The translations under genes and the position numbers were made by a program. From assembly GCA_000004695.1 (NCBI GenBank), contig CM000151.3, forward strand, positions 3,584,001-3,648,000: a DNA stretch of 64,000 nt, in the 5' to 3' direction. Positions 1-64,000 of the stretch are shown here, piece after piece. Numbering within the stretch: position 1 is the stretch's first letter; the number at the start of each line of letters is the position of its first letter. The notes under the pieces were generated by a model. That model worked only from the letters and a program-made list of their open reading frames with translations. It had not been told where the DNA came from and did no database searches. The DNA comes from Dictyostelium discoideum (lineage: Eukaryota).

Positions 1-506
1 GTTGATTACAATCAATACATATTACTTTACAAATTCTTTCAAAATGATTTCTATATTCACAACGACGAATTAATTGATTTCTATCACTATTACTATTGAA
101 TTCACAACCATCTGTATTGCAATAAACTAATAAACTATCTAATGTATTTGTTACAAATTTTGGTGGTAAACTAACTGATTTTATATTAAATGATTGTTGG
201 CAATATGGACATCCTTTTTGACCTTTTTCAATAGACCAATTTGTTAAACAATCTTTACAAAACTAAAAAACATTTTTAAAAAAAAAAAAAAAAATTATTA
301 AAATTACATTCATTACATTATTTTTTTTTAAAATTATAATAGTTTACCATTTGTCTGCAATTTGGTTCGACTACTGGTTCCAAAAGTGGTAATAAGCAAA
401 TCATACATTCTAACTCTTTATCAATTTCAATTGGTTCTTTATAATTGTAAGTGATAGTTTGTAAATTTTTAATTTCATTACCATTTATTTCATAATTAAT
501 TGCCAT
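1..506 (-). CDS. RING/TRAF-type zinc-finger protein, partial. The gene runs toward position 1, so the 3' end is outside the window. Exon 1 spans ~506..330, then an AT-rich intron, then exon 2 ~262..1.
   Basis: Minus-strand ORF 318..578; the real start is probably the internal Met (MAINYEINGNE...) at 506. Spliced product is ...ECMICLLPLLEPVVEPNCRQM|FVKDCLTNWSIEKGQKGCPYCQQSF...VYCNTDGCEFNSNSDRNQLIRRCEYRNHFERICKVICIDCNQ. Cys spacing C-x2-C-x11-C...C-x2-C is RING-like, followed by a TRAF-type Cys/His finger pattern. Donor GTAAAC..., acceptor ..ttttag. Confidence 0.4.
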
Positions 507-649
507 TTTTTTTTTTTTTTTTAACTCTGAAAATAAAAAAAAAAAACAAATCAAAAAAAAAAAAAAAAAACAAATCACAAAAAAAAAAAAAAAAAAAGAA
601 TTAAAAAAATTAAAATTAAGATATTTTTATTTGATTTCAAAGAAAATTA

Positions 650-946
650 TTATGTATAATTATTTTTTCTTTTTTTAAATACAAGAATAATGTTTATTAT
701 AGATAAAATTATCAAAACAACCAAAAAAATAATTATTGCTATCATGAAATGAGTAGTGGATTTATTACAATCACAAGTTGGGCATTTAATATTATCATTA
801 TTACTACTATCACTATTATGATGACTATTTTCGCTACCATTTCTACTACCATTATCACTTGTAGTATTATTATTATTTTGGCTACCACTACTATTATTAT
901 TTATACATTCACCTGCCATACATGTCATTGGAATTACTGGTAACAT
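650..946 (-). CDS. Small Cys-rich membrane protein (hypothetical). Possibly has an upstream exon, since the reading frame stays open to an ..AG acceptor at ~1078.
   Basis: 98-aa ORF MLPVIPMTCMAGEC...NIKCPTCDCNKSTTHFMIAIIIFLVVLIILSIINIILVFKKRK with a C-terminal hydrophobic TM segment and basic stop-transfer. The upstream in-frame extension ELHTCNCTTYCGFILDGLISAVEGDAFFNCSNSNNCVFSQNVINQ is also Cys-rich. Confidence 0.25.
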   Translation of the reverse strand: MLPVIPMTCMAGECINNNSSGSQNNNNTTSDNGSRNGSENSHHNSDSSNNDNIKCPTCDCNKSTTHFMIAIIIFLVVLIILSIINIILVFKKRKNNYT

Positions 947-1212
947 TTGGTTAATAACATTTTGGCTAAAAACACAATTATTACTATTACTACAATTAAA
1001 AAAAGCATCTCCTTCAACAGCTGATATTAAACCATCAAGGATAAATCCACAATAGGTCGTGCAATTACATGTATGTAATTCTTTAAAATATTAATATTTT
1101 AAAGAAAATATTAATATTTTTTAAAAAAAAAAAAAAATACTTTTTTTTTTTTTATTTATTTATTTTATTACCTTTTTTTTTTATATATATTTATGTATAT
1201 GTTATTTTTTTT

Positions 1213-2044
1213 TCAAAAACCAATAACGGTTTTATTTAACTTTGTAATATTATCAGCTATGATTCCATCAACACCCAATTCTTTTTGAATTTTTACATTA
1301 ACAGGATCAACACTGGAAAAAAAAAAATAAATGTTAATATCTTTTTATAGATAAATTAAAAAATTAAAAAATTAAAATAAAATAATATAAAAAAACTTAC
1401 TTTTTACTACCATAAGTGAATAATAATAAATTATCACTATGAATTAAATTTACAAAAGAATGATTATTTAAAATTGTTTGACTATCACAAACAATACCAT
1501 CCAAATTTACAGTTTTAACAAAAGATATTGCATTTGTAATGCTATTACCTCTATTATCATTAATATTTACATCTGGGTCGAATTCTTCAAAGAATGTTGG
1601 TGTATCACAACAAACTAAAAATAAAACTGGATATCTAAATTGTTTAGTTCTTAATAAAATTGCGATATCTGGATCAAATGTTAAAAATGCAATTCTTCTA
1701 TCATTTGTTTCATTAAAAACAATCTATTTTTAAAATTAAAAAAAAAAAAATAATAAAAATAAAAATAATTAATTTTTTAAATTTATATAAATTAAAGGGA
1801 GAGATTAAGATTTAAAAAATTACATACATTTAAAATTATATCAATAAATTCATTTCTTTCAGGTGCTTTAAACTTACGTAAATTTTGCATTGCTAAATTT
1901 GGATATTTAATTTCAATCATAAAACCAATTTCTTGTGGTACTAAATGAAAAGCATCTTGAAGTGTTGAAAAACGATCATGAATGATACTAGATGGTCTAA
2001 TTGTATTATTATTTTTATTATTATTATTATTATTATTATCATTA

Positions 2045-2100
<56 letters not shown>

Positions 2101-3927
2101 GTTGTTATTATTATCACTGACAACCAAATTACTATTACATTGTGTAACATTTTCTAAAAATGAGGAAGGATCAAATGAAGTTGAAGATGGACAACTTGAT
2201 AATGATAATAGATCACTTGTACTCTTTGAAATACGTAATGATTTTAATCTTTTCAATTTTTGACTAATTAAATCACTTTTGTTTGTTGTCGGTTTCACCT
2301 TTAAAAATTGTTCCAATGTTAAACGATTGATTGTCTCTTTCATTGTGAAACCTTCATTTGTTTCAATTTCAATTTCATAATCATGGAAAATCACTGGTAC
2401 ACCATCAAAGGTTAATTGTAAATCGAATTCCACCATTTTAGCTCCAAATTGAGCCGCTGTTAAAAATGATAAAATTGTATTCTCTGTGACAGCGTTTGCA
2501 TTGATACCAAAATTGTTCTTACCATTACCACGATGTCCAATTAATGTTTGAGGTTGTTCAACGAATGAATGCCAAAGATTTGATAGTGAATTTTGAGGAT
2601 GAGAAAATGGTGTCACCACTAAATAGTTGCAACGAAATTCACCAATTGGGAAATACTTCTCCCCAATTATTGGAGTATATAACTTACCCCATAAATCTGT
2701 CGAAACTTGATTAGAACAAATATATGATTTACCTAAAACTTTATAACCATTTGGTGATGATGGATATGATGTTGGAGATGATGCACCATTACTACCAATA
2801 TTACTATTGGCTGTGGCGGTGGTGGTAGTGGTAGTAGTAGTAGTTGTATTGTTGGTAGTGGTGGTAATTGGTAAATTCAAACCATCTTTTAATAATAAAG
2901 TTACACTAAAACTAAAAGAAGATAATGAATGAGTATGTAATACCAATTCGGTGAAACCAGTCATTGGTAAATGAAAATCTTGTGATAAACCAAATGGATC
3001 ATGTAAACGAAGTACCAATTGATTTTGTTCAATTAGATGATCATATAGATGAACTGGTGATTGATTATCGTCACATTGTAATTGAATACGTAATTGATAT
3101 TCATCCTCTGGTAACCAACCTCTACCAATCCATGGTTTTGAACCAGACTCTAATACTCCAAATAACCCATCATTAACAAACATATCAATACCTTCAATTG
3201 ATAATGTTCTACTCAATCCCTTACTTGCTTCCCATTCAACTAAATTTGATTTACTTGTAATTGATGACGATGACGATGATGTTGATGTGATTGATGATGT
3301 TGACCCATTGCTATTAATTAATTGATTTCTGTGATGATGATGATGATGATGATTATTTTGATTTTGATGATTACTATTATTACTATTTGATTTAATGATA
3401 TATTTATAATTGATTCTAGTTGCTTTTGGGAATGATAAAATTATAGTCCAAATTAAATGAGTATCTGTACATTCGGAATTAACCATTTGAGGTGCATCCT
3501 TTGATTTCCAATTTCCAATCTCTGCACTATCACCAATGATTGCTAAAACATTATTCTCTCTAACGTATCCAATTGGTGTTTCAACTTTAAATGTTACTCT
3601 TGTTAATAATACTTCATGTGGTAATATATTCCTACTTCTTTTGACTTCACAAGAATCTCCACCACCATCTCCTCCAATTAATGGTGTTGATGTTGTTGTT
3701 GTTGTTGTACTACTATTATTAATATTACTGCCTTTATTACTATTATTATTATTATTATTATTATTACTAGAAAATGATATATTATCATCATTATGGTGGT
3801 GGTTTCCAAAATTATTTATTTCATTATTATTATTATTACTATTACTATTACTATTACTGCTGCTACTGTTGTCGATGTTATCCTCTTTTAATTTTTTAAT
3901 TTTTGTTATTGGAGATGAAATTACCAT
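1213..3927 (-). CDS. Glycerophosphodiester phosphodiesterase with N-terminal CBM20 starch-binding domain (GPCPD1/GDE5-like), 3 exons: 3927..1828, 1723..1401, 1312..1213.
   Basis: Exon 1 ORF 1792..3927 contains a CBM20-like segment (VTFKVETPIGYVRENNVLAIIGDSAEIGNWK...THLIWTIILSFPKATRINYKYIIK). It also contains a GDPD catalytic motif (HRGNGKN...ENTILSFLTAAQFGAKMVEFDLQLTFDGVPVIFHDYE). Donor GTATGT after ..IDIILN at 1827-1822 (minus). Exon 2 reads IVFNETNDRRIAFLTFDPDIAILLRTKQFRYPVLFLVCCDTPTFFEEFDPDVNINDNRGNSITNAISFVKTVNLDGIVCDSQTILNNHSFVNLIHSDNLLLFTYGSKK, donor GTAAGT. Exon 3 reads VDPVNVKIQKELGVDGIIADNITKLNKTVIGF* (GVDGIITD-like GDPD C-terminus), stop TGA at 1215-1213. Long poly-N/poly-H insertions are typical of Dictyostelium. 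Confidence 0.8.
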
Positions 3928-5045
3928 ATTTAAAGTTTTTTTTTTTTTTTTAAAGGTTTGTGAAATTATTATTATTATGTATGTTATAGTTTTGGTATTA
4001 TATTATTAATAATTTTTTTTTTTTTTTTTTAATGTACAATTTTAATTATATGAAAGGAAGAAAAAATAAAAAAAATAAAAAAAAAAACAAAAAAAAAAAA
4101 AAATGGAAAATTATAATTTAATTTTGAGGGTTTTGTTGTTATTATAAATAAAAAATTAAAAAAAAAAAAAAAAACTGAAACTAAACCGAGTTGTTGTTTA
4201 TTTTTGAGAGAAAAAAGTAAAAAAAAAAATTAAAAAAAAAAAAAAAAAAAAAAAGATATTTTTTAATAATATGGTGTTAGATTACTATTATAAAGAACCA
4301 ACAGTCACGCCTGTTTGCAAATATGTCATAATTTAATTTAATTTATTTTTTTTGAATTTTTTTCTTTTTTTTTTTTTTTAGAATTTTCAACCTTTAGAAA
4401 AAAAATCTTTTATTTTTTTTTTTAATTTTTTTTTTTTTTTTCTTTAGATTTCTTTTTCCTTTTTTCCAACTTATTTGACCACGAGCTCGTGGGTTCGAAA
4501 TGCCCATACTCGTTTAATTTGGATAATTTTCGGGTTTGTGTGTGAAAAAAACAATATACATATAATGAATAGTAATAATAATAATAATAATATTTACCTT
4601 TTTCCATTTTTTTTTTAAAAAAAAAAAACTTATTGAATTTAAATAAATAAAAATTTATACATACAAAGTTTAAAAAAAAAAAAAAAAAACAATTTTTTTT
4701 TTTTAATTATTCATAATTTTTTTTTATTAAAAAAAAAAATAAATAAAAAAAAAAAAAATTAAAAAAAATAAAATTTAAATTGATTCGCCACACAGGTAGT
4801 ATATTTTTAAAAGAAATATTTTTTAATTTAAAAATGAATAAAATGTGATTTCTTTTTTTTTGTTTTATTTTTTATTTTTTTTTTTGTTGTGCACTTAAAA
4901 AAAAAAAAAAATTAATTAAATTAATTTTTTAAAAAAAAAAATAAATAAAATAACATAAAATTTAGGTGTAACAAAAAAAATTTTGCTTTTTTGATTTTTT
5001 CAAATATTTCATTATTTATTTGAATATGAAATTTTAAATCTTAAG

Positions 5046-5077
<32 letters not shown>

Positions 5078-5327
5078 ATGCATTTTTTTAAAAAGAAAAA
5101 GAAAAAGAAAAATATGAAAATAAAAAAATAAAAAAAAAATCTTTTTCAAAACAAAAAAAAAATAAAAAAAAATAAAAAAAAAAAAAAAATAAAAAAAAAA
5201 TTCAATTTTTTTATTTATTGTCATTGTTATTTTATTTGTACCATTTATTTATTTTACTTTTTATTTATAAACAAAAAAATACATTAAAATTATTTAAACA
5301 ATAAATTGAAAAAAAAAAAAAAAATAA

Positions 5328-6803
5328 ATGACCAATGAAGAGGAACAACAAACAACAAATCAACAACAACAGCAACCAACACCACAATTAGTTATAAATG
5401 ATTTAGATAGTATATTATCACCAATAGGTGGTGGTGGTAGAGTAAAGTATACATGTTTAGATGTTTCAAAAAGATATTTAGCATTGGGTGCAAATACTGG
5501 TAGTTTATATTTCTTTGAAAGGAAATCAATGTCATCAATAATTCCAAAGAATAAAAATCAAGATAATCAACAACAACTACAACCACAACTACAACAACCA
5601 CAATCATATTTATTACCAACAGTTAAAATATTTACAAATGAAAATTTATCATTCACACAAATTTTATCATTAAATGATATAAGGGATCAAATTTCAATTA
5701 TAAAGATAAATCCATGTAATGATAATTTAGTAGCGATTGCAACACATAAGACCATATTCATCATTGAACCGAATATATCAATTCGTAGAGAGAAAGAGAA
5801 AGTATTGGTCAAGATGACAGATCATCCAAAAGATGCAGAAATTACAACATTGATATGGAGTCATTGCGGTGGTTATTTATTTAGTGGCGATGATTTGGGT
5901 AACCTTTATTGTTGTTCCGTCACAAAAGCTAGAAAATCATTCTTTTTCTCTGCTGACCTAGTTTATAAATGTGATTCAAAACTTGTACAATTGGATATAA
6001 TACCATCGATACCAACAATAACAAATACACAACTACACCAGGATATTCAATTAACCACAAACTCAAATTCAAATTCGAATAATTCGTCATTAAATAATCA
6101 TCATCAACAACAACAAAATATTGTACATACTATACCAATAACAAATTCAATACCACCAGTAAACTCAATCACTATTTCAATATTAGCAAGCACATTAACC
6201 AAATCGATAGTTGTAAATTTTCAAATACTAACAGCTACCAATGTTGGTAAAGTATTGAGTATCATTCAAATTGGTAAGAAACAACGTGAGAATACTAAAC
6301 AGGGTGCTTGTTTTCACCCATTTTATAAATCCTCTGTTTACACATCAAGACCTGGCAAAAGATTATGGTTAGCCGATCCAATTGATGGTCGTGTTTTATC
6401 GACTATGAATTTCACACCATCCTCAACCACAAACGAAGATGGTACTACAAATCCAATACCAAATATAATATTGAAACCAAAACCATTAATATCTTCAAAT
6501 TCATCCAATGATGCAAATACTTATCTCACTGGTAAATTCCCAATGATATTCTCAAAGTTATTACCATTTGGTAATTACTTAATATCATATGATGAATTAT
6601 CATTACTCTTAATCGATGTTAATGAAGTTGAAGTTTTAGAATGGAAATTAGATACAAATCAAATTCATGACTTGGTTGTTTATCATGATTCAATCTATGC
6701 ATTACATGGTCAAAATCATTCTATCTCTAGAATTTTCACTTCAATTCCTTTAGAAATTTTACCAACTCCTCAAGAATTACAAGAACAATCTGATCAATTA
6801 CAA

Positions 6804-6839
<36 letters not shown>

Positions 6840-9800
6840 CCTGAGGAAATAATAAGTGAACCACAATCACAACCACAACCAATAGCAATAGCCTCATTAA
6901 TTGAGGAAAAGAAAGATGAACAATTACAACCAAAGAAATCTGAATCACAAGGTAATTTTTTTTTTTTTTTTTTTTTTAAAAAAAAAGGATACTTTAATGA
7001 TTTTGCTGAATTGATATATTAATACTTTTTTTTTTTTATTTATTTTTTTTTTTTTAAAAAAAGAGAATTTAACAACTTTATCAAATAGTGATAATATAAT
7101 TGGTAGTGAAATTGATAGTACAAATACTGATAATTCTACATTATCAAGTAGTACAAATTCATTAACTATTGAAGGTAGTGCAAGTTTGCCATTAGTTAGT
7201 GAATCATCAAACCAACAACAACAACAACAACAACAACAACAACCTTCATCATTAAAATCATCAACTGATCAATTCGTTGATGATAAATTATTGGATAGTA
7301 CAACAACGACAACAGCAGTTGAAACATCAATTCAAAGAGTAGCATCAAAAGAATGTATTTTCTCAGATATTCCTTTATCATCAGAACCATTAATGGTATC
7401 AACAAGTGTTAAAGATCCAACTTTAGCTGCATCAACAACTAGAAAGGTTATAAAGAAAAAGGTTATAAAAACAGCATTACCACAGGATCAACAATTAAAT
7501 GGAACAAATAATACAGCAACTCTATCAACTTCACCACCACAATCAATAGTATCATCATCAACAACAGCAACAACAGCAACAGCAACATCAACATCAATAG
7601 GAGCACCAACAGAAGTCAAAAGAACAGTTATTGTAAAGAAAAAAATTATTAAAAAAGCAGCGGCATTATCAACTACAACTACAACCACACCACAAATCTC
7701 ATCGCCACCAATTTCAAATCCTACACCATCACCACCTTTATATGTAGAAACCGTATCATCATCAACAACAACAACAACAACCACACCAGCAGAAGTATCA
7801 TTATCACCAAAAAAAGAAGAAACTACAATAGCACCAACACCAACACCAATACCAACATCAGCAACAACAGTTACAGCTAATAATATACAACAGGGTATTT
7901 TTAAAACATTAAATTCAGCTACATCATCATTCTTGGAGATTAAGCAATTTGCATTAAATAAAACAAATGAAATTAAATCTGATATTACACATAAAATTTT
8001 AGGTCCATCAAGTGGTGATGATATAAATTCAAGTAATAATACAAATGTAACATTAAATAATACAACAACAGCAACAGCAACAGCAACAACAGCAACAACA
8101 ATAACAGATAATTTAAATACAACAATAGTAAATGAACAACAATCACAACAACATCCAATTGAAGTTTTAGAGAAATTAACCAAACAAACCTATGAATCTT
8201 TACAACAATATAAAGAGAATAAGACAAAAACAACATCATTTGAACCAATGTTACAAATTTGGGTACAATTATTTAATTCTATCGAAGATAGTGTTATTCC
8301 AAGTGATATGATAAAAGATATAGTTACAAGTTGTTTCTGTTTTGGTATAAATTTGAAATCTACTAAAGAGTGTAGTACTGGTGGTGGTAGTGGTAGTGGT
8401 GGAAATGGTAAAAGTTTAACACATACAAATAAACTTTGTAAGTGTTGGAATGAACAATTAGCAATTGAATTCATTAAAGAGTATTATCAATTTTTAAATA
8501 CCAATAGAGTTTATTTAAATTCAAATGAACGTAAATGGGATAGATGTATAGAACAATTGGTTGAATTTGAATCATTTACAAAACAAGAATCAAAGATAAT
8601 CTCAACCATTTATCAATTCATTGATTCTTCAGATTCTTCAACTTGTTTAACATTATTGGATAGTCATTGTTCAAATGATTATGGATTATTATTTAGATTC
8701 TTAAATCAATTATTAGAATTGGATCCAATTGAATCTTCAAAATTCTTTGCAAAACATTTCCCAATTATATTACCAAGAAATATTTTAAATTTTACAAATT
8801 CTTTAATTGAAAACGATGATATTATTATTAATAAAAGTAATGATAGTGGTGGTGGTAGTAGAAGTAATAAAGAATTAGGTAATTTAATTAAATTTGAATA
8901 TTTAAATCAATTAATGAAATTAAAACCAGAATGTAAATTTAATTCACTAGAATTATTAGAACAATGGTTCCTTTCAAATTTAATGAATAATAAACCAAAT
9001 CAAAATCAATTATTTGAAGAAAGAGAAGATATGTCAACAACATCAACAAGAAAATTTATACCAAAATTAAAATCAAATTTAATTGAATGGAAATCAAAAG
9101 ATACTTTAATACAAATTATTGATAATGTAATTAATAATGAATATGGTAATGGTAATTTATTGAAATCATTGGAATCAATGTCTGCTGAAAATGGTTTTCA
9201 TATTGGCCTTTATAAAATTTATGAACATTATTTCAAAAATGTTTATTCTATGAAATCCATTTTACATAATCAAGAACAATTGAATCATTATTCAAAGAAA
9301 CTCTTGGAATTAACCATTTTCACTGATGATAAAAAAGGTTTTTCAAATTGTTTTGAAAATAGTACATCAATTGAAATTTGGTCAAATACTTTAGAAATTA
9401 TGAAACAATTAAGAATTGATCAACATGAAAATGAAGATCAATCTGGTGAATCAAGTATTACATTTGAAATTTCAGAATTATTTATATTGGATTTAATTGG
9501 TAAAGCAATTGGTCCATTGGAAACTATTGAATTGGTTTGCAAATTTTCAGAAATGTTTGAAAAGAGTAAAATTGAAACTAAATTATTATCAGATTGGATT
9601 AAATTTGGAAAATGGTCGTTGTATGATAGACCAAAGTTATCATATGATATCTTATCACTTTTGGATAGTCATTTATGGTTAAAGAAACCCTTGACCATTT
9701 CACCTCAATTCTTAACTATGATTGGTCCTGAATTGGACCCAACTTTACCAAATAATCCATTCAAAGAATTCTTTAATAAACTTGGAACTTCAAGTCATGA

Positions 9801-10046
9801 TAGTGGTGATAATATCGATTTTAAAATACCTTCATTCTTTGAAGATAATTCACGTAGACATTGGGGTGTAGAAACTGAATTATCAACTGGTTCTTGTCCA
9901 ATTTGTACCTTATCTTTAGCTGAAAATCCTGAATCTTCATTTTTAGGTTCAACACCCGCTACAATTATAGTATTCCCAAATTGTGGTCATTCATATCATC
10001 ATTGTTGTATTGAAGATCAAGGTTGTATGTTATGTTTTTCAAAGAG

Positions 10047-10050
<4 letters not shown>
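5328..10050 (+). CDS. Large protein with N-terminal WD40/beta-propeller-like region, Thr/Ser/Pro-rich mucin-like middle and C-terminal RING-H2 finger (Vps8/HOPS-CORVET-like architecture; assignment tentative). Two exons: 5328..6951 and 7064..10050.
   Basis: ORFs 5328..7022 and 7186..10050 are joined in frame by a 112-nt intron (donor caag|GTAATTTTT at 6952, acceptor aaaaaag| at 7063). The reading frame is open from 7064. The N-terminal region has WD-like strands (YLALGANTGSLYFFERKS; LIWSHCGGYLFSGDDLGNLYCC). The C-terminus is CPICTLSLAENPESSFLGSTPATIIVFPNCGHSYHHCCIEDQGCMLCFSKR* (C-x2-C...C-x-H-x2-H-x-C...C-x2-C). Poly-Q tracts present. Confidence 0.65.
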
Positions 10051-10102
<52 letters not shown>

Positions 10103-10232
10103 AATATTATTAATAATTATATAAATATATATATATTTCATTTTTTTTTTTTTTTTTTTTTTAAAAAAAATTAATTTATTTGTAAATAAACAAAAATAAA
10201 TAAAATAAAAATACAAAATTATTTATTATTTA

Positions 10233-12266
10233 TTACTTTTTTAAAAATGATAGTGCTTTTTTGATAAAATTATAATTATTACTTTTTGTTGGGGGTTGAA
10301 TGTCTACAGTTACCATCTGGCCATCTTTTTCTTCATCATAGCTTGATTTTAAATTTAATAAAAAATACTGCATACTTTGGCCCATTGCCATTTCGAAACT
10401 TGAAAATTTTGAGGAGATGGATTGTGGAATTGTTATATTATTATTATTATCATTATCATTAATATTATTAATATCTAGAATGTGAATTAAGTATAAAAGT
10501 GATTTTGAATAATCACAATAAATTGAACAAATAAATTTAGCTAATAAAGTTTTATCAATGATAAAACAAAGTTTTTTAATTTTTTTAATTGTTTTAAAAT
10601 TCTCTGATTTTAAATTACAAAATATTAAATCAGTTAGTGTTTTGCTATTACAAATTTCAATTAAAATTTCTTTTCTATTAAGAAAATTTTTTAAAAATCT
10701 TTGATTGATTTTATTTCTATTAATTTCATCAATTTTTGATTCAATTTCATATGATTTTAAAATGAATTTTCTTCTTCTTTCAGAGTTGAAAGGTAATTTG
10801 ATGCTTTGAATTTTTTCGTGTAGTGATAATGTTTCTTCAAAAGTTAACAATGGTAAAACTAAATTAAAAACAAAATCATAACCTTCACTTTCATTTGATG
10901 GTAATGAAAAATCAATTAAATCTAAATATCGATTTAAAACAATTTCAGAAAGGTTTGAAATTACATAAGATACCATGTTTTCATAATTTAATTCTATTAT
11001 AGTTAATAATTTTTCAAAGTTGAATCCAAATTTAACCAGATATAATTTGAATAAATTTAAATCTCTATTCATTATTTTACATTTATAAAAAAGTACTGAT
11101 AAAAACTCTGGTTTTAATAATAATTTATCATATTCTGAAAGATTGTTTGGATCATCATCATTTATACAATTTGAAGCGAATGAAATATTTTCAAACATTC
11201 TTTCATCACTGGCATAGAAGCCATTATTTAACATCTTGTCAATTGCATAATTTCTAAACTCTATTGAGGCTATTGTAAGTCTCTTTTTTTGTTCTTTTTT
11301 GAAATAGTTATTTGAAGAGTATACTCGTTCTATTAAAATTTTATAAAATGGTAATAATTTATCATTTCCTCTAAATGAATTAATACTAATTTTTAATTGC
11401 TCTAATATTTTAATTGAAATTTGAATATCCAATATTGTAACTATATCATCTGGATGGTGATCTGTTGGATTGGTTTGTTTTTTATCATATTTAAAAAGAG
11501 AAAGTAGCGATTTTAACATTTTTAAATCTTCATTTCTTATTGCATCTTCAATAAATCTTGTAAAGGAATTTAAACGTGAAAAATATTGATTTGACCTTTT
11601 TATTCTCTTTAGATATTCGTATTTTAAATCTTCATTTTTCCCATTTGAATAATACAATGAAAATATAGTATATAGATTATTTAAATCTTTTAAAGCATCA
11701 CTATTTAAATCTTTACAATTATCAATAAAATAATTTAATAATCTTATTGAATGAACCCCTCTATATACAAAGGCAACGATATTATCAAATTTAATTAATT
11801 TTCTAAATGTTTTTTTTTCTAAAAAGTGTATGAATTTATCATCACATATTTCAAAACCACTGGGGTTAATATATAATGTTATTTCATTCCGATTTTTAAT
11901 TTCATTTTCAAATATTCTTAAATAAAGATCAAATGATTCTAAATCCAATTCTTTCCATCCTAATAAAAGTAATATTTGCCCTTCATCAAATCTAATAAAA
12001 TATTTATGTACATTTGATTGATTTTCTTTGGTGAATCCATTCTCTTTTATTTCATTTTTAAGTTTTAAAAAATCTTTTAATTTTTCTACAAATAATTGTT
12101 GATTTTTTTTTTTTATTATTAATTCTAAAGGTAAATCATAATAATTATATCTGATATATTTTAATTTCTTATTATATTCTTTAACTTTATTAAATATTTC
12201 TCTATTAATATATTGATTTCTAAAAATTTTAAAAAATAAATCATCATTATTTGAAACCATTTTCAC
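10233..12266 (-). CDS. Hypothetical K/N/L-rich protein (677 aa ORF), no recognisable domain.
   Basis: Long uninterrupted minus-strand ORF in a >80% AT context (a random ORF of this length is very unlikely). Flanked by a poly-A/T terminator-like region (10050-10230) and an AT-rich upstream region (12267-12400). Confidence 0.5.
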   Translation of the reverse strand: MKMVSNNDDLFFKIFRNQYINREIFNKVKEYNKKLKYIRYNYYDLPLELIIKKKNQQLFVEKLKDFLKLKNEIKENGFTKENQSNVHKYFIRFDEGQILLLLGWKELDLESFDLYLRIFENEIKNRNEITLYINPSGFEICDDKFIHFLEKKTFRKLIKFDNIVAFVYRGVHSIRLLNYFIDNCKDLNSDALKDLNNLYTIFSLYYSNGKNEDLKYEYLKRIKRSNQYFSRLNSFTRFIEDAIRNEDLKMLKSLLSLFKYDKKQTNPTDHHPDDIVTILDIQISIKILEQLKISINSFRGNDKLLPFYKILIERVYSSNNYFKKEQKKRLTIASIEFRNYAIDKMLNNGFYASDERMFENISFASNCINDDDPNNLSEYDKLLLKPEFLSVLFYKCKIMNRDLNLFKLYLVKFGFNFEKLLTIIELNYENMVSYVISNLSEIVLNRYLDLIDFSLPSNESEGYDFVFNLVLPLLTFEETLSLHEKIQSIKLPFNSERRRKFILKSYEIESKIDEINRNKINQRFLKNFLNRKEILIEICNSKTLTDLIFCNLKSENFKTIKKIKKLCFIIDKTLLAKFICSIYCDYSKSLLYLIHILDINNINDNDNNNNITIPQSISSKFSSFEMAMGQSMQYFLLNLKSSYDEEKDGQMVTVDIQPPTKSNNYNFIKKALSFLKK

Positions 12267-12844
12267 TTTATTGAAACATTAAAAAATAATAAAAAAAAAA
12301 AAAAATTAAAAAAAAATCAAAAAAAAAAAAAAAAAAAATCTAATTTCAAAATAAATATCTAAAAAACAAATATACCAGTATTAAATATATTTTTTTTAAT
12401 TTTTTTATATTAATTAAATTGATTTTTTAAACAATAATGAAAAATATATATTTCATTAACCTTTTTTAATTTTATTTTTTTAAGTTTTTTAATTTCTAGT
12501 TTTTAATTTATAAATGATATCATCTTCTTTTCAAAATGCCATAGTAATAAAATTATTTTCAAAAATGAAAATATTAATTATTTTTTTTTTTTTTTTAAAA
12601 TTTCATTTTCATTTCATTTTCCTCCACATCACTAAACATATAATAGAATTTAAATAATGTTTTACAATAAAATAATAATAGTATTATATTTTATTTTTAA
12701 AAAAAAAAATGAAAATCCAAATAAAACCACCAATTTCAACAATCATGATTTTTTAAAAATATCTTTTTTTTATTTTTAGTTGACTGCACAAAAAAAAAAA
12801 AAAATAAATATCTGACAATTAATTTAATTCATTTCAATTTTAAT

Positions 12845-12946
12845 TTTTTCAATAATAATCACTCTTTTGATTTTTTTTAATGCCAAAGATATTTTAAAAT
12901 AAAAAAAAAATTAAAAAAAAATCAAAAGAGTGATTATTATTGAAAA
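12845..12946. repeat. Perfect 33-bp inverted repeat (hairpin/cruciform-capable) with ~33-nt spacer, ~80 bp upstream of the ATG of tgr-like copy A.
   Basis: 12845-12879 ttttcaataataatcactcttttgatttttttt is the exact reverse complement of 12913-12946 aaaaaaaatcaaaagagtgattattattgaaaa. The spacer contains ccaaagatattttaaaat. Confidence 0.8.
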
Positions 12947-13026
12947 CATTAAAATTGACATGACGAAAAAAAAAAAAAAAATAATGCATATTGTTTTTAT
13001 TATTGTTATTATCAGTCAAATAGAAA

Positions 13027-17879
<4,853 letters not shown>

Positions 17880-17962
17880 TCAGCTTAATAAATTGTAGTT
17901 ACTTTTTTTATAAGAAAGTGGAAAGATGATAAATTTGTTAAAATGTTTAATAGAAAATTAAA
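17880..17962 (+). other. Relic of an alternative (copy-B-type) cytoplasmic-tail coding segment lying 3' of copy A's stop codon.
   Basis: 17917-17960 ataagaaagtggaaagatgataaatttgttaaaatgtttaatagaaaattaaaaaaactc reads IRKWKDDKFVKMFNRKLKKL. This matches copy B's tail ..IIKKWKDDKFVKTFNRKLKKLS* (22161-22230, minus). The preceding TGATCAGCTTAATAAAT matches the post-stop sequence of copies C/D/E. Confidence 0.7.
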
Positions 17963-18317
17963 AAAACTCTATTTAAATTTCCCCCCTTTTTTTTTTTTAT
18001 TGTGCGGATTGGCCAAACCAAACACTTTTTAATATTTTTTTTTAAATTTTTCAAATCAAACACTTTTTTTTTTTATTTTTTTTTTTTATTTGTTTTTTTT
18101 TTTTATTATTTTTTTTTTTTTTATTATTTTTTCTTTTTTCACCTTTTGGTATTGATTTTTTTTTTTTTCAGACCAGAAGTTTAGGTTTTGGCGATAAAAT
18201 CCAATGAACAGTTTTTTGTTTTTAATTAGAGAAAAAAAAAAAAAAAAAAAAAAAAAAAATTAGTACAAATATTTATATTCAATCTAAAATAATAAAATAT
18301 AATACCTCTAGAAGAAA

Positions 18318-18600
18318 ATGAGCATTCATTCTTTTAGGTTTCATTATATTATTGCTATTATTACTATTATTACTACTATATTGCTATTGCTATCACTATT
18401 GTTACTATTATTACTACTATATTGCTATTGCTATTACTATTATTACTATTATTACTACTATATTGCTCTTGCTATTACTGTTATTACTATTATATTATTA
18501 CTATTACCATTACTACTATATAGCTATTGCTATAACTATTGATATTAATATTTCTATTTCTATTACTATTATATGTATAATTAATTATATTATTATTTTG
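18318..18600. repeat. Imperfect minisatellite built on (CTATTA/CTATTG)n units (ctattattactactatattgctattgctat...).
   Basis: Visible degenerate tandem hexamer/30-mer periodicity; it generates the spurious poly-L/Y/I ORFs 18318..18642. Confidence 0.6.
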
Positions 18601-19340
18601 GTTTTATTAATTATGTTTTTTAAATTGTTTTTATTATTATAAACTAAAAGTGGTTTTTTTATTTAAAATAAAAAATGATCATTTGATTTTAACCAAAAAT
18701 ATAGATGTGATGGTTTAATATTATAATGGCCATAGTTTTTATAAATGAACAATTGTATTTCATTTTATTTATAGTTGGTTAAAATAATGAGTGAATTTTT
18801 TTTTTTTTAACTGTAAAACATTACCCTTTTTTTGAAATAAAAAGAAAATTAAAAAAAAAAAATCAAATTATATTAAATTAAAAACAGTTGGAGATATTTT
18901 CCCCCACTTTTTTTAAAATTAAAAAAAGAAAATAAAAATAAAATAAAAAAAAAATCTTTGATCAAAAATATATTAACTCGGTTGCAATGAAATATTTTAA
19001 GTATTTAAATAGATTTTTTTTTTTTTAACTTTAATTATTTTATTCACTCATATTTTATTTATCTATTATTTTTTTTTTTTCATATTTATTTTATTTATTT
19101 ATTATTTATTTATTATTTATTAATATCATTTTCGTTTATATATTTAAACATACCTCAATTTTATAATGGACTCAACCAAACTATATTGTAATCACAAACT
19201 CAATAGCAATTGCACCAGCCAAAAAAGAAGGGGTTCTACACCATGCCAACCATGCCCAGGATATCCTAAAAAATTAAAAATTTGTTAGAGTTGTTCCTTT
19301 CATCCAAAGGTAATTTGTTTATAAAATAAACAATAAAACT

Positions 19341-19412
<72 letters not shown>

Positions 19413-20190
19413 TAAAATAAATAAATTTTTTTTTATTTTCAAAGAAATTTTAGTATAAAACATTTTTATTGTGTAGTTTTAAATTTTTAAAATTAAAAAC
19501 AAATAAATATTCATAATGATTAACTTGGAAAGTTTTTTAATATTTTATAGTGAGTTTAAACCCTTTTTTTATTTTTTTTATTTTTTTTTTTTTTTTTTTT
19601 GTTTGACTTGGGTGAATTTTTTTAGTGTACACCGTTTAGAAAGCGAAATTTCAAAAAAAATTCCCTTCAACAATTAATTTGCTAAAAACGCACAATATTA
19701 ATTTTTTTTTTTTTTTTATAAAAACTCTATTAATTATTTCCCCCTTTATTATTATTTTTTATTTACAAATGAAAAATGAAACTTTAATTACATTTATGTA
19801 AAAATAATAAAGAGTTTACTTTCACTATTTGATTTAAAGATAAAATAAATTACTATTACTCTTTTCAAGTTTTAATTGGCGAAAAATTAAATTTTGATCC
19901 AAGATTTATCAAAATTTTTCTCACACATTCCGATTATAAAAGTTTTAAGTATGTTGAGTCCAATGAAAAATTTCCAGAAATAGCTCCTCAAAGTGTTTAC
20001 CCAAGTAAGTAAAAATTTTTTAAATTTTTAAAATATAAATAACCTTGTTCTAATTAAAATAAAAGTTTTAGATTTACCCTCACTTTTTCAAAGCATTCAA
20101 AAAAAAGAACATATAACTCAAGATTTAGTTAAACCCTGTTCGAGTATGTATTCATTTTTTTTTTTTTTTTTTTTTTTTTTTGGTGAAAAA

Positions 20191-21231
20191 TAAAAAATTT
20201 CCCAACCTTTTTTTATGTATCATTAAATGATATAATGAAAGAATGTATTTTCATATCAATGGATTTCAATGGTGGAGGTGATGCTTTAGTTGCTGAAGAT
20301 TTAAATCATTCAGATGAAATTGTATTATGTAAAAGGTTATTCAAGATCAGTTTTAGGTCTTTCTTTTTCTAATTCAAAATTAAATAAATTAAATGGAAAT
20401 GAAAATAAATTATTTAATTTAAATGATACGTTACTGAATATTGTAAAAAATAGAACTGATCAAACCAAACCATTAGCAATTTTCATTCATATTGATGAAT
20501 TTCAAATGGCACACCAATATGCAAAAGGATTTGGTAGTCAATATGATAATTTCGTTAAAAAAATGATATAGGCATTAGGAACATTCAAATGTACAGGTAA
20601 TAAAATTAATAAATCAAACGCACACAATAACAATATTTTCATCATACCATTTTTAACTGGAACCAATTCCGATTCATTAGAGATCGTTTTATCAAAATGG
20701 GAGATAGAGAATATAAATATTAAACCATTATCATATGAGTCATCAAAATTAAAAATTAAAAATAATGTTAAATATTTTCCACAATTAGATAATAATTTTT
20801 TTAAAATAATGGTTATCGATCTTGGTATTGTTCCAAGATACTTGGAATATTTGATATCTGATTTAGATGATCATTTTAATTCAATAAAACAAAGAGAACA
20901 TTTTAATAGTTACGGTTCAGATGCATTGATAGATATAGAAAATGAATCGGTTTCAATTCAAATGGTATCCAAATTTGGATTTTCACTCAAAAAACGTATT
21001 CAAAGAATGAGAATTGGTGGCTTCAATGATGAAACTTTGGAAACATTATTATGTTATTGTATATGTGGTAAATCAATCCAAGAATTATCATATGGCGGTC
21101 ACATCATCACACAAAATAGTAAAGGTAATGGTAATTTTAAAATCATCCTTCCTGTTATTGACTTAAACACTATGGCAACCAAATTAAATTTATTCGAATT
21201 TCAAACTATCACACAATTTCCATTATCTTAA
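20191..21231 (+). pseudogene. Fragmented ORF of unknown function. ~345 codons are open in one frame apart from a single in-frame TAG (20569-20571), and there is a frame switch near 20300.
   Basis: ORFs 20314..20571 and 20809..21231 share a frame and the 237 nt between them is also open (ALGTFKCTGNKINKSN...KIMVIDLGIV...). They are separated only by TAG. Upstream, ..DFNGGGDALVAEDLNHSDEIVLCKR is in a different frame. This could be a pseudogene, an unannotated intron arrangement or a sequencing error. Confidence 0.25.
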
Positions 21232-21769
21232 AAATTAATTGGTTTCAAATTCGAGTACATTACTGCTGTTATTTTAATGCTCAAAATAAACTGTACCCAT
21301 AATGTTAAAAAAATCATGGACCACTCACTTTGATTTTTGGTAACCATATAGAAAAAGAGTTTGGCAATCAAAAAGTTTTAAACAGTGTTGTCAGATTTAA
21401 AAAAATGAAATTGGTTTATGAAATTGAAAAGTGGATTATGTTAGTAAATATTTTTTAAAAAAAAAAAAAAAAAATTTTTTTTAATAATTAATTGCAATCA
21501 ACACCAAATTTACCACCTCTGGGAAGTATTTAAGTGAGGCTGATGTTAAAGTATTCATTCAACATATAGATAATTAAAATTAAGTTTCCCAAGTTTTATT
21601 ATTATACCAATTATAATTTCAAATTAAAAAGTTAGAGAATCTCAATTTCCAGCATACAAAGAAATTTTAATTTACCACCAACTTAACATCAATTCTTTTT
21701 TTTAAATACTATTTTGCATAGAGTAGATACAAAAAAATTAAATGAAATAATCTTGTAGTCTTAATTAAA

Positions 21770-21960
21770 TATCATGGTGAATCAACCTTTACACAAACAT
21801 CAATACCTACTATAATTTATCCAAATACAATGTTAATTAATGATGTCAAACCAACTGAAAAACCATTCATTATCAAAGTACAAGAAAATTCAAAATTCTT
21901 TTCAAATGAATTATCTGTTGTGTTGTTATTGTATCAGTTTCTTTCTTATTTTTTAAAAAA
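21770..21960 (+). pseudogene. Truncated fragment of a tgr-like family gene, inverted relative to the neighbouring copy B.
   Basis: Translates to KYHGESTFTQTSIPTIIYPNTMLINDVKPTEKPFIIKVQENSKFFSNELSVV. This matches copy B's IKYYGESTFTQTSIPTISYPNAMLINDVKPTDKPFIIKVQEAFFSNEF but on the + strand with no flanking exons. Confidence 0.6.
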
Positions 21961-22160
21961 AGTAATTCAAAAAAACTCTAAGACAATTAAAACAATTTAA
22001 AAATAAATAAAATCCACTAGTTAAATATATTTTTTTTAAAAATTTTATTTAAATAATTCCATAGAAAAAATTAATTATTTAAAAATCTTTATTTAAACTA
22101 CTCCTTTTAAAAAGGAATAAACTTTTAAAAAATTAATACACAGTATTTTTTATTTGTTAA

Positions 22161-24407
22161 TTATGATAGTTTTTTTAATTTTCTATTAAATGTTTTTACA
22201 AATTTATCGTCTTTCCACTTTTTTATAATAAAATAAGAAGCTGCAACAACAACGACAGCAGCAAAAGCAACGGAACCAATAATAATACCAGCGAGTTGAG
22301 AACTTGTTAGTTTTGATTTATTTGATGTACAAATTGAATTATTATCATTATTTGATACTGGTTTACTATCTACTAATACTGAAAAGTCTGGATCAATAAT
22401 TATTGATTGTTTATAATTTGGTATTGTAATACCAATGAATGATTGTGATATTGATGATGTTTGAATTGAGTTCATTTTTGAATCTAATAATTGATTTTCA
22501 ATTGAAGATACTTTTGAATCGATGATTGCTCTTTTAATGAATCTACCATAAAGTGAATGATCATCAATTTGAATTTTAAAGAAGTTTGAATTATCACCAT
22601 CGCTTGTATCTCCAAATACTTTTAATGAACAAGTATCTTTGGAAGTTGATGATTCGAATAATGCTGACATTACAAGTTGAAGACTATTTAATTGATTTAA
22701 AAATTTATATTCTGTAATTTCAATTGTATATTTAATACTTGATGGATTCATTGTTATATTATTATTTGCAAATTGAATGATTGTTGTTTGATTGAACCAT
22801 TCTAAAGTTACAGTAATATTGGTTGTTAATGTATTTGTTGATTTTGTATCACCACTTTGAATACTTGTAAAGTATTGACTTTTAATATTATTAATTGGTG
22901 TATAAATCCATTTATCAAATGTATATAAATTAACTTAATTTGAATTAAAATCTAATTCTCTTAATGATACAATTGAAATCAATGATTTGAATAAATAATT
23001 TGTACTATTTGATGTTTGATTATTGTTATCGATAATTGGTAATTCAGTTGATGGTTGTGATGTATTTGTTGATGGTTGTGGTATAATTATAACTTGTGAA
23101 TTACAATCATTACCAATCCAAGGTGGATAACAAACACATCCACTTGATGAACAATATCCTTGTTTTGATCCACCACATAATGGTTCACCTAAACATGTTT
23201 GAGGTTTATTCGTTGGTATTGGTGATGATGTAGGTGTTGACGATGACGAGTCTATTGAAGAAGATGATGATGATGGATTTGGTGTTGGGGATTCTGTTGG
23301 TAATTCTGTTGGAATTGGTGGTACAAAACGAATATCAAATACTAATGGATAAACAGTGAATTCATTTGAAAAGAAAGCTTCTTGTACTTTGATAATGAAT
23401 GGTTTATCAGTTGGTTTGACATCATTGATTAACATTGCATTTGGATAACTTATAGTTGGTATTGATGTTTGTGTAAATGTTGATTCACCATAATATTTAA
23501 TTAATACTACAAGATTTGAAGAAAAGAAACCAGCACCTATTATCCATAATTCGCCACCACTTGTTGTAATTTGAGAAACTCTATAGATATCTAACCTTTT
23601 AGCAAGTCCTGATGATACTGCTTTCATTGAAAACTTATACGGGAATAGAATTCTTAGTGAGTCGCTTGAATAACCACCATAACAACCACCATTATTAATT
23701 AATCCATAAACACTGAATGTAATTTCTGAAGTGTACAATACACCTCTTGGTAAGTAAACGTAACATTGATAGGTTGCAGAGGTGATATTCTTTGATTTAA
23801 TAATTGTTTCACATTCAAATATTTGAAATTCAATTGCTTCAACGTAAACCATTGGATATTGAAGATCTTTTAATCCACTTTCGTAATCAGTTGCTTCAAA
23901 TGAGAAATATACTTCCATATGTCCATCTGCAGGAATAGCTACTTGTGGTGTAAATAATGTTAAAATTGGTGGTGAACTATCGATACCATCATTTTCACCA
24001 CTACACTTTTTATATAATTTATTTATTGTTGAGTCTAATAAATAATTTATAAATGGGTTATTAACACCACCACCTACAAATGATTCAGATACTGAAAAGT
24101 AGCAACCAATACCTTGAGTATCATATAATTTAACTTGTGTGATAATATAATTTTGAGATGCACATTTACTTGGTAAAGTTATATTAATTTGATAATCACC
24201 ATTAAATTTATCACCTCTTGTTAAATTTTGAGTTGTTAAATGGAATTTATAAGTTGAACTATCCATTTCACCTCTAACTATAATATCAGCATAATCAAAA
24301 CCATTAATTGGATCATCTATTGTAAATTTCCAACCAAATTCATTTGTTGAATTAACCTTTTCAATATTACTAAATATTGGTCCATATCCATCGAAATCTG
24401 TAGATTC

Positions 24408-24489
<82 letters not shown>

Positions 24490-26989
24490 TTGAAAACTAT
24501 TGATAAATTGTATTTATACCTATATTATAGATACTTACTTGATAATGTTACATATAGTTGTGCAGATGATGGTAAGAATTCACTATCTAAAGGTGTTGAA
24601 TAAGAGTTGATAAAGAATCTATATGGAATATGACCAGGTTGGGTATTTGCAGGTATTTTAAATTTAATTTGATACATTGATATTGTTGAATTCCAAGTTG
24701 AAAAGTATAGTGTTGAACTGTTGAAATGGTATTTACTATTCTTTACTAATGTAACTACGTCCATTAACATAAATCCAATTGGTTTTTCATCATTATCCAT
24801 TCTACCTCCATTATATGTAAAATAAACTACATTATCAACTGATTTATTTATTATATCGATAAAATTATTAAAAAATGTAATATTATTAATAAGTAATAAG
24901 TTATTATTATTATTATTATTTTTATTATTATTTTCATAAAATGAATCAATTTTTAAAAGTGGATTAACTGAATAATATTGACCGATTGAATATGTTTCTG
25001 TTTGTCCCAATCTATCGAATACAATAAATTTGTCAATTGGATATCTGTATGTATCTATAACTGCTGCAAATACAATTTCATCACCTATACTTTCACTATC
25101 TATCATTGATTCATATCTTAATGCAATTGTATTGACATCACCAATACCAACAAATGCTTCATATCCATTATCTTTTACCCTAAATTTTAATAAATAATTT
25201 CCTGAAAATAAATGAACCCATTCAAATTTTAAAAGAATTGGTGCATTTACAGTTGGTGCAACTATAATTTTTTTTTTTTTTTTAAAAAAAAAACAGTTTA
25301 TGTTTTAATGATAATAATAATAATAATATAATAAAAATATATATTAATATTAAAAAATTTAAATATTATTATTATTAATTATTATTTTAAATTTATTTAT
25401 AATAAATTATATACATACTTATATTTGAATTAATGTTGATTAGATTTGTTTTATCAACAGTAAAAACTTTTGGTGAACTAATGAGAGCCTTGTATCTCAA
25501 AAATGAAGCGGATACATTATAATTAAAATTATTACCACTTCCAAAACCAAATGGCCATTGAAAATCTTTTGTGAATAAACCAAATGAATAGGTTGTTGTT
25601 AAGAAATTAAATTGATTTGATGTGGTAATTGTAAACATTGATGAATTTAATAAAAAAATACCATCACTATTAAAGTATGTAACAATAAATGGATTTGGAA
25701 CAAAAGGTTCTTTACTAAATTCTAAATAAAATTATAATAATAAAAATTATTATCATTACTATTAAAATTCATTTATAAAGATATATTTTAAAATACTTAC
25801 TTGTAATATTTAAAATTGGTGTTTCATAGATTTTTATTAAAGAATTATTAAACTCTGAATAAATTGATAATTTTGAAGGTGCTGAATTAATAAGTTGACC
25901 TAAATATGTTACAGTTTTGTCATTTTGATATATTGGTGTTATTTGAGAATAGTTGCTAAACCCATTATTAACTTGAATATAAGGTTCATAATCAACACTG
26001 GTTTTATTTATTGTAACTGAATAAAGTGGAGAATTGTCATATCCATATTCAATTATATTTGTGCTTTCACTTGGATAAATTACAACTTTTGAATTGCTTT
26101 CATCAACATTATAATCTAAAAAATAATAAAATTAAACGAGGATTAATTATTTTTTGAAATTTTTAAATAAAAAAAAATAAAAAAATAAAAAAAAAAAATG
26201 AAAAGTGCAAGTTCAAAAAAAAATAAAAAAAAAATACCTACATGAACTAAATGATGATGGAAATTTTACTGTAATATTATTACCATTATTAAATAAAAGT
26301 GAAATTATATTTTCTTTTGTTAAATTTTGAAATTGATAATCAGAAAATGAAAAACTATTTGGAAATGTTGGTTTGACATTGAAAATTCCCCCACTCGAAC
26401 TTAATGATTTTAGTTTATTTTTTAATCCTGTAAATTGAATAATTCCATTCATTCCTGATTTAGATTTTTTAAAATTATTTGTTAATAAAACCTTATAACC
26501 CAAAGAATTAAATTCAATTACTTTTAAAAAAAAAAATTAGCAATTTAAATAATTTTTTAAAATATTAAATTAATTAATTTAATGGGGCAAATACAAACAT
26601 TCACATTTATAAGATATTGAATAATTTTGTTGAATTTTAATACCATCTGAATTTTCATAAGTTGATGTTAATATTAGACTATCATTTCCTAATGGCAAAT
26701 TTAAACCATTAAAAGATGCATATGCATGACCATCTTTAGTTATAAATGATGATGTATCCAAAACAAAAGATTTAGATAATAAAAATGAAAATGAACTTCC
26801 AGAATAATTTATTATATTAACAGTTTGGATAAAAAATTTAAAATTAAAAGAACAAGTTTGTGAATTTGATGAATCAGGATATACTATATACGAATTTGCT
26901 TCTGAAATATCTGTTATGTTCAATGATTGACTATTACAATAATTTAAAAAAATACAATAAAATAAATACAAAACAAAATTTTTATTCAT
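22161..26989 (-). pseudogene. tgr-like copy B, full multi-exon unit with an in-frame nonsense codon (CAA->TAA, + coords ~22933-22935) and a divergent cytoplasmic tail. Exons ~26989..26590, ~26503..26213, ~26125..25800, ~25720..25393, ~25250..24525, 24400..22161.
   Basis: ORFs 26579..26989 (signal peptide MNKNFVLYLFYCIFLNYCNS), 26213..26503, 25393..25638 (WPFGFGSGNNFNYN), 24525..25106, 22935..24266 and 22161..22751 are all in compatible frames. The ORF 22935..24266 ends ..SLRELDFNSN* where paralogs read ..FNSNQVNLYTFDKW (aattcAaattaagtt vs aattcgaatcaagtt). The downstream ORF continues in the same frame. The intron at 24401-24524 is almost pure (ATT)n. The EGF-like module reads CLGEPLCGGSKQGYCSSSGCVCYPPWIGNDC. 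Confidence 0.65.
24405..24488. repeat. (AAT/ATT)n microsatellite forming most of the homologous intron of copy B.
   Basis: Directly visible. Flanked by ..LSSKYL|GTAAGT (24525) and an acceptor before ..DFDGYGPIF (24400). Confidence 0.9.
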
Positions 26990-27786
26990 TTTAATTAATT
27001 ATACAAAATGATTTTTAATATTAAAAAAAAAAAAAAAAAAAAATGAAAAAAAAAAAAAATACTAAAAATATTTTTCTATCCAACATTTAACAATATTCAA
27101 ATATTAACAACCCTGGGTCCAATTTTTTTTTTTTTTTTTTTTTTTTTGAGTGCAAATAATCATCGGTCGGAAAAAAAAAATCTTTGGTCGGAAAAATAGA
27201 TATTTTAAAAAAATAAATGGAAATGAAAAGCAAATGTCATGAATTATAATTTTTTAAAAAAACTCAAAAAAAAATTGATTTTTTTTTTTTATTTTTTTTG
27301 TAAGATAAAAACATCATCGTCAAAAGTAATTTAATGCGGAGCTGGCCTCTTTTTTATTTCCTACCCAAAGGGAGGGTCCCTTATTTTTTTGTTTAATTTA
27401 AATAAAAAAAAAAAAAAAAAAAAACTTTATTTTGATCATTTTGAAGTAAAAAAAACGAGGAAGCTAAATTTAGAATTAAAAAAAAAAATTTCATAAAATT
27501 CCTCAATTAAATTTATTATTTGAAGTTAAAAAAATGGTGAAAAGAAAAAAAAAAAGAAAAAAAAAAATTATCGTTCCAAAAATCATGATATTTTTTATTT
27601 TTTTTTTTTTCATTATCACTATTTTTATTTTTTTTTCATTTTTTATTTTTATTTTTATTTTGGATTTGGTTCGATAACCAAACAGAGGTGGTTTTTTTGG
27701 TTTTAATATAAAAAAATAAAAAAAAAATAAATAAATCCATTAAAAAAAAAAAAAAAAAACCAATTTAAAAAGATTAAAAACCTACA

Positions 27787-27823
<37 letters not shown>

Positions 27824-27887
27824 CCAAATCAAAAAAAAAAAAAAAATATCAATTTCATATTAAAAAAAAAAAAATTTAAATGCCAAC

Positions 27888-28078
27888 AGATATTAAAATC
27901 ACAAATAGTTACAATGGAGGATCAACAGTGATAATAATATTCAAATTATATATTCTTTAATTTTTTATAACTCTAATATTTTTTTTTATTATAGCATCTT
28001 CAATTTGATCACAACAAAAAATTCCACCACAATTTTGGTTTCGTGTAATTGATTATAAATTAGAAGGTCAAACTTGGG
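27888..28078 (+). pseudogene. Partial upstream duplicate of the small gene at 28283..28695.
   Basis: aaatgccaacagatattaaaatcac...(MPTDIKITNSYNGGSTV) then GT-intron then ..SQQKIPPQFWFRVIDYKLEGQTW|GTAAAA. This parallels 28283 aaatgctaacagatataaaatga... and MIFPPPLFIRFIQYKTDGKLW at 28459. Confidence 0.3.
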
Positions 28079-28282
28079 TAAAAAAAAAAAAAAAAAAAAA
28101 AAAACCGATTTTAATATACAATTAACATCGTTTTTTAAATAAATAGGGAAGTGATCCAAATCTCTCTTTTATATTGGGTAATTTTTAATGTTTTTTTTTT
28201 TTTTTTTTTTTAATTTTTCTTTTTTCTTATTACCCTTTTTTTTAATAAATATAAAAATCAAATAAACAAAAAAAAAAAAATT

Positions 28283-28695
28283 GAAAATGCTAACAGATAT
28301 AAAATGATAATTAAAAATAATGATGGAGAATCAACAATAAGTGGAAAAGGTAAATTATTTATAATAAATTGAAATAATATATCCAATTTTGTTTATTTAA
28401 ATATTTATTTCAATCCAACATTTAAAAATAATTTTTAGCAATCACATTACCAACTCCAATGATCTTTCCACCACCTCTTTTTATTCGTTTTATTCAATAT
28501 AAAACAGATGGTAAACTTTGGAGTAATGAAAATTTTGAAATCAATAGTGGAAAAGTTGAATGCAATGGAGAAGATTATGAACTTGTTCAATCAAGGTGTA
28601 TAACTCAGAAAATTGATGATGATTCAGAAAATGTAATGGACATTAGAATAATGCCATCTAGACCACTCAATAGAGATTTACCATATTTTAATTAA
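28283..28695 (+). CDS. Small hypothetical protein gene (2 exons; ORF 28459..28695 is the main exon).
   Basis: Exon 1 candidate at 28283 (MLTDIK.. / ..MIIKNNDGESTISGKG|GTAAAT), acceptor ttttag at ~28446. ORF MIFPPPLFIRFIQYKTDGKLWSNENFEINSGKVECNGEDYELVQSRCITQKIDDDSENVMDIRIMPSRPLNRDLPYFN*. Confidence 0.3.
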
Positions 28696-28892
28696 ATTTG
28701 AAAATAATAATTCAAATTTTAATTAAATATGATGATACTATCTATTAATTCCTTAGAAAATGTTTATAAAAATAAAAATAAATTTTAATTACCAAATATT
28801 AGTATATACCCAAGCCATAGTTAGAAAATTGTTTTTGTTGTCCTATTTATTTCTTTTTATTTTAATTTTATTTTAATTTTTTTCATCTTATA

Positions 28893-28958
<66 letters not shown>

Positions 28959-29045
28959 TATTATAAAAAGAGAATTTTAGGATTATTAACTAATTTTTTT
29001 TTTTTATTAAAAAGTTGGGACGAAATCAATTATTTATTAAGCCGA

Positions 29046-32000
29046 TCAGTTCATTTTTTGTAATTTGTTTTGTACTTTTCTTTGGAACAAAACCGATTTT
29101 TTGTTTTTCACAACCAAGTAAACAACTGATACAATAACTACAGTGGCAAAAGCAACGGAACCAATAATAATACCAGCGAGTTGAGCACTTGTTAGTTTTG
29201 ATTTATTTGATGTACAAATTGAATTATTATCATTATTTGATACTGGTTTACTATCTACTAATACTGAAAAGTCTGGATCAATAATTATTGATTGTTTATA
29301 GTTTGGTATTGTAATACCAATGAATGATTGTGATACTGATGATGTTTGAACTGAGTTCATTTTTGAATCTAATAATTGATTTTCAATTGAAGATACTTTT
29401 GAATCGATGATTGCTCTTTTAATGAATCTACCATAAAGTGAATGGTCATCAATTTGAATTTTAAAGAAGTTTGAATTATCACCATCGCTTGTATCTCCAA
29501 ATTCTTTTAATGAACAAGTATCTTTGGAAGTTGATGATTCGAATAATGCTGACATTACAAGTTGAAGACTATTTAATTGATTTAAAAATTTATATTCTGT
29601 AATTTCAATTGTATATTTAATACTTGATGGATTCATTGTTATATTATTATTTGCGAATTGAATGATTTTTGTTTGATTGAACCATTCTAAAGTTACAGTA
29701 ATATTAGTTATTAATGGATTTGTTGATTTTGTATCACCACTTTGGATACTTGTAAAGTATTGACTTTTAATATTATTAATTGGTGTATAAATCCATTTAT
29801 CAAATGTATATAAATTAACTTGATTCGAATTAAAATCTAATTCTCTTAATGATACAATTGAAATCAATGATTTGAATAAATAATTTGTACTATTTGATGT
29901 TTGATTATTGTTATCGATAATTGGTAATTCAGTTGATGGCTGTGATGTATTTGTTGATGGTTGTGGTATAATTATAACTTGTGAATTACAATCATTACCA
30001 ATCCAAGGTGGATAACAAATACATCCACTTGGCGAACAAAAACCTTGTTTTGATCCACCACATACTGGTTCACCTAAACATGTTTGTGGTTTATTCGTTG
30101 GTATTGGTGATGATGTAGGTATTGGTGTTTGTGTTGGTGTTGGATCTATAAAATTATAAACTATTGGATTGACAGTGAATTCATTTGATGTGAGTGGTAG
30201 GTCTGAAACTTTGATAATGAATGGTTTATCAGTTGGTTTAATATTTTTAATAAACATTGCACTCCAATAAACTGTAGTTGGTACTATTATTTGATTAAAG
30301 CTTGAGTCTCCTTCATATTTTACATATACTTGTTGCGTTGAATTGAAACATCTACCTGTTATCCATAACTCGCTATCAAATGAATTAAATTTACTGCATT
30401 TTGTGATTTGTATTACTTTATTAAAAGCTATATTATTAATTGTATATATAAAAGATAAATTATTTAGTGATTCGCTTGAATATCCGCTATAATAACCGCC
30501 ATTATTAATGAATCCATAAACACTGAAAATAATATCTGAATTGTATCCAAATCCTATTGGTAAATTGATGGTACATGTATAGGTTGCAGCTGTTTCGTTT
30601 ATTGAAATAATAGATGATACACATTCAAGTGTTTGTGCTTCTATTGTTTGAATGTAAACAATTGGATATTGTTTATCTTTTAAACCACTTTCAATATCTA
30701 CTGCTTCAAAGTTGAATAATAAATATTGAGTACCATCACTATTTTGTCTTAATATTGGTATGAATGAAGTTAAAATTGGTGGTGAACTATCGATACCATC
30801 ATTTTCACCACTACATGTTTTATATACTTTATTTATTGTTGGATCTGATAAATAATTTATAAATACATTTTTAATACCATCTATTCCATTAACTACTGAA
30901 AATTCACCTGAATAACCTTGAGTATCATATAATTTAACTTGTGTGATAATATAATTTTGAGATGCGCATTTACTTGGTAAAGTTATATTAATTTGATAAT
31001 CACCATTAAATTTATCACCTCTTGTTAAATTTTGAGTTGTTAAATGGAATTTATAAGTTGAACTATCCATTTCACCTCTCACTATAATATCACCATAATC
31101 AAAACCATTAATTGGATCATCTATTGTAAATTTCCAACCAAATTCATTTGTTGAATTAACCTTTTCAATATTACTAAATATTGGTCCATATTCATCGAAA
31201 TGTTTAGAAACAACTATTAGTTGTGATGATAAAGGAAACATATCATTTGTTATTGCTCGAAAACCACACCATAAAAAGAAACTGAGTGGACCAGGTCTAG
31301 TGTTTGCAAGAACTGTAAATTTAATTTGATATTTTGAAATTGTTGAATTCCAAGTTGCAAACTTTAAACTATTGAAATCTATATTAGAATCTGTGGTATT
31401 ACTATTTAAAATAAAAAGTGAGAATGAAGCTGAAGGATTACTATGGGTTTGAGTACCATTATAATTGAAATAAATTATATTATCAACTGATTTATTTGCC
31501 ACATCAATATAATTTTTTAAAAATGTAATATTTTCTATTAAAACAGGTAATATTGTTGGAGCTTTATAATCTATAACTGAAAATGGATTAATTGAAAAAT
31601 AACTATTTAAATAATAAACTTGACTCTTTTTAAAAGTTGAATCTCCAATAGATAAAAATTGAAAACCACGCCCTTTAAAATCATAAACAATTTCATATAT
31701 ATTATTTTCAGCATCTACCAATGATTCTTGTCTATATATTCCATTTGCATCATCATCATTAATTTGAATGAAAAGATTATAACCAATCTCTTTATATGTT
31801 GGTTTTATTTTAATTCTTAATAAATGAAATTGTTCAAAAAGGTATATAACTTTACATGATTCTAATTCTAATGGTAGTAATGATGAATTTATTGCTATAT
31901 TTAAAAATATTTTTTAATGTTAGTAATTGTTTTGAGTGTGTGTGTGTTGTTCGGTAGTAGTTTAGAATATTAATGATTTTATATGTGTATATACTTACTA

Positions 32001-32717
32001 TTGTCTATTTGAATATTTAAATTTCGATTATTAAAGGTCAATAAACCAAAATTGTTTGGCGAATATGTGGGTTTTAAAAATGATGCTTTTAAAGAATAGT
32101 TTGAATTTTGACCACTTTCAAACCCAAATGGCCAACTAAAGATATATTGAAAACCTAAATTCCATCTAAAATAAAATGAAAATGTTTCATACTGGGTATT
32201 TGAATTGAATCCAAATGAAAACATTGTTGAGTTTAATGTTAAAGGTACTGATATTGGTTCAACAATGACATTTGGAAATGTAAAATTAAAATTATCTATT
32301 CATTTTTTTAAAAAAAAAAATTAAAATAATGTCAATAGAAATTAATCTTTGATATATGTATATATTAAAAAGTAATTAAATTTAATTTTAACAAACTTAC
32401 TAAAAACATTTAAATTTGGATCACTATAAATTGTTGTTAATGAGTTATTAATTTTTGCGAAAATAGAATATTGTGTATGAACTTGGCCAATGAATGTTGT
32501 ACCTTTTCCTGGTATTTCATATGATGGAGTTGGAATATTATTTGTAATATCTTCAATAAATAATGGATCATATTCAATGGTTTCATTTAATGTAATAGAG
32601 TAAACTGGTGAACAATTAATTCCAAATTCTTTAACATCAGTTTGGTTTGGGTAGATCTTAAATGTAATATCCTTTTCTTCTACATTCATTTCTTAAAATA
32701 ATAATAATTTTAATATC

Positions 32718-32748
<31 letters not shown>

Positions 32749-33105
32749 ATTATTATACTTACTTGAAAAATATAAAAAAGGAATTGTAATATTTACAGTA
32801 TATTGTTGATCTGAACTATCCAAGAATCTTATTGATATATTAAACTCTGATATTAAATTATTTTTATCAAATCCTACACCAACAAAGAATAAATTTGAAT
32901 ATCCCTCTAAGCTCATTGCAACATTTGAAGGACTTGAAACATTTAGCAAATTTAGTGGATATTTTAAACCTGCAAAGTGTATTGTTGCTGTATAAGGAAA
33001 AAGTGTAAATTTATAATTGTTACTTGTTAAAACATTGACCTTCATCAATTCTCGAGGGATATCTATAAAATTGATATTAAAGTTAATTATTTTTTTTTTT
33101 TTTTT

Positions 33106-33150
<45 letters not shown>

Positions 33151-33571
33151 GTTTTATATACAAACATTCACAAGAATAAGTTATTGAGATATTTTTATAA
33201 ATAATTTGATCATTTTGCAATGTTGCATTTATTAATAATGTATAAGTATTTGGTGTTTTATTTTTAACTATAACTGTGGCAATTCCTCCATATTCTTTCT
33301 TATTGATTAGAGAGACTGTTGCATCTGTGTCATTGGTGAAAACCATCAAATTTGTTCCACTATTCGAGTAATCAACTATTGCAATCGAAAAAACATATGA
33401 ACAAATTTTTTGATTTGTTGAATCTGGGTATCTATTATAAGCACCTTCTTCTTGATTTGTAATATCATACAATTGAAACTGTCCTTCAACCCCAATTATT
33501 AAATTATTTATTGTTGAAAAGCTATTTATTATCGCCAATGTTAGGATTATCAATAAAATTTTCTTTATCAT
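29046..33571 (-). CDS. tgr-like type-I transmembrane receptor, copy C (apparently intact). Exons 33571..~33160, ~33048..32746, ~32689..32342, ~32224..31979, ~31908..29046.
   Basis: Signal peptide MIKKILLIILTLAIINSFS. Exon ORFs 32746..33048, 32342..32689 and 31979..32224 contain WPFGFESGQNSNYSLK. The 891-aa last-exon ORF 29046..31721 extends upstream to an acceptor at ~31908. It carries EGF-like CLGEPVCGGSKQGFCSPSGCICYPPWIGNDC, TM AGIIIGSVAFATVVIVSVVYLVV and tail KNKKSVLFQRKVQNKLQKMN*. There is no intron at the position where A and B have the microsatellite intron. Confidence 0.8.
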
Positions 33572-33737
33572 TTTTTTTTTTTGTTTATTTAAACTTGCAA
33601 TAAGTTTTTTTTTTTTTATTAAAACAACAAAAAAAAAAAAAAAAAACTTGCCCTTTAGCAAACATTTTTTTTTATTTTTGCTTTTTTTTTTTTTTTTACG
33701 ATTTGCTGAGCTAATAAAAGATATTTAAAAAAAGATA

Positions 33738-33770
<33 letters not shown>

Positions 33771-34472
33771 AAATAAAAAACAAAAAAAAAATTTTGAAAT
33801 TCTAAGGGGCAAACAGAAAAAAAAAAAAAAAAAAAGACACAAAATTTCTTTTCGCTTTTATTACCAAACAAATTGGTGTCGTTTTGTTAAAAAAAAAAAA
33901 AAAAAAACAAAATATTGATGATTGTTTTTTATATATATTTTATAAGGCGGTTGTAAAAATTTTTGCATTAAAGTGTTCCTCTTTTTTTTTATTTTTTTTT
34001 TTTACTTTTATTTTTTTTATTTTCTGTGTAACTCCCCTTATTATTTTATCTTTTATTATTATTGTTATTTTTAAAAAAACAACATTCATCTAAATGATTG
34101 GTTCATTTTACTTGTTTTTTATTTTTTTTTTGGTTTTTTTTTTTCTTTTTACCAAATAATTGGTTTTTTGGTGTTGTTGATGAAATCAATTGCTTTTTCT
34201 TTCTACTAATCTTGATCCATTTTTTTGTTCTATCTCAAGCTAATTGATTATATAATTAATGGTGATTTTGTCTTTTTTTTTTTTTTTTAAAGATTAATTT
34301 AAAAAATAATAAAAAAAAAAAAATTAAAATTTTTTTTATATATACTTTTTTTTTCGAATTAAAAGTCCTGTTTTTATTTGTTTTTATCTTTTATTTTTTA
34401 TTTTTTATTTTTATTTTTTTTCCAAGATTTATAATTTAAATATTAGAATTAAATTAACTGATTAAGTAATTA

Positions 34473-37400
34473 TCAGTTAATTGTTTGTAATTTCTTTTGT
34501 ACTTTTCTTTGGAATTTTTTTGATTTTCTGTTTTTCACAACCAAGTAAACAACTGATACAATAACTACAGTGGCAAAAGCAATAGAACCAATAATAATAC
34601 CAGCGAGTTGAGCACTTGTTAGTTTTGATTTATTTGATGTACAAATTGAATTATTATCATTATTTGATACTGGTTTACTATCTACTAATACTGAAAAGTC
34701 TGGATCAATAATTATTGATTGTTTATAGTTTGGTATTGTAATACCAATGAATGATTGTGATACTGATGATGTTTGAATTGAGTTCATTTTTGAATCTAAT
34801 AATTGATTTTCAATTGAAGACACTTTTGAATCGATGATTGCTCTTTTAATGAATCTACCATAAAGTGAATGATCATCAATTTGAATTTTAAAGAAGTTTG
34901 AATTATCACCATCGCTTGTATCTCCAAATACTTTTAATGAACAAGTATCTTTGGAAGTTGATGATTCGAATAATGCTGACATTACAAGTTGAAGACTATT
35001 TAATTGTTTTAAAAATTTATATTCTGTAATTTCAATTGTATATTTAATACTTGATGGATTCATTGTTATATTATTATTTGCGAATTGAATAATTGTCGTT
35101 TGATTGAACCATTCTAAAGTTACAGTAATATTGGTTGTTAATGTATTTGTTGATTTTGTATCACCACTTTGAATACTTGTAAAGTATTGACTTTTAATAT
35201 TATTAATTGGTGTATAAATCCATTTATCAAATGTATATAAATTAACTTGATTTGAATTAAAATCTAATTCTCTTAATGATACAATTGAAATCAATGATTT
35301 GAATAAATAATTTGTACTATTTGATGTTTGATTATTGTTATCGATAATTGGTAATTCAGTTGATGGTTGTGATGTATTTGTTGATGGTTGTGGTATAATT
35401 ATAACTTGTGAATTACAATCATTACCAATCCAAGGTGGATAACAAATACATCCACTTGATGAACAAAAACCTTGTTTTGATCCACCACATACTGGTTCAC
35501 CTAAACATGTTTGTGGTTTATTCGTTGGCATTGGTGATGATGTAGGTATTGGTGTTTGTGTTGGTGTTGGATCTATAAAATTATAAACTATTGGATTGAC
35601 AGTGAATTCATTTGATGTGAGTGGTAGGTCTGAAACTTTGATAATGAATGGTTTATCGGTTGGTTTAATATTTTTAATAAAAATTGCACTCCAATAAACT
35701 GTAGTTGGTACTATTTGATTAAAGCTTGAGTCTCCTTCATATTTTACATATACTTGTTGCGTTGAATTGAAACATCTACCTGTTATCCATAACTCGCTAT
35801 CAAATGAATTAAATTTACTGCATTTTGTGATTTGTATTACTTTATTAAAAGTTATATTATTAATTGTATATATAAAAGATAAATTATTTAGTGATTCGCT
35901 TGAATATCCGCTATAATAACCGCCATTATTAATGAATCCATAAACACTGAAAATAATATCTGAATTGTATCCAAATCCTATTGGTAAATCGATAGTACAT
36001 GTATAGGTTGCAGCTGTTTCGTTTATTGAAATAATAGATGATACACATTCAAGTGTTTGTACTTCTATTGTTTCAATATAAACAACTGGATATTGTTTAT
36101 CTTTTAAACCACTTTCAATATCTACTGCTTCAAAGTTGAATGATAAGTATTGAGTACCATCACTATTTTGTTTTAATATTGGTATGAATGAAGTTAAAAT
36201 TGGTGGTGAACTATCGATACCATCATTTTCACCACTACATGTTTTATATACTTTATTTATTGTTGGATCTGATAAATAATTTATAAATACATTTTTAATA
36301 CCATCCATTTCACCAACTACATAAAATTCACCTGAAAAGCCTTGAGTATCATATAATTTAACTTGTGTGATAATATAATTTTGAGATGCACATTTACTTG
36401 GTAAAGTTATATTAATTTGATAATCACCATTAAATTTATCACCTCTTGTTAAATTTTGAGTTGTTAAATGGAATTTATAAGTTGAACTATCCATTTCACC
36501 TCTCACTATAATATCACCATAATCAAAACCATTAATTGGATCATCTATTGTAAATTTCCAACCAAATTCATTTGGTGAATTAATTTTTTCAATATTACTA
36601 AATATTGGTCCATACGCATCGAAATGTTTAGAAACAATAAATAGTTGTGATGATAAAGGAAACATATCATTTGTTATTGAAGATTGATAACCACACATTA
36701 AAAAGAAACTGAGTGGACCAGGTCTAGTGTTTGCAAGAACTGTAAATTTAATTTGATATTTTGAAATTGTTGAATTCCAAGTTGCAAACTTTAAACTATC
36801 GAAAACTATATTAGATTCTGTGGTATTACTATTTAAAATAAAAAGTGAGAATGAAGCTGAAGGATCACTATGGGCTTGAGTACCATTATAATTGAAATAA
36901 ATTATATTATCAACTGATTTATTTGCCACATCAATATAATTTTTTAAAAATGTAATATTTTCTATTAAAACAGGTAATATTGTTGGAGCTTTATAATCTA
37001 TAACTGAAAATGGATTAATTGAAAAATAACTATTTACATAATAAACTTGACTCTTTTTAAAAGTTGAATCTCCAATAGATAAAACTGAAAATCCACGCCC
37101 TTTAAAATCATAAACAATTTCATATATATTATTTTCAGCATCTACCAATGATTCTTGTCTATATATTGCATTTGCATCATCATTAATTTGAATGAAAAGA
37201 TTATAACCAATCTCTTTATATGTTGGTTTTATTTTAATTATTAATAAATGAAATTGTTCAAAAAGGTATATAACTTTACATGATTCTAATTCTAATGGTA
37301 GTAATGATGAATTTATCGCTATTTTTAAAAATATTTTTTAATGTTAGTACTTGTTTGTGTGTGGGGTGTGTGTGTGTGTTATTCAGTAGTAGTTTAGAAT

Positions 37401-38976
37401 ATTAATGATTATATATGTATATTAGAATATTAATGATTATATGTATATATACTTACTATTGTCTATTTGAATAATAAAATTTTCATTATTAAAGGTCAAT
37501 AAACCAAAATTGTTTGGCGAATACGTGGGTTTTAAAAATGATACTTTTAAAGAATAGTTTGAATTTTGACCACTTTCAAACCCAAATGGCCAACTAAAGA
37601 TATATTGAAAACCTAAATTCCATCTAAAATAAAATGGAAAAATTGCATACTGAAAACTTGAAGTGAACCCAAATGAAAACATTGTTGAGTTTAATATTAA
37701 AGGTAATGATACTGGTTCAACAATGACATTTGGAAATGTAAAATTAAAGTTTTCTATTCATTTTTTTTTAAATAATGTCAATAGAAATTAATCTTTGATA
37801 TATGTATATATTAAAAAGTAATTGAATTTAATTTTAAAAAACTTACTTGAAACATTTAAATTTGGGTTACTATAAATTGTTGTTAATGAGTTATTAATTT
37901 GTGCGAAAATAGAATATTGTGTATAAACATAACCAATGAATGTTGTACCTTTTCCTGGTATTTCATATGATGGAGTAGGCATACGACGTGAAACATCTTC
38001 AATAAATAATGGATCATATTCAATGGTTTCATTTAATGTAATAGAGTAAACTGGTGAACAATTAACTCCAAGTACTGTAACATCGGTTTGGTTTGGATAG
38101 ATCTTGAATGTAATATCCTTTTCTTCTACATTCATTTCTTATAATAATAATAATTTTAATATCTTATTTTTTTTTTTTTAAATTTAATTATTATACTTAC
38201 TTGAAAAATAAAAAAAAGGAATTGTAATATTCACAGTATATTGTTGATCTGAACTATCCAAGAAAAGTATTGATATATTAGACTCTGGTACAAAATTATA
38301 TTTATTAAAATCTACACTAACATATAATAAATTTGAATAAAAATTATTTATGTTTATCCAAGAAGGACTTGAAACATTTAGATAAGATATTTGATATTTT
38401 AAACCTGTAAAGTGTATTAATGTTGTATAAGGATTAATTGTAAATTTATAATTGTTACTTGTTAAAACATTGACCTTCATCAATTCTCGAGGGATATCTA
38501 TATAAAATTGGTATTGAAATTAATTAATTATTTATTTTTGTTTTTTTAATTTTAAATTTTATATACAAACATTCACAAGAATAAGTTATTGAGATATTCT
38601 TATAAATATTTTGACCATTTTGCAATGTTGCATTTATTAATAATGTATAAGTATTTGGTGTTTTATTTTTAACTATAACTGTGGCAATTCCTCCATATTC
38701 TTTCCTAATGATTTGATAGACCATTGCATCTGTATCATTGGTGAAAACATTCAAAGTTGCCCCACTATTCGAGTAATCAACTATTGCAATCGAAAAAACA
38801 TATGAACAAATTTTTTGATTTGTTGAATCTGGGTATCTATTATAAGCACCTTCTTCTTGATTTGTAATATCATACAATTGAAACTGTCCTTCAACCCCAA
38901 TTATTAAATTATTTATTGTTGAAAAGCTATTTATTATCACCAATGTTAGGATTATTAATAAAATTTTCTTTATCAT
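34473..38976 (-). CDS. tgr-like type-I transmembrane receptor, copy D (apparently intact, near-identical tandem duplicate of C). Exons 38976..~38530, 38483..38184, 38135..37788, 37682..37437, ~37322..34473.
   Basis: Same exon architecture and >95% nucleotide identity to copy C over most of the 5.4-kb unit. Signal peptide MIKKILLIILTLVIINSFS. 891-aa last-exon ORF 34473..37148. Tail KNRKSKKFQRKVQKKLQTIN*. Confidence 0.8.
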
Positions 38977-39205
38977 TTTTTTTTTTTAAAAAAAAAAATA
39001 AAAAAAAAAAAAAAAAAAACGTTCCCCATTTTTTTTTTTACGATTTGATAAAGATATTTATAAAAAGATATTTATAAAAAGATATTTTAAAAAAAAAATT
39101 AAAAAAAATATTTTTTGAATTTCAAGACTACCTCACAACAAAATTTCATTGTTTTTATTTTTTATTTCTTTTTTTTGATCCCAACAAACACATTATAAAT
39201 GGTAC

Positions 39206-39253
<48 letters not shown>

Positions 39254-39392
39254 TGTTTAATTTATTTAATTTCTAATACTAACATAAAATTTGTTTGGTA
39301 GAGTTGGATCTGGAATAAAATCATTTATGTTTTATTTGTTGAAGATTTTGTTTATTTAGTCCAAAATACCTTGTTTAGTTGTTATAAATCCA

Positions 39393-39623
39393 TTAGCTTG
39401 AAGACTTGGCATAATATGACTTGTGTTTGGATTTTGTTGTATTAGTTGTGAATTCATCAGATTGAAGACTTGGCATAATATGATTTGTGTTTGGATTTTG
39501 TTGTTGTATTAGTTGTTGTTGTGCTTGTATTAGTTTTTGTTGTGTTCCTAATGTTGCTAGTAGTTGTTTGCATTGACATTGTTCTTTTTTAGGTTGATTA
39601 CAACCTCTACAAATGTATACCAT
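39393..39623 (-). CDS. Small Cys/Gln-rich ORF (76 aa) containing an internal ~56-bp tandem duplication. Doubtful gene.
   Basis: MVYICRGCNQPKKEQCQCKQLLATLGTQQKLIQAQQQLIQQQNPN.... The + strand 39401-39450 and 39457-39512 are near-identical direct repeats (tgaagacttggcataatatgactt/gatttgtgtttggattttgttg...). Confidence 0.15.
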   Translation of the reverse strand: MVYICRGCNQPKKEQCQCKQLLATLGTQQKLIQAQQQLIQQQNPNTNHIMPSLQSDEFTTNTTKSKHKSYYAKSSS

Positions 39624-39774
39624 TTTTTGTTTAGTAATAATTTAGCCAAATAAAAAAATAAAAAAATATAATAAAAAAAATCAAAAAAAAAAATTTTGGT
39701 TATTGAATTTTCTATTGTGCCTTTTTTTAATAATTAATTTTGAAAAATTTTAGTAAAATATATTTTTTAAAAAA

Positions 39775-39808
<34 letters not shown>

Positions 39809-40289
39809 AAACAAAGAAAAAAAATAAAAAAATTTAAAAAAAAAAATAATATAATATAAAAAAATATAAAGCAGTTATTCATTTTTAATTAAATTACCAA
39901 ATAAAGAGTTTTAATTTAAAGGATTAAACAAAAATCAATCAATAGGTTTATTTAAATGTAAAGTAGTTATATTTATATTATCAAATAAAGAATTTTAATT
40001 TTAAAGTAATAAACAATAAACAATAAACAATAAAAAATAATAAATATGTTTATTTATTTTAATTTTAAAATGCACAATAAATTTCTTTATTTAATTTAAA
40101 TTATGGAACAATGAATTTTAATTTATAAAAAAAAAAAAAAAAAAAAAAAATCACCAATACACAGAGAATAATAAAATAAAATTATTTGTTGATATTATAA
40201 TAAAAATGATAAAAAATATTAAATTAATTTTAAATATTAATATCTTTTTTTTCATTATTATTTTCCTTTGTTATATAAAGGAATTTCCT

Positions 40290-40625
40290 TTATAAGTGAT
40301 TCGCTTGAATATCCGCTATAATAACCGCCATAGTCAATATTGGTCCATATTCATTGAAATGTTTAGAAACAATTAATAGTTGTGATGATAAAGGAAACAT
40401 ATCATTTGTTATTGAAGATTGATAAGTACTAATTAAAAAGAAACTGAGTGGATCAGGTCTAGTATTTGTAAGAACTGTAAATTTAATTTGATTTTTTGAA
40501 ACTATTGAAATATATATTAGATCATATCTGTATTACTACTATTTAAAATAAAAAGTGAGAATGTAGCTGAAGATCACTGTGGCCTGAGTATCATTATAAT
40601 TGAAATAAATTATATTATCAACTCC
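40290..40625 (-). pseudogene. Degenerate, internally deleted fragment of the tgr-like large exon.
   Basis: 40296-40330 (gtgattcgcttgaatatccgctataataaccgcc) matches D 35888-35925. 40335-40620 matches D ~36590-36915 (caatattggtccata..gaaatgtttagaaacaat..agttgtgatgataaaggaaacatatcatttgttattgaagattgataa..) with substitutions and small indels. No open frame. Confidence 0.7.
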
Positions 40626-40879
40626 TATTAAGATTTAAAAATAAAAAATTTAATATTTAAAAAAAAAAAAAAATATTTTCAAATAATTTTTTTTTTTTTT
40701 TTTTTTAAATCCATAATTTTAAAAATATTTTGACACATACACCATATCGATGAATCATTACATCAAAATACCTTAGTAAGTTTTTTTTATTTTTTTATTT
40801 TTTCAATTTGTTTAAATAATTAATTTTTATTAATTATATATATATACTCAAAATGATAAATTTTATTTAATTTTTAAAA

Positions 40880-42440
40880 ATATTTCATCACCAAATAGAC
40901 AAGAAAGATATGAAGCAGTTAAATGTGTTAGAGAAATTTTATCTGATGGTAAGTTTTTTATTTTTATTTTTTTTTTTTTTTAATTGACTTTTTTTTTTTT
41001 AAATTGACTTTTTTTTTTTAAATGACTTTTTTTTTTTTTTTTTTATTATTTATTATAAAAAAAAGATAATAATCCACAAATTGATAGAGTTATTAGTTCA
41101 GGGTTAGTACTAATTTTACATAGATATTTAGTTGATGAAACAGATACTTCAATTCAATACGAAGCATCATGGGCATTAACAAATGTTGCATCAGGATCTT
41201 CAAAACATACAAATTATATTGTAGGGAATGAAATTCATAATTCTGTATTAAGTAAGGCAATTGCAGAGTTGAGGCACCACAGATAGCCTTAGCAATAGCG
41301 CAGGTGGCTTCAAGTTTTGTTCTTAAATTGATCGATGAGTTTTTACCGGTTTCAATAGCTCTTTTAAGCAAACATTCGTCTATGACTCTTTGGACTTGAT
41401 CTGTTGGACCATTGGTAATATATAATAAAAAATAATAACCTCACGTCACCAATGCTTCTGATGGTGATGATAAGATTTTAGGAAACACTTTCAATACATT
41501 ACATTGTAACAAATACTCTATAACGTCATAGAAACCTGAAAGCATATTACCAATTGTATTGAATCCGTATTTAATACAATCTTTTTGATCTGATTCGAAA
41601 ATGATTTCAATGATAACCTCAACCAATCCCATAGATATAATATTGTCAAAGATCTCATGCTCTTCATTGGTTGATTCGGTCAAGCATGATAATGCCCACA
41701 ATGCTTCTGATATGACATCAGCTTCTTTATGCCAAGTTAAGAGCAACTCTTTATTGATGGTAATAGTGGCTTAACGAGTCTAAATTCAGTACGTGGTACA
41801 CCACGACATAGATTTTTAATGACCCAAGCTACATTTGAAACTAGTGATTTCTTTGAATGAGTTTTCAATATTTCTATCAAATGTAATACTATACCTTAAT
41901 TGAGTACACTATCTCTATTTTGGAATGAATCACCAGTGATATTACCTAATGTCCAAATGTTTTGTTCTAAAAGATCAACATCATTACTAGTTGACATTAA
42001 ATCAATTATACTCTCAACTCTGCAATTGCCTTACTTAATACAGAACGATTGTCTTGAATGTTTGAAACAGAATTATTCAGCATCTAAAGCTCGAAAAAAT
42101 TCTTTTTATTACTATTTGGAGGGCATTGCCAAAATATTAAATATTGTCAAAAAACATACCAAAGAAACAAACTGTTTAAAACTTTTCAACACTTTTATCG
42201 ATGGTCAATTCTTTGATAATTTACTCGATGATTCCAATTCTTGTGAACGAGAATTTGTTGAAGGTTACTCAACAATCAGCGATGAATTTGATGAGTTGAC
42301 TCAAGTGGTTCAACAAATTGAACCTAAAAATTCAAAGGGTGAAGATGTAAATGAAGTTAATTGTGAAAAATCTGCTGAAAAAGCTTCTGATTATGAAGAT
42401 GATATTGCTAAATTATATGAAATGAAACTTAATGAATAAA
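40880..42440 (+). pseudogene. Importin-alpha (karyopherin-alpha)-like gene, rearranged. The 5' part is on + (exon ~40880..40930, intron, exon ~41065..41270). The central ARM repeats are inverted onto the minus strand (~42015 down to ~41280), then + orientation resumes (42050..42439). The inversion is bounded by a ~35-bp inverted repeat.
   Basis: + strand reads ..SPNRQERYEAVKCVREILSDG|GTAAGT and ..NNPQIDRVISSGLVLILHRYLVDETDTSIQYEASWALTNVASGSSKHTNYIVGNEIHNSV (canonical ARM motif xQxEAAWALTNIASG). Minus strand 42015->41280 reads ..VDLLEQNIWTLGNITGDSFQNRDSVLN..IVLHLIEILKTHSKKSLVSNVAWVIKNLCRG...ISEALWALSCLTESTNEE...NTIGNMLSGF.. with stops and frame breaks. The inverted repeat 41236-41271 (aattctgtattaagtaaggcaattgcagagttgag) is the reverse complement of 42017-42049. 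ORF 41093..41371(-) is simply antisense to the + fragment. Confidence 0.6.
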
Positions 42441-42925
42441 AACAAAATAAAATAAAATAAAATAAAATAAATAAATTTCAATTGGAAGATTTTTTATTTC
42501 CAGTCTGTTAAACATGTTGAACTGTTAAAACTATTAAACCTGATAAACCTACCAAACGATCCTGTGCCAAAGATTGGAGAGAATATAAATCTATCTATAC
42601 ACTATGACATTAGGAATGGTTTAATATTTATTAACACTTCAACAACAATAAAAATAAAAAAATTTAAACATCATCATTTTTAAATATTGGAAAAATTTTA
42701 ATAATTTCAAATAAATAATAAATGTGTGGGTAAACCTAATTAATTTGTTTTTAATTTTTTTTTTGTTGAACCACTACAGTAGAAATTTTTTTTTTTACAT
42801 ATACATAAGAAAAGACAAATAAATAATAAGTAAATGCATAAAGAAATTTTTAAAAATTAATAAAAAAAATAATAATTTTTATTTTCCAAGATTTTTAATT
42901 AGAATATTTGAATTAAATTAACTGA

Positions 42926-45900
42926 TCAGTTCATTTTTTGTAATTTGTTTTGTACTTTTCTTTGGAATAAATCTGATTTTCTGTTTTTCACGACCAAGTA
43001 AACAACTGATACAATAACTACAGTGGCAAAAGCAACGGAACCAATAATAATACCAGCGAGTTGAGCACTTGTTAGTTTTGATTTATTTGATGTACAAATT
43101 GAATTATTATCATTATTTGATACTGGTTTACTATCTACTAATACTGAAAAGTCTGGATCAATAATTATTGATTGTTTATAATTTGGTATTGTAATACCAA
43201 TGAATGATTGTGATACTGATGATGTTTGAATTGAGTTCATTTTTGAATCTAATAATTGATTTTCAATTGAAGATACTTTTGAATCGATGATTGCTCTTTT
43301 AATGAATCTACCATAAAGTGAATGGTCATCAATTTGAATTTTAAAGAAGTTTGAATTATCACCATCACTTGTATCTCCAAATTCTTTTAATGAACAAGTA
43401 TCTTTGGAATTTGATGATTCGAATAATGCTGACATTACAAGTTGAAGACTATTTAATTGATTTAAAAATTTATATTCTGTAATTTCAATTGTATATTTAA
43501 TACTTGATGGATTCATTGTTATATTATTATTTGCAAATTGAATGATTGTCGTTTGATTGAACCATTCTAAAGTTACAGTAATATTAGTTGTTAATGTATT
43601 TGTTGATTTTGTATCACCACTTTGAATACTTGTAAAGTATTGACTTTTAATATTATTAATTGGTGTATAAATCCATTTATCAAATGTATATAAATTAACT
43701 TGATTTGAATTAAAATCTAATTCTCTTAATGATACAATTGAAATCAATGATTTGAATAAATAATTTGTACTATTTGATGTTTGATTATTGTTTTCTATAA
43801 TTGGTAATTCAGTTGATGGTTGTGATGTATTTGTTGATGGTTGTGGTATAATTATAACTTGTGAATTACAATCATTACCAATCCAAGGTGGATAACAAAT
43901 ACATCCACTTGATGAACAAAAACCTTGTTTTGATCCACCACATACTGGTTCACCTAAACATGTTTGTGGTTTATTCGTTGGTATTGGTGATGATGTAGGT
44001 ATTGGTGTTTGTGTTGGTGTCTCTGTTGGTGTTTCTGTTGGTGTTTCTGTTGGTGTTTCTGTTGGTGTTAAGGGAATCGTAAAATTATAAACTATAGGAA
44101 TAACAGTGAATTCATTTGATGTGAGTGGATAGTCCGAAACTTTGATAATGAATGGTTTATCAGTTGGTTTAATATTTTTAATAAACATTGCACTCCAATA
44201 AACTTTATTTGGTACTATTATTTGATTAAATCCAGGTTCTCCAAAATATTTTACATATACTTGTTGTTTTGTTGAATTGAAACCTCTACCTGTTATCCAT
44301 AACTCGCTATCACCAGATACAAATTTGCTACAGGTATTAATTTGTATTACTTTGTTTATGGATATATCGCTCATTGAATATATAAAAGATAAACTATTTA
44401 GTGATTCGCTTGAATATCCGCTATAATAACCGCCATTATTAATGAATCCATAAACACTGAAAATAATATCTGAATTGTATCCGAATCCATTTGGTAAATT
44501 GATAGTGCATTTATAGGTTGAAGTTGTTTCATTTATTGAAATAATAGATGATACACATTCAAGTGTTCTTAAATCTGTTGTTTGGATATAAACAATTGGA
44601 TATTGTTTATCTTTTAAACCACTTTCAATATCTACTGCTTCAAAGTTGAATGATAAGTATTGAGTACCATCACTATTTTGTTTTAATATTGGTATGAATG
44701 AAGTTAAAATTGGTGGTGAACTATCGATACCATCATTTTCACCACTACATGTTTTATATACTTTATTTATTGTTGGATCTGATAAATAATTTATAAATAC
44801 ATTTCTAATACCATTAAATCCACTGGATACTGAAAATTCACCTAAATAACCTTGAGTATCATATAATTTAACTTGTGTGATAATATAATTTTGAGATGCA
44901 CATTTACTTGGTAAAGTTATATTAATTTGATAATCACCATTAAATTTATCACCTCTTGTTAAATTTTGAGTTGTTAAATGGAATTTATAAGTTGAACTAT
45001 CCATTTCACCTCTAACTATAATATCAGCATAATCAAAACCATTAATTGGATCATCTATTGTAAATTTCCAACCAAATTCATTTGTTGAATTAACTTTTTC
45101 AATATTACTAAATATTGGTCCATATTCATCGAAATGTTTAGATTCAATAATTAATTGAGAAGATAAAGGTAAGAAATCACTTATTAATGAACTTGAATAA
45201 CCACAAAGTAAAGCAAAACCAAGTGGACCAGGTCTAGTATTTGCAGGAACTGTAAATTTAATTTGATATTTTGAAATTGTTGAATTCCAAATTGAAGTTG
45301 TAATATTATCATAATCTACGACTCCAGTTACTTTAAACTCATGAGATAAAATTAAAAATGAGAAATTAATTGTATCATCTTTAGGTTCTTGAGTACCATT
45401 ATAATTGAAATAAATTATATTATCAACTGATTTATTTGTTACATCAATGTTATTTATTAAATAAGTTACATTACCAATTAAAACTGAAATCATATCAGAA
45501 TATTTAAAATCAAGTTTTAAAAGTGGATCAATTGAATAATATTGAAATGGATTATAAAATTGAGATTGTCTTGAATAAGAATCACCAATATTTAAACTAT
45601 TTAATATACCTTCATGAAAATTTAAAACAGTTTCATATATATTGTTTTCGATATCAGGCATTGAGTCATATCTTAATACTTGATTAACATTATCATTAAT
45701 TTTAATAAAAGTACTGTACCCTTTACTTTGATAAATTGGTTTTATTTTAATCTTAAATAAATAAACTTGATTATATAAATGAGTAGAATTAAATGATTCT
45801 AATTCTAATATTGGTAATGTATTTATATCCACAACTATTATTTATAATAAAATTATTTTAATTAATATAATAATTTTATTAAATAATAATAAAAAATAAA

Positions 45901-47044
45901 AAAAAACAATTACCTTGTTGATTACTAATTTGCGTTAAAGAATGATCTTGATTGAAATAAAGTGAGTTGTAGGGATTTACAGAGATTTCAGATTGTAGAA
46001 ATGATGACTTGAATGAATAATTTGAATTATGACCACTTTCGAAACCAAAAGGCCATTTATAACTATTTGAAAAACTTTCAAACCATCTAATTGAATAATT
46101 GAATAAATCAAATTTTTTAGTTGAATTAAATTTAATTGAAAATATTGATGAAAGTGAAGGTAATGGTGGTGAATAATCAATTTGAAAAGATGGAAATTTT
46201 CTATCAATATTATCTATATATTTAAAAAACAATAATAATAATATTATTAAAATTATTAACAAAAATGATTTTTTAAAATAATAAAAATAAACAATAATAA
46301 AAAAAAATAATAATAATAATAATAAACTTACATGAGACCTTTAAAAATTGATAATAAATTGTAGTTAAGGTGCCATTAATTTGAGCACCAATTGAATAAT
46401 CGGAAGAAACTTGACCAAGGAATGTTGTACCTTTTCCTGGCATTTCATAAGATGCCCATGGATTTAAACCTATATTTTCATTAATAAACAATGGGTCGCT
46501 TAATCCAATTGTTTCATTTAATGTAATAGAATAAATTGGTGGACAAATAAATCCAAATTCTATAACATTTGTTTGATTAGGATAAATTTTAAATGTAATA
46601 TCCTTTTCTTTTACATTTGAATCTGAATTTTTAAAATTATAATTTAATATATTAATTTTTAAAATAATAATAATAATAAAAACAATAATAATAATAACAA
46701 TAATTACTTACTTGAATAAATTAAACTTGGAATTGTATAATTTAATGAATAAGTATTATTTGAACTATCCATGAACCATAGTGATATATTAAAATCTGGT
46801 TTAATAAATCCATTAAATTCGTCACCAATATGATAGACAAATGGCCTTATATTATCAACTTTTACATTATACGGTTTGTCAACTTGTAATTGACCCAATG
46901 GGTATTTTAATCCTGTAATGTACATTATTGTTGAAAATGGGTAAATTGGATGCTTATATTTACCAGTATGATATAAATTTATTTTCATTGATTCTCGTGG
47001 AATATCTATTTAATTTATTTAATTATTTAATTAATTATTTATTT

Positions 47045-47103
<59 letters not shown>

Positions 47104-47521
47104 CTTAAAAAAATAATCAATACAAACATTGACAAGAATAATTAATTATAATACTACTATAAATTGATGTATCATTATCATATTCTGCCGTAATTAATAA
47201 TGAATAATCATTTGGTGATTTAGTATTTACATAAATTGGAAGAACTTGACTTGAAATATTTTTAAATGCTGGTGTTGAAATTGTTGCGTCTGAATCGTTG
47301 GTTTTTATTTTTAATTGAACTCCAGTATCTGAAGTATCGGTTACAAATATTAAGAAAAAAAAATTACAATATTTGTCATTTGTATTTGTTGGATATTTAT
47401 TATATGAGTATTCTTCACTAGAAACATCATAAATTTGAATTGCTGGATTTCCTTCAACCCTAAAAATTTGTAATATTACTATTATTATTAGAATTAATAA
47501 TAGTATTCGTTTTCTGATCAT
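42926..47521 (-). CDS. tgr-like type-I transmembrane receptor, copy E (apparently intact, more divergent N-terminal modules). Exons 47521..~47120, 46988..~46704, ~46491..46273, ~46262..45879, ~45841..42926.
   Basis: Signal peptide MIRKRILLLILIIIVILQIFRVEG. Modules end ..YSCQCLY and ..WPFGFESGHNSNYSFK. 968-aa last-exon ORF 42926..45832 carries an extra (TPTE)4 linker (44018-44070, 12-bp tandem gtttctgttggt). The EGF-like module is CLGEPVCGGSKQGFCSSSGCICYPPWIGNDC. The TM/tail is identical to copy C/D type (..KNRKSDLFQRKVQNKLQKMN*). Confidence 0.8.
47046..47103. repeat. Poly(T) homopolymer tract of ~55 nt in an intron of copy E.
   Basis: Directly visible. Generates the spurious ORF 46928..47116. 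Confidence 0.9.
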
Positions 47522-47864
47522 TTTTTTTTTTATATTTAATATGAATAAATAAAAAAAGAAGAAAAAAAAAATTCACAACTGCAATTGCAATCAAAAAAAA
47601 AAAAAAAAAAATTTTTCTTCTCAGTTTTTTTTTAAAAAAAAAAACATATCTAAAAATATCTTAATAATTTTTCGATACCGAACAGCCTGGGCCAATCAGA
47701 AAAAAAAAAATTAAAAAAAAAATAAATTTTTATCAACAAAAATCCAAAAACCAAAAAAAACTGATCTGTGTGTTTGAATGTTGGATTGTATTGGATTGGT
47801 GTTACAATCAAAAAAAATGACAAAAAATGATATTAACAAAGAATAAATGAATTATGGTAAATAG

Positions 47865-47867
<3 letters not shown>

Positions 47868-47952
<85 letters not shown>
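47868..47952. repeat. (AAT)n microsatellite (~28 units) in the intergenic region upstream of copy E.
   Basis: Directly visible. Confidence 0.95.
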
Positions 47953-47954
<2 letters not shown>

Positions 47955-48018
47955 TGAGTCTTTAATTTGTGAATTTTTATTAGATTTTTGTTATCCCATT
48001 TGAGAATTGAACATCACA

Positions 48019-48069
<51 letters not shown>

Positions 48070-48342
48070 ATTTTATAAATAAACATATATATTAATTTCT
48101 AAAAATAAATAAAAAAAAAGTCAGTGACTAAAAAAAGAGTTGTGTCTTTGGTCATCAAAAAAAAAAAAAAAATTAAAAAATTAAAAAAAAAAAAAATTAA
48201 AAAATAAAAATAAAAATTTTCATGAAAATTTTAAATTTGTGATTTTGAAAAAAAAAAAAAAAAATTAAAAAATTAAAAAATCGCTGTACATATTCAAATT
48301 AAAAAATAAAAATAAACATAATTAATAATATAACAATATAGA

Positions 48343-48510
48343 ATGTTATTAGATAACGACGCATTCCTTTCAGCATTAAACAAATTATATCAAACTACAT
48401 CAAAAAAAGGAACTGTTTGGGTCACAATGAAGAAATGTAAGATATTTTATTATATTTTATTTTATTTTATTTTATTATCAACTTTACATATAATCTAATA
48501 TATACCATAC

Positions 48511-48565
<55 letters not shown>

Positions 48566-48892
48566 ACACACACACACACACACATACATATATATGAATT
48601 ATTCATTATTATAGATGTAGATTCAGATTCAAACTTTTCACGTAAAAAAGCAGAAAGAATTAAAGAATCAGAAGAGGAAGAAAATAAATGTTTAGTTAGA
48701 GCAACAAATGGTAAAAAAAAGATATCAACAATTGTTCTCGCTAAAGATAAATCAATGTTTGAAAAGAATTATAAAAATGTTTTACTTATTAATTTAGATA
48801 ATCTTAAAGTTGAGAAAAAGAAACCTACTCCCACCACAACTCCTAGTTCTTCAACTACTGCAAAAACTGCTGCAAAGAAAACTAAAGTCTAA
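48343..48892 (+). CDS. srp14: Signal recognition particle 14 kDa subunit (SRP14). Exons 48343..48436 and 48615..48892.
   Basis: MLLDNDAFLSALNKLYQTTSKKGTVWVTMKK|YVDSDSNFSRKKAERIKESEEEENKCLVRATNGKKKISTIVLAKDKSMFEKNYKNVLLINLDNLKVEKKK.... This is collinear with metazoan SRP14 (MVLLESEQFLTELTRLF...ITLKKY...NKCLLRATDGKKKISTVV...). Donor aaat|GTAAGA, acceptor ttatag|AT. The C-terminus is Thr/Ala/Lys-rich, as in SRP14. Confidence 0.85.
48497..48590. repeat. (CA)n/(AC)n dinucleotide microsatellite (~45 units, two CATA interruptions) inside the srp14 intron.
   Basis: Directly visible: acacacacacac...catacacacacac...catacatatatat. Confidence 0.95.
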
Positions 48893-49047
48893 ACAAAAAA
48901 AAAAAATAAAAATAAAAAAAGCAAAAAAAAAAAAAAGGAAAATAATAAAACAAAATATATATGCACATAAAATAAATAAATAAAAAAAAAAAAAAAAAAA
49001 AAGGATTGTGGAAAACTTTTTTTTTACCTTTTTAAAATAATATTATT

Positions 49048-49078
<31 letters not shown>

Positions 49079-49102
49079 ATTGTTATTTTTATTTAATTTA
49101 AT

Positions 49103-50222
49103 TTATACAATTCTTTCAAGTTCTTTGGCATAGTGAAGAGTTTGGTGAATCAATTGTAAAGATGGAATTTCAACGGTTTGATTATCATTATTTCCAAATT
49201 GAATTACATCACCTTGAACTTTCCAATTTCTTTCCTTAATGTATTGTTGGAATTGATTGTTATCATTGAATAATAATACTTTTTCTGCATCTTTTAATGA
49301 TAATGTTTTAAATGATTTTTCACTACAATTTGCAATATCCTCCCTGATATATCATTTAATATAATAAATATTAAAATATATTAATAAATTAAAAATAAAT
49401 AATGGATATAATAATAATAAAAATAAAATAAACATACTTTATTGAATCTGCTAAAATATCAAGGAAAACTTGATAATATTCTGATGGTACACCAGATCTT
49501 GATTGAATAATTTTATTATAACTACCCTCTGTAATTGATTTTTCAACCAATAATGGGAATCTTGAAATAAATAAATAAATAAATAAATAGAAAATAAATA
49601 AATAAAATTAATATAATGAAAATAATAATAATAAAATTTTTTGATAATATATATAAAATAAAAAAAAAATACAAACTTAATGAATGAGTTATCTAAATTA
49701 TTAAATTCGATTAATTCAATTTCGCTATGGAATTCTGATGTTTTATGTTTTGCTAATAATCTCATTAAATTCAAACCAATAATTTGATATTCTAATGTTG
49801 ATGGTGCAATAATTGATTTATAATCATAATAGTATGTCTTTAATTGATTAAATGTTCTTTCAAATGAATCAATATCTTTAATTTTAATTGAATATAATGA
49901 AATTAATTCTAAAATCTCTCCTAAAATAGTTTTTTAAAAAAAAAAAAAAAAGATAAAAATATTAATAAATGTATTTTTTTTTTATATATTTTTGTCGTTG
50001 TTGTTGTTGTTGTTGTTGTTGTGTTGTTGTTAACATACTTGCTAAAACTAAATCTTTTTTAACTTTATCAGAAACATTTGAAAGAGAAGTTGGTTTTTCT
50101 AAATGAATTGTTGCTGCTAATTTTAATTGAACTAAAACTGGTGTAATTTGTGCTTTATCTGAATTACCAGCAACAAGCTTTTTAAAGTTATTTAAATTTT
50201 GTTCAATTGAACTAAAATCCAT
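49103..50222 (-). CDS. psmD8: 26S proteasome non-ATPase regulatory subunit 8 (Rpn12/PSMD8), ~4 exons (50222..~50036, ~49930..49680, ~49565..49445, ~49350..49103).
   Basis: C-terminal exon ..[66 protein letters not shown] matches the PSMD8 C-terminus (..ISFTEAKRILFF...YAKKRGWVLGPNNYYSF...ELAKQVIEYARQLEMIV). Exon 1 ORF 49962..50222 ([17 protein letters not shown]...) has a GTATGT donor inside ..LASM. The middle exon ORF is 49451..49774. The stop TAA maps to + 49103-49105. Confidence 0.8.
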
Positions 50223-50445
50223 TATTAATTATATATATAAAATTATATGTGAACAGAGTGAGATAAAAAAAAGTGTGAAGATGATAAAAAAAAAAAAAAA
50301 AAATTAAAAAAAAAAAAAAAAATTAAAAAATTAAAAAAAAAAAAAAAATTGAAATTAATTGTTGATGATCACCTTGTAAATTAAAAAAAAAAAAAAATAA
50401 AAAAAATAAAAATAAAAAAAATAAAAAATAAAAAAATATAATATT

Positions 50446-50480
<35 letters not shown>

Positions 50481-50593
50481 TGAAAATAATAATGAACATC
50501 GCGATTGAATAAAAAATAAAAATAAATATAAATAATTAAAAAAAAAAAAGAGAGATTTATTGTTTTATATATATATTATAATTTTATTTTAAT

Positions 50594-50924
50594 TTATTTA
50601 TTCTTTTTTGATTTAATCATTACAAGTCCCAAAAATGTACCAATTGCGGTAATACCGACTACTAATAAAACTAAAGGAATAATAATACCATATTCTCTTG
50701 GTAAAAAGTATTGTTGAATCCAATGATCTGAAACAATAAATGGCTATAAATTAAATAATGGGAAATTAGCTTTTTTTTTTTTTTTTTTTTTTTTTCCTAA
50801 ATTTATATAACTTACAGTAATAATAACCCATGTTGTATAATATCCAAATACAAAAATCCTAAATAAAACCATAACAAAACCTATAAATTTATCTGAAGCA
50901 CCCTAAAATTGATATTATTATTAA

Positions 50925-50964
<40 letters not shown>

Positions 50965-50998
50965 CTTTTCCAAAATCTAAAACTAAAAAATTTACCAT
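50594..50998 (-). CDS. dpm2: Dolichol-phosphate mannosyltransferase subunit 2 (DPM2), 3 exons. Exon 1 is the ATG alone (50998..50996), exon 2 ~50912..50818, exon 3 ~50741..50594.
   Basis: Spliced product M|GASDKFIGFVMVLFRIFVFGYYTTWVIIT..|..PFIVSDHWIQQYFLPREYGIIIPLVLLVVGITAIGTFLGLVMIKSKKNK*. Human DPM2 reads ..[48 protein letters not shown]..MLK. Donors GTAAAT (right after ATG) and GTAAGT; acceptors ttttag, tttatag. Confidence 0.7.
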
Positions 50999-51147
50999 TT
51001 TATCTATATTTTATATTCTATGTGCTAAGCTATATTTTGTTTTTATTTTATTAAATGTACAAATAAGATTATTTAGTCTTAAAATCAACAGGGAAAATGT
51101 ATATGTGAATGAAGACAAATTCGCAAAATTAAAAAAATTTGAAATGC

Positions 51148-51180
<33 letters not shown>

Positions 51181-51652
51181 AAAATTAAAAAAAAAAAAAA
51201 AAAAAAAAAATAAAATAAAAATTTAAAAAAAATATTACAGATGCACAGAAAAAAGGGTTTAATTTTTTCTAAAAATTAAAATAATTGGGTGGGTTATTTT
51301 TGTTAAACAAAAAATTTTTTTTTTTTTTTTTTTTTGAAATGGGATATTGAGGGAAATTTGGGGGATAAAATTAAAGTTTATTATTCTTTTTTTACTAAAA
51401 GTGATAAAATTAATTAATAATAATAAATATAAAATTTTTTTTAACATTTTTTTAATAAAATATATCTTTAATTCTAAAAATAAATTAAAAATTATGGCGG
51501 GGAAAAAAAAAAAAAAAAAACTAAACGTTATAGGCATAAAAAAAAAAAATCATGAAAAAACGCATATTTTTTCGTTTTTTATCATAAAAATTTTTTTTAA
51601 AAAGATTTTTAATTTTTTTTTTTTTTTTCAGTTGAAATTTTCGTATTACAAA

Positions 51653-52524
51653 ATGGGTATGTTCCCTTTATATAAAGATAGAGATAATGATAGTGGATAT
51701 CACCACTATGTCACTTTTTCAATGATCTTTATCAATCTTTCAATAATCATCAATAATTAGTTATAATCTTCATGAAACTAATATAATAAATCATTATTTT
51801 TAAAATAATCACAATCAATAATGAATAGGTGCCTACAAATACTTACAAGAACTCTACAAAAAGAAGCAATCTGATGCTGTCCGTTTCCTCCTCAGAGTCA
51901 GATGTTGGGAATACAGGTAGGTTATTTAATGATAAAGTAGCAAAAGAATAAATAATAATAATGATATTAATTGGATTTAATTATTTTTAAAATATTAGAA
52001 ATCTCCCAGTCTGTCATCGTGCTTCACACCCAACTCGTGTTGACAAAGCCAGACGTTTAGGTTACAAAGCTACTCAAGGTTTTGTTGTATACAGAATCCG
52101 TGTCAGACGTGGTGGTCGTAAGAGACAAGTTCCAGGTGGTCGTACTGGTGGTAAACCAAAGACTCATGGTGTTAACGAATTAAAACCAAGCAGAAACTTA
52201 AGATCCGTTGCTGAAGAACGTGTTGGTCGTCGTTGTCCAAATCTCCGTGTTCTCAACTCATACTGGGTTAACCAAGATTCAACCTACAAATATTATGAAG
52301 TCATCTTAGTTGATAACTCTCACAATGCCATCCGTAACGACCCACGTTACAACTGGATCTGTAAACCAGTCCACAAACATAGAGAATTAAGAGGTTTAAC
52401 CTCCGCTGGTATCAAAGCCCGTGGTCTCCGTAGAAAAGGTACCCACAGAGCCAGCAAAACTAGACCATCAAGACAAGCCAACTACAAACGTAGAAACACC
52501 GTCGTTTTCCACAGATACAGATAA
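51653..52524 (+). CDS. rpl15: 60S ribosomal protein L15 (eL15), 3 exons: 51653..51656 (ATGG), 51829..51916, 51999..52524.
   Basis: M-G|[29 protein letters not shown]|[174 protein letters not shown]. Near-collinear with eukaryotic L15. Donors GTATGT (51657), GTAGGT (51917); acceptors aatag (51828), attag (51998). GC-rich codon usage is typical of highly expressed Dictyostelium genes. Confidence 0.9.
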
Positions 52525-52916
52525 ACAAACAAACATTAATATTCATTTTGTTTGTGTCCAAGTATTCTAATAAAATGTTATATTTTCCCCACCCTAAACA
52601 AAAAAAAGTTTTATTATTTAATAATTATAATTGTAATTTTCCAAAAAACACATAACAATAGATATTTTTTAACTTTAACACATAATCAAAGATATTTTTT
52701 TTTTTAATTTGAAATTAATTCATGGAAAAGGTGTTCACCTTCAAAGAACCAAAAATAAAACCCCTTACTTTAATTTAAATTTTTTATTTTTTTTTATTTT
52801 TTATTTTTTTTTATTTTTTTTTTTTAATATCCAATTGATTGTTTTTCTTATTTTTTTTTGTTTTTATAATTTCAGTTTCACTATTATTATTTTTTTTTTA
52901 TTAATTAAATCACATA

Positions 52917-53454
52917 ATGTCATTATTTAAAATTAAAACTATCACTATTGATCATACTGAAAAAAACATCAGAATTTCAAGGTAATATATTTAATTTAAT
53001 GGTTATAGTTTTTATTTATTTAAATATTAATTTTTTTATTTTTTTTTTATTTTTACTTTTTATTTATTTATTTGTTTATTTTTATTTTTTTATTACAGAT
53101 CAGTTACTATTAATGAAAATAGTGATAGATATATTTGTATACCAGATGAAATTAGTAATGAAGAAAGTGTTGAAATTTTAGATAGTGTTGAGAATGGTTC
53201 AACATTATTACACTCTGAGAAACCATCATTTCCAGAAGATTTAAAATATTTTAAAAATAAAAAATTTAAAATTCAAATGGTTGAAGGTAATCATATTGTT
53301 GGTAAATTAATTGAATCAAGTAATGAAACTAAATCAATTACTTTAAATGTTGAATCTTATCATTCTTTTAAAAGTGATAATTCATTACCAAATGGTATGA
53401 TTAAATTAGAACATTCAAAAATTTTATCATACTTTTTATTATCATCTGATAATG

Positions 53455-53553
<99 letters not shown>

Positions 53554-55205
53554 TTAACAATGATGATTTCTATATTAAAAATAATTGTGAAAGAATTACA
53601 AAAATTGAAATTAATAATAATAAGGTTAAAAGAGATATAATTGTAAATTATAATATTCATATTCAAAAACATGGTGCAGAATTTGGTCATTTTATTCACT
53701 TGGTTAAAGGTTTAAAATGTGGTAAACAATTATATTGTAAAGCAAATTTAAAAGATGATTTACCAATTACAATTGTAACAGAATATAAATGGAAACCATT
53801 TATAGATATTGGTTCAAGTGATAATGTACAACTTAGAATTAAAACATTGGCTGAAAAGAAAAAAGTGATTTATAAAATTGATAATTTGAAATGTTATAAT
53901 AATATCACAACTAATATTCAAATTAATAAATTTCAAACAACTGCAAATCGTGCAATATTGGTTTATCCAGGTGGTCCACTCCAAGTATCAATTTACTTTA
54001 AAAATAATTCAAAATTATTTTTAACTAAAACTAGATGTAAATTAATTCAAAATGATTTAATTGAAAATGAAAATGAAAATAAAGAACAAACTGATGATGA
54101 CGATGAAGATGATGACGAAGATGAAGATGAGGATAGTGATGAGGGTGACGATATTGCTTTTAATTCTCCACCATCTGAAATACCACCTAGTATCAGCAGT
54201 GTCAGTAGTAATAGAAATAATAATAATATTAACATTAAAACTAGTGCAAATCCAATAAGAAGAAATGTTAATTCGGGTTTATTCGCTTGCCAATTATTAG
54301 GTATTGTTAAACCAAATTCAATTGGTATTATTTCATTTCTTATTCCAACTGAAAAATTAAAACTTTTTAAAGATATTGGTCATCAAGCATTATTTGAAAC
54401 AAGAGGAAAAGAATCAAATATTAATCAAATTAAAGTATCAAGTGTTTTCACAATATTAGAGACTGAAACATTAAATAAAATTACTTATCAAGTTGCAAAT
54501 ATTAGTCAACATTCAATTAAACTCATTATTTACACTGGTTATGGTATTATTGGTACTGAAACACCATTGAATGAGTACACCAAAGTATTAATAACACCAA
54601 CTATCAATGAAAATAATAACAACAACAACAATAGCAATAGAGTCATTGAAAAGATTGATGAAACTTTATATTTAATTCAAAATTGTGTTGGTTTTTCAAT
54701 TGTAAACTTTGAATTATACAATTCAAAATGTAAACAATTAATGACAAATTCAAGATTACCACAAGATGCATTGAATCTTTTAAATAATAATGGTATTTCA
54801 ATTACATATTCTCCAAATTTATTTAAATGTCATGATTTAACACATTTGGGTAGAAGTGCACAAGATTCATTATTCAAATTTTTAGGTTCAATAACATTGG
54901 AAGATAAAACATCATCATACTTTAATAAACCATATTTACCAGCTCCACTTACAAATTATTTATTTGATCAAACAATTTCATCAAAATCCTCTGGTACTAG
55001 TGTACTCTCAAATATGGTTAGTTGTAATCCTCGTGCTTTAAAATTAGGTTTATTTGATAGTGAAAATCCACAATCACAACAAAATGATAAACATAACAAC
55101 ACCAACATTCCAAGTAGTTCAAAATATAGTAGCAGTTTTATTGAGGGCACTTTTAGTTCAAGAGAAGACAATCATTCAAAAAAGTCTTCACGCATCATAT
55201 CTTAA
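52917..55205 (+). CDS. Hypothetical protein with poly-Asn tract and acidic D/E stretch. Two exons (52917..52981, 53099..55205).
   Basis: Exon 1 MSLFKIKTITIDHTEKNIRISR with donor ..TCAAG|GTAATA (phase 2). Acceptor ..ttattacag| at 53098 restores the frame of ORF 53277..55205 (open from 53100). Contains (AAT)33 coding N33 (53455-53555) and DDDDEDDDEDEDEDSDEGDD. No recognisable domain. Confidence 0.55.
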
Positions 55206-55219
55206 ATGAAAATCAAAAC

Positions 55220-55252
<33 letters not shown>

Positions 55253-55321
55253 GTTTTAAAAATAATATAATTTACTGATTCTTTTTTTATTTTTTTTTTG
55301 GGGAGGTAGAGGGGTTTTGAA

Positions 55322-55960
55322 CTAGTTTTTTTTTTTTTTTATTAATTCTATTATTGATTTTTCTTCAAAATGTGGGCACATTGATTTCGGAGTTTGTAAA
55401 ATCTTGTCAAATTGACAGGAGGACCAATCTGATTGACAGTTTTCTTTACATAGAAAAAGTTTAACATCACCATTATTTGGATCACATAGAATTTTTTGGA
55501 AAGGATTTCCACTTTTATCATTGTTTATTGAACATGTTTCATTTTTATAAGTGATAATTAAAGCATGATCTTTACATTGTTTTTCTCTATTAATAATTTC
55601 ATTATCTAATAATTGAATTTCATTACAATATTCATGGTTATTACTTTTTGGTATTGATAATTGATGTTTATTTTCATGTAAAATAAAGTAAAATGAAATT
55701 TCACCTTCTGGAATACAAACATTTAATTCATTAGTATAAACTAAATTTTCATCAAATGTTTGAGTAATTATTTTATTTCCAGTTTTATTATTACATCCAA
55801 TTATTTCAACTTTTCCATTTCTTAAATCTTTATTATAAAATTTAATTGCTTCTGGTTTTCCTTCACAGTTTTTATTATCATATATAATTTCTACCAATTC
55901 AAGACAATTGATATTATTAAATAATATAAATAATAAAAATAAAATTATTAATTTCATTTT
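55322..55960 (-). CDS. Secreted Cys-rich protein (~212 aa). Paralog of 56497..57351.
   Basis: ORF 55322..55999; the likely start is the internal Met (MKLIILFLLFILFNNINC, a signal peptide). Mature protein has ~16 Cys (IIYDNKNCEGKPEAIKFYNK...). Shares the N-terminal pattern MK.I..L.F......YDNK.C with the neighbouring gene. Confidence 0.5.
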   Translation of the reverse strand, partial: KMKLIILFLLFILFNNINCLELVEIIYDNKNCEGKPEAIKFYNKDLRNGKVEIIGCNNKTGNKIITQTFDENLVYTNELNVCIPEGEISFYFILHENKHQLSIPKSNNHEYCNEIQLLDNEIINREKQCKDHALIITYKNETCSINNDKSGNPFQKILCDPNNGDVKLFLCKENCQSDWSSCQFDKILQTPKSMCPHFEEKSIIELIKKKKN

Positions 55961-56496
55961 ATTATTAATATTTCTATTTTTAATATAAAAAATTAACAAA
56001 AAAAAAAAAAAATTATTATTCTATTGATAGAATAAAAAAAAAAAAAAAAAAAATAATAATAATATAGTTAGGGGGAGAGGGGGTATAATCAAAAAACTAA
56101 TTATAAATAACCACACCAATAAATAATTTTTATTAAAAAAATAAAAAATTATACATATCACCCGTCCAACAAAAAAAAAAATGAATTAATTTCAAAAAGA
56201 ATTCAGACACTTTTTTAATTTTTTTGGTAATTATAAATTTAGGTAAAGAAAGCTTATTTCTAATCCATTTTTATTTTGGAAAATACCAATGAAATCCTCT
56301 TCTCTTCAAGATTTTATTTTTCAAAAAAAATATAGTCCACAAACACCATATTAAAAAAATGTATGCAAAAGTTCGACAGTTTTTTTAGACTGTTGGACGG
56401 GTGTAATAAATAAAAAAAAAAAAAAATAAATAATTCAAGGTTTAAATTAAAAGTATTAAAATTTTAATATTACTAGTTTTTTATTTTTTATTTTAT

Positions 56497-57351
56497 TTAA
56501 AATAATATTAAAATTAATAATGATAAACTAATTAAAAGGAAGAAAGATACGTATATTTTTTGGGCATTGCTTTTGCCAGTAGTTGAGGCACCTCCACTAT
56601 TTCCTGCATTTGATGTAGCTCCACCATTTCCAGAAGCGGCTCCAGTTGCTCCACTACCACCAGTTGCTGAGGTACCATTATTTCCAGTACCACCACCACC
56701 AGTAGCACCAGAAGAAGAAGATGTACTTGAAGTATCAACTTTACCATCAATTTTAATTAAATCTTGAATATTTTTTGATTTAATATTTGGACAGGATGAA
56801 ATACTTTTTAATTCTTTATCAAATACACAACCACTGACCCCAGAAGCTTTACGGCAATCAGATGGGCAATTATAACGTTTTACAACATTTCCATTACAAA
56901 GATAACGATTGAAATAACCGTTTGATTGTGGACCAACACATGCACCATTTAAATAAGAATTTAATAAAATGTTTTCACAATCATCATCGGCAAATTGAAC
57001 CAATTCTGAACAGTATCCATTAATTCCTGAAACATTTGCATTTTCATTTAAAAACATTTGAGCCAATGAACCTGTTAAACAATAATTTACATCTTGATCA
57101 TATGCTGATGGAGTTTTTGAACTACAATCACTTGGTGATTTAATACCATATGAAATTGTTACTCTTTTACTTGATTGTGGTACAACATAAATTCCTTTTG
57201 CACATTGTGATGATGATTGAATTGAAATTGGTGTATTTTTACAATCTTTATTATCATACATTGCTTGAATATATTCTAATCCATTTACAACATTTTTAAA
57301 AATACAATAATTTATTACTGTAAATAATAATATAATTTTTAAAATTTTCAT
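56497..57351 (-). CDS. Cys-rich cell-surface protein with Gly/Ser/Thr/Ala-rich stalk and C-terminal hydrophobic tail (GPI-anchor-signal-like).
   Basis: 284-aa ORF with signal peptide MKILKIILLFTVINYCIFKNVVNG and many Cys. It has a GATGGGGTGNNGTSATGGSGATGAASGNGGATSNAGNSGGASTTG stalk and ends ..SNAQKIYVSFFLLISLSLLILILF*. The ORFs 56532..56750 and 56567..56767 are alternative-frame artefacts of the Gly/Thr-rich stretch. Confidence 0.55.
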   Translation of the reverse strand: MKILKIILLFTVINYCIFKNVVNGLEYIQAMYDNKDCKNTPISIQSSSQCAKGIYVVPQSSKRVTISYGIKSPSDCSSKTPSAYDQDVNYCLTGSLAQMFLNENANVSGINGYCSELVQFADDDCENILLNSYLNGACVGPQSNGYFNRYLCNGNVVKRYNCPSDCRKASGVSGCVFDKELKSISSCPNIKSKNIQDLIKIDGKVDTSSTSSSSGATGGGGTGNNGTSATGGSGATGAASGNGGATSNAGNSGGASTTGKSNAQKIYVSFFLLISLSLLILILF

Positions 57352-57807
57352 TTTAATATGGGGTTCTATTTTATAATATAAAAAAAAATAATATAAAATA
57401 AAAAAAAAAAAAAAAAAAAATAAAAGTTAATAGAAAAAAAAAAAAAAAAAAAAAAAAAACAAAAAAAAGATAGAAAAAAAAAAAAAATAATAAAAAAAAT
57501 AATTAAACAAAAAAAAAAAAAAAAAAAAAATTATTATAATTTGGGTTTTAACTTTACATAGATATATTTTTACATATAAAAAATTAACTTCCACCCACAC
57601 ACCCACATTCTCAATAGATTCAAAAACACCTAACCACAAAAAAAAAAAAAAAAAAAAATAATATAAAAAAAATTAAAATTAAAAATAGAAAAAGACAAAG
57701 GGTAGTATAATTTATTGAAAAAATAAGAAAATAATTATTTAATAAATTATTTTATATTTATTTTTTATATTGATTTGATTTATTTTTATTTTTTTTTATT
57801 TTTTTTA

Positions 57808-59317
<1,510 letters not shown>

Positions 59318-59363
59318 TTATATTTTTTTTTGTTTTAACTGAAAAGAATATTTAATTAAGGTT

Positions 59364-59397
<34 letters not shown>

Positions 59398-60878
59398 TCT
59401 TTTAAAAAAAAAAATAAAAAAAATAAAAAAAAAGGTTCGGAGATCATTTTTTTAAAAATATTTATATCTCCCACATATTTACACCTATAAAAATAATGAC
59501 CCACCACAACAAAGAAAGAATAGATCCAAATTAAACTCTAATAATAATTTTGATCTCCCAATGAGCATAATAAAAATTAAAAAATCTATGATACTTGAAA
59601 ATAAAATCTGTTTCATGTTTGTATTATGGAAAAAAAAATTTAAAACATATTCTCTGAGGGTGTTTTGTGGTGTTTTAACAAATACTATAAAATTAAATTC
59701 AATGATAAATAAAATAAAAAAAATGGAAAAAATATGCAAGTTATTAAAAAAAAACAAGGAACGGAAAGGAAATTAAAAAAATACCCCCTTTTTCCAAATG
59801 GGGAAAAGGTCAACACTAAAACAGAAAATTTAAATAAAGAAATTTTAATTTTTATTAACATTTTTTTATTTTTTTTTAATTTTAAATTACACTATTTTAA
59901 ATTTTACTATTTTGGGTGGCGAAAAACGAAAAAAAAAAAAAAAAATGAAATTAACCCCACCAAAAATAAAAACACTAAAAAACAAAAAAAATCTAAGATT
60001 CAACATGTAATATTTTTGTTATTTTTAATTATTTTTATTGTTATTATTATTAGTTTTTTTTAATTTTGTTTTTATTTTAATAATTGTGTTGGTAAAAAAG
60101 GCTTAGAATTAATATTGAGATGGTCTTTAATCTTTTATCTTTTAAATAAACTTTTAAGAGTATTTACCATTTTTTTTTTTGGTCATTTTAAACCAATTAA
60201 TATATTAACTTTGTTTTTTAATTAAAGTAATATAAAAGAGTATTTAAAAAAAAAAGGTCGTTTATTGTTCTGGTGAAATTTTTTAAATAATTTTTTAATG
60301 ATATATTGTTTTTTTAATAAAATAGTAAATAGAACCAACTGAATTGAGGTTATTGTGTGAAAAATAATATTTTTTCTTCCTATTTAACGAAAAGTAAAAA
60401 ATAGGCCCATATATTAATTAAAAAGAGTAATTAATTAATTTAAACATCAAAAACTGTAAATTAGAAAGAAGAAGAAAAAGAATAGGAAAAGGGAAAGTTT
60501 GTTAATAATTTTTACAAATATTACCACTTGGATTTTTTTTTTGAACATTAGATATAGGGTACTTTCTATCAAAGATGTCTTAACTATTTTTTATTTTTTA
60601 TTTTTTTTTTTTATTTTTAATTTTTTTTTTTTGTTTAATTATTTTTAAGAATAAACAATAATAAAAAAAAACAAAATTATTGTAATTTAGATTTTAACTT
60701 TATATTGACATATTTTAAAAATTGACTTTCATGCACACCACACTCTCAAAAGATTCAAAAACACCTAACAAAATTTAAAAAATAAAAATGAAAATTAAAA
60801 ATAGAAAAGACAAACAGAAGTTTGGTTTATTGAAAAAATAAAAAAAATAATTATTAATCAATTATTTTTTTTTTTTTT

Positions 60879-62423
<1,545 letters not shown>

Positions 62424-63226
62424 TTTTTTTTTTTTTTGTTATTTTTTAACTTAAAAAAAATATTCGATTCTTTTTTTTTTTTATTTATACTCTTTTTATT
62501 TTTTTTAAATTTTTTAGTTCAAAAAAAAAACAGAAAAAAACAAACAAAAGAAATCTGAGAAGATTTTTTTTAAAAATATCCCCTAAATCTACCCAATTTA
62601 TATACTTTTTTTTTTTTTTTTTATACAAGTAAAGATGATGTTTTTAAAATTGAACAGGAACTTGGAAATTATATCATTTTTATGTTTTATTTGATTTTTT
62701 TTGAAAATATTTAATAGAAAAATTCTTTTTAATTGGAAGCCGAATTAATACTCATTAATTTTAACCCAATAAAAAAAAAAAAAAATAAAAAAAATAAACC
62801 CGGAAATAAATTTTATTTTGATTTCCGATGAGCGAATGAGAACAAAATAAAAATTAAATTTTAAATTTTTTAATTAGGTCAGAGGAACAGTCTAAAAAAA
62901 AAAACCAAAAAAAAAAAAATTGTTTATCAAAAAAAAAAAAATTAAGAAACAGAATTTTTTTATTTATTTTTTTTTTTTTTAAAAATTTTTGGAAAGAAAA
63001 AAAAGAAATAATAAATAATATCTTATTCTGAGAAAAAAAAACAAAAAAAATAAAAAAATTAAAAAAAAAATTAAAATAAATAATTTATTATTCAAACTAT
63101 TATTATTTTTTTTATTTTTTTTATTATTTTCTATTTTATTTTTATGTCAATATTGTTTAATTTTTTTTTTTAATTTTTTTTTCAATTAATTCAGTTTTAC
63201 TAATATTTTTTATAAACATTACACCT

Positions 63227-63274
<48 letters not shown>

Positions 63275-63565
63275 TTTGAGAATAAAAATAATCAAAATTG
63301 TAAAACCAACTATTATTCCCCTTTTGTGCTTTTTTTATTATATTATCGAAAAGGTAAAAAAATAAGAAATTTTTAATTTTAAGAAAATGTTTCAAAAAAA
63401 AAGTTTTAAAAAAAAAAAAAAATTTTAAAAAAAAAAAACACTCTTTTTTTTTTTTTTTTTTTTTTTTTCTTTTTTATCTGTTTCATTAATAAAAAAAAAG
63501 TAAATTAAATCAAATAAATAAATATATAGATATAAAGATATAAAAAAAAAAAAAAAAAAAAAAAA

Positions 63566-64000
63566 ATGGATCAAAGTGAAATTGTAAAATTAAATAAAAT
63601 AAAAGCAAAGAGTGCATGGTTAAAAAAAGGTGCAGCAAGAAGTAGTGCAATTTCATGTGGTCTTGGTATAGGTATTGGTTTTGGTATTGCTTTATTCATT
63701 TTCTCACAAACTTTAAGAGGTTTTGGTATTTATTTAGCAGGTTTATGTACTTTCCATATGTGGGAATATATTTGGGTTACAATGTATCATCCTGATAAAT
63801 TATCAAGTAAATGTATGCAAAAAATAAAATAAAAAAATAAAATAAAAAAATAAAAAAAAATAAAAAAAAATAAAAAAACATACTAATAATAATTATAATA
63901 GCATTTTTATTAAATCATAGTCCACAGTTTAATATGGCATTATTAATTAGTTTTATTGAGTTTTGGATTGAATGGTATTTCTTCCCATCATTGAAAACAT
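63566..64000 (+). CDS. Protein-S-isoprenylcysteine O-methyltransferase (ICMT), 5' part. Exon 1 63566..~63806/63812, an intron of ~110-120 nt, then exon 2 from ~63921/63928 running out of the window.
   Basis: ..GLCTFHMWEYIWVTMYHPDKLSS then, after the intron, FNMALLISFIEFWIEWYFFPSLKT. This parallels human ICMT ..FHYSEYLVTAVNNPKSLSLDSFLLNHSLEYTVAALSSWLEFTLENIFWPELK. The exact splice phase is not resolved by eye. Confidence 0.6.

Follow-up and report, generated by a model that had tools for sequence, protein, structure and literature searches.

A perfect 33-bp palindrome upstream of a ComC-family gene of Dictyostelium discoideum is best explained by template switching

The long palindrome found upstream of a ComC-family gene in Dictyostelium discoideum AX4 very probably arose in the AX4 lineage through one template-switch (fold-back) inverted duplication, and most likely has no selected function. 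This reading is based on an adjacent reverse-complement copy, on the absence of that copy from related strains as polarised by an outgroup, and on a 12-nt seed repeat that was already present at the inner end of the stem.

Results

The window, i.e. the whole 64-kb stretch of DNA that was analysed, belongs to chromosome 2 of D. discoideum AX4. It has about 22% G+C, short A+T-rich introns and (AAT)n tracts. DDB_G0272903 and a ComC-family gene, here called copy A, point away from each other across a 760-bp intergenic/promoter region, and the palindrome lies in this region. The minus-strand ORF at 10233-12260 is 100% identical to AX4 DDB_G0272903, which has a twin, DDB_G0273953, within the AX4 chromosome-2 duplication. 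On the plus strand, the first exon of copy A is an ORF at 13027-13422, and its ATG (13027) is located 64 bp downstream of the end of the right arm. Copy A encodes a 1408-aa ComC-family protein with ComC_SSD, DUF7034, DUF7035 and DUF7949 domains, as assigned on the gene call of a second assembly, GCA_054883475.1 (L001).

Four ComC-family paralogues of copy A lie further along the window. The 3' parts of these five genes are 94-97% identical over about 1.1 kb (16765-17893 versus 22170-23275, 29032-30141, 34472-35568 and 42911-44020), and their 5' exons and promoters are barely alignable, a distribution that suggests gene conversion or recent duplication limited to the C-terminal region. The next paralogue faces copy A tail to tail, so that the pair makes up a 1.1-kb inverted repeat around 17894-22169.

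An exact 33/33 palindromic pair had been reported in the first-pass annotation of this DNA, and a direct script check of the sequence bore it out: the left arm, 12846-12878 (TTTTCAATAATAATCACTCTTTTGATTTTTTTT), and the right arm, 12914-12946, are exact reverse complements. Of the earlier coordinates, the end (12946) was correct and the start (12845) was one base early, the true position being 12846; the spacer, put at about 33 nt, measures 35 nt (12879-12913, AATGCCAAAGATATTTTAAAATAAAAAAAAAATTA). The flanks GACTGCACAAAA and AATTGACATGACG are as described there, and the loop does contain the GATA-like motif that had been noticed, in the form CCAAAGATATTTTAAAAT. Pairing continues outward as far as 12829/12963, giving 50-nt arms (12829-12878 and 12914-12963) that fail to pair at two positions, 12833/12959 and 12845/12947, on either side of an 11-bp block.

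The repeat stands apart from everything else of its kind in the window. In an exhaustive scan with loops of 3-100 nt, 33 nt was the longest perfect inverted repeat; all others of at least 17 nt were A/T homopolymer pairs, and the next non-homopolymer repeat reached only 16 nt, which indicates that the palindrome exceeds chance. In 40 order-2 Markov simulations per 1-kb block, which preserve local trinucleotide statistics, no arm exceeded 22 nt, or 18 nt when homopolymers were set aside. Scan and simulations thus agree with the earlier remark that such a stem is unexpected by chance: the 33-bp inverted repeat is genuine, lies beyond chance and is no effect of composition.

The AX4 region folds strongly. 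As single-stranded DNA its predicted energy is -41.7 kcal/mol (z = -9.2 versus shuffles), and as RNA, on either strand, about -52 kcal/mol (z about -12.5, or -12.6) over 141 nt, i.e. -0.37 kcal/mol/nt. If transcribed, the region would give an RNA carrying a 50-bp A/U-rich hairpin. This raises the question of a young hairpin-RNA gene, transcribed alone or within the 5' leader of the ComC-family mRNA and diced by DrnB, in other words a miRNA-like locus born by template switching. The energy of its ~50-bp stem is below the -0.2 kcal/mol/nt used as a criterion for D. discoideum miRNA precursors (PMC6161686), the palindrome is intergenic like most miRNA loci of this species (PMC6161686), and the creation of miRNA hairpins by template switching has already been proposed (PMC8794818). 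However, the predicted hairpin has a stem made up almost entirely of A and U, including A8/U8 runs, and Rfam returned no family at E <= 1 for the region. The arm sequence was found in no paper in a full-text literature search and occurs 0 times in the supplementary text of PMC6161686. A hairpin-RNA gene is therefore considered improbable. Were it true, the palindrome would be a newborn, lineage-specific amoebozoan miRNA-like locus whose pre-hairpin ancestor is still visible in sister strains.

Orthologous loci were fetched from five other assemblies (L001-L005), using DDB_G0272903 as the anchor. The anchor gene is 96-97% identical to that of AX4 in L002 and L004 (both labelled D. discoideum) and 93-94% identical in L003 and L005 (both labelled D. 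cf. discoideum). Gene-level DNA identities give the tree ((AX4,L001),(L002,L004)),(L003,L005), on which L003 serves as the outgroup. Over 22 kb, 5 SNPs and 3 homopolymer indels separate L001 from the window; being of the same lineage as AX4, L001 counts only as an independent check of the assembly. L005 yielded no promoter match, its neighbourhood being rearranged and the locus uninformative. Informative sequences outside the AX4 lineage are thus three only (L002, L004 and L003), with L002 and L004 representing one lineage. Promoters were compared by default blastn and by MAFFT alignments, of which the L003 alignment is rough around the arm; permissive blastn (word size 7, no dust) gave low-complexity noise.

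Other differences among these loci were also observed. Compared with L001, AX4 has 29 additional nt in an A/T run near 10077 (A-run 10048-10101), and there are differences of 7 and 3 nt in two further runs; these are due either to genuine instability of microsatellites or to homopolymer errors in long reads. Near the anchor gene, the D. cf. discoideum loci have transposon-related genes that are absent from AX4 at the corresponding positions: L003 has a faint DDE_1 match at 18334-19084, and L005 a full RVT/RNaseH/integrase LTR-retroelement ORF at 20532-22010.

In L001 the palindrome is base for base the same as in AX4. Inverted duplications can arise as artefacts in libraries, and a fold-back chimera of sequencing or assembly would produce arms of this kind; the repeat is, however, identical in the AX4 reference and in the independently made assembly GCA_054883475.1, and the two arm mismatches fit ancestral states (see below), which an artefact would not yield. 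This explanation is thus close to negligible.

The two promoter alignments reveal what the site looked like in the relatives. L002, L004 and L003 all keep a diverged left arm, the loop, the downstream A-run and the ATG-proximal sequence; what each of them is missing is a stretch of 32-38 nt that in AX4 forms the outer part of the right arm. In L002 and L004 the sequence runs ...CACTTTTTTGATTTTTTTT ATTATTGACAAAGATATTTT A(n) TTAAAAAAAAATCAA C A(n)..., in which the inverted repeat is 12 nt only, TTGATTTTTTTT / AAAAAAAATCAA, the innermost part of the AX4 stem. These halves lie in AX4 at 12867-12878 and 12914-12925, respectively; both are found in L002 and L004, unaccompanied there by the rest of the right arm, and the right one, too, is ancestral. 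The intervening 35-nt spacer is likewise ancestral, collinear with the relatives and uninverted. The fold of the L002 region is insignificant (z = +1.2), with a short seed stem only. What AX4 has in addition is a lineage-specific insertion of 38 nt, AAGAGTGATTATTATTGAAAACATTAAAATTGACATGA (12926-12963), whose boundaries are ambiguous by 1-2 nt and to which a G at 12965 may also belong. Of its 38 positions, 36 agree with the reverse complement of 12829-12866.

This arrangement bears directly on the earlier suggestion of a tiny MITE-like insertion, in which the arms would be the terminal inverted repeats of a non-autonomous DNA transposon of about 100-135 bp that landed in the promoter. Inverted arms around an AT-rich interior, a size typical of MITEs and a location in intergenic DNA would suit such an element, and small repetitive elements such as thug-S exist in D. 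discoideum (mentioned in PMC6161686). However, no empty site was found: in the relatives the left arm and the internal segment are in place, and 38 nt of the right arm are all that is missing. Target-site duplications, for which the first-pass annotation had proposed looking at 12845/12946, are absent at either candidate pair of ends (12845/12947 or 12828/12964), and the sequences just outside the 33-mers are inverted complements of each other. Nor is there a second copy: the arms recur neither in the 64 kb of AX4 (allowing up to 6 mismatches) nor in the ~108 kb of related loci (L002-L005), and 27 nt of the arm gave 0 exact matches in JGI metagenome contigs. An insertion of this type is thus regarded as refuted by the orthologous loci and is extremely unlikely. 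A flanking 31-nt direct repeat (12781-12811 versus 12961-12991) was considered as a target-site duplication and rejected, as its A-runs pre-exist in the relatives; the TGAC shared at its right is the end of the copied arm.

The direction of copying can be read from the two arm mismatches when both AX4 arms are aligned with the left arms of L002, L004 and L003. At both positions the AX4 right arm has G. For the first (TCATGTCA), G is also found in the left arms of L002, L004 and L003; for the second (AATGTTTT), it is found in the left arm of the outgroup L003. Because the right arm retains the ancestral left-arm G at both mismatches, it is a reverse-complement copy of the ancestral left arm; the 50-nt left arm (12829-12878) is the older promoter DNA from which the copy was made. 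The alignment also indicates that the AX4 left arm changed from G to T twice (12833 and 12845) after the duplication. The two AX4 arms have in common AATAATAATCAC and CTC (…CAATAATAATCACTC…), states unseen in L002, L004 and L003, which have GC/GG-containing or shorter versions at these places. Since the arms share these AX4-lineage states, copying came after changes had accumulated in the AX4 lineage. The sequence comparison thus shows the pattern of presence and absence, the seed repeat, which arm was copied and in what order the events took place.

A different history would be an old functional palindrome, serving as a cruciform or as a dimeric-regulator site for the ComC-family gene, that was lost independently in L002/L004 and in L003. 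Long palindromes are prone to deletion, and this one lies 64-200 bp upstream of the ATG among conserved promoter blocks; its inner 33 bp are perfect and its outer part has the two mismatches, a contrast that could reflect selection or arm homogenisation. Such a history would require the right arm to be deleted twice, independently and with almost identical limits, which is much less parsimonious than one gain on the AX4 branch. Moreover, the AX4 arms differ from each other by 4%, whereas the left arms of AX4 and L003 are far more diverged, and the AX4-lineage states in both arms and the ancestral left-arm bases in the right arm are what a copy would carry. An ancient palindrome is accordingly held to have little probability. 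The right arm is absent outside the AX4 lineage, and conservation at the site extends only to the loop motif and to some of the left arm.

The loop motif, AAGATATTTTAAAA, is invariant in AX4, L002, L004 and L003 and older than the palindrome. On its minus strand, at 12887-12895, lies the 9-mer AAAATATCT, the reverse complement of the GATA-like AGATATTTT. A second, inverted copy of AAAATATCT occurs on the plus strand at 12756-12764, about 125 bp upstream of the loop copy, and is invariant in all four sequences. AAAATATCT is identical to the evening element of plants, to which SHAQKYF-type Myb factors bind. The window holds more copies of it than expected, with 14 matches versus 5.5 expected (1/100 shuffles reach 14), as is AAGATATTTT, with 9 versus 2.6 expected (0/100 shuffles reach 9). 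The other matches of AAAATATCT are at 619, 4254, 15615, 18892, 27198, 33187, 33733, 39080, 47653, 48440, 52660 and 52690. The matches are located in intergenic DNA rich in T, many of them have another AAATATCT 6-50 bp away, and several are 100-250 bp upstream of the starts of ComC-family paralogues. AAAATATCT is therefore a candidate for a shared promoter element.

The neighbourhood of the palindrome has also been rearranged in the AX4 lineage. In L002 (6233-8858), L004 (4453-7081) and L003 (7176-9732), a gene-bearing segment of about 2.6 kb lies between the ComC-family promoter and the orthologue of DDB_G0272903. In AX4, this segment lies on the other side of the ComC gene (19702-21750), where it is inverted, 91-96% identical and marked by internal deletions; the junction is at about 12545-12578, i.e. 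~250-280 bp from the palindrome. The gene in the relocated AX4 segment looks truncated, because of these internal deletions. The extra gene of the L002 segment is called at 774 aa; a Pfam search with its 490-aa longest ORF found no family, and it is not recognisably transposon-derived.

Discussion

The template-switch model can be laid out step by step. The ancestral ComC-family promoter already held the 12-bp inverted repeat, TTGATTTTTTTT - 35 nt - AAAAAAAATCAA. A nascent 3' end that had just copied AAAAAAAATCAA may have paired with the TTGATTTTTTTT of its own strand or of the opposite template, and may then have been extended by 38 nt along the left arm before returning to its original template just ahead of the A16 run. 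The outcome would be the expansion of a 12-bp stem into a 50-bp stem around a loop that was not inverted, and the two later G to T substitutions in the left arm would leave the inner 33 bp perfect. As for the enzymology, we infer that a replication or repair polymerase switched template. At the return junction, AX4 reads ...CATGA/CG/A16 and L002 reads ...TCAA/C/A-run, with 1-2 nt (A, C) in common and no clear microhomology past A/CA; the extra G at 12965 is unaccounted for by the model.

With the relocation junction so near, the 38-nt insertion could belong to a larger repair-associated event instead of a simple replication slip. In a weaker variant of the hairpin-RNA reading, one multi-switch replication-repair event would have left both footprints, the inverted copy of 38 nt and the inverted, relocated 2.6-kb segment close by.

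Template switching at quasi-palindromes is well documented. It has been demonstrated as a mutagenic process in experiments with E. coli and yeast (PMC7202029, PMC3820800). In promoters of S. cerevisiae, expansions of inverted repeats by template switching are frequent; examples include an expansion from 12 to 48 bp upstream of SPT8 and one from 9 to 24 bp that alters GRE2 expression (PMC13100816). A single template switch can also generate a perfect hairpin tens of bases long (PMC8794818).

The palindrome is most likely without selected function, a neutral or nearly neutral mutational scar, a view drawn from its lineage specificity; for the same reason it is not a conserved regulatory element. 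The first-pass annotation had offered a cruciform or regulatory hairpin as one possibility. Folding energy makes such a structure physically possible, and the DNA could in principle extrude a cruciform, a process that the 35-nt spacer would disfavour; conservation lends the idea no support, the palindrome being present in one lineage only. The repeat is evidently tolerated, since it persisted long enough for two substitutions to occur. Incidental effects on the promoter may nevertheless have followed: the conserved upstream motifs would now lie 38 bp further from the ATG-proximal region, and sites in the left arm would be duplicated in inverted orientation.

The locus is of interest as a clean and datable example of how a long, perfect, hairpin-forming repeat grows from a 12-bp seed in one step. 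Its ancestral state survives in sister strains, and two diagnostic bases record the direction of copying. It suggests that inverted-repeat expansion by template switching, known from bacteria, yeast and primates, acts on promoters of the extremely A+T-rich Dictyostelium genome as well, and it shows that a palindrome with 50-bp arms can persist there. The alleles with and without the 38 nt form a natural pair for studying effects on the expression of the ComC-family gene. The case also serves as a warning that isolated inverted repeats should not be called MITEs without a check of the orthologous site.

Comparison with known systems places the palindrome as a fresh instance of a well-known kind of mutation, and it reveals no new kind of system. 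With MITEs and thug-S (PMC6161686) it shares size, inverted-repeat architecture and intergenic position, but it is single-copy in all DNA examined, has no target-site duplication, and at orthologous sites is represented by one arm and the loop. Like cruciform-forming palindromes, it has 50-bp A+T-rich arms that would in principle be extrudable under negative supercoiling; it departs from them, and from fragile sites, in its spacer, which disfavours extrusion, and in its persistence through two substitutions. As in the RNA hairpins attributed to template switching (PMC8794818), a reverse-complement copy gives a long perfect stem in which mismatches accumulate later, whereas, unlike the miRNA loci of that class, the palindrome matches no known RNA family (Rfam). 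Its host sets it apart from the yeast and E. coli cases, being an amoebozoan with a genome of ~78% A+T, as do the net insertion of 38 nt, the uninverted spacer and the fact that it is known from sequence comparison alone. The closest likeness is to the quasi-palindrome expansions of yeast promoters (PMC13100816), in which a short prior repeat was likewise extended in one step in a promoter setting, with one arm kept in relatives and the other new; the growth from 12 to 50 bp seen here stands beside that from 12 to 48 bp at SPT8.

Follow-up and report, generated by a model that had tools for sequence, protein, structure and literature searches.

The DNA analysed here, referred to as the window, is a stretch of 64,000 nucleotides from chromosome 2 of Dictyostelium discoideum AX4 with a composition of about 22% G+C, in which we identified five clustered paralogues (A to E) of one ComC-type family of surface proteins, predicted type-I membrane glycoproteins that are annotated as 'EGF-like domain-containing protein' (Table 1). 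All five share the same architecture, namely a signal peptide, DUF7035, DUF7034, an EGF/DUF7949 module, the ComC supersandwich domain (ComC_SSD, PF22933), a transmembrane helix and a short basic tail. The N-terminal signal peptide (MNKNFVLYLFYCIFLNYCNSQ) and the single C-terminal transmembrane helix with the short basic tail (...LAGIIIGSVAFAAVVVVAASYFIIKKWK...) are predictions, judged by eye from the translations. In Pfam comparisons, copy B matched DUF7035 (4 × 10−19, a match that is partial only because the query ORF started within the domain) and DUF7034 (8 × 10−21), in agreement with the family order in which DUF7035 precedes DUF7034, as well as DUF7949 (1.4 × 10−15), the Cys-rich EGF-like module located ahead of ComC_SSD. 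The DUF7035 and DUF7034 matches of copies A, C and E were stronger than those of B. Dicty_CAD adhesion genes adjoin the ComC-type cluster. An ORF at 56497-57351 of the window was identified by exact-sequence look-up as DDB_G0272586/DDB_G0273989; the occurrence of one sequence under two gene identifiers presumably reflects the known chromosome-2 duplication of AX3/AX4.

The spliced models of C and D reproduce exactly the curated AX4 proteins EAL70416.1/XP_644341.1 and EAL70417.2/XP_644342.2, respectively, both named 'EGF-like domain-containing protein', and this agreement validates the splice-site logic. The best model of E has the length of the product annotated in the assembly GCA_054883475.1, and its exact 1395-aa sequence was absent from the protein collection in an exact look-up. 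The five introns of B are all of the GT..AG type (donors GTTTGT, GTAGGT, GTAAGT, GTATGT and GTAAGT), have an A+T content of 89-96% vs. 72% in the last exon, and have their homologues in C and D at the same positions and in the same phase; the donor of intron 1 (26598 vs. 26604) was picked by analogy with these two copies. The (ATT)n interruption at 24538-24398 is an intron common only to B and A. The product of B comprises 1415 aa when the TAA described below is read through vs. 1157 aa when translation stops there. By exact look-up, neither of these spliced models (1157 aa, and 1415 aa with Q) nor the 443-aa and 196-aa ORFs that flank the stop were present in the protein collection, and a homologue search with the 443-aa ORF returned only three distant matches, all from other taxa, D. 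discoideum proteins being apparently outside the search.

Table 1. Positions of the paralogues and of the features of copy B in the window, with the state of the affected codon.
Feature	Position	Strand	Remarks
Paralogue A	13027..17879	+	tail-to-tail with B; shares extra (ATT)n-containing intron with B; codon CAA
Decayed B-type tail remnant	17899..17968	+	just 3' of the TGA of copy A; 90% identical to the B tail; translation IRKWKDDKFVKMFNRKLKKLY
Paralogue B	22161..26989	-	six exons; codon TAA
B exons	26989-26599, 26520-26242, 26115-25801, 25721-25419, 25261-24539, 24397-22161	-	
Second, shorter homogenised tract of B	24153..24392	-	start of last exon, GYGPIFSNIEK...YDTQG in DUF7035; 93-100% identity to paralogues
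3' homogenised (gene-conversion) tract of B	22250..23204	-	sliding identity 97-100% to A, C, D and E vs. 40-85% just upstream
Candidate intron	22934..23005	-	72 nt, GTACAA...ATTAAG; only short in-frame GT..AG interval around the TAA
Premature ochre TAA in B	22935..22937	-	derived C>T on gene strand, mutated base at + strand 22937; ancestral Gln codon CAA
B-type C-terminal tail	22161..22249	-	...AAVVVVAASYFIIKKWKDDKFVKTFNRKLKKLS*, ends in TAA; outside the conversion tract
Paralogue C	29046..33571	-	spliced model 1380 aa; codon CAA
Paralogue D	34473..38976	-	spliced model 1378 aa; codon CAA
Paralogue E	42926..47521	-	best spliced model 1395 aa; codon CAA
B codon in three assemblies			AX4 window TAA; GCA_054883475.1 TAA; GCA_054859355.1 CAA

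Around the premature stop, the minus strand reads GAA TTA GAT TTT AAT TCA AAT TAA GTT AAT TTA TAT ACA (ELDFNSN*VNLYT). An earlier note on this DNA had reported a TAA in B where the other copies have CAA, and a five-way alignment bears this out, with CAA at the aligned codon in all 4 of the 4 paralogues. The note had also described 590 nt of open frame downstream; the frame is indeed open, but its length is different, as it extends from the TAA to 22161 over 257 codons, or 774 nt when the final stop (a TAA at 22163-22161) is counted, and 590 nt is obtained only when counting from the first downstream ATG (22751). The premature stop belongs to the last exon and lies some 40 residues past the start of ComC_SSD; because the frame 3' of the TAA matches profile positions 46-222 of ComC_SSD (1.2 × 10−13), it interrupts this domain. 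Apart from the TAA, B is intact, with no other stop, frameshift or lesion. Of the single-base changes possible in the 3' block, about 6.5% would give a stop, so that one nonsense change among five copies is not in itself remarkable.

We compared the codon at the syntenic loci of GCA_054883475.1 (ACTFIT, L002), GCA_054859355.1 (ACTFIW, L003), GCA_054859385.1 (ACTFIR, L004) and GCA_054859205.1 (ACTFIY, L005). The CRISPR paper PMC13046832 was ruled out as the source of these assemblies, and literature searches on the assembly accessions, on the family and gene conversion, and on Dictyostelium nonsense-mediated decay (NMD) yielded no publication on the TAA allele of B or on the cluster. The ACTFIT locus is collinear with positions 43585-19037 of the window at 99.85% identity and contains the same TAA in B, together with CAA in its C and D; over 4829 nt, its B, at JBTAPE010000001.1:2434347-2439175, differs from that of the window by one base. 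The differences between ACTFIT and the window consist without exception of X>T substitutions within T-rich runs and of low-complexity indels, a pattern that looks like long-read consensus noise. ACTFIT is a de novo assembly with a contig structure unlike that of the reference and an error pattern of its own, and it appears to represent an independent sequencing of the genotype of AX4, or nearly so, rather than an independent natural isolate.

In ACTFIW, B has CAA and an uninterrupted last exon of 745 codons, and its annotated product (1393 aa) includes ComC_SSD. ACTFIW belongs to a generally divergent lineage, as the 97% identity of a flanking single-copy protein shows; it counts as D. discoideum by its assembly label, on which the description of the stop as polymorphic within the species rests. 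The ACTFIR contig breaks off within B, about 310 nt before the codon is reached, and was left out of the codon comparison. ACTFIY (D. cf. discoideum) is without B and contains one E-like copy, one C/D-like copy (both with CAA) and an A-like fragment. CAA was found in all 13 of the 13 other family copies examined, which indicates that the TAA is the derived state and arose on the AX4 lineage. The TAA, sought in other strains, is thus shared with a near-identical genotype and absent from the divergent D. discoideum strain, which has CAA. It may have originated during laboratory culture.

BLAST comparison within the window recovered five copies of a 3' block of about 855-1000 nt at 97.8-98.2% identity. 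In B, the homogenised 3' tract (~950 nt), which contains the TAA, encodes EGF/DUF7949 and ComC_SSD and reaches into the beginning of the transmembrane helix. The first 60 nt of the second homogenised tract match C, D and E, not A, and divergent sequence lies on its 3' side. The last exon of B is accordingly a mosaic, with identities of 40-85% between the two homogenised tracts. Comparison of the 3' blocks within and between genomes shows that they group by genome, not by orthology: the block of AX4-B is 97.7-98.3% identical to those of AX4 A, C, D and E, whereas its identity to ACTFIW-B is 95.2%, and the block of ACTFIW-B is nearest to that of ACTFIW-A (97.6%). The 3' block is under concerted evolution by gene conversion that has been active since the lineages diverged, and, given this homogenisation, the open frame after the TAA is uninformative on selection on B.

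The C>T change is the sole change unique to B in the core of the tract (~23130-22310). Over the whole 3' block, B carries 6 private changes compared to 3-7 in the other copies, that is, there is no excess, though gene conversion would mask decay. These observations suggest that the mutation post-dates the last homogenisation of B and is very recent. Of four B-unique changes at the 5' edge of the block, the Tyr and Val variants are also present in ACTFIW-B, so that these variants pre-date the stop. Within the portion of the last exon that is specific to B, comparison of AX4-B to ACTFIW-B (Nei-Gojobori) gave 18 synonymous and 19 non-synonymous differences, dS of 0.075 and dN/dS of 0.28, with a similar dN/dS in the 3' block. 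The value of 0.28 indicates past purifying selection, under which B remained a working gene through most of the interval since AX4 and ACTFIW separated.

The C-terminal tail of B, which the earlier note had considered unique to this copy, is indeed so among intact reading frames, but a decayed copy persists 3' of the stop of A, and the ACTFIW orthologue of B bears the homologous tail ...FLFFKKRKTKLFLKQFNNK*. Under the simplest reading, the B tail would be the ancestral tail of the A/B pair and not a novelty. The remnant beyond the stop of A points to displacement of the original tail of A by a copied-in 3' end of the C/D/E type: conversion from such a donor would have run through the stop codon of A. 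Besides the homology of their tails, A and B share the extra intron and the tail-to-tail arrangement.

Taken together, these findings make it probable that B, through a single C>T change, has become a null or truncating allele of very recent, lineage-specific origin: a polymorphic pseudogene in a birth-and-death family. A young pseudogene and a strain polymorphism had been proposed as separate options in the earlier note; both are supported, and they amount to the same thing, given that the TAA is reproduced, that an intact CAA allele exists in GCA_054859355.1 and that B is otherwise free of lesions. On the AX4 lineage, one transition turned a conserved Gln codon into an ochre codon. Translation would end after 1157 of 1415 residues, so that most of ComC_SSD (about 80%) would be lost together with the transmembrane helix and cytoplasmic tail, and the truncated product, deprived of its membrane anchor, would most likely be non-functional. 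That the downstream frame is still open has two causes in this reading: the mutation is recent, and gene conversion has kept the 3' block near-identical among the copies. Gene conversion could later repair the stop in B or pass it to another copy. With regard to the mRNA, exon-junction-dependent NMD is in general not expected for stops in last exons, and the position of the TAA in the last exon of B implies that a classical exon-junction-dependent signature should not be expected.

Several alternatives to a null allele have to be weighed. If a cryptic intron excised the TAA, B would still encode a near-full-length membrane protein, and the annotation of ACTFIT can be read in this way: despite the TAA in the DNA, B is assigned a 1378-aa product that includes ComC_SSD and keeps both the ATG and the final stop, so that the model must splice around the TAA. 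The TAA is surrounded by an in-frame 72-nt GT..AG interval (Table 1) that is used in all four enumerated 1378-aa solutions; three of these four candidate models were looked up, and none of the three was present in the protein collection. However, the donor GTACAA is weak compared to the GTAAGT, GTATGT and GTAGGT donors of the real introns of B, the A+T content of the interval is 82% (vs. 89-96% in the real introns and 72% in the exon), and its acceptor is not preceded by a T-rich run. The identical donor and acceptor occur in C and D, yet the curated AX4 proteins keep the 24 residues as exon, and these conserved residues fall within the Pfam ComC_SSD match. The interval accordingly lacks the GTAAGT-like donor, the very high A+T content and the non-coding status in paralogues that characterise spliceosomal introns. 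Gene predictors routinely bridge in-frame stops with invented introns, and we consider the bridging intron of ACTFIT to be such an artefact. On these sequence grounds, removal of the TAA by splicing is unlikely, and we regard a near-full-length product of B as quite improbable.

A truncated B could also be functional, as a secreted, non-anchored ectodomain that extends from the signal peptide to the EGF domain and acts, for example, as a soluble ligand or decoy. The mRNA of B may escape exon-junction-dependent decay owing to the position of its stop, the signal peptide, DUF7035, DUF7034 and the EGF-like domain are all intact upstream of the TAA, and the copy number and structure of the family differ between strains. 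The stop, however, lies well inside ComC_SSD rather than at a domain boundary and would leave a dangling partial domain, and the tract carries no sign of post-stop adaptation, with C>T as its sole unique change; a functional truncation is therefore unlikely in our judgement. The TAA might even act as a functional switch between an anchored ComC-type protein of adhesion or signalling and its secreted ectodomain, with the polymorphism maintained in a rapidly diversifying cell-surface cluster and the stop toggled among the copies by gene conversion, by analogy with recognition systems where anchored and soluble variants coexist; we give this speculative reading little credence. An error of the reference at 22937 might be suspected, either a wrong base call or a consensus that is chimaeric between paralogues of 98% identity, given that five repeats of the block at this identity are a hard assembly target. 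Yet the same base occurs in the same copy of the independent de novo assembly GCA_054883475.1, with its own contig structure and errors, and no other copy in the window has a T that could be mis-assigned to B. The base-call error that the earlier note had raised is thereby effectively excluded, and an error of any of these kinds is highly improbable. Decoding of the TAA as Gln, via translational readthrough or a suppressor tRNA, would suit the ancestral Gln codon, and TAA has been reassigned to Gln in some other eukaryotes. However, the terminator of B itself is TAA, standard stops delimit all long ORFs of the window, the context AAT TAA GTT AAT is unlike known readthrough motifs, and the change is absent from every other copy examined, as expected of a plain mutation. 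The 64,000-nt window contains no tRNA genes and hence no suppressor tRNA. The features expected of codon reassignment or readthrough were not found in this window, and we consider such decoding extremely improbable.

The locus can be compared to three known systems. As in other birth-and-death families with polymorphic pseudogenes, a single disabling nonsense change affects one copy of a tandem family, here B, another strain has an intact allele, the copy number of the cluster varies between genomes, and fragments and relics are found nearby; the difference is that the TAA allele of B has so far been seen in the AX4-type genotype only. Concerted evolution is recognised by the sharp edges between tracts of 97-100% and 40-85% identity and by paralogues within a genome that are closer to each other than orthologues are, but B is homogenised in only two tracts of its last exon, whereas the N-terminal two-thirds and the extreme C-terminal tail remain copy-specific. 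With ComC-type membrane proteins (PF22933, DUF7035, DUF7034, DUF7949), the family shares the domain order, the signal peptide and the single C-terminal transmembrane helix, except that ComC_SSD and the membrane anchor of B are cut off by the stop. The phenomenon as such is ordinary and well understood, and it will not surprise a specialist.

The main value of the finding lies in annotation and for users of the AX4 reference. B should be treated as bearing a genuine premature stop; it is neither an intact gene nor a product of sequencing error, and models of B in which an invented intron spans the stop are probably wrong. The B-unique positions nearest to the TAA are located 198 nt upstream (23135) and 636 nt downstream (22301), so that short reads cannot assign position 22937 to B, and variant callers would show a fractional 'T' allele across the paralogues. 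For the biology of the family, the cluster displays copy-number turnover between Dictyostelium lineages, and the locus provides a small example of gene conversion keeping a dead 3' half looking alive.

Comparison of window positions 13000-47600 with sequences L002 (ACTFIT, GCA_054883475.1, near-AX4 genotype), L003 (ACTFIW, GCA_054859355.1, a divergent D. discoideum strain), L004 (ACTFIR, GCA_054859385.1) and L005 (GCA_054859205.1, D. cf. discoideum) shows that the copy number of the cluster of ComC-type EGF-like domain-containing protein genes (A to E) varies among assemblies. All five genes are found in AX4 and ACTFIT. Within the 24.5 kb fetched, ACTFIW carries B, A and three C/D-like copies; an E-like copy and one C/D-like copy are accompanied by B in ACTFIR and by an A-like fragment in D. 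cf. discoideum. The Dicty_CAD gene (cell-cell adhesion domain, PF05720, E = 3.5e-29) that lies between B and C is present at the same site in other strains in one or two copies.

Coordinates of features in the window (unless L003 or L004 is named)
Feature	Position	Strand
Extra (ATT)n intron, A	about 15500-15700	
A-B spacer, AX4	17880-22160	
140-aa ORF in A-B spacer	20809-21231	
B-like relic, just past B 3' end	21749-21886	+
Relic-associated ORF	21830-22000	
Segment of B matching relic	23379-23516	
Extra (ATT)n intron, B	24398-24538	
Dicty_CAD gene	28459-28695	+
Flavin amine-oxidase paralogues	57808-59034; 60879-62084	-
A-B spacer, ACTFIW	L003 21247-21478	
Dicty_CAD, one copy	L003 14843-15254	
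Dicty_CAD, two copies	L004 14805-15216; 15541-15923	

Throughout the window, identical proteins have two AX4 accessions each (e.g., EAL70416.1 and EAL71086.1; DDB_G0272586 and DDB_G0273989), and the window therefore falls in a region that occurs twice in the AX4 reference; the premature stop codon (TAA) of B is presumably carried by both reference copies. The differences between GCA_054883475.1 and AX4 were obtained by comparing L001 and L002 with the window. Every substitution is either a change to T (strand aligned) in a T-rich run or lies in a low-complexity cluster at 51.2-51.4 kb, a pattern that looks like systematic long-read consensus error. The substitution at 26955, predicted to replace Cys12 with Phe in the signal peptide of B, is probably not real.

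Two tandem flavin amine-oxidase paralogues, about 91% identical to one another at the DNA level in the window self-comparison, represent a further local duplication.

An extra intron, which carries a long (ATT)n microsatellite, is common to A and B; the corresponding site in C, D and E is uninterrupted coding sequence. This intron sets A and B apart as a sub-pair, and amounts to a gain or loss of an intron inside the family. The tail-to-tail spacing of A and B is ~4.3 kb in AX4 and ACTFIT vs. just ~230 nt in ACTFIW, so that the spacer is an insertion or deletion polymorphism. In AX4, the spacer contains only small ORFs, one of which, the 140-aa ORF, corresponds to an old predicted protein (UPI0000006F76), and a 367-aa gene is annotated there in ACTFIT. 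On the strand opposite to B, the B-like relic, which is 94% identical to its counterpart in B and translates as MLINDVKPTEKPFIIKVQE..., points to an earlier rearrangement or duplication within the cluster. The copy number that varies among the assemblies reflects birth-and-death turnover in the family.

Follow-up and report, generated by a model that had tools for sequence, protein, structure and literature searches.

The window, the whole stretch of 64,000 nucleotides that was analysed, comes from chromosome 2 of Dictyostelium discoideum AX4. It contains five ComC-like "EGF-like domain-containing protein" genes, called A to E here, all within about 31 kb (Table 1). Gene A is oriented opposite to B–E. 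The model of gene D translates into an exact match to the annotated AX4 protein, while the exon limits of gene E come from tblastn only and are hence approximate. In addition, a degenerate fragment of a sixth copy, which has stops and an internal deletion, lies outside the homogenisation described below. As an independent assembly (GCA_054883475.1, locus L004) matches window positions 19037-43585 at 99.845%, the identity between copies is not an assembly artefact, a source that three other genomes also rule out.

Table 1. Genes, homogenised blocks and associated features (window positions; aa, amino acids; TM, transmembrane)
Feature	Position	Strand	Remarks
Gene A	13027..17879	+	XP_644336, 1408 aa; exact spliced protein mapping; Pfam DUF7035, DUF7034, DUF7949, ComC_SSD
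Gene A, six exons	13027-13420, 13535-13822, 13971-14297, 14385-14702, 14801-15481, 15661-17879	+
Gene B	22161..26989	-	XP_644339; seven annotated exons, last "intron" 22934-23005
Gene C	29046..33571	-	XP_644341, 1380 aa; spliced protein mapping
Gene C, five exons	33571-33166, 33062-32763, 32691-32401, 32295-31999, 31894-29046	-
Gene D	34473..38976	-	XP_644342.2, 1378 aa; model carried over from C
Gene D, five exons	38976-38571, 38497-38201, 38137-37847, 37753-37457, 37318-34473	-
Gene E	42926..47521	-	tblastn with strain-FIW ortholog P0007, plus ORF list
Gene E, five exons (approximate)	47521-47129, 47003-46710, 46647-46333, 46214-45915, 45835-42926	-	every reading frame open
Sixth-copy fragment	40336..40623	-	between D and E; 82% identity to D 36601-36915
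Block 1 in A	15663..15947	+	starts 2 nt past exon 6 start
Block 1 in B	24111..24395	-	starts 2 nt past exon 6 start
Block 1 in C	30915..31199	-
Block 1 in D	36339..36623	-
Block 1 in E	44849..45133	-
Block 2 in A	16815-17780	+
Block 2 in B	23225-22260	-
Block 2 in C	30110-29145	-
Block 2 in D	35537-34572	-
Block 2 in E	43990-43025	-
Non-homogenised end of C	29046..29144	-	second TM-helix half, cytoplasmic tail, stop
Equivalent ends	A 17781-17879, B 22161-22259, D 34473-34571, E 42926-43024		
Microsatellite (TAA)34 in A	15499..15600	.	intron immediately 5' of block 1
Microsatellite (AAT)27 in B	24408-24489		counterpart of (TAA)34 in A
12-nt repeat, 5.7 copies, in E	44002..44069	.	PTET linker immediately 5' of block 2
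Low-complexity linker in C	30097-30143		analogous to PTET linker of E
In-frame TAA in block 2 of B	22935..22937	-	CAA (Gln) in the other four copies; alignment column 292, B only
B-type tail in 3'UTR of A	17899..17968	+	fossil; 89% identity to B tail coding sequence 22168-22236

The five genes belong to the Dictyostelium ComC-like "EGF-like domain-containing" membrane proteins. All four Pfam families of the architecture DUF7035-DUF7034-DUF7949-ComC_SSD are present, in order and above curated cut-offs (24–27 bits), with scores of 123–130, 72–100, 54–58 and 43–68 bits, respectively. Such proteins are putative type I membrane glycoproteins, in which a string of beta-sandwich modules would be followed by DUF7035, DUF7034, the EGF-like DUF7949, the ComC supersandwich, a TM helix and a short tail. 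By inspection, the N-terminus is hydrophobic (helix 2–25 in the structure model) and a hydrophobic stretch, GIIIGSVAFATVVIVSVVYLVV, is followed by KNKK. An earlier note on this DNA had described the 5' exons as Ig-like. This is borne out at the level of the fold, as AlphaFold models the N-terminal 663 aa as an all-beta structure that matches multi-Ig/FnIII ectodomains, but not in sequence, where a Pfam search for Ig or TIG domains returned DUF families only (no TIG match at E <= 0.01). Likewise, the EGF module for which the 3' part had been named is there as DUF7949, but the largest component is the ComC supersandwich domain of ~220 aa.

Block 2 is a tract of 966 nt. In C, it spans 'SPIPTNKPQTC', the EGF-like DUF7949, a short Pro/Ser/Thr-rich stalk, ComC_SSD, the juxtamembrane region and the first half of the TM helix ('GIIIGSVAFA'). 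Any two copies differ at 15–24 positions, which corresponds to 97.5–98.4% identity in 10 of 10 pairs. This homogeneity has discrete boundaries and reaches synonymous sites, as had been claimed, with a dS of 0.040–0.067 throughout the ten AX4 pairs. Immediately upstream of block 2, the coding sequence (the inter-block region) has a dS of 0.41–0.65 whenever A or B is compared with another copy and of 0.17 when E is compared with C or D; overall, dS in the blocks is roughly ten-fold below that of the flanks. Fisher tests of mismatch density in block versus upstream sequence gave p = 1e-62 to 1e-82 in pairs with A or B, and p about 1e-14 when E was compared with C or D. The C and D pair, with p = 0.62, is therefore uniformly similar, being alike over its whole length and across 4.6 kb including intergenic DNA. 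Uniform identity along the genes, which the earlier note had set against its own interpretation, is thus found in this pair and in no other.

The second homogenised tract, block 1, is 285 nt long, lies about 0.9 kb upstream of block 2 and is 94.7–99.3% identical in all pairs. It corresponds to the first ~95 codons of DUF7035 ('FDxYGPIFSNIEK...KLYDTQG') and is bordered by diverged sequence on each side. Both blocks are within the last exon. The one 3' block originally reported is therefore real in the form of block 2, but there are two blocks and block 1 had gone unremarked.

Outside the blocks, the copies diverge. Upstream exons had been described as strongly divergent and this is correct, as the N-terminal regions of A, B and C share only 32–35% of their amino acids (49% for C versus the strain-FIW ortholog of E). 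At the other end, the tails are 57–60% identical in pairs with B and 88–95% identical among the other four, the tail of B being unrelated to these. The tail had been placed inside the near-identical segment, but it lies outside the tract. For this reason, the identity above 95% initially given for five segments holds in pairs without B (96.7–98.0%) but not in pairs with B (93.9–94.7%; 93.9–98.0% overall), because those segments take in the last ~99 nt, that is, the second half of the TM helix, the tail and the stop. Copy A preserves a trace of how its present end may have arisen. Its C/D/E-type TM end, tail and stop, together with ~10 nt of donor 3'UTR, are directly followed by a B-type tail that is now in the 3'UTR and still reads RKWKDDKFVKMFNRKLKKL. 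Judged from the sequence, this fossil is to be read as the mark left by a transfer in which A received sequence from a donor of the C/D/E type.

The first explanation to be considered for these patterns is very strong purifying selection on protein or RNA alone, with no exchange between copies. The omega of the blocks is low (0.17–0.40), and the same blocks are the best-conserved parts of distant, unlinked paralogs (77–80% versus 48% amino acid identity); therefore, purifying selection contributes to similarity at the protein level. It does not, however, account for the ten-fold fall in synonymous divergence, and it is unable to create the fossil tail in the 3'UTR of A. Gene B provides a further argument. 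An in-frame TAA interrupts block 2 of this copy and is also present in the independent assembly, while the annotated 72-nt "intron" merely skips it. Probably, gene B is either a pseudogene or the source of a secreted, truncated protein, which, if the interval is not spliced, would end ahead of the supersandwich domain and the TM helix. Yet, despite the nonsense codon, this copy is as homogenised as the others and has variants in common with A, D and E. In addition, the paralogs of one genome are more alike than orthologs from different genomes, and every paralog carries the species-specific changes (see below). Selection acting alone therefore has next to no probability.

Comparisons were made with D. 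citrinum and with two divergent discoideum-like genomes. Here, dS matrices and neighbour-joining trees show that copies from one genome resemble each other more than they resemble their orthologs in other genomes, and that this is confined to the affected segment. In block 2, clades form by genome, with bootstrap values of 98% for the five AX4 copies, 95% for FIW, 100% for cf. discoideum FIZ and 100% for three D. citrinum copies. In the inter-block tree, clades form by ortholog across the three discoideum-type genomes (E group, 100%; C/D group, 100%; A and B with the D. citrinum copy cit_3, 100%). The E-type and C/D-type copies of D. citrinum (cit_1 and cit_2) pair together in this tree; therefore, tract limits are not absolute and orthology in that species rests on the N-terminal region. 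Block 2 dS is 0.025–0.113 within a genome, versus 0.09–0.14 between AX4 and strain FIW and 0.24–0.31 between AX4 and D. citrinum (flanking housekeeping genes, 0.07 and about 0.145, respectively). The paralogs are therefore younger in block 2 than the split between strains, although the duplications predate the split between species. All D. citrinum copies have species-specific substitutions in common that are absent from every D. discoideum copy, for example NKPQICLGDPVCGGTNQGYCSPTGCVCYQPW versus NKPQTCLGEPVCGGSKQGFCSSSGCICYPPW.

In D. citrinum, both blocks have the edges seen in D. discoideum. Further tandem ComC-like clusters repeat the mosaic at the protein level. The D. citrinum proteins FIV_5019-5022 are 39–64% identical in the N-terminal region, 99–100% in block 1, 88–93% between the blocks, 98–99% in block 2 and 47–81% in the tail. 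Clusters of D. dimigraforme (ACTA71_0102xx and 0114xx) resemble it. The comparisons between genomes also bear on the proposal that the five genes are recent duplicates of one gene whose 5' parts were later replaced by cassette or exon shuffling, so that the blocks are simply young. The edges are sharp, and block 1 is at an exon start in A and B, as this would predict. The orthology of the diverged parts, however, extends over the D. discoideum strains and D. citrinum, so that in each genome these parts predate the blocks. Every lineage would need its own, independent replacement, a process equivalent to conversion, and the proposal is highly improbable.

The distribution of variants in block 2 points to exchange in small patches. 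The 13 informative sites define 8 conflicting bipartitions of the five copies, the four-gamete test fails for 44 of the 78 pairs of such sites and the Hudson–Kaplan Rm is 6. These conflicting splits indicate repeated short tracts. As C and D are more divergent in block 2 (dS 0.051) than in the inter-block flank (dS 0.030), each has exchanged with other copies. The GENECONV analysis that the earlier note had proposed gave a divided result: a run-length permutation in the style of that program, on polymorphic sites, was significant for AB, AD, AE, BE, CD and DE but weak for BC (p = 0.30), BD (p = 0.29) and CE (p = 0.18), where it is uninformative because the homogenised blocks hold few polymorphic sites. 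A rise in GC3, the signature of GC-biased conversion that was counted as support in protocadherin studies, is absent from the blocks (0.05–0.11, versus 0.10–0.14 between them).

Recurrent gene conversion or unequal crossing-over had both been offered as the process that keeps the membrane-proximal region uniform while the distal modules diversify. The former is upheld by the drop in dS, by block 2 clades that follow the genome and by flanks that largely follow the ortholog. Reciprocal unequal crossing-over in the tandem array, with conversion as a minor contributor, is very unlikely to be the main homogeniser. It would fit the variable number of C/D-type copies (two in AX4, three in FIW and one in D. 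citrinum) and the extended similarity of C and D, intergenic DNA included. A crossover with the inverted copy A, however, would invert the interval and not homogenise the copies, and block 1, an island of 285 nt in diverged sequence, would need double crossovers. Furthermore, the inter-block and N-terminal regions retain old, locus-specific sequence, an Rm of 6 in 966 nt implies short patches and the new tail of A was placed before the old one without a swap. It is because A is inverted, block 1 is internal and the fossil tail lies in the 3'UTR of A that non-crossover interlocus conversion is favoured.

We therefore favour, with a probability of roughly 0.9, a history in which five old paralogs have had two segments of the last exon kept near-identical by recurrent, short-tract, non-reciprocal interlocus gene conversion. 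Transfers among the five copies would keep block 1 (the start of DUF7035) and block 2 (from the EGF-like module to halfway through the TM helix) uniform. Conversion may be confined to these segments as the flanks are now too diverged, at under 80% identity, to support heteroduplex formation, and indel-rich, low-complexity linkers or a microsatellite-filled intron could act as barriers at the 5' edges. Selection would tolerate or favour a uniform membrane-proximal ectodomain, in line with the low omega of the blocks, and would permit or favour divergence of the N-terminal modules and tail, for which omega is about 1 in the C/D pair. Unequal crossing-over presumably also acts, on copy number, with homogenisation of the blocks not being its doing.

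This is a clear but conceptually familiar instance of regional concerted evolution, the mechanism being already known, for example, from the clustered protocadherins. It offers a clean, domain-restricted case outside animals and plants, checked across genomes, in which an inverted participant and a fossil footprint constrain the mechanism. In practical terms, the two blocks are no reliable basis for trees, orthology calls, dN/dS scans or short-read variant calls in this Dictyostelium ComC-like family, and the 72-nt pseudo-intron that conceals the stop in gene B is an annotation problem. Recurrence of the mosaic across clusters and species singles out the EGF-supersandwich module as a unit common in function, the variable part being the N-terminal modules. 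This split is a testable lead on a family for which hardly any functional data exist. ComC is described in PMC4931340 only as 'Has EGF domains', and an earlier report of concerted evolution in the ComC-like family was not found in the literature searched, which did not include the original comC papers.

A bolder and rather unlikely extension is that ComC-like tandem arrays may form a second diversified system of surface recognition or adhesion, besides tgr. Here, conversion would actively preserve the uniformity of the EGF-like module, the supersandwich and the outer half of the TM helix in each cluster of each species, while the N-terminal modules and tails would be free to diversify (omega about 1). 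If so, the arrays would be a convergent, conversion-based counterpart of the constant/variable design of the protocadherins, and the conserved tract edges and their recurrence in independent clusters would reflect selection for a common docking or cis-interaction surface.

Several known systems resemble the locus. In the tgr (Tiger) family, also of Dictyostelium, mosaicism and proposed interlocus conversion have been described among tgrB1, tgrB2 and tgrBps (bioRxiv 10.1101/2025.10.22.684067). Both cases involve clustered surface-receptor paralogs and pseudogenes with beta-sandwich ectodomains, and intermingled paralog clades interpreted as interlocus conversion or recombination. Membership in tgr, which composition and the "Ig-like/EGF/TM" description had suggested, was rejected, as Pfam gave no match at E <= 0.01 to the IPT/TIG domains of that different protein family; the resemblance is at the level of the fold only, that of generic Ig/FnIII arrays. 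In addition, conversion in tgr is discussed as a generator of diversity, whereas in the five genes it is a domain-restricted homogeniser. HMA4 of Arabidopsis halleri is reported to be a case of tandem paralogs that diverge as a mosaic under interlocus gene conversion (bioRxiv 10.1101/2025.10.29.685298) and, like the five genes, has converted and unconverted segments within one gene.

The clustered protocadherins of fugu, zebrafish and human undergo regional gene conversion (PMC1852091, citing Noonan et al. 2004). They are tandem arrays of adhesion-type, type I membrane receptors, a kind of protein that the five clustered genes are also predicted to encode. In both, the 3' part encoding the membrane-proximal ectodomain and TM segment is over 97–99% identical between neighbours, synonymous sites included, the distal N-terminal modules are divergent and bear the orthology signal, and homogenisation is lineage-specific. 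The five genes differ in that they have no shared constant exons, each having its own diverged tail and stop, in having two separate converted islands and not one 3' region, in showing no GC3 rise and in the participation of an inverted copy. Furthermore, their proteins carry ComC-like domains, with no Pfam matches to cadherin repeats, the families are unrelated and the host is an amoebozoan. The five-gene locus is therefore an analogue of the clustered protocadherins and not a member.

Genes A to E are five ComC-like genes for EGF-like domain-containing proteins, lying in DNA of 22% G+C. In each, the Pfam families DUF7035, DUF7034, DUF7949 (EGF-like, 35 aa) and ComC_SSD (the supersandwich domain of ComC) precede a hydrophobic helix and a short basic tail. 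A tgr identity was rejected, as the IPT/TIG domain is absent from the Pfam matches. The 5' modules had been called Ig-like. For the N-terminal 663 residues of C, AlphaFold predicts an all-beta fold (12-sequence alignment, mean pLDDT 75), and Foldseek matches this model to multi-Ig/FnIII ectodomains (E-values 1e-9 to 1e-5), including leptin receptor, contactin-2, LILRB3 and filamin Ig-like domains; the term is therefore usable for the fold and not beyond it. Mutants of comC are reportedly defective in intercellular communication during development. A published entry for ComC says that the gene is developmentally essential and "has EGF domains", and nothing further (PMC4931340).

Positions of the features in the window
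Feature	Position	Strand	Remarks
Gene A	13027-17879	+	six exons; exact spliced mapping of annotated protein
Gene B	22161-26989	-	
Gene C	29046-33571	-	five exons; exact spliced mapping of annotated protein
891-aa ORF	29046-31721	-	100% identity to XP_644341 (D. discoideum AX4, chromosome 2)
Gene D	34473-38976	-	intact model transferred from C; translation exactly XP_644342.2
Gene E	about 42926-47521	-	five open exons, matched to ortholog of another strain
Block 1 (285 nt)	A 15663-15947, B 24395-24111, C 31199-30915, D 36623-36339, E 45133-44849		start of DUF7035
Block 2 core (966 nt)	A 16815-17780, B 23225-22260, C 30110-29145, D 35537-34572, E 43990-43025		EGF-like module to mid TM helix
(TAA/AAT)n microsatellites	13831-13957, 15499-15600, 24408-24489, 28888-28964, 39206-39253, 47867-47954, about 53449-53586		16-42 units
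Tail relic, A 3'UTR	17899-17968	+	70 nt; 89% identical to B tail coding sequence
In-frame TAA of B	22935-22937	-	CAA in other four copies
Last "intron" of B	22934-23005		72 nt, in frame
Sixth ComC-like fragment	40336-40623	-	between D and E; 82% identical to D; stop codons
Inverted B inter-block copy	21749-21919		171 bp, 89.5% identical to 23352-23516; between A and B 3' ends
Dicty_CAD gene	about 28324-28715	+	between C and B; L004 14870-15261
Flavin amine-oxidase tandem pair	57504-59461, 60652-62579	-	87% identical over about 2 kb; unrelated to A-E

The earlier note described one 3' block, more than 95% identical in all five copies and extending through the TM helix and tail. A near-identical 3' block (94–100% identity in 10 of 10 pairs) is confirmed by self-BLAST and by sliding windows along a MAFFT alignment of the five copies; when A or B is compared with the others, identity is 55–78% directly upstream and 30–60% farther upstream. 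Over the segments as first delimited, pairwise identity is 93.9–98.0%. Pairs without B exceed 95%, and those with B fall just short because the last ~99 nt, unrelated in B (57–60%) and 88–95% identical among the other four copies, were included. This end is not homogenised, and the block proper, block 2, stops halfway through the TM helix; 41 of its columns vary among the five copies, and pairwise identities are 97.5–98.4%. A second homogenised stretch, block 1, lies ~0.9 kb upstream (94.7–99.3%).

The edges of both blocks are sharp at the nucleotide level. In A and B, just 2 nt of exon 6 separate block 1 from an intron filled by a (TAA)34 or (AAT)27 microsatellite; in C, D and E the block is internal to exon 5. 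The 5' edge of block 2 is immediately behind a variable Pro/Thr/Ser linker, whose coding sequence consists of short repeats. Long (TAA/AAT)n microsatellites recur in introns and intergenic DNA of the window, and two of them are those directly 5' of block 1.

The identity reaches synonymous sites, as had been claimed. Regional, pairwise Nei-Gojobori estimates of dS are 0.040–0.067 in block 2 (dN/dS 0.17–0.40) and 0.019–0.139 in block 1, in all 10 pairs each. In the inter-block, the coding sequence between them, dS is 0.41–0.65 for A or B versus any other copy (dN/dS 0.56–0.94), 0.17 for C or D versus E (dN/dS about 0.5) and 0.03 for C versus D (dN/dS 0.74). The 5' exons are strongly divergent, with N-terminal protein identities of 32–35% among A, B and C. 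Comparing these exons with the 3' block, as had been proposed, gave an omega for the C/D pair of 1.07 over 664 N-terminal codons and 0.23 in block 2; values are 0.17 in block 1, 0.74 in the inter-block and 1.10 in the tail. Uniform identity along the genes would instead indicate simple, recent whole-gene duplication. The C/D pair is indeed uniform, with no difference in mismatch density between block 2 and inter-block (p = 0.62), whereas the two regions differ in pairs involving A or B (p = 1e-62 to 1e-82) and in C/D versus E (p about 1e-14).

Orthologous clusters were obtained from D. citrinum (L001), D. cf. discoideum (L002, locus-tag prefix ACTFIZ, here FIZ or cfZ) and a divergent D. discoideum strain (L003, prefix ACTFIW, here FIW). 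The background dS, taken from flanking housekeeping genes, is 0.07 between AX4 and FIW and reaches about 0.145 between AX4 and D. citrinum. In block 2, dS is 0.025–0.113 within genomes, 0.09–0.14 for AX4 versus FIW and 0.24–0.31 for AX4 versus D. citrinum. Neighbour-joining trees of block 2 group the copies by genome (bootstraps: AX4 A–E 98%, FIW 95%, FIZ 100%, D. citrinum 100%), and those of the inter-block group them by type (E-type, C/D-type and A+B+cit_3, 100% each). The exception is in D. citrinum, where cit_1 and cit_2 pair with each other in the inter-block, so that it is the N-terminal region that establishes the orthology of these two copies. Block 2 also holds substitutions common to all three D. 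citrinum copies and absent from every D. discoideum copy, and the block edges in D. citrinum are at the same positions. From the dS values, trees and species-shared substitutions it follows that the duplications are older than the species split and the blocks younger than the AX4/FIW split. It is this pattern that defines concerted evolution. The AX4/FIW flank dS greatly exceeds the mean diversity quoted for the species as a whole, about 0.003 (bioRxiv 10.1101/2025.10.22.684067).

Recurrent gene conversion had been proposed, with unequal crossing-over as the alternative. The 13 parsimony-informative sites of block 2 split the five copies in eight different ways, and the four-gamete test fails in 44 of 78 site pairs (Rm = 6), which implies that there were several short patches and not one sweep. 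For C versus D, dS is higher in block 2 (0.051) than in the adjacent inter-block (0.030), so C and D each received sequence from other copies. A lies on the opposite strand, convergent with B, and block 1 is an island flanked by diverged sequence; reciprocal unequal crossing-over can homogenise neither, and this geometry points to non-crossover conversion as required for both. A GENECONV-type test, run here as a run-length permutation, is weak for some pairs.

The 3' end of A retains a footprint. Its 3'UTR relic of a B-type tail still reads RKWKDDKFVKMFNRKLKKL, intact-looking and just 3' of the present stop. Directly upstream of it are ~10 nt of donor 3'UTR, preceded by a TM end, tail and stop of C/D/E type. 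In the unconverted region A and B are sisters (inter-block tree), and A therefore had a B-type tail originally. The incoming tract, from a donor of C/D/E type, ran beyond the stop codon, displacing the old tail. Together with the genome-wise clades and Rm, this fossil tail supports conversion as the homogeniser of the membrane-proximal region.

Gene B has an in-frame TAA within block 2, also present in the independent assembly L004 (99.845% identity to the window over 24.5 kb). The AX4 annotation skips it by a last "intron" that deletes codons that are coding in all four other copies. B is probably a pseudogene or the source of a truncated, TM-less product. Yet it is homogenised as much as the other copies and has variants in common with A, D and E, so block similarity is independent of selection on that copy. 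For B there is a second, near-identical AX4 entry (XP_645075.2), and A, C and D each have two EAL accessions per identical AX4 protein, as would be expected if the window lay within the large chromosome-2 duplication of AX3/AX4 laboratory strains.

Copy number also varies: C/D-type copies number two in AX4, three in FIW (ACTFIW_011807, 011808, 011809) and one in D. citrinum, and are closer within each genome than between genomes, even outside the blocks. These most similar copies were shaped either by longer-tract conversion or by independent duplications. The sixth ComC-like fragment jumps from 'FNEYGPI' to 'GGYYSGYSSESL' and is not homogenised; the 171-bp segment may be what is left of a further inverted copy. 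The small Dicty_CAD gene (calcium-dependent cell adhesion molecule family) is placed after the third ComC-like gene in D. citrinum, so the cluster was rearranged between species. In D. cf. discoideum, the two C/D-type copies are separated by an inserted DDE_Tnp_4 transposase gene and a further ORF (L002 15582-20937).

The mosaic recurs at the protein level in other tandem ComC-like clusters.

Protein identity by region in other tandem ComC-like clusters
Cluster	N-terminal	Block 1	Inter-block	Block 2	Tail
D. citrinum FIV_5019-5022	39-64%	99-100%	88-93%	98-99%	47-81%
D. dimigraforme 0114xx	50%	95%	71%	98%	91%
D. dimigraforme 0102xx	59-85%	88-96%	73-84%	85-94%	30-91%

Blocks 1 and 2 are also best conserved in distant unlinked paralogs (77–80% versus 48%), so purifying selection and conversion hit the same modules. 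The observation of the earlier note is thus confirmed, and its interpretation is supported with the corrections made here. In the literature searched, no report of concerted evolution or conversion in the ComC-like family was found; the tgrB genes of Dictyostelium have been suggested to undergo interlocus conversion or recombination (bioRxiv 10.1101/2025.10.22.684067). A–E are a new, well-documented case of a known process, regional concerted evolution, and are instructive for their two islands, inverted participant, fossil footprint, nonsense-bearing participant and block edges conserved across species and clusters. A rise in GC3, which supports conversion in protocadherins (PMC1852091), was looked for in blocks 1 and 2 and not found. 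The closest documented parallel is regional conversion in the clustered protocadherins, where the 3' part of the variable exon (EC4-6, TM) is >99% identical among neighbouring paralogs and EC1-3 are divergent and retain phylogenetic signal (PMC1852091).

Follow-up and report, generated by a model that had tools for sequence, protein, structure and literature searches.

The motif AAAGATATTTT recurs about 80–220 bp before five paralogous genes in a 64-kb stretch of the Dictyostelium discoideum AX4 genome (the window, meaning the whole stretch of DNA analyzed) and before their relatives in sister species, which makes a role in promoter control very probable. The motif is enriched, positionally constrained, recurrent across species, and associated with the 5′ side of genes. 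It does not match a canonical GATA site, and a chance origin is excluded. The pattern of its occurrence favors a transcription-factor site maintained by selection, a reading to which we give a probability of roughly 0.6. The motif would then be a functional, orientation-independent proximal-promoter element common to the ComC-like genes of the discoideum/citrinum/firmibasis lineage, lying about 80–170 bp upstream of the ATG, adjoining or overlapping TATA-like sequence, and often present in two or three tandem copies. A sequence-specific transcription factor would bind it and thereby co-regulate the paralogues, and selection would have retained it while the surrounding A/T-rich promoter diverged past alignment. 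We infer the binding of a protein, the identity of that protein, and the regulatory output of the element from sequence patterns.

A ComC-like gene family

The window, with a base composition of about 20% G+C, contains five paralogues, all of them multi-exon:

13027..17879, plus strand: gene A, multi-exon ComC-like EGF-domain protein gene, ATG at 13027
22164..26989, minus strand: gene B, ComC-like paralogue, ATG at 26989
29049..33571, minus strand: gene C, ComC-like paralogue, ATG at 33571
34476..38976, minus strand: gene D, ComC-like paralogue, ATG at 38976
42929..47521, minus strand: gene E, ComC-like paralogue, ATG at 47521

An earlier reading of this DNA, made from the letters alone (the sequence-only reading), had described these genes as tgr-like. 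Pfam does not bear out that description. It recovers DUF7035, DUF7034, DUF7949 (EGF-like), and the ComC supersandwich domain (ComC_SSD) in 5/5 copies, with E-values of 1e-12 to 1e-38, and no IPT/TIG domain was detected at E ≤ 0.1 in the exons or in the full-length proteins P0001, P0010, and P0012. Because the ComC architecture is found in every copy and IPT/TIG in none, the family consists of ComC-like EGF-domain proteins and not of IPT/TIG tgr proteins. The same DUF7035/DUF7034/DUF7949/ComC architecture is shared by 78 dictyostelid homologues. P0001 corresponds to the AX4 "EGF-like domain-containing protein" XP_644341 and has 100% identity to the large exon of gene C. The gene C protein is a single sequence with two AX4 accessions, EAL70416 and EAL71086; chromosome 2 of AX4 has a known duplicated segment, and the paired accessions fit a window located inside it.

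The paralogues are mosaics, with 81–88% DNA identity between their 3′ halves and at most 68% between their 5′ halves. Genes C and D are the only pair alike throughout (93% nucleotide identity), and B and C share a 1021-bp tract that is 96% identical. This distribution suggests that the C-terminal ComC supersandwich/EGF part may be homogenized by gene conversion while the N-terminal part diversifies. In the orthologous cluster of D. cf. discoideum (L011), a DDE_Tnp_4 transposase gene (18313–20937) stands between family members, and cluster structure therefore differs among close relatives. Elsewhere in the window, 57811–59100 and 60882–62171 (minus strand) are tandem paralogous ORFs of about 430 aa with nearly identical N-termini, and a (CA)n-type microsatellite at 48490–48600 gives rise to a THTHTH... 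pseudo-ORF and to a strong A/T-skew spike in the 48–49 kb bin. No non-coding RNA or tRNA was found in the intergenic regions, and un-dusted BLAST of the promoters returned low-complexity noise only.

Motif copies in the window

Four words are used here for the motif: the 11-mer AAAGATATTTT, the 13-mer AGATATTTTAAAA, the 9-mer core AGATATTTT, and the 8-mer core AGATATTT. The copies associated with the five genes are as follows:

12757–12764 and 12806–12813, minus strand: additional AGATATTT cores of copy A, at −270 and −221 from the gene A ATG
12887–12899, plus strand: copy A site AGATATTTTAAAA, 140 bp upstream of ATG 13027, sense
15611..15631, minus strand: tandem pair AAGATATTTAGATATTTTAAAA in an intron of gene A, two overlapping cores, including the fifth exact 13-mer
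27198–27210, plus strand: copy B site AGATATTTTAAAA, 209–216 bp upstream of ATG 26989, antisense
33712..33747, plus strand: copy C array, a 14-bp unit in 2.6 tandem copies
33719–33726 (AGATATTT) and 33733–33745 (AGATATTTTAAAA), plus strand: copy C sites, 148–169 bp upstream of the ATG, antisense
39050..39093, plus strand: copy D array, the 14-bp unit AAAGATATTTATAA in 3.2 tandem copies
39052–39059, 39066–39073, and 39080–39092, plus strand: copy D cores, 76–111 bp upstream of the ATG, antisense
47645..47663, minus strand: copy E composite TAAGATATTTTTAGATATG, 133–140 bp upstream of ATG 47521, sense
47654–47661 and 47645–47651, minus strand: the parts of copy E, a full core and a half-site AGATATG

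The sequence-only reading had located copies A–D correctly to within 1–7 nt and copy E about 6 nt away from its actual position, and the distances listed above for these copies, apart from the additional cores of A, agree with its estimate of about 60–250 bp upstream of the start codons. Its description of E as a reverse variant, however, was judged on the genome strand, on which gene A is plus and genes B–E are minus. Read in gene direction, A (12887) and E have sense sites and the other three genes antisense ones, so that E is no exception. Copies absent from that reading are the two additional cores upstream of A (12757 and 12806, minus strand), the intron pair at 15611–15631 (minus strand), and a copy at 12353 (minus strand).

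Of the five exact 13-mers in the window, one precedes each of genes A, B, C, and D, and the last is in an intron of A; dinucleotide-preserving shuffles gave an expectation of 0.19, and 0/100 shuffles reached five. The 8-mer AGATATTT occurs 24 times in the 64 kb, and ten of these occurrences fall within the 2 kb made up by the five 400-bp upstream regions. Copies of AGATATTT outside the family promoters include 12353 (minus strand), 4254, 52660, and 52690. The first lies 87 bp upstream of ATG 12266, the start of a divergent neighbor of gene A, and the last two form a pair 30 bp apart, downstream of the gene for ribosomal protein L15e. Such copies hint that the element may serve further genes. 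The intron pair of gene A comes directly after a long (TAA)n microsatellite, and motif-like sites were also seen within family genes of L001 (11933) and L011 (11610).

Enrichment over chance and genomic background

Eleven loci encoding family members were fetched for comparison with the window: orthologous clusters from D. citrinum and D. cf. discoideum, a D. firmibasis locus, two D. dimigraforme clusters, loci from D. purpureum and T. lacteum, and unlinked paralogues from other D. discoideum strains, used in place of AX4 P0045. The scored set comprised the window and nine loci from 4–5 Dictyostelium species; it excludes L009 and L010, from D. purpureum and T. lacteum, the T. lacteum gene models being too uncertain for scoring. 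This set yielded 26 family promoters, and the promoters of non-family genes in the nine loci served as 36 controls. Presence was counted in the 400 bp upstream, and for the newer assemblies the annotated ATGs were used as given.

The core AGATATTTT was present in 18/26 family promoters and 4/36 controls (Fisher p = 2.8e-6, with family promoters that are phylogenetically dependent). Setting aside the five window copies, it was present in 13/21 family promoters (p = 9e-5, against a small control set of 36). These p-values are optimistic, because orthologues and the recent C/D duplication deprive the family promoters of phylogenetic independence. Seven of the 26 family promoters have no motif. 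Densities outside the window show the same contrast, at 2.19 AGATATTTT sites per kb in family upstream sequence, 0.16 per kb in other non-coding sequence (37.7 kb), and 0.05 per kb in genes, as do counts of the 11-mer AAAGATATTTT (nine in 6.8 kb of family upstream sequence, none in the 37.7 kb of other non-coding sequence, and one in genes). In the 26 family promoters together there were 26 AGATATTTT sites, against a mean of 0.85 and a maximum of 6 in dinucleotide shuffles; in those outside the window, there were 20 against 0.65. An unbiased k-mer scan returned AAAATATCT/AGATATTTT as the top 9-mer and AGATATT as the top 7-mer, and the motif was still among the top four when the window was removed. 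The motif thereby passes the refuting test set by the sequence-only reading, a comparison of its frequency with that in other Dictyostelium intergenic DNA.

The sequence-only reading had suggested a family-specific cis-regulatory element. The motif is indeed non-random, promoter-proximal, and associated with the family; its specificity to the family is not established, because the control promoters also hold five AGATATTTT sites against 0.92 in shuffles, an excess of about 5-fold. The motif may mark a regulon broader than the ComC-like family.

Position, orientation, and anatomy

Aligned sites give the consensus a-A-A-A-AGATATT-T-T-w, and conservation spans 9–11 bp (AAAGATATTTT), the two positions that follow being T in 27/28 and 21/28 sites, respectively. 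Among 32 sites, 13 lie at −100 to −149 from the ATG, and all are at least 83 bp away from it. In 13/19 motif-bearing genes, the site closest to the ATG falls at −170 to −80 (binomial p = 3e-5). Relative to the gene, 20 sites are antisense and 12 sense. Pairs and arrays are frequent (C, D, E, L003, L006, and the intron of A), and those at C and D are homotypic tandem arrays with a 14-bp period. In intergenic regions where the two sides can be told apart, the motif was found in 13/18 promoters with no family gene before them and in 2/15 3′ flanks with no family gene after them. A role as a 3′-end signal was accordingly rejected, as the motif tracks the 5′ side and not the 3′ flanks.

Several further features of these promoters were recorded. 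A large inverted repeat with arms at 12791–12878 and 12914–13001 has the A site (12887–12899) in its 35-nt loop; the arms are 88 nt long and 77% complementary, and about 30 nt at their core match perfectly. Upstream of gene 4353 in L006 there is a palindromic motif pair with matching flanks. Two of the family promoters contain CCTGGG(T)CCAAT, in which a G/C block adjoins a reverse CCAAT box, at 27112–27123 (B) and 47686–47696 (E); the window has no other copy, and 0.02 were expected. The sequence is retained in part by the D. cf. discoideum orthologue of E and has no exact match in the other loci. It may represent a second promoter element of NF-Y/CBF type.

Conservation and shared descent

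In the discoideum/citrinum/firmibasis lineage, AGATATTT is present in 18/20 genes; in D. dimigraforme, the motif was found in 1/6, and it was absent from the single D. purpureum promoter examined. Deep conservation was thus rejected, the D. purpureum paralogue having no motif. Within the lineage, the promoters of gene E and of its orthologue in D. cf. discoideum are identical over a 32-nt block that bears the motif, and the adjacent 40 nt contain six substitutions. The motif is also found in the unlinked paralogues L005, L006, and L007, which have only 40–60% protein identity. In the promoters of non-orthologous members, only the motif and A/T runs can be aligned. Because these promoters are unalignable and the coding 5′ halves are at most 68% identical, simple inheritance fails to explain the recurrence. 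Nor do the copies have flanks in common, and a dispersed repeat or transposon was rejected on that ground.

Alternative explanations

The shuffles and the real intergenic background exclude one version of the reading in which the motif is functionless, namely that it is a chance A/T-rich word. The remaining versions, a remnant of duplication or a product of spread by gene conversion or tandem slippage, draw on real properties of the cluster: C and D are recent duplicates with clearly homologous arrays, the 1-kb B/C tract indicates that gene conversion acts there, and 14-bp slippage would explain the differences in copy number. The conversion tracts, however, lie in the 3′ halves of the genes and not in the divergent 5′ halves, and between non-orthologous members no promoter alignment extends beyond the motif. 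Its recurrence in unlinked paralogues and in other contigs and species, with varied orientation and flanks and at a constrained distance from the ATG, makes the absence of function very unlikely. That same constrained distance could suit a core-promoter element, a TATA-box variant or TATA-flanking sequence that positions the pre-initiation complex and is not an activator site. The peak is sharp and keeps clear of the start codon; the motif often abuts or overlaps TATAAA(A/T), as in TATAAAAATATCT in L002, TATAAAAAGATATTTTATAAAA in L007, and TATAAATATCT in D, where the array overlaps TATAAAT sequences on the gene strand; and promoters of the C/D group have a conserved CAAATCGT(A)n block 25–35 bp closer to the gene than the motif, a spacing like that from TATA box to transcription start. 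These blocks of CAAATCGT and an A-run represent a candidate transcription-start region:

33680–33700: block of C
39035–39048: block of D
L011 and L001: blocks of the orthologues

Even so, a TATA box would read TATAWAW in a fixed orientation; the motif does not read TATAWAW and is found in both orientations. Recognition of the A/T minor groove by TBP would leave the invariant G/C pair unexplained, and the presence of two or three tandem copies, with additional copies at −200 to −380 in some promoters, is likewise at odds with a core-promoter role. TATAAAW itself has no positional peak in either family or control promoters, and the motif is found in just four of the 36 control promoters, which need core promoters too. 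We consider a core-promoter element an unlikely explanation.

A GATA-type zinc-finger factor, GtaC or a paralogue, is about equally unlikely to be what the motif serves. The sequence-only reading held that the core contains WGATAR and pointed to GtaC. The motif does include the GATA tetranucleotide, but AGATAT has T where R (A/G) is required, as do all sites, and the opposite strand (ATATCT) contains no GATA. Canonical GATA sites were not enriched: WGATAR was present in 13/26 family and 20/36 control promoters (2.09 vs. 1.90 sites per kb) and AGATCT in 1/26 and 1/36, and neither AGATAA, TGATAA, nor the GATC-type site that the DNA-binding domain of GtaC prefers in vitro (PMC4506546) was enriched in family promoters. 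The conserved 9–11 bp also exceed the typical 6-bp footprint of a GATA finger. A factor of this type would need to tolerate or prefer GATAT. Non-canonical specificities of that kind are plausible given the size of the dictyostelid GATA family, which is very large and rapidly amplifying (PMC6873476), and a "GATA-like" motif is enriched in GtaC ChIP peaks (PMC4506546). The supplements of the GtaC ChIP paper, with tables keyed by DDB_G identifiers, gave no text match for EGF-like or comC.

A candidate class of factor

Relative to these alternatives, a selected transcription-factor site remains the reading that we prefer, and the motif itself points to a class of protein that might bind it. Read on the opposite strand, the 9-mer AGATATTTT is exactly AAAATATCT, the evening element of plants, to which the SHAQKYF-type MYB-related proteins CCA1, LHY, and REVEILLE (RVE) bind (bioRxiv 10.1101/2021.08.17.456723). 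Counted as AAAATATCT (the element also has a short form, AAATATCT), the evening element is found in 18/26 family and 4/36 control promoters. Because of this 9-bp identity, the best candidate class is a SHAQKYF-type single-repeat MYB (CCA1/LHY/RVE-like), an assignment that we offer tentatively. Dictyostelium possesses SHAQKY(F) MYBs, for instance MybE (PMC6278869), and Myb/SANT proteins are among the largest dictyostelid transcription-factor families (PMC6873476). MybE itself, the sole characterized Dictyostelium SHAQKY MYB, recognizes the consensus AAC(a/t)GTT (PMC2845816); MybE was rejected as the factor because AACWGTT differs from the motif and is not enriched in family promoters. The CCA1-binding site AAMAATCT was considered as independent support and looked enriched at first sight, being present in 10/26 family and 3/36 control promoters (p = 0.005), but it failed the shuffle control (9 vs. 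7.4), the family–control difference stemming from depletion in the controls. Because it does not rise above dinucleotide shuffles, it gives no independent support. A local tblastn search with the SHAQKYF domain found no SHAQKYF gene in 336 kb of sequence.

A literature search with the motif string and Dictyostelium returned nothing relevant, and a genome-wide study of Dictyostelium accessibility (ATAC-seq) reports a MADS-box motif only. To our knowledge, few cis-elements have been defined in the extremely A/T-rich Dictyostelium genome, and we know of no site or targets for most of its roughly 250 transcription factors. The element described here is statistically robust, validated across species, sharply positioned, and tied to a growing family of EGF/ComC-like proteins, secreted or membrane-bound; it offers a handle for reporter mutagenesis, for affinity purification of the factor, and for definition of the regulon. 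The analysis also corrects the annotation of the locus, with ComC-like in place of tgr, and withdraws a connection to GtaC and GATA factors that was appealing but unsupported.

Comparison with known systems

There is nothing exceptional in paralogous genes sharing a promoter-proximal factor site. More unusual are the cleanness of the signal, in promoters that contain about 85% A+T, and the exact match of the motif to the evening element. The Dictyostelium core promoter consists of a TATA box followed by an oligo-dT run. The motif resembles it in its A/T-rich flanks, the adjacent TATAAA-like sequence, and the constrained distance to the coding start, and differs from it in being orientation-independent, multi-copy, and largely confined to the ComC-like family, and in having an invariant G. 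With GATA-factor sites such as the GtaC targets it shares the GATA tetranucleotide, a promoter setting, and a host rich in GATA factors; it departs from them in the T at the R position, in the lack of WGATAR and GATC enrichment, and in its span of 9–11 bp. The 14-bp arrays of C (2.6 copies) and D (3.2 copies), together with the paired sites in E, the intron of A, L003, and L006, are like the homotypic clusters of transcription-factor sites that arise by short tandem duplication, and the number of sites commonly evolves in this way.

The likeness to the plant evening element extends over an identical 9 bp and includes a promoter-proximal location, occurrence in either orientation, and the marking of a gene set, for which co-regulation is here predicted. 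The differences lie in the MybE consensus, in a companion CCA1-binding site that is not convincingly enriched, in a factor that is here only a candidate, and in the host, an amoebozoan; we know of no evening-element-based clock in such a host. The module of evening element and SHAQKYF MYB has so far been seen as a plant clock and stress device. It is possible, if on balance rather doubtful, that a CCA1/RVE-like MYB binds AAAATATCT beside a TATA box in Amoebozoa and co-regulates a diversifying, tandemly amplified ComC-like family. Were the factor a SHAQKYF MYB, the specificity of this domain would be deeply conserved beyond plants; were the whole amoebozoan module real, the DNA specificity of this MYB class would be older than the split between plants and amoebozoans.

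Follow-up and report, generated by a model that had tools for sequence, protein, structure and literature searches.

Inversions whose breakpoints carry duplicated sequence have been explained by staggered breaks (Ranz et al., 2007, PLoS Biol 5:e152; PMC1885836). The scenarios described there include one with a stagger in one region and a single break in the other, and the Drosophila inversions reported are chromosomal, span kilobases to megabases and carry duplications from 1.9 kb down to 46 bp. The locus studied here, on chromosome 2 of Dictyostelium discoideum AX4, lies in a 64-kb window (the whole stretch of DNA that was analysed). It shares with this model an ancestrally unique breakpoint sequence that is now doubled, inverted and placed on both sides of the inverted segment; repetitive elements play no part, homology at the junctions is essentially nil, and one-sided duplication is explicitly described in the model. 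It differs in that the inversion is intragenic and only 773 nt long, the duplication comprises 32-33 nt, the host sequence is a pseudogene of a haploid amoeba, and the mechanism is one that we infer. With inversions produced by NAHR, such as human polymorphic inversions (PMC3961182), the locus has in common that the segment is bracketed by perfect inverted repeats. However, the repeat was absent before the event and is just 33 nt long.

We propose, with a probability of about 0.6, that this locus is a duplicate pseudogene whose internal part was inverted late by a staggered break and end joining. The core of this proposal, namely that the pseudogene is real and that its inverted repeat was created by the inversion, appears very probable from the sequence comparisons given below.

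The element (~40700-42497) is a gene-sized DNA copy, both introns included, of DDB_G0277993, an ARM-repeat gene of importin-alpha-like type that lacks an IBB domain and is located on a different chromosome. AX4 itself carries this intact parent homologue, which adjoins the ETF-beta gene. The order at the parent locus (kinase, ETF-beta, ARM gene, ~3300-aa gene) is common to five genomes and differs from the neighbourhood of the copy. Intact collinear homologues of the copy have 56-69% protein identity to it, and in a homologue search the parent clade was restricted to the D. discoideum / citrinum / firmibasis group. A blastn comparison with the intact parent gene gave exactly three segments: parent 10005-10511 matches window 40744-41240 on the + strand (82%), parent 10511-11289 matches window 42014 to 41237 in inverted orientation (78%), and parent 11263-11613 matches window 42023-42371, again on the + strand (80%). 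The earlier note, which saw here an importin-alpha-like paralogue that had become a pseudogene and been inverted internally, is borne out on these points.

A MAFFT alignment that included three parent loci placed introns 1 and 2 of the copy at the parental positions and extended the homology by ~50 nt on the 5' side and ~58 nt on the 3' side. The duplicated 5' flank (40700-40743, + strand) is homologous to ~45-60 nt upstream of the parent ATG and reads TTTTTAAA..AAAATATTTT(G/C)ACACA in this alignment; its limit is imprecise because of A/T runs. Alignment to the parents identified the exon 1 remnant (..IDESLHQNTL; 40744-40775, + strand), and the ATG was removed by a ~35-nt deletion directly upstream of it. 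Intron 1 (40776-40851, + strand) retains the donor GTAAGT, while its acceptor has been destroyed (TAG|GATGATAAA in the parent versus CAA|AATGATAAA in the copy). Exon 2 (..DKFYLIFKNISSPNRQERYEAVKCVREILSD; 40852-40948, + strand), also defined by alignment to the parents, is followed by intron 2 (40949-41065, + strand), which starts with GTAAGT, occupies the parental position and has been enlarged through a local AATTGAC(T)n triplication. The + strand reading ..RQERYEAVKCVREILSDG is interrupted by this intron and resumes in the first part of exon 3 (41066-41240, + strand; ARM repeats 1-2) as DNNPQIDRVISSG..QYEASWALTNVASGS..NYIVGNEIH, ending at 41240 with the left breakpoint CATAA|.

Here the inverted segment begins (773 nt, 41241-42013). 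The left arm of the inverted repeat (41241-41273) is the end of this segment; it is read in sense on the minus strand, as the continuation ..AKAICGA|STLQLPYLIQN. The body of the segment (41274-42012), with ARM repeats 3-8, also reads on the minus strand (..SIIDLMSTSNDVDLLEQNIWTLGNITGDS.., ..AWVIKNLCRG.., ..ISEALWALSCLTES..) and contains two stops and one frameshift; the earlier note had read minus-strand ARM repeats with stops and frameshifts here. In the right arm (42013-42045, + strand) the same 32-33 nt are duplicated in native orientation and lead in frame into the coding sequence that follows (STLQLPYLIQN|DCLECLKQ). The last part of exon 3 (42046-42439, + strand) encodes ARM repeats 9-10 and an acidic tail that has lost 72 and ~27 nt in frame relative to the parent, and it ends with the stop TAA at 42437-42439. 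The ~58-nt 3' flank copied with the gene (42440-42497, + strand) is homologous to the parent 3' UTR (..AAATAAAT..TTCAATTGGAA..).

The presence of both introns and of flanking non-coding DNA is characteristic of unprocessed duplicated pseudogenes. The copy does not have the make-up of a processed (retro)pseudogene: both introns are kept, and poly(A) is missing past the 3' limit of homology at ~42497. Retroposition of an unspliced transcript is another conceivable origin, given that the copy ends near the limits of a transcription unit; neither a poly(A) tail nor any other sign of it was found. By its structure the element is classed as an unprocessed, DNA-level duplicate pseudogene of DDB_G0277993. 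Like other pseudogenes of this type it was copied at the DNA level with introns and short flanks, carries several disabling lesions and has substitutions spread evenly over codon positions; unlike them, it is gene-sized and dispersed to another chromosome rather than lying in a tandem or large segmental duplication.

The family assignment rests on the tandem armadillo repeats of the importin-alpha family, which are present in the copy and in its parent: the Pfam Arm profile scored 68.5 bits with the reconstructed pseudogene product and 89.7 bits with the parent protein (P0077). Importin-alpha structures (rice importin alpha-1a, PDB 2yns/4b8j) align with P0077 along ~400 residues of the ARM domain (E = 1e-74). 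The match pairs residues 21-415 of P0077 with 81-466 of full-length 4b8j, so that ~60-80 N-terminal residues are absent from the parent protein; its orthologues begin MDIDDS.., only ~30 residues ahead of ARM1. Neither the IBB domain (PF01749) nor Arm_3 (PF16186, the atypical C-terminal Arm of the exportin CAS-binding region) was detected in P0077, whereas both were found in a control importin-alpha (P0005). This control is a canonical importin-alpha; the pseudogene, like the parent, lacks an IBB domain and any detectable Arm_3. By inspection, the parent retains the W-x-x-x-N helix-3 motifs of importin-alpha. The canonical importin-alpha gene, initially suggested for comparison, is accordingly the wrong reference, the parent being DDB_G0277993 with no IBB domain.

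The two arms of the inverted repeat are 33 nt each, 100% complementary and 739 nt apart. With three mismatches allowed, the 33-mer occurs at just these two sites within the window, and it was not found in 100 shuffles. The earlier note was right about the existence of a perfect repeat, though its coordinates (41236-41271 and 42017-42049) were 2-5 nt off and its length of 35 should be 33.

At the left breakpoint, CATAAG|AGTATAATT is unbroken in all five intact orthologues. In each of them the arm sequence is single, occupies the right-hand position only and encodes in-frame ..GAS(S/T)xQL(L/P)YLIQN... A remnant of the copy in ACTFIY (D. cf. discoideum) reads GAAATTCATAAGAGTATAATTGATTTAAT collinearly through the left breakpoint, with no arm there. 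The five single-copy orthologues and the ACTFIY remnant show that the repeat was made by the rearrangement and was not its cause. It is an inverted duplication of ancestrally single-copy sequence, as in inversions with breakpoint duplication, and inverted repeats at both breakpoints before the inversion, on which NAHR depends, did not exist. The left arm is not ancestral, and the proposal of an inverted-repeat-mediated inversion is not supported.

Joining the window up to 41240, the reverse complement of 41241-42013 and the window from 42046 restores CAT AAG AGT ATA, identical to 5/5 orthologues; in the ancestral order reconstructed in this way both junctions are in frame and zero bases are lost. 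Among five explicit reconstructions, only this one, with the right arm native, restored the frame and fitted the homologues. A flip that keeps both arms, or one in which the left arm is native, produced frameshifts or an 11-codon insert absent from the homologues. We also rejected the arm as an intron (signals GTAAGG..TTGCAG): the implied introns of 15-48 nt are implausible, and the arm is coding in the homologues. No full-length un-inverted copy was found in the genomes examined, and the right breakpoint was therefore reconstructed solely from the parent orthologues. Two metagenome scans, one for the present left junction and the other for the un-inverted pseudogene-specific junction, gave no match.

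Homology at the junctions is 0 nt on the left (CATAA|TTCTGT) and 1 nt on the right (ATACT(C)TCAAC), the C at 42013 being the 1-nt microhomology. Such junctions, without extended homology, fit end joining. The most likely cause of the inversion is one staggered and one blunt break followed by end joining with this 0 and 1 nt of homology. The proposed history is as follows. Once D. citrinum had diverged, the ancestor of the D. discoideum complex acquired a ~1.8-kb copy at a site flanked by two ComC-like receptor genes. Late on the way to the laboratory strains (AX4 and a second assembly alike), one rearrangement inverted 773 nt, the ancestral tract G-AGTATAATT...ACAGAA that is now at 41241-42013, and in doing so placed at the right-hand end of the segment a further copy, in direct orientation, of its final 32-33 nt. 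Most probably this started with a clean double-strand break on the left (CATAA|GAGTAT) and two single-strand nicks ~32 nt apart on the right; after fill-in of the overhangs the fragment would have turned round, and non-homologous end joining would have sealed both ends. The stagger of 32 nt is below the minimum duplication in Drosophila, 46 bp, which speaks against this scheme.

The same ancestry and outcome could also result from a replication-based inversion with two template switches (FoSTeS/MMBIR-like), an alternative that is possible but clearly less likely than breakage. The nascent strand would exit after ..CATAA, copy its way back along the opposite strand, from ..ACAGAA to G, and return 32 nt upstream of the start of the inverted tract, so that those 32 nt would be copied twice. 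A single event of this type suffices, and it predicts exactly the arrangement seen, A + RC(X) + terminal 32 nt of X + E, without loss of bases. Staggered breakage with end joining leads to the same sequence, and it is only for the enzymology, end joining versus template switching, that we infer the former. Microhomology-mediated switching usually leaves at least 2 nt at the junctions, against just 0 and 1 nt at the two switch points here; moreover, neither further templated insertions nor clustered nearby mutations are visible in the alignment.

An inversion in two steps, the nearest form in which the inverted-repeat idea of the earlier note survives, is improbable. A 32-nt inverted copy of coding sequence from further downstream would first have been inserted at CATAA|G, giving an otherwise collinear pseudogene its inverted repeat, and homologous recombination between the arms would later have flipped the 739-nt interval. 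The final sequence would be identical (the pre-flip state is that of the 'flip_keep_both' model), and perfect 33-nt arms, once formed, could in principle recombine. Yet 33 nt of homology is very short for efficient recombination, and two rare events are postulated where one suffices. Furthermore, the only un-inverted orthologous remnant, that of ACTFIY, has no insert at the breakpoint, and both independent assemblies show a single orientation.

The structure is real. It had been suggested as a possible mis-assembly, and the AX4 reference was indeed assembled long ago from Sanger reads of an extremely A+T-rich genome, and this region falls within a chromosome-2 block represented twice (PMC12745789). 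That the true genome is collinear and the inversion an error of the AX4 reference has nevertheless a negligible likelihood. GCA_054883475.1, which was assembled de novo from Nanopore and Illumina data 20 years afterwards, is 100% identical to AX4 over 40300-42700. It matches the window at 99.85% over 24.5 kb, the differences outside the element consisting of homopolymer lengths and 8 SNPs only. Because these differences occur within the same 24.5 kb, this assembly is no copy of the reference. The 33-nt repeat is, besides, far below the length of all read types used, so that reads span both junctions. By its 99.85% identity, GCA_054883475.1 probably represents strain AX2-214; the evidence on orientation covers two assemblies of one laboratory lineage.

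The lesions of the copy comprise the deleted ATG, one lost acceptor AG, two stops and one frameshift. In the minus-strand reading the stops are TAA at 41896-41898 and TGA at 41441-41443, and the frameshift is a 1-nt deletion near 41756/41757. Pseudogene-specific substitutions are spread evenly over codon positions 1/2/3 (60/41/31), as opposed to 75/44/171 for sites varying among the parents. The disabling mutations and the loss of coding constraint are those of an unprocessed pseudogene, and the copy decayed neutrally after insertion. In an NJ tree it branched off later than D. citrinum but ahead of the crown group in 497/500 bootstraps; among crown-group-derived sites, it is derived at 40 and ancestral at 11. 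On this evidence the copy is old, younger than the D. citrinum split and older than the radiation of the D. discoideum complex. The arms differ from crown-group parents at 7-8/33 positions and are identical to each other, which indicates that the inversion was late. Gene conversion could also keep the arms perfectly identical, weakening this dating.

Remnants of the copy were found in the orthologous spacers of three other lineages: 31/33 nt of ASDYEDDIAKL in ACTFIW, a piece of the 3' UTR in ACTFIR and ~230 bp in ACTFIY, the last having 5 derived sites in common with the AX4 copy. No remnant turned up in ACTFIZ, the other D. cf. discoideum assembly (L004), nor in D. citrinum (L005). When the ACTFIR spacer was searched with blastn at very high sensitivity, only A/T-rich noise came back, and this search was discarded in favour of tblastn and a fuzzy 33-mer search. 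Most of the copy has been deleted in the other lineages.

Taken as a whole, the element is a real but ordinary case of genome decay that implies no function. A functional role, either as a programmed invertible switch or through a + strand transcript with 739 nt antisense that would regulate DDB_G0277993 (dsRNA/small RNAs), seems hardly likely. Its basis would be the proximal upstream region of the parent copied along, the annotated + strand ORF and three exact matches (23, 25 and 28 nt) of the inverted tract to the parent coding sequence. Against it stand the single orientation in two assemblies of one strain lineage, the neutral evolution of the copy, and its large-scale deletion in ACTFIR, ACTFIW and ACTFIY and absence from ACTFIZ. 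Among the ORFs listed for the window no evident recombinase gene stood out, and a literature search on DDB_G0277993, DDB_G0272594 and DDB_G0273973 returned no mention of these gene IDs. There is a very slight chance that the surviving + strand unit, with its copied parental proximal promoter and annotated ORF, would give an RNA with ~740 nt antisense to DDB_G0277993; if so, the micro-inversion of a pseudogene would have created a natural antisense/siRNA regulator of the parent in NC4-derived strains.

The annotated + strand ORF (160 aa, 41957-42439; DDB_G0272594 / DDB_G0273973, Q556L3) is a chimeric frame across the right junction: its first 19 residues are the antisense of ARM3, and the remainder is the C-terminus of the pseudogene. 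It had no Pfam match, and a homology search with it returned only itself. Among the exact ORFs of the region, it is the only one recorded in the protein collection, with an ATG start (AX4), and the newer assembly has a 158-aa model on the opposite strand. DDB_G0272594/DDB_G0273973 and the 158-aa model are fragments of one inverted pseudogene and should not be counted as genes.

The findings at this locus have no bearing on any long-standing open question; their chief value lies in annotation and as a worked example. It is an unusually clean natural micro-inversion whose ancestral state can be reconstructed to the base. A perfect inverted repeat around an inversion can be its scar and need not be its cause, which cautions against reading every 'IR-flanked inversion' as recombination-mediated.

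The flanking genes are ComC-like paralogues encoding EGF-domain membrane proteins (Pfam ComC_SSD, DUF7034/7035), and the element does lie inside a receptor array, as first described. The structure of this array differs between strains. AX4/AX2, ACTFIR, ACTFIW and ACTFIY each retain a different piece of the same dead gene, and these differing remnants show that the spacers between the ComC-like receptor genes of the array turn over rapidly by deletion.

The importin-alpha-like copy, located at about 40700–42497 between ComC-like receptor genes, lies in an extremely A+T-rich region of Dictyostelium discoideum AX4 chromosome 2. It contains a perfect inverted repeat of 33 nt (41241–41273 and 42013–42045), whose arms are separated by 739 nt. 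The earlier note was right that such a repeat exists, but its coordinates were a few bases off and the length was given as 35 nt. No further copy of the 33-mer was found within the window with up to three mismatches allowed, and no match was obtained in 100 shuffles. Six-frame translation confirmed the strand layout described previously for the armadillo (ARM) repeats. As far as 41240, the plus strand encodes repeats 1–2, and a GTAAGT intron is located at 40949. For repeats 3–8 the coding sense changes to the minus strand (41274–42012), where the reading is broken by one frameshift and two stops. Starting at 42013, the plus strand takes over again with the C-terminal repeats and the acidic tail and reaches the stop codon at 42437–42439.

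The un-inverted conceptual translation matches intact collinear proteins of 512–527 aa (56–69% identity) present in D. discoideum, D. cf. discoideum, D. citrinum and D. firmibasis. The AX4 member of this cluster, hereafter the parent, is DDB_G0277993 (Q54YZ3; positions 3001–4772 of locus L006), and its orthologues are proteins P0001–P0004. In 5/5 genomes examined, the parent is preceded by the ETF-beta gene and followed by a gene encoding about 3000–3300 aa. This neighborhood is unrelated to the window, and therefore the window copy is a dispersed paralogue. In the homology search, this protein was found solely in the D. discoideum/citrinum/firmibasis group. The parental ARM domain was aligned with importin-alpha crystal structures over about 400 residues (E = 1e-74), and, on inspection by eye, the W-x-x-x-N NLS-binding motifs of ARM2–4 and 7–8 are retained. 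Neither an IBB domain nor an Arm_3 repeat was detected in the parent, while both were detected in a canonical importin-alpha control. "Importin-alpha-like" is a fair description of the parent; for lack of the IBB domain it does not qualify as an importin-alpha family member in the functional sense. No mention of the identifier DDB_G0277993 was found in the literature, so its function appears unstudied.

Nucleotide alignment of the copy with three parent loci revealed that homology spans from about 50 nt 5' of the parental ATG to about 58 nt beyond the stop codon, and that both introns are kept at the parental positions. Thus the gene was copied at the DNA level, and both introns and the flanking homology speak against a retrocopy. 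The copy has lost its ATG to a deletion of about 35 nt, and the acceptor of intron 1 is destroyed (TAG to CAA). Further lesions are minus-strand stops TAA at 41896–41898 and TGA at 41441–41443, a 1-nt deletion near 41756/41757, and in-frame deletions of 72 and about 27 nt in the acidic tail. Copy-specific substitutions are distributed over codon positions 1/2/3 as 60/41/31, and variable sites among functional orthologues as 75/44/171. By these features the copy is an unprocessed pseudogene that has evolved free of coding constraint. In its intron 2, AATTGAC followed by a T run is locally triplicated (40981–41035; period 18–20 nt), and this triplication is missing from every parent intron.

To blastn, the copy consists of three segments: parent 10005–10511 corresponds to window 40744–41240 (plus), 10511–11289 to 42014–41237 (inverted), and 11263–11613 to 42023–42371 (plus). 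Since they overlap on the parent, about 30 parental nt are present twice, once per orientation. The right arm in plus orientation shares its frame with the reverse-complemented middle segment on one side and the downstream sequence on the other, and its reading, ..KLEATCAIAKAICGA|STLQLPYLIQN|DCLECLKQ.., corresponds to ..REITWAIINAITGASSQQLLYLIQNDCLDCL.. of the homologues; the left arm in plus orientation encodes SVLSKAIAELR, a peptide found in none of them. Joining the sequence up to 41240, the reverse complement of 41241–42013 and the sequence from 42046 onward gives back GAAATTCATAAGAGTATAATTGAT, the same as in 5/5 orthologues, with both junctions in frame and zero bases lost or gained. Because the orthologue sequence is restored, the event turned round a segment of 773 nt, whose final 32–33 nt now occur once more, as a direct copy, at the right end.

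For the spacer that separates the first two receptor genes, orthologous sequence was taken from other de novo assemblies. A remnant of the same pseudogene (about 230 bp; end of exon 2, shortened intron 2 and ARM1–2) was found in the D. cf. discoideum assembly ACTFIY, and it has five derived substitutions in common with the AX4 copy at sites invariant in the parents. It is collinear across the left breakpoint, GAAATTCATAAG|AGTATAATTGATTTAATATCAGC, before being ended by a deletion, and contains no repeat arm at this breakpoint. Together with the orthologue reconstruction, this contradicts recombination of a pre-existing repeat, the cause to which the earlier note had attributed a real and correctly spotted feature; the inverted repeat is a product of the inversion rather than its cause. 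Among the D. discoideum-labelled assemblies, ACTFIW retains 31/33 nt of the C-terminal ASDYEDDIAKL codons in the expected place and orientation, and ACTFIR a 3'-UTR-derived TTCAATTGGGA..TTTCCAG piece; no remnant was found in ACTFIZ (L004), the second D. cf. discoideum assembly, or in D. citrinum. Immediately 5' of the ACTFIW remnant (L003 about 14909–14930) is a run of about 19 A, which may be filler at a deletion junction.

The homology is 0 nt at the left junction (CATAA|TTCTGT) and 1 nt (C) at the right one. As in the staggered-break model, an ancestrally single-copy sequence is now an inverted duplicate at both ends of the inverted segment. The model covers inversions in which one breakpoint is staggered and the other is a single break (Ranz et al., 2007, PMC1885836), and for these it predicts the pattern seen here, with duplication on one side only and junctions of essentially zero homology. 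We prefer, at a probability of roughly 60%, this combination of breaks, which would have been followed by end joining. A double replication template switch would yield the same sequence and is a possible but distinctly weaker candidate, with microhomologies of 0 and 1 nt speaking mildly against it. A 32-nt inverted insertion with later recombination between the arms would require two steps; it is possible but unparsimonious and improbable. The feature is biologically ordinary, being a dead gene copy with a small inversion and a 33-nt scar, a new instance of known phenomena.

A mis-assembly, the other possibility raised previously, is contradicted by GCA_054883475.1 (locus tag ACTFIT), which is one of a series of assemblies built de novo from Nanopore and Illumina data (PMC12745789) and which we infer to be AX2-214 from its 99.85% identity to AX4. 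It carries the inversion too and matches window 40300–42700 exactly. Its contig aligns to 19037–43585, and the few differences there (8 SNPs, 7 homopolymer-type gaps) all fall outside the element; hence it was not copied from the reference.

In a neighbor-joining tree (1717 ungapped columns, 500 bootstraps; long-branch attraction is a caveat), the copy branches off later than D. citrinum but earlier than the AX4/ACTFIR/cf. discoideum crown group (497/500 bootstraps). At 57 crown-group-derived sites, it is derived at 40 and ancestral at 11. Independently of the tree, remnants in three crown lineages imply that the insertion is older than their divergence. The arm differs from crown-group parents at 7–8 of 33 positions, three of these differences occurring in no parent orthologue, and despite this divergence the two arms are identical. 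On a simple Poisson argument, with gene conversion between the two arms left out of account, the inversion falls in the later part of the history of the copy (95% lower bound roughly the last 20–45%, depending on the number of shared differences that arose on the copy's own branch).

The surrounding spacer occupies about 3.6 kb in AX4 (39122–42691) and about 0.8 kb at the same place in ACTFIW. Array spacers clearly turn over fast, which supports the previous description of the region as rearrangement-prone. A decayed ComC-like receptor fragment at 40295–40623 (82% identity to the neighboring paralogue at 36601–36915; internal deletion of about 0.7 kb) is probably a remnant of a lost array member. 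It lies about 70 nt 5' of the pseudogene, and a 37-nt piece of it is 100% identical to three paralogues. A receptor-spacer piece of about 220 bp (39564–39781), inverted relative to ACTFIW L003 15361–15572 (82% identity), is another small inversion, or else an inverted duplication, within the same spacer.

Array members are located at 15792–17879 (+), 22935–24266 (-), 29046–31721 (-), 34473–37148 (-) and 42926–45832 (-); some copies are truncated and one is on the opposite strand. The full copies 29046–33775 and 34392–39122 are tandem duplicates (about 94% identity, period about 5.4 kb). Comparison of 28000–58000 with L003, L004, L010 and L011 showed that ACTFIR and ACTFIW are only about 90–93% identical to AX4, including the housekeeping neighbors RPL15, CSN8 and SRP14, which is deep for nominal conspecifics and consistent with remarks on diverged tropical isolates (PMC12745789).

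The plus-strand orf 41957–42439 (160 aa) matches the annotated DDB_G0272594/DDB_G0273973 (Q556L3) at every residue; residues 1–19 are ARM3 sequence read in antisense, and the two identifiers fit the duplicated chromosome-2 block of AX4 (PMC12745789). The ACTFIT model (158 aa; L007 1589–2145, corresponding to window 41997–41441, minus strand) lies inside the inverted segment and has a faint Arm match. The two annotations name different "genes" on opposite strands of one pseudogene, and both models look like annotation artefacts; the practical consequence is that AX4 has two gene models that are fragments of a pseudogene. Elsewhere in the window, nearly identical tandem orfs of about 400 aa at 57808–59034 (-) and 60879–62084 (-) look like the result of a recent tandem duplication that has no connection with the pseudogene.
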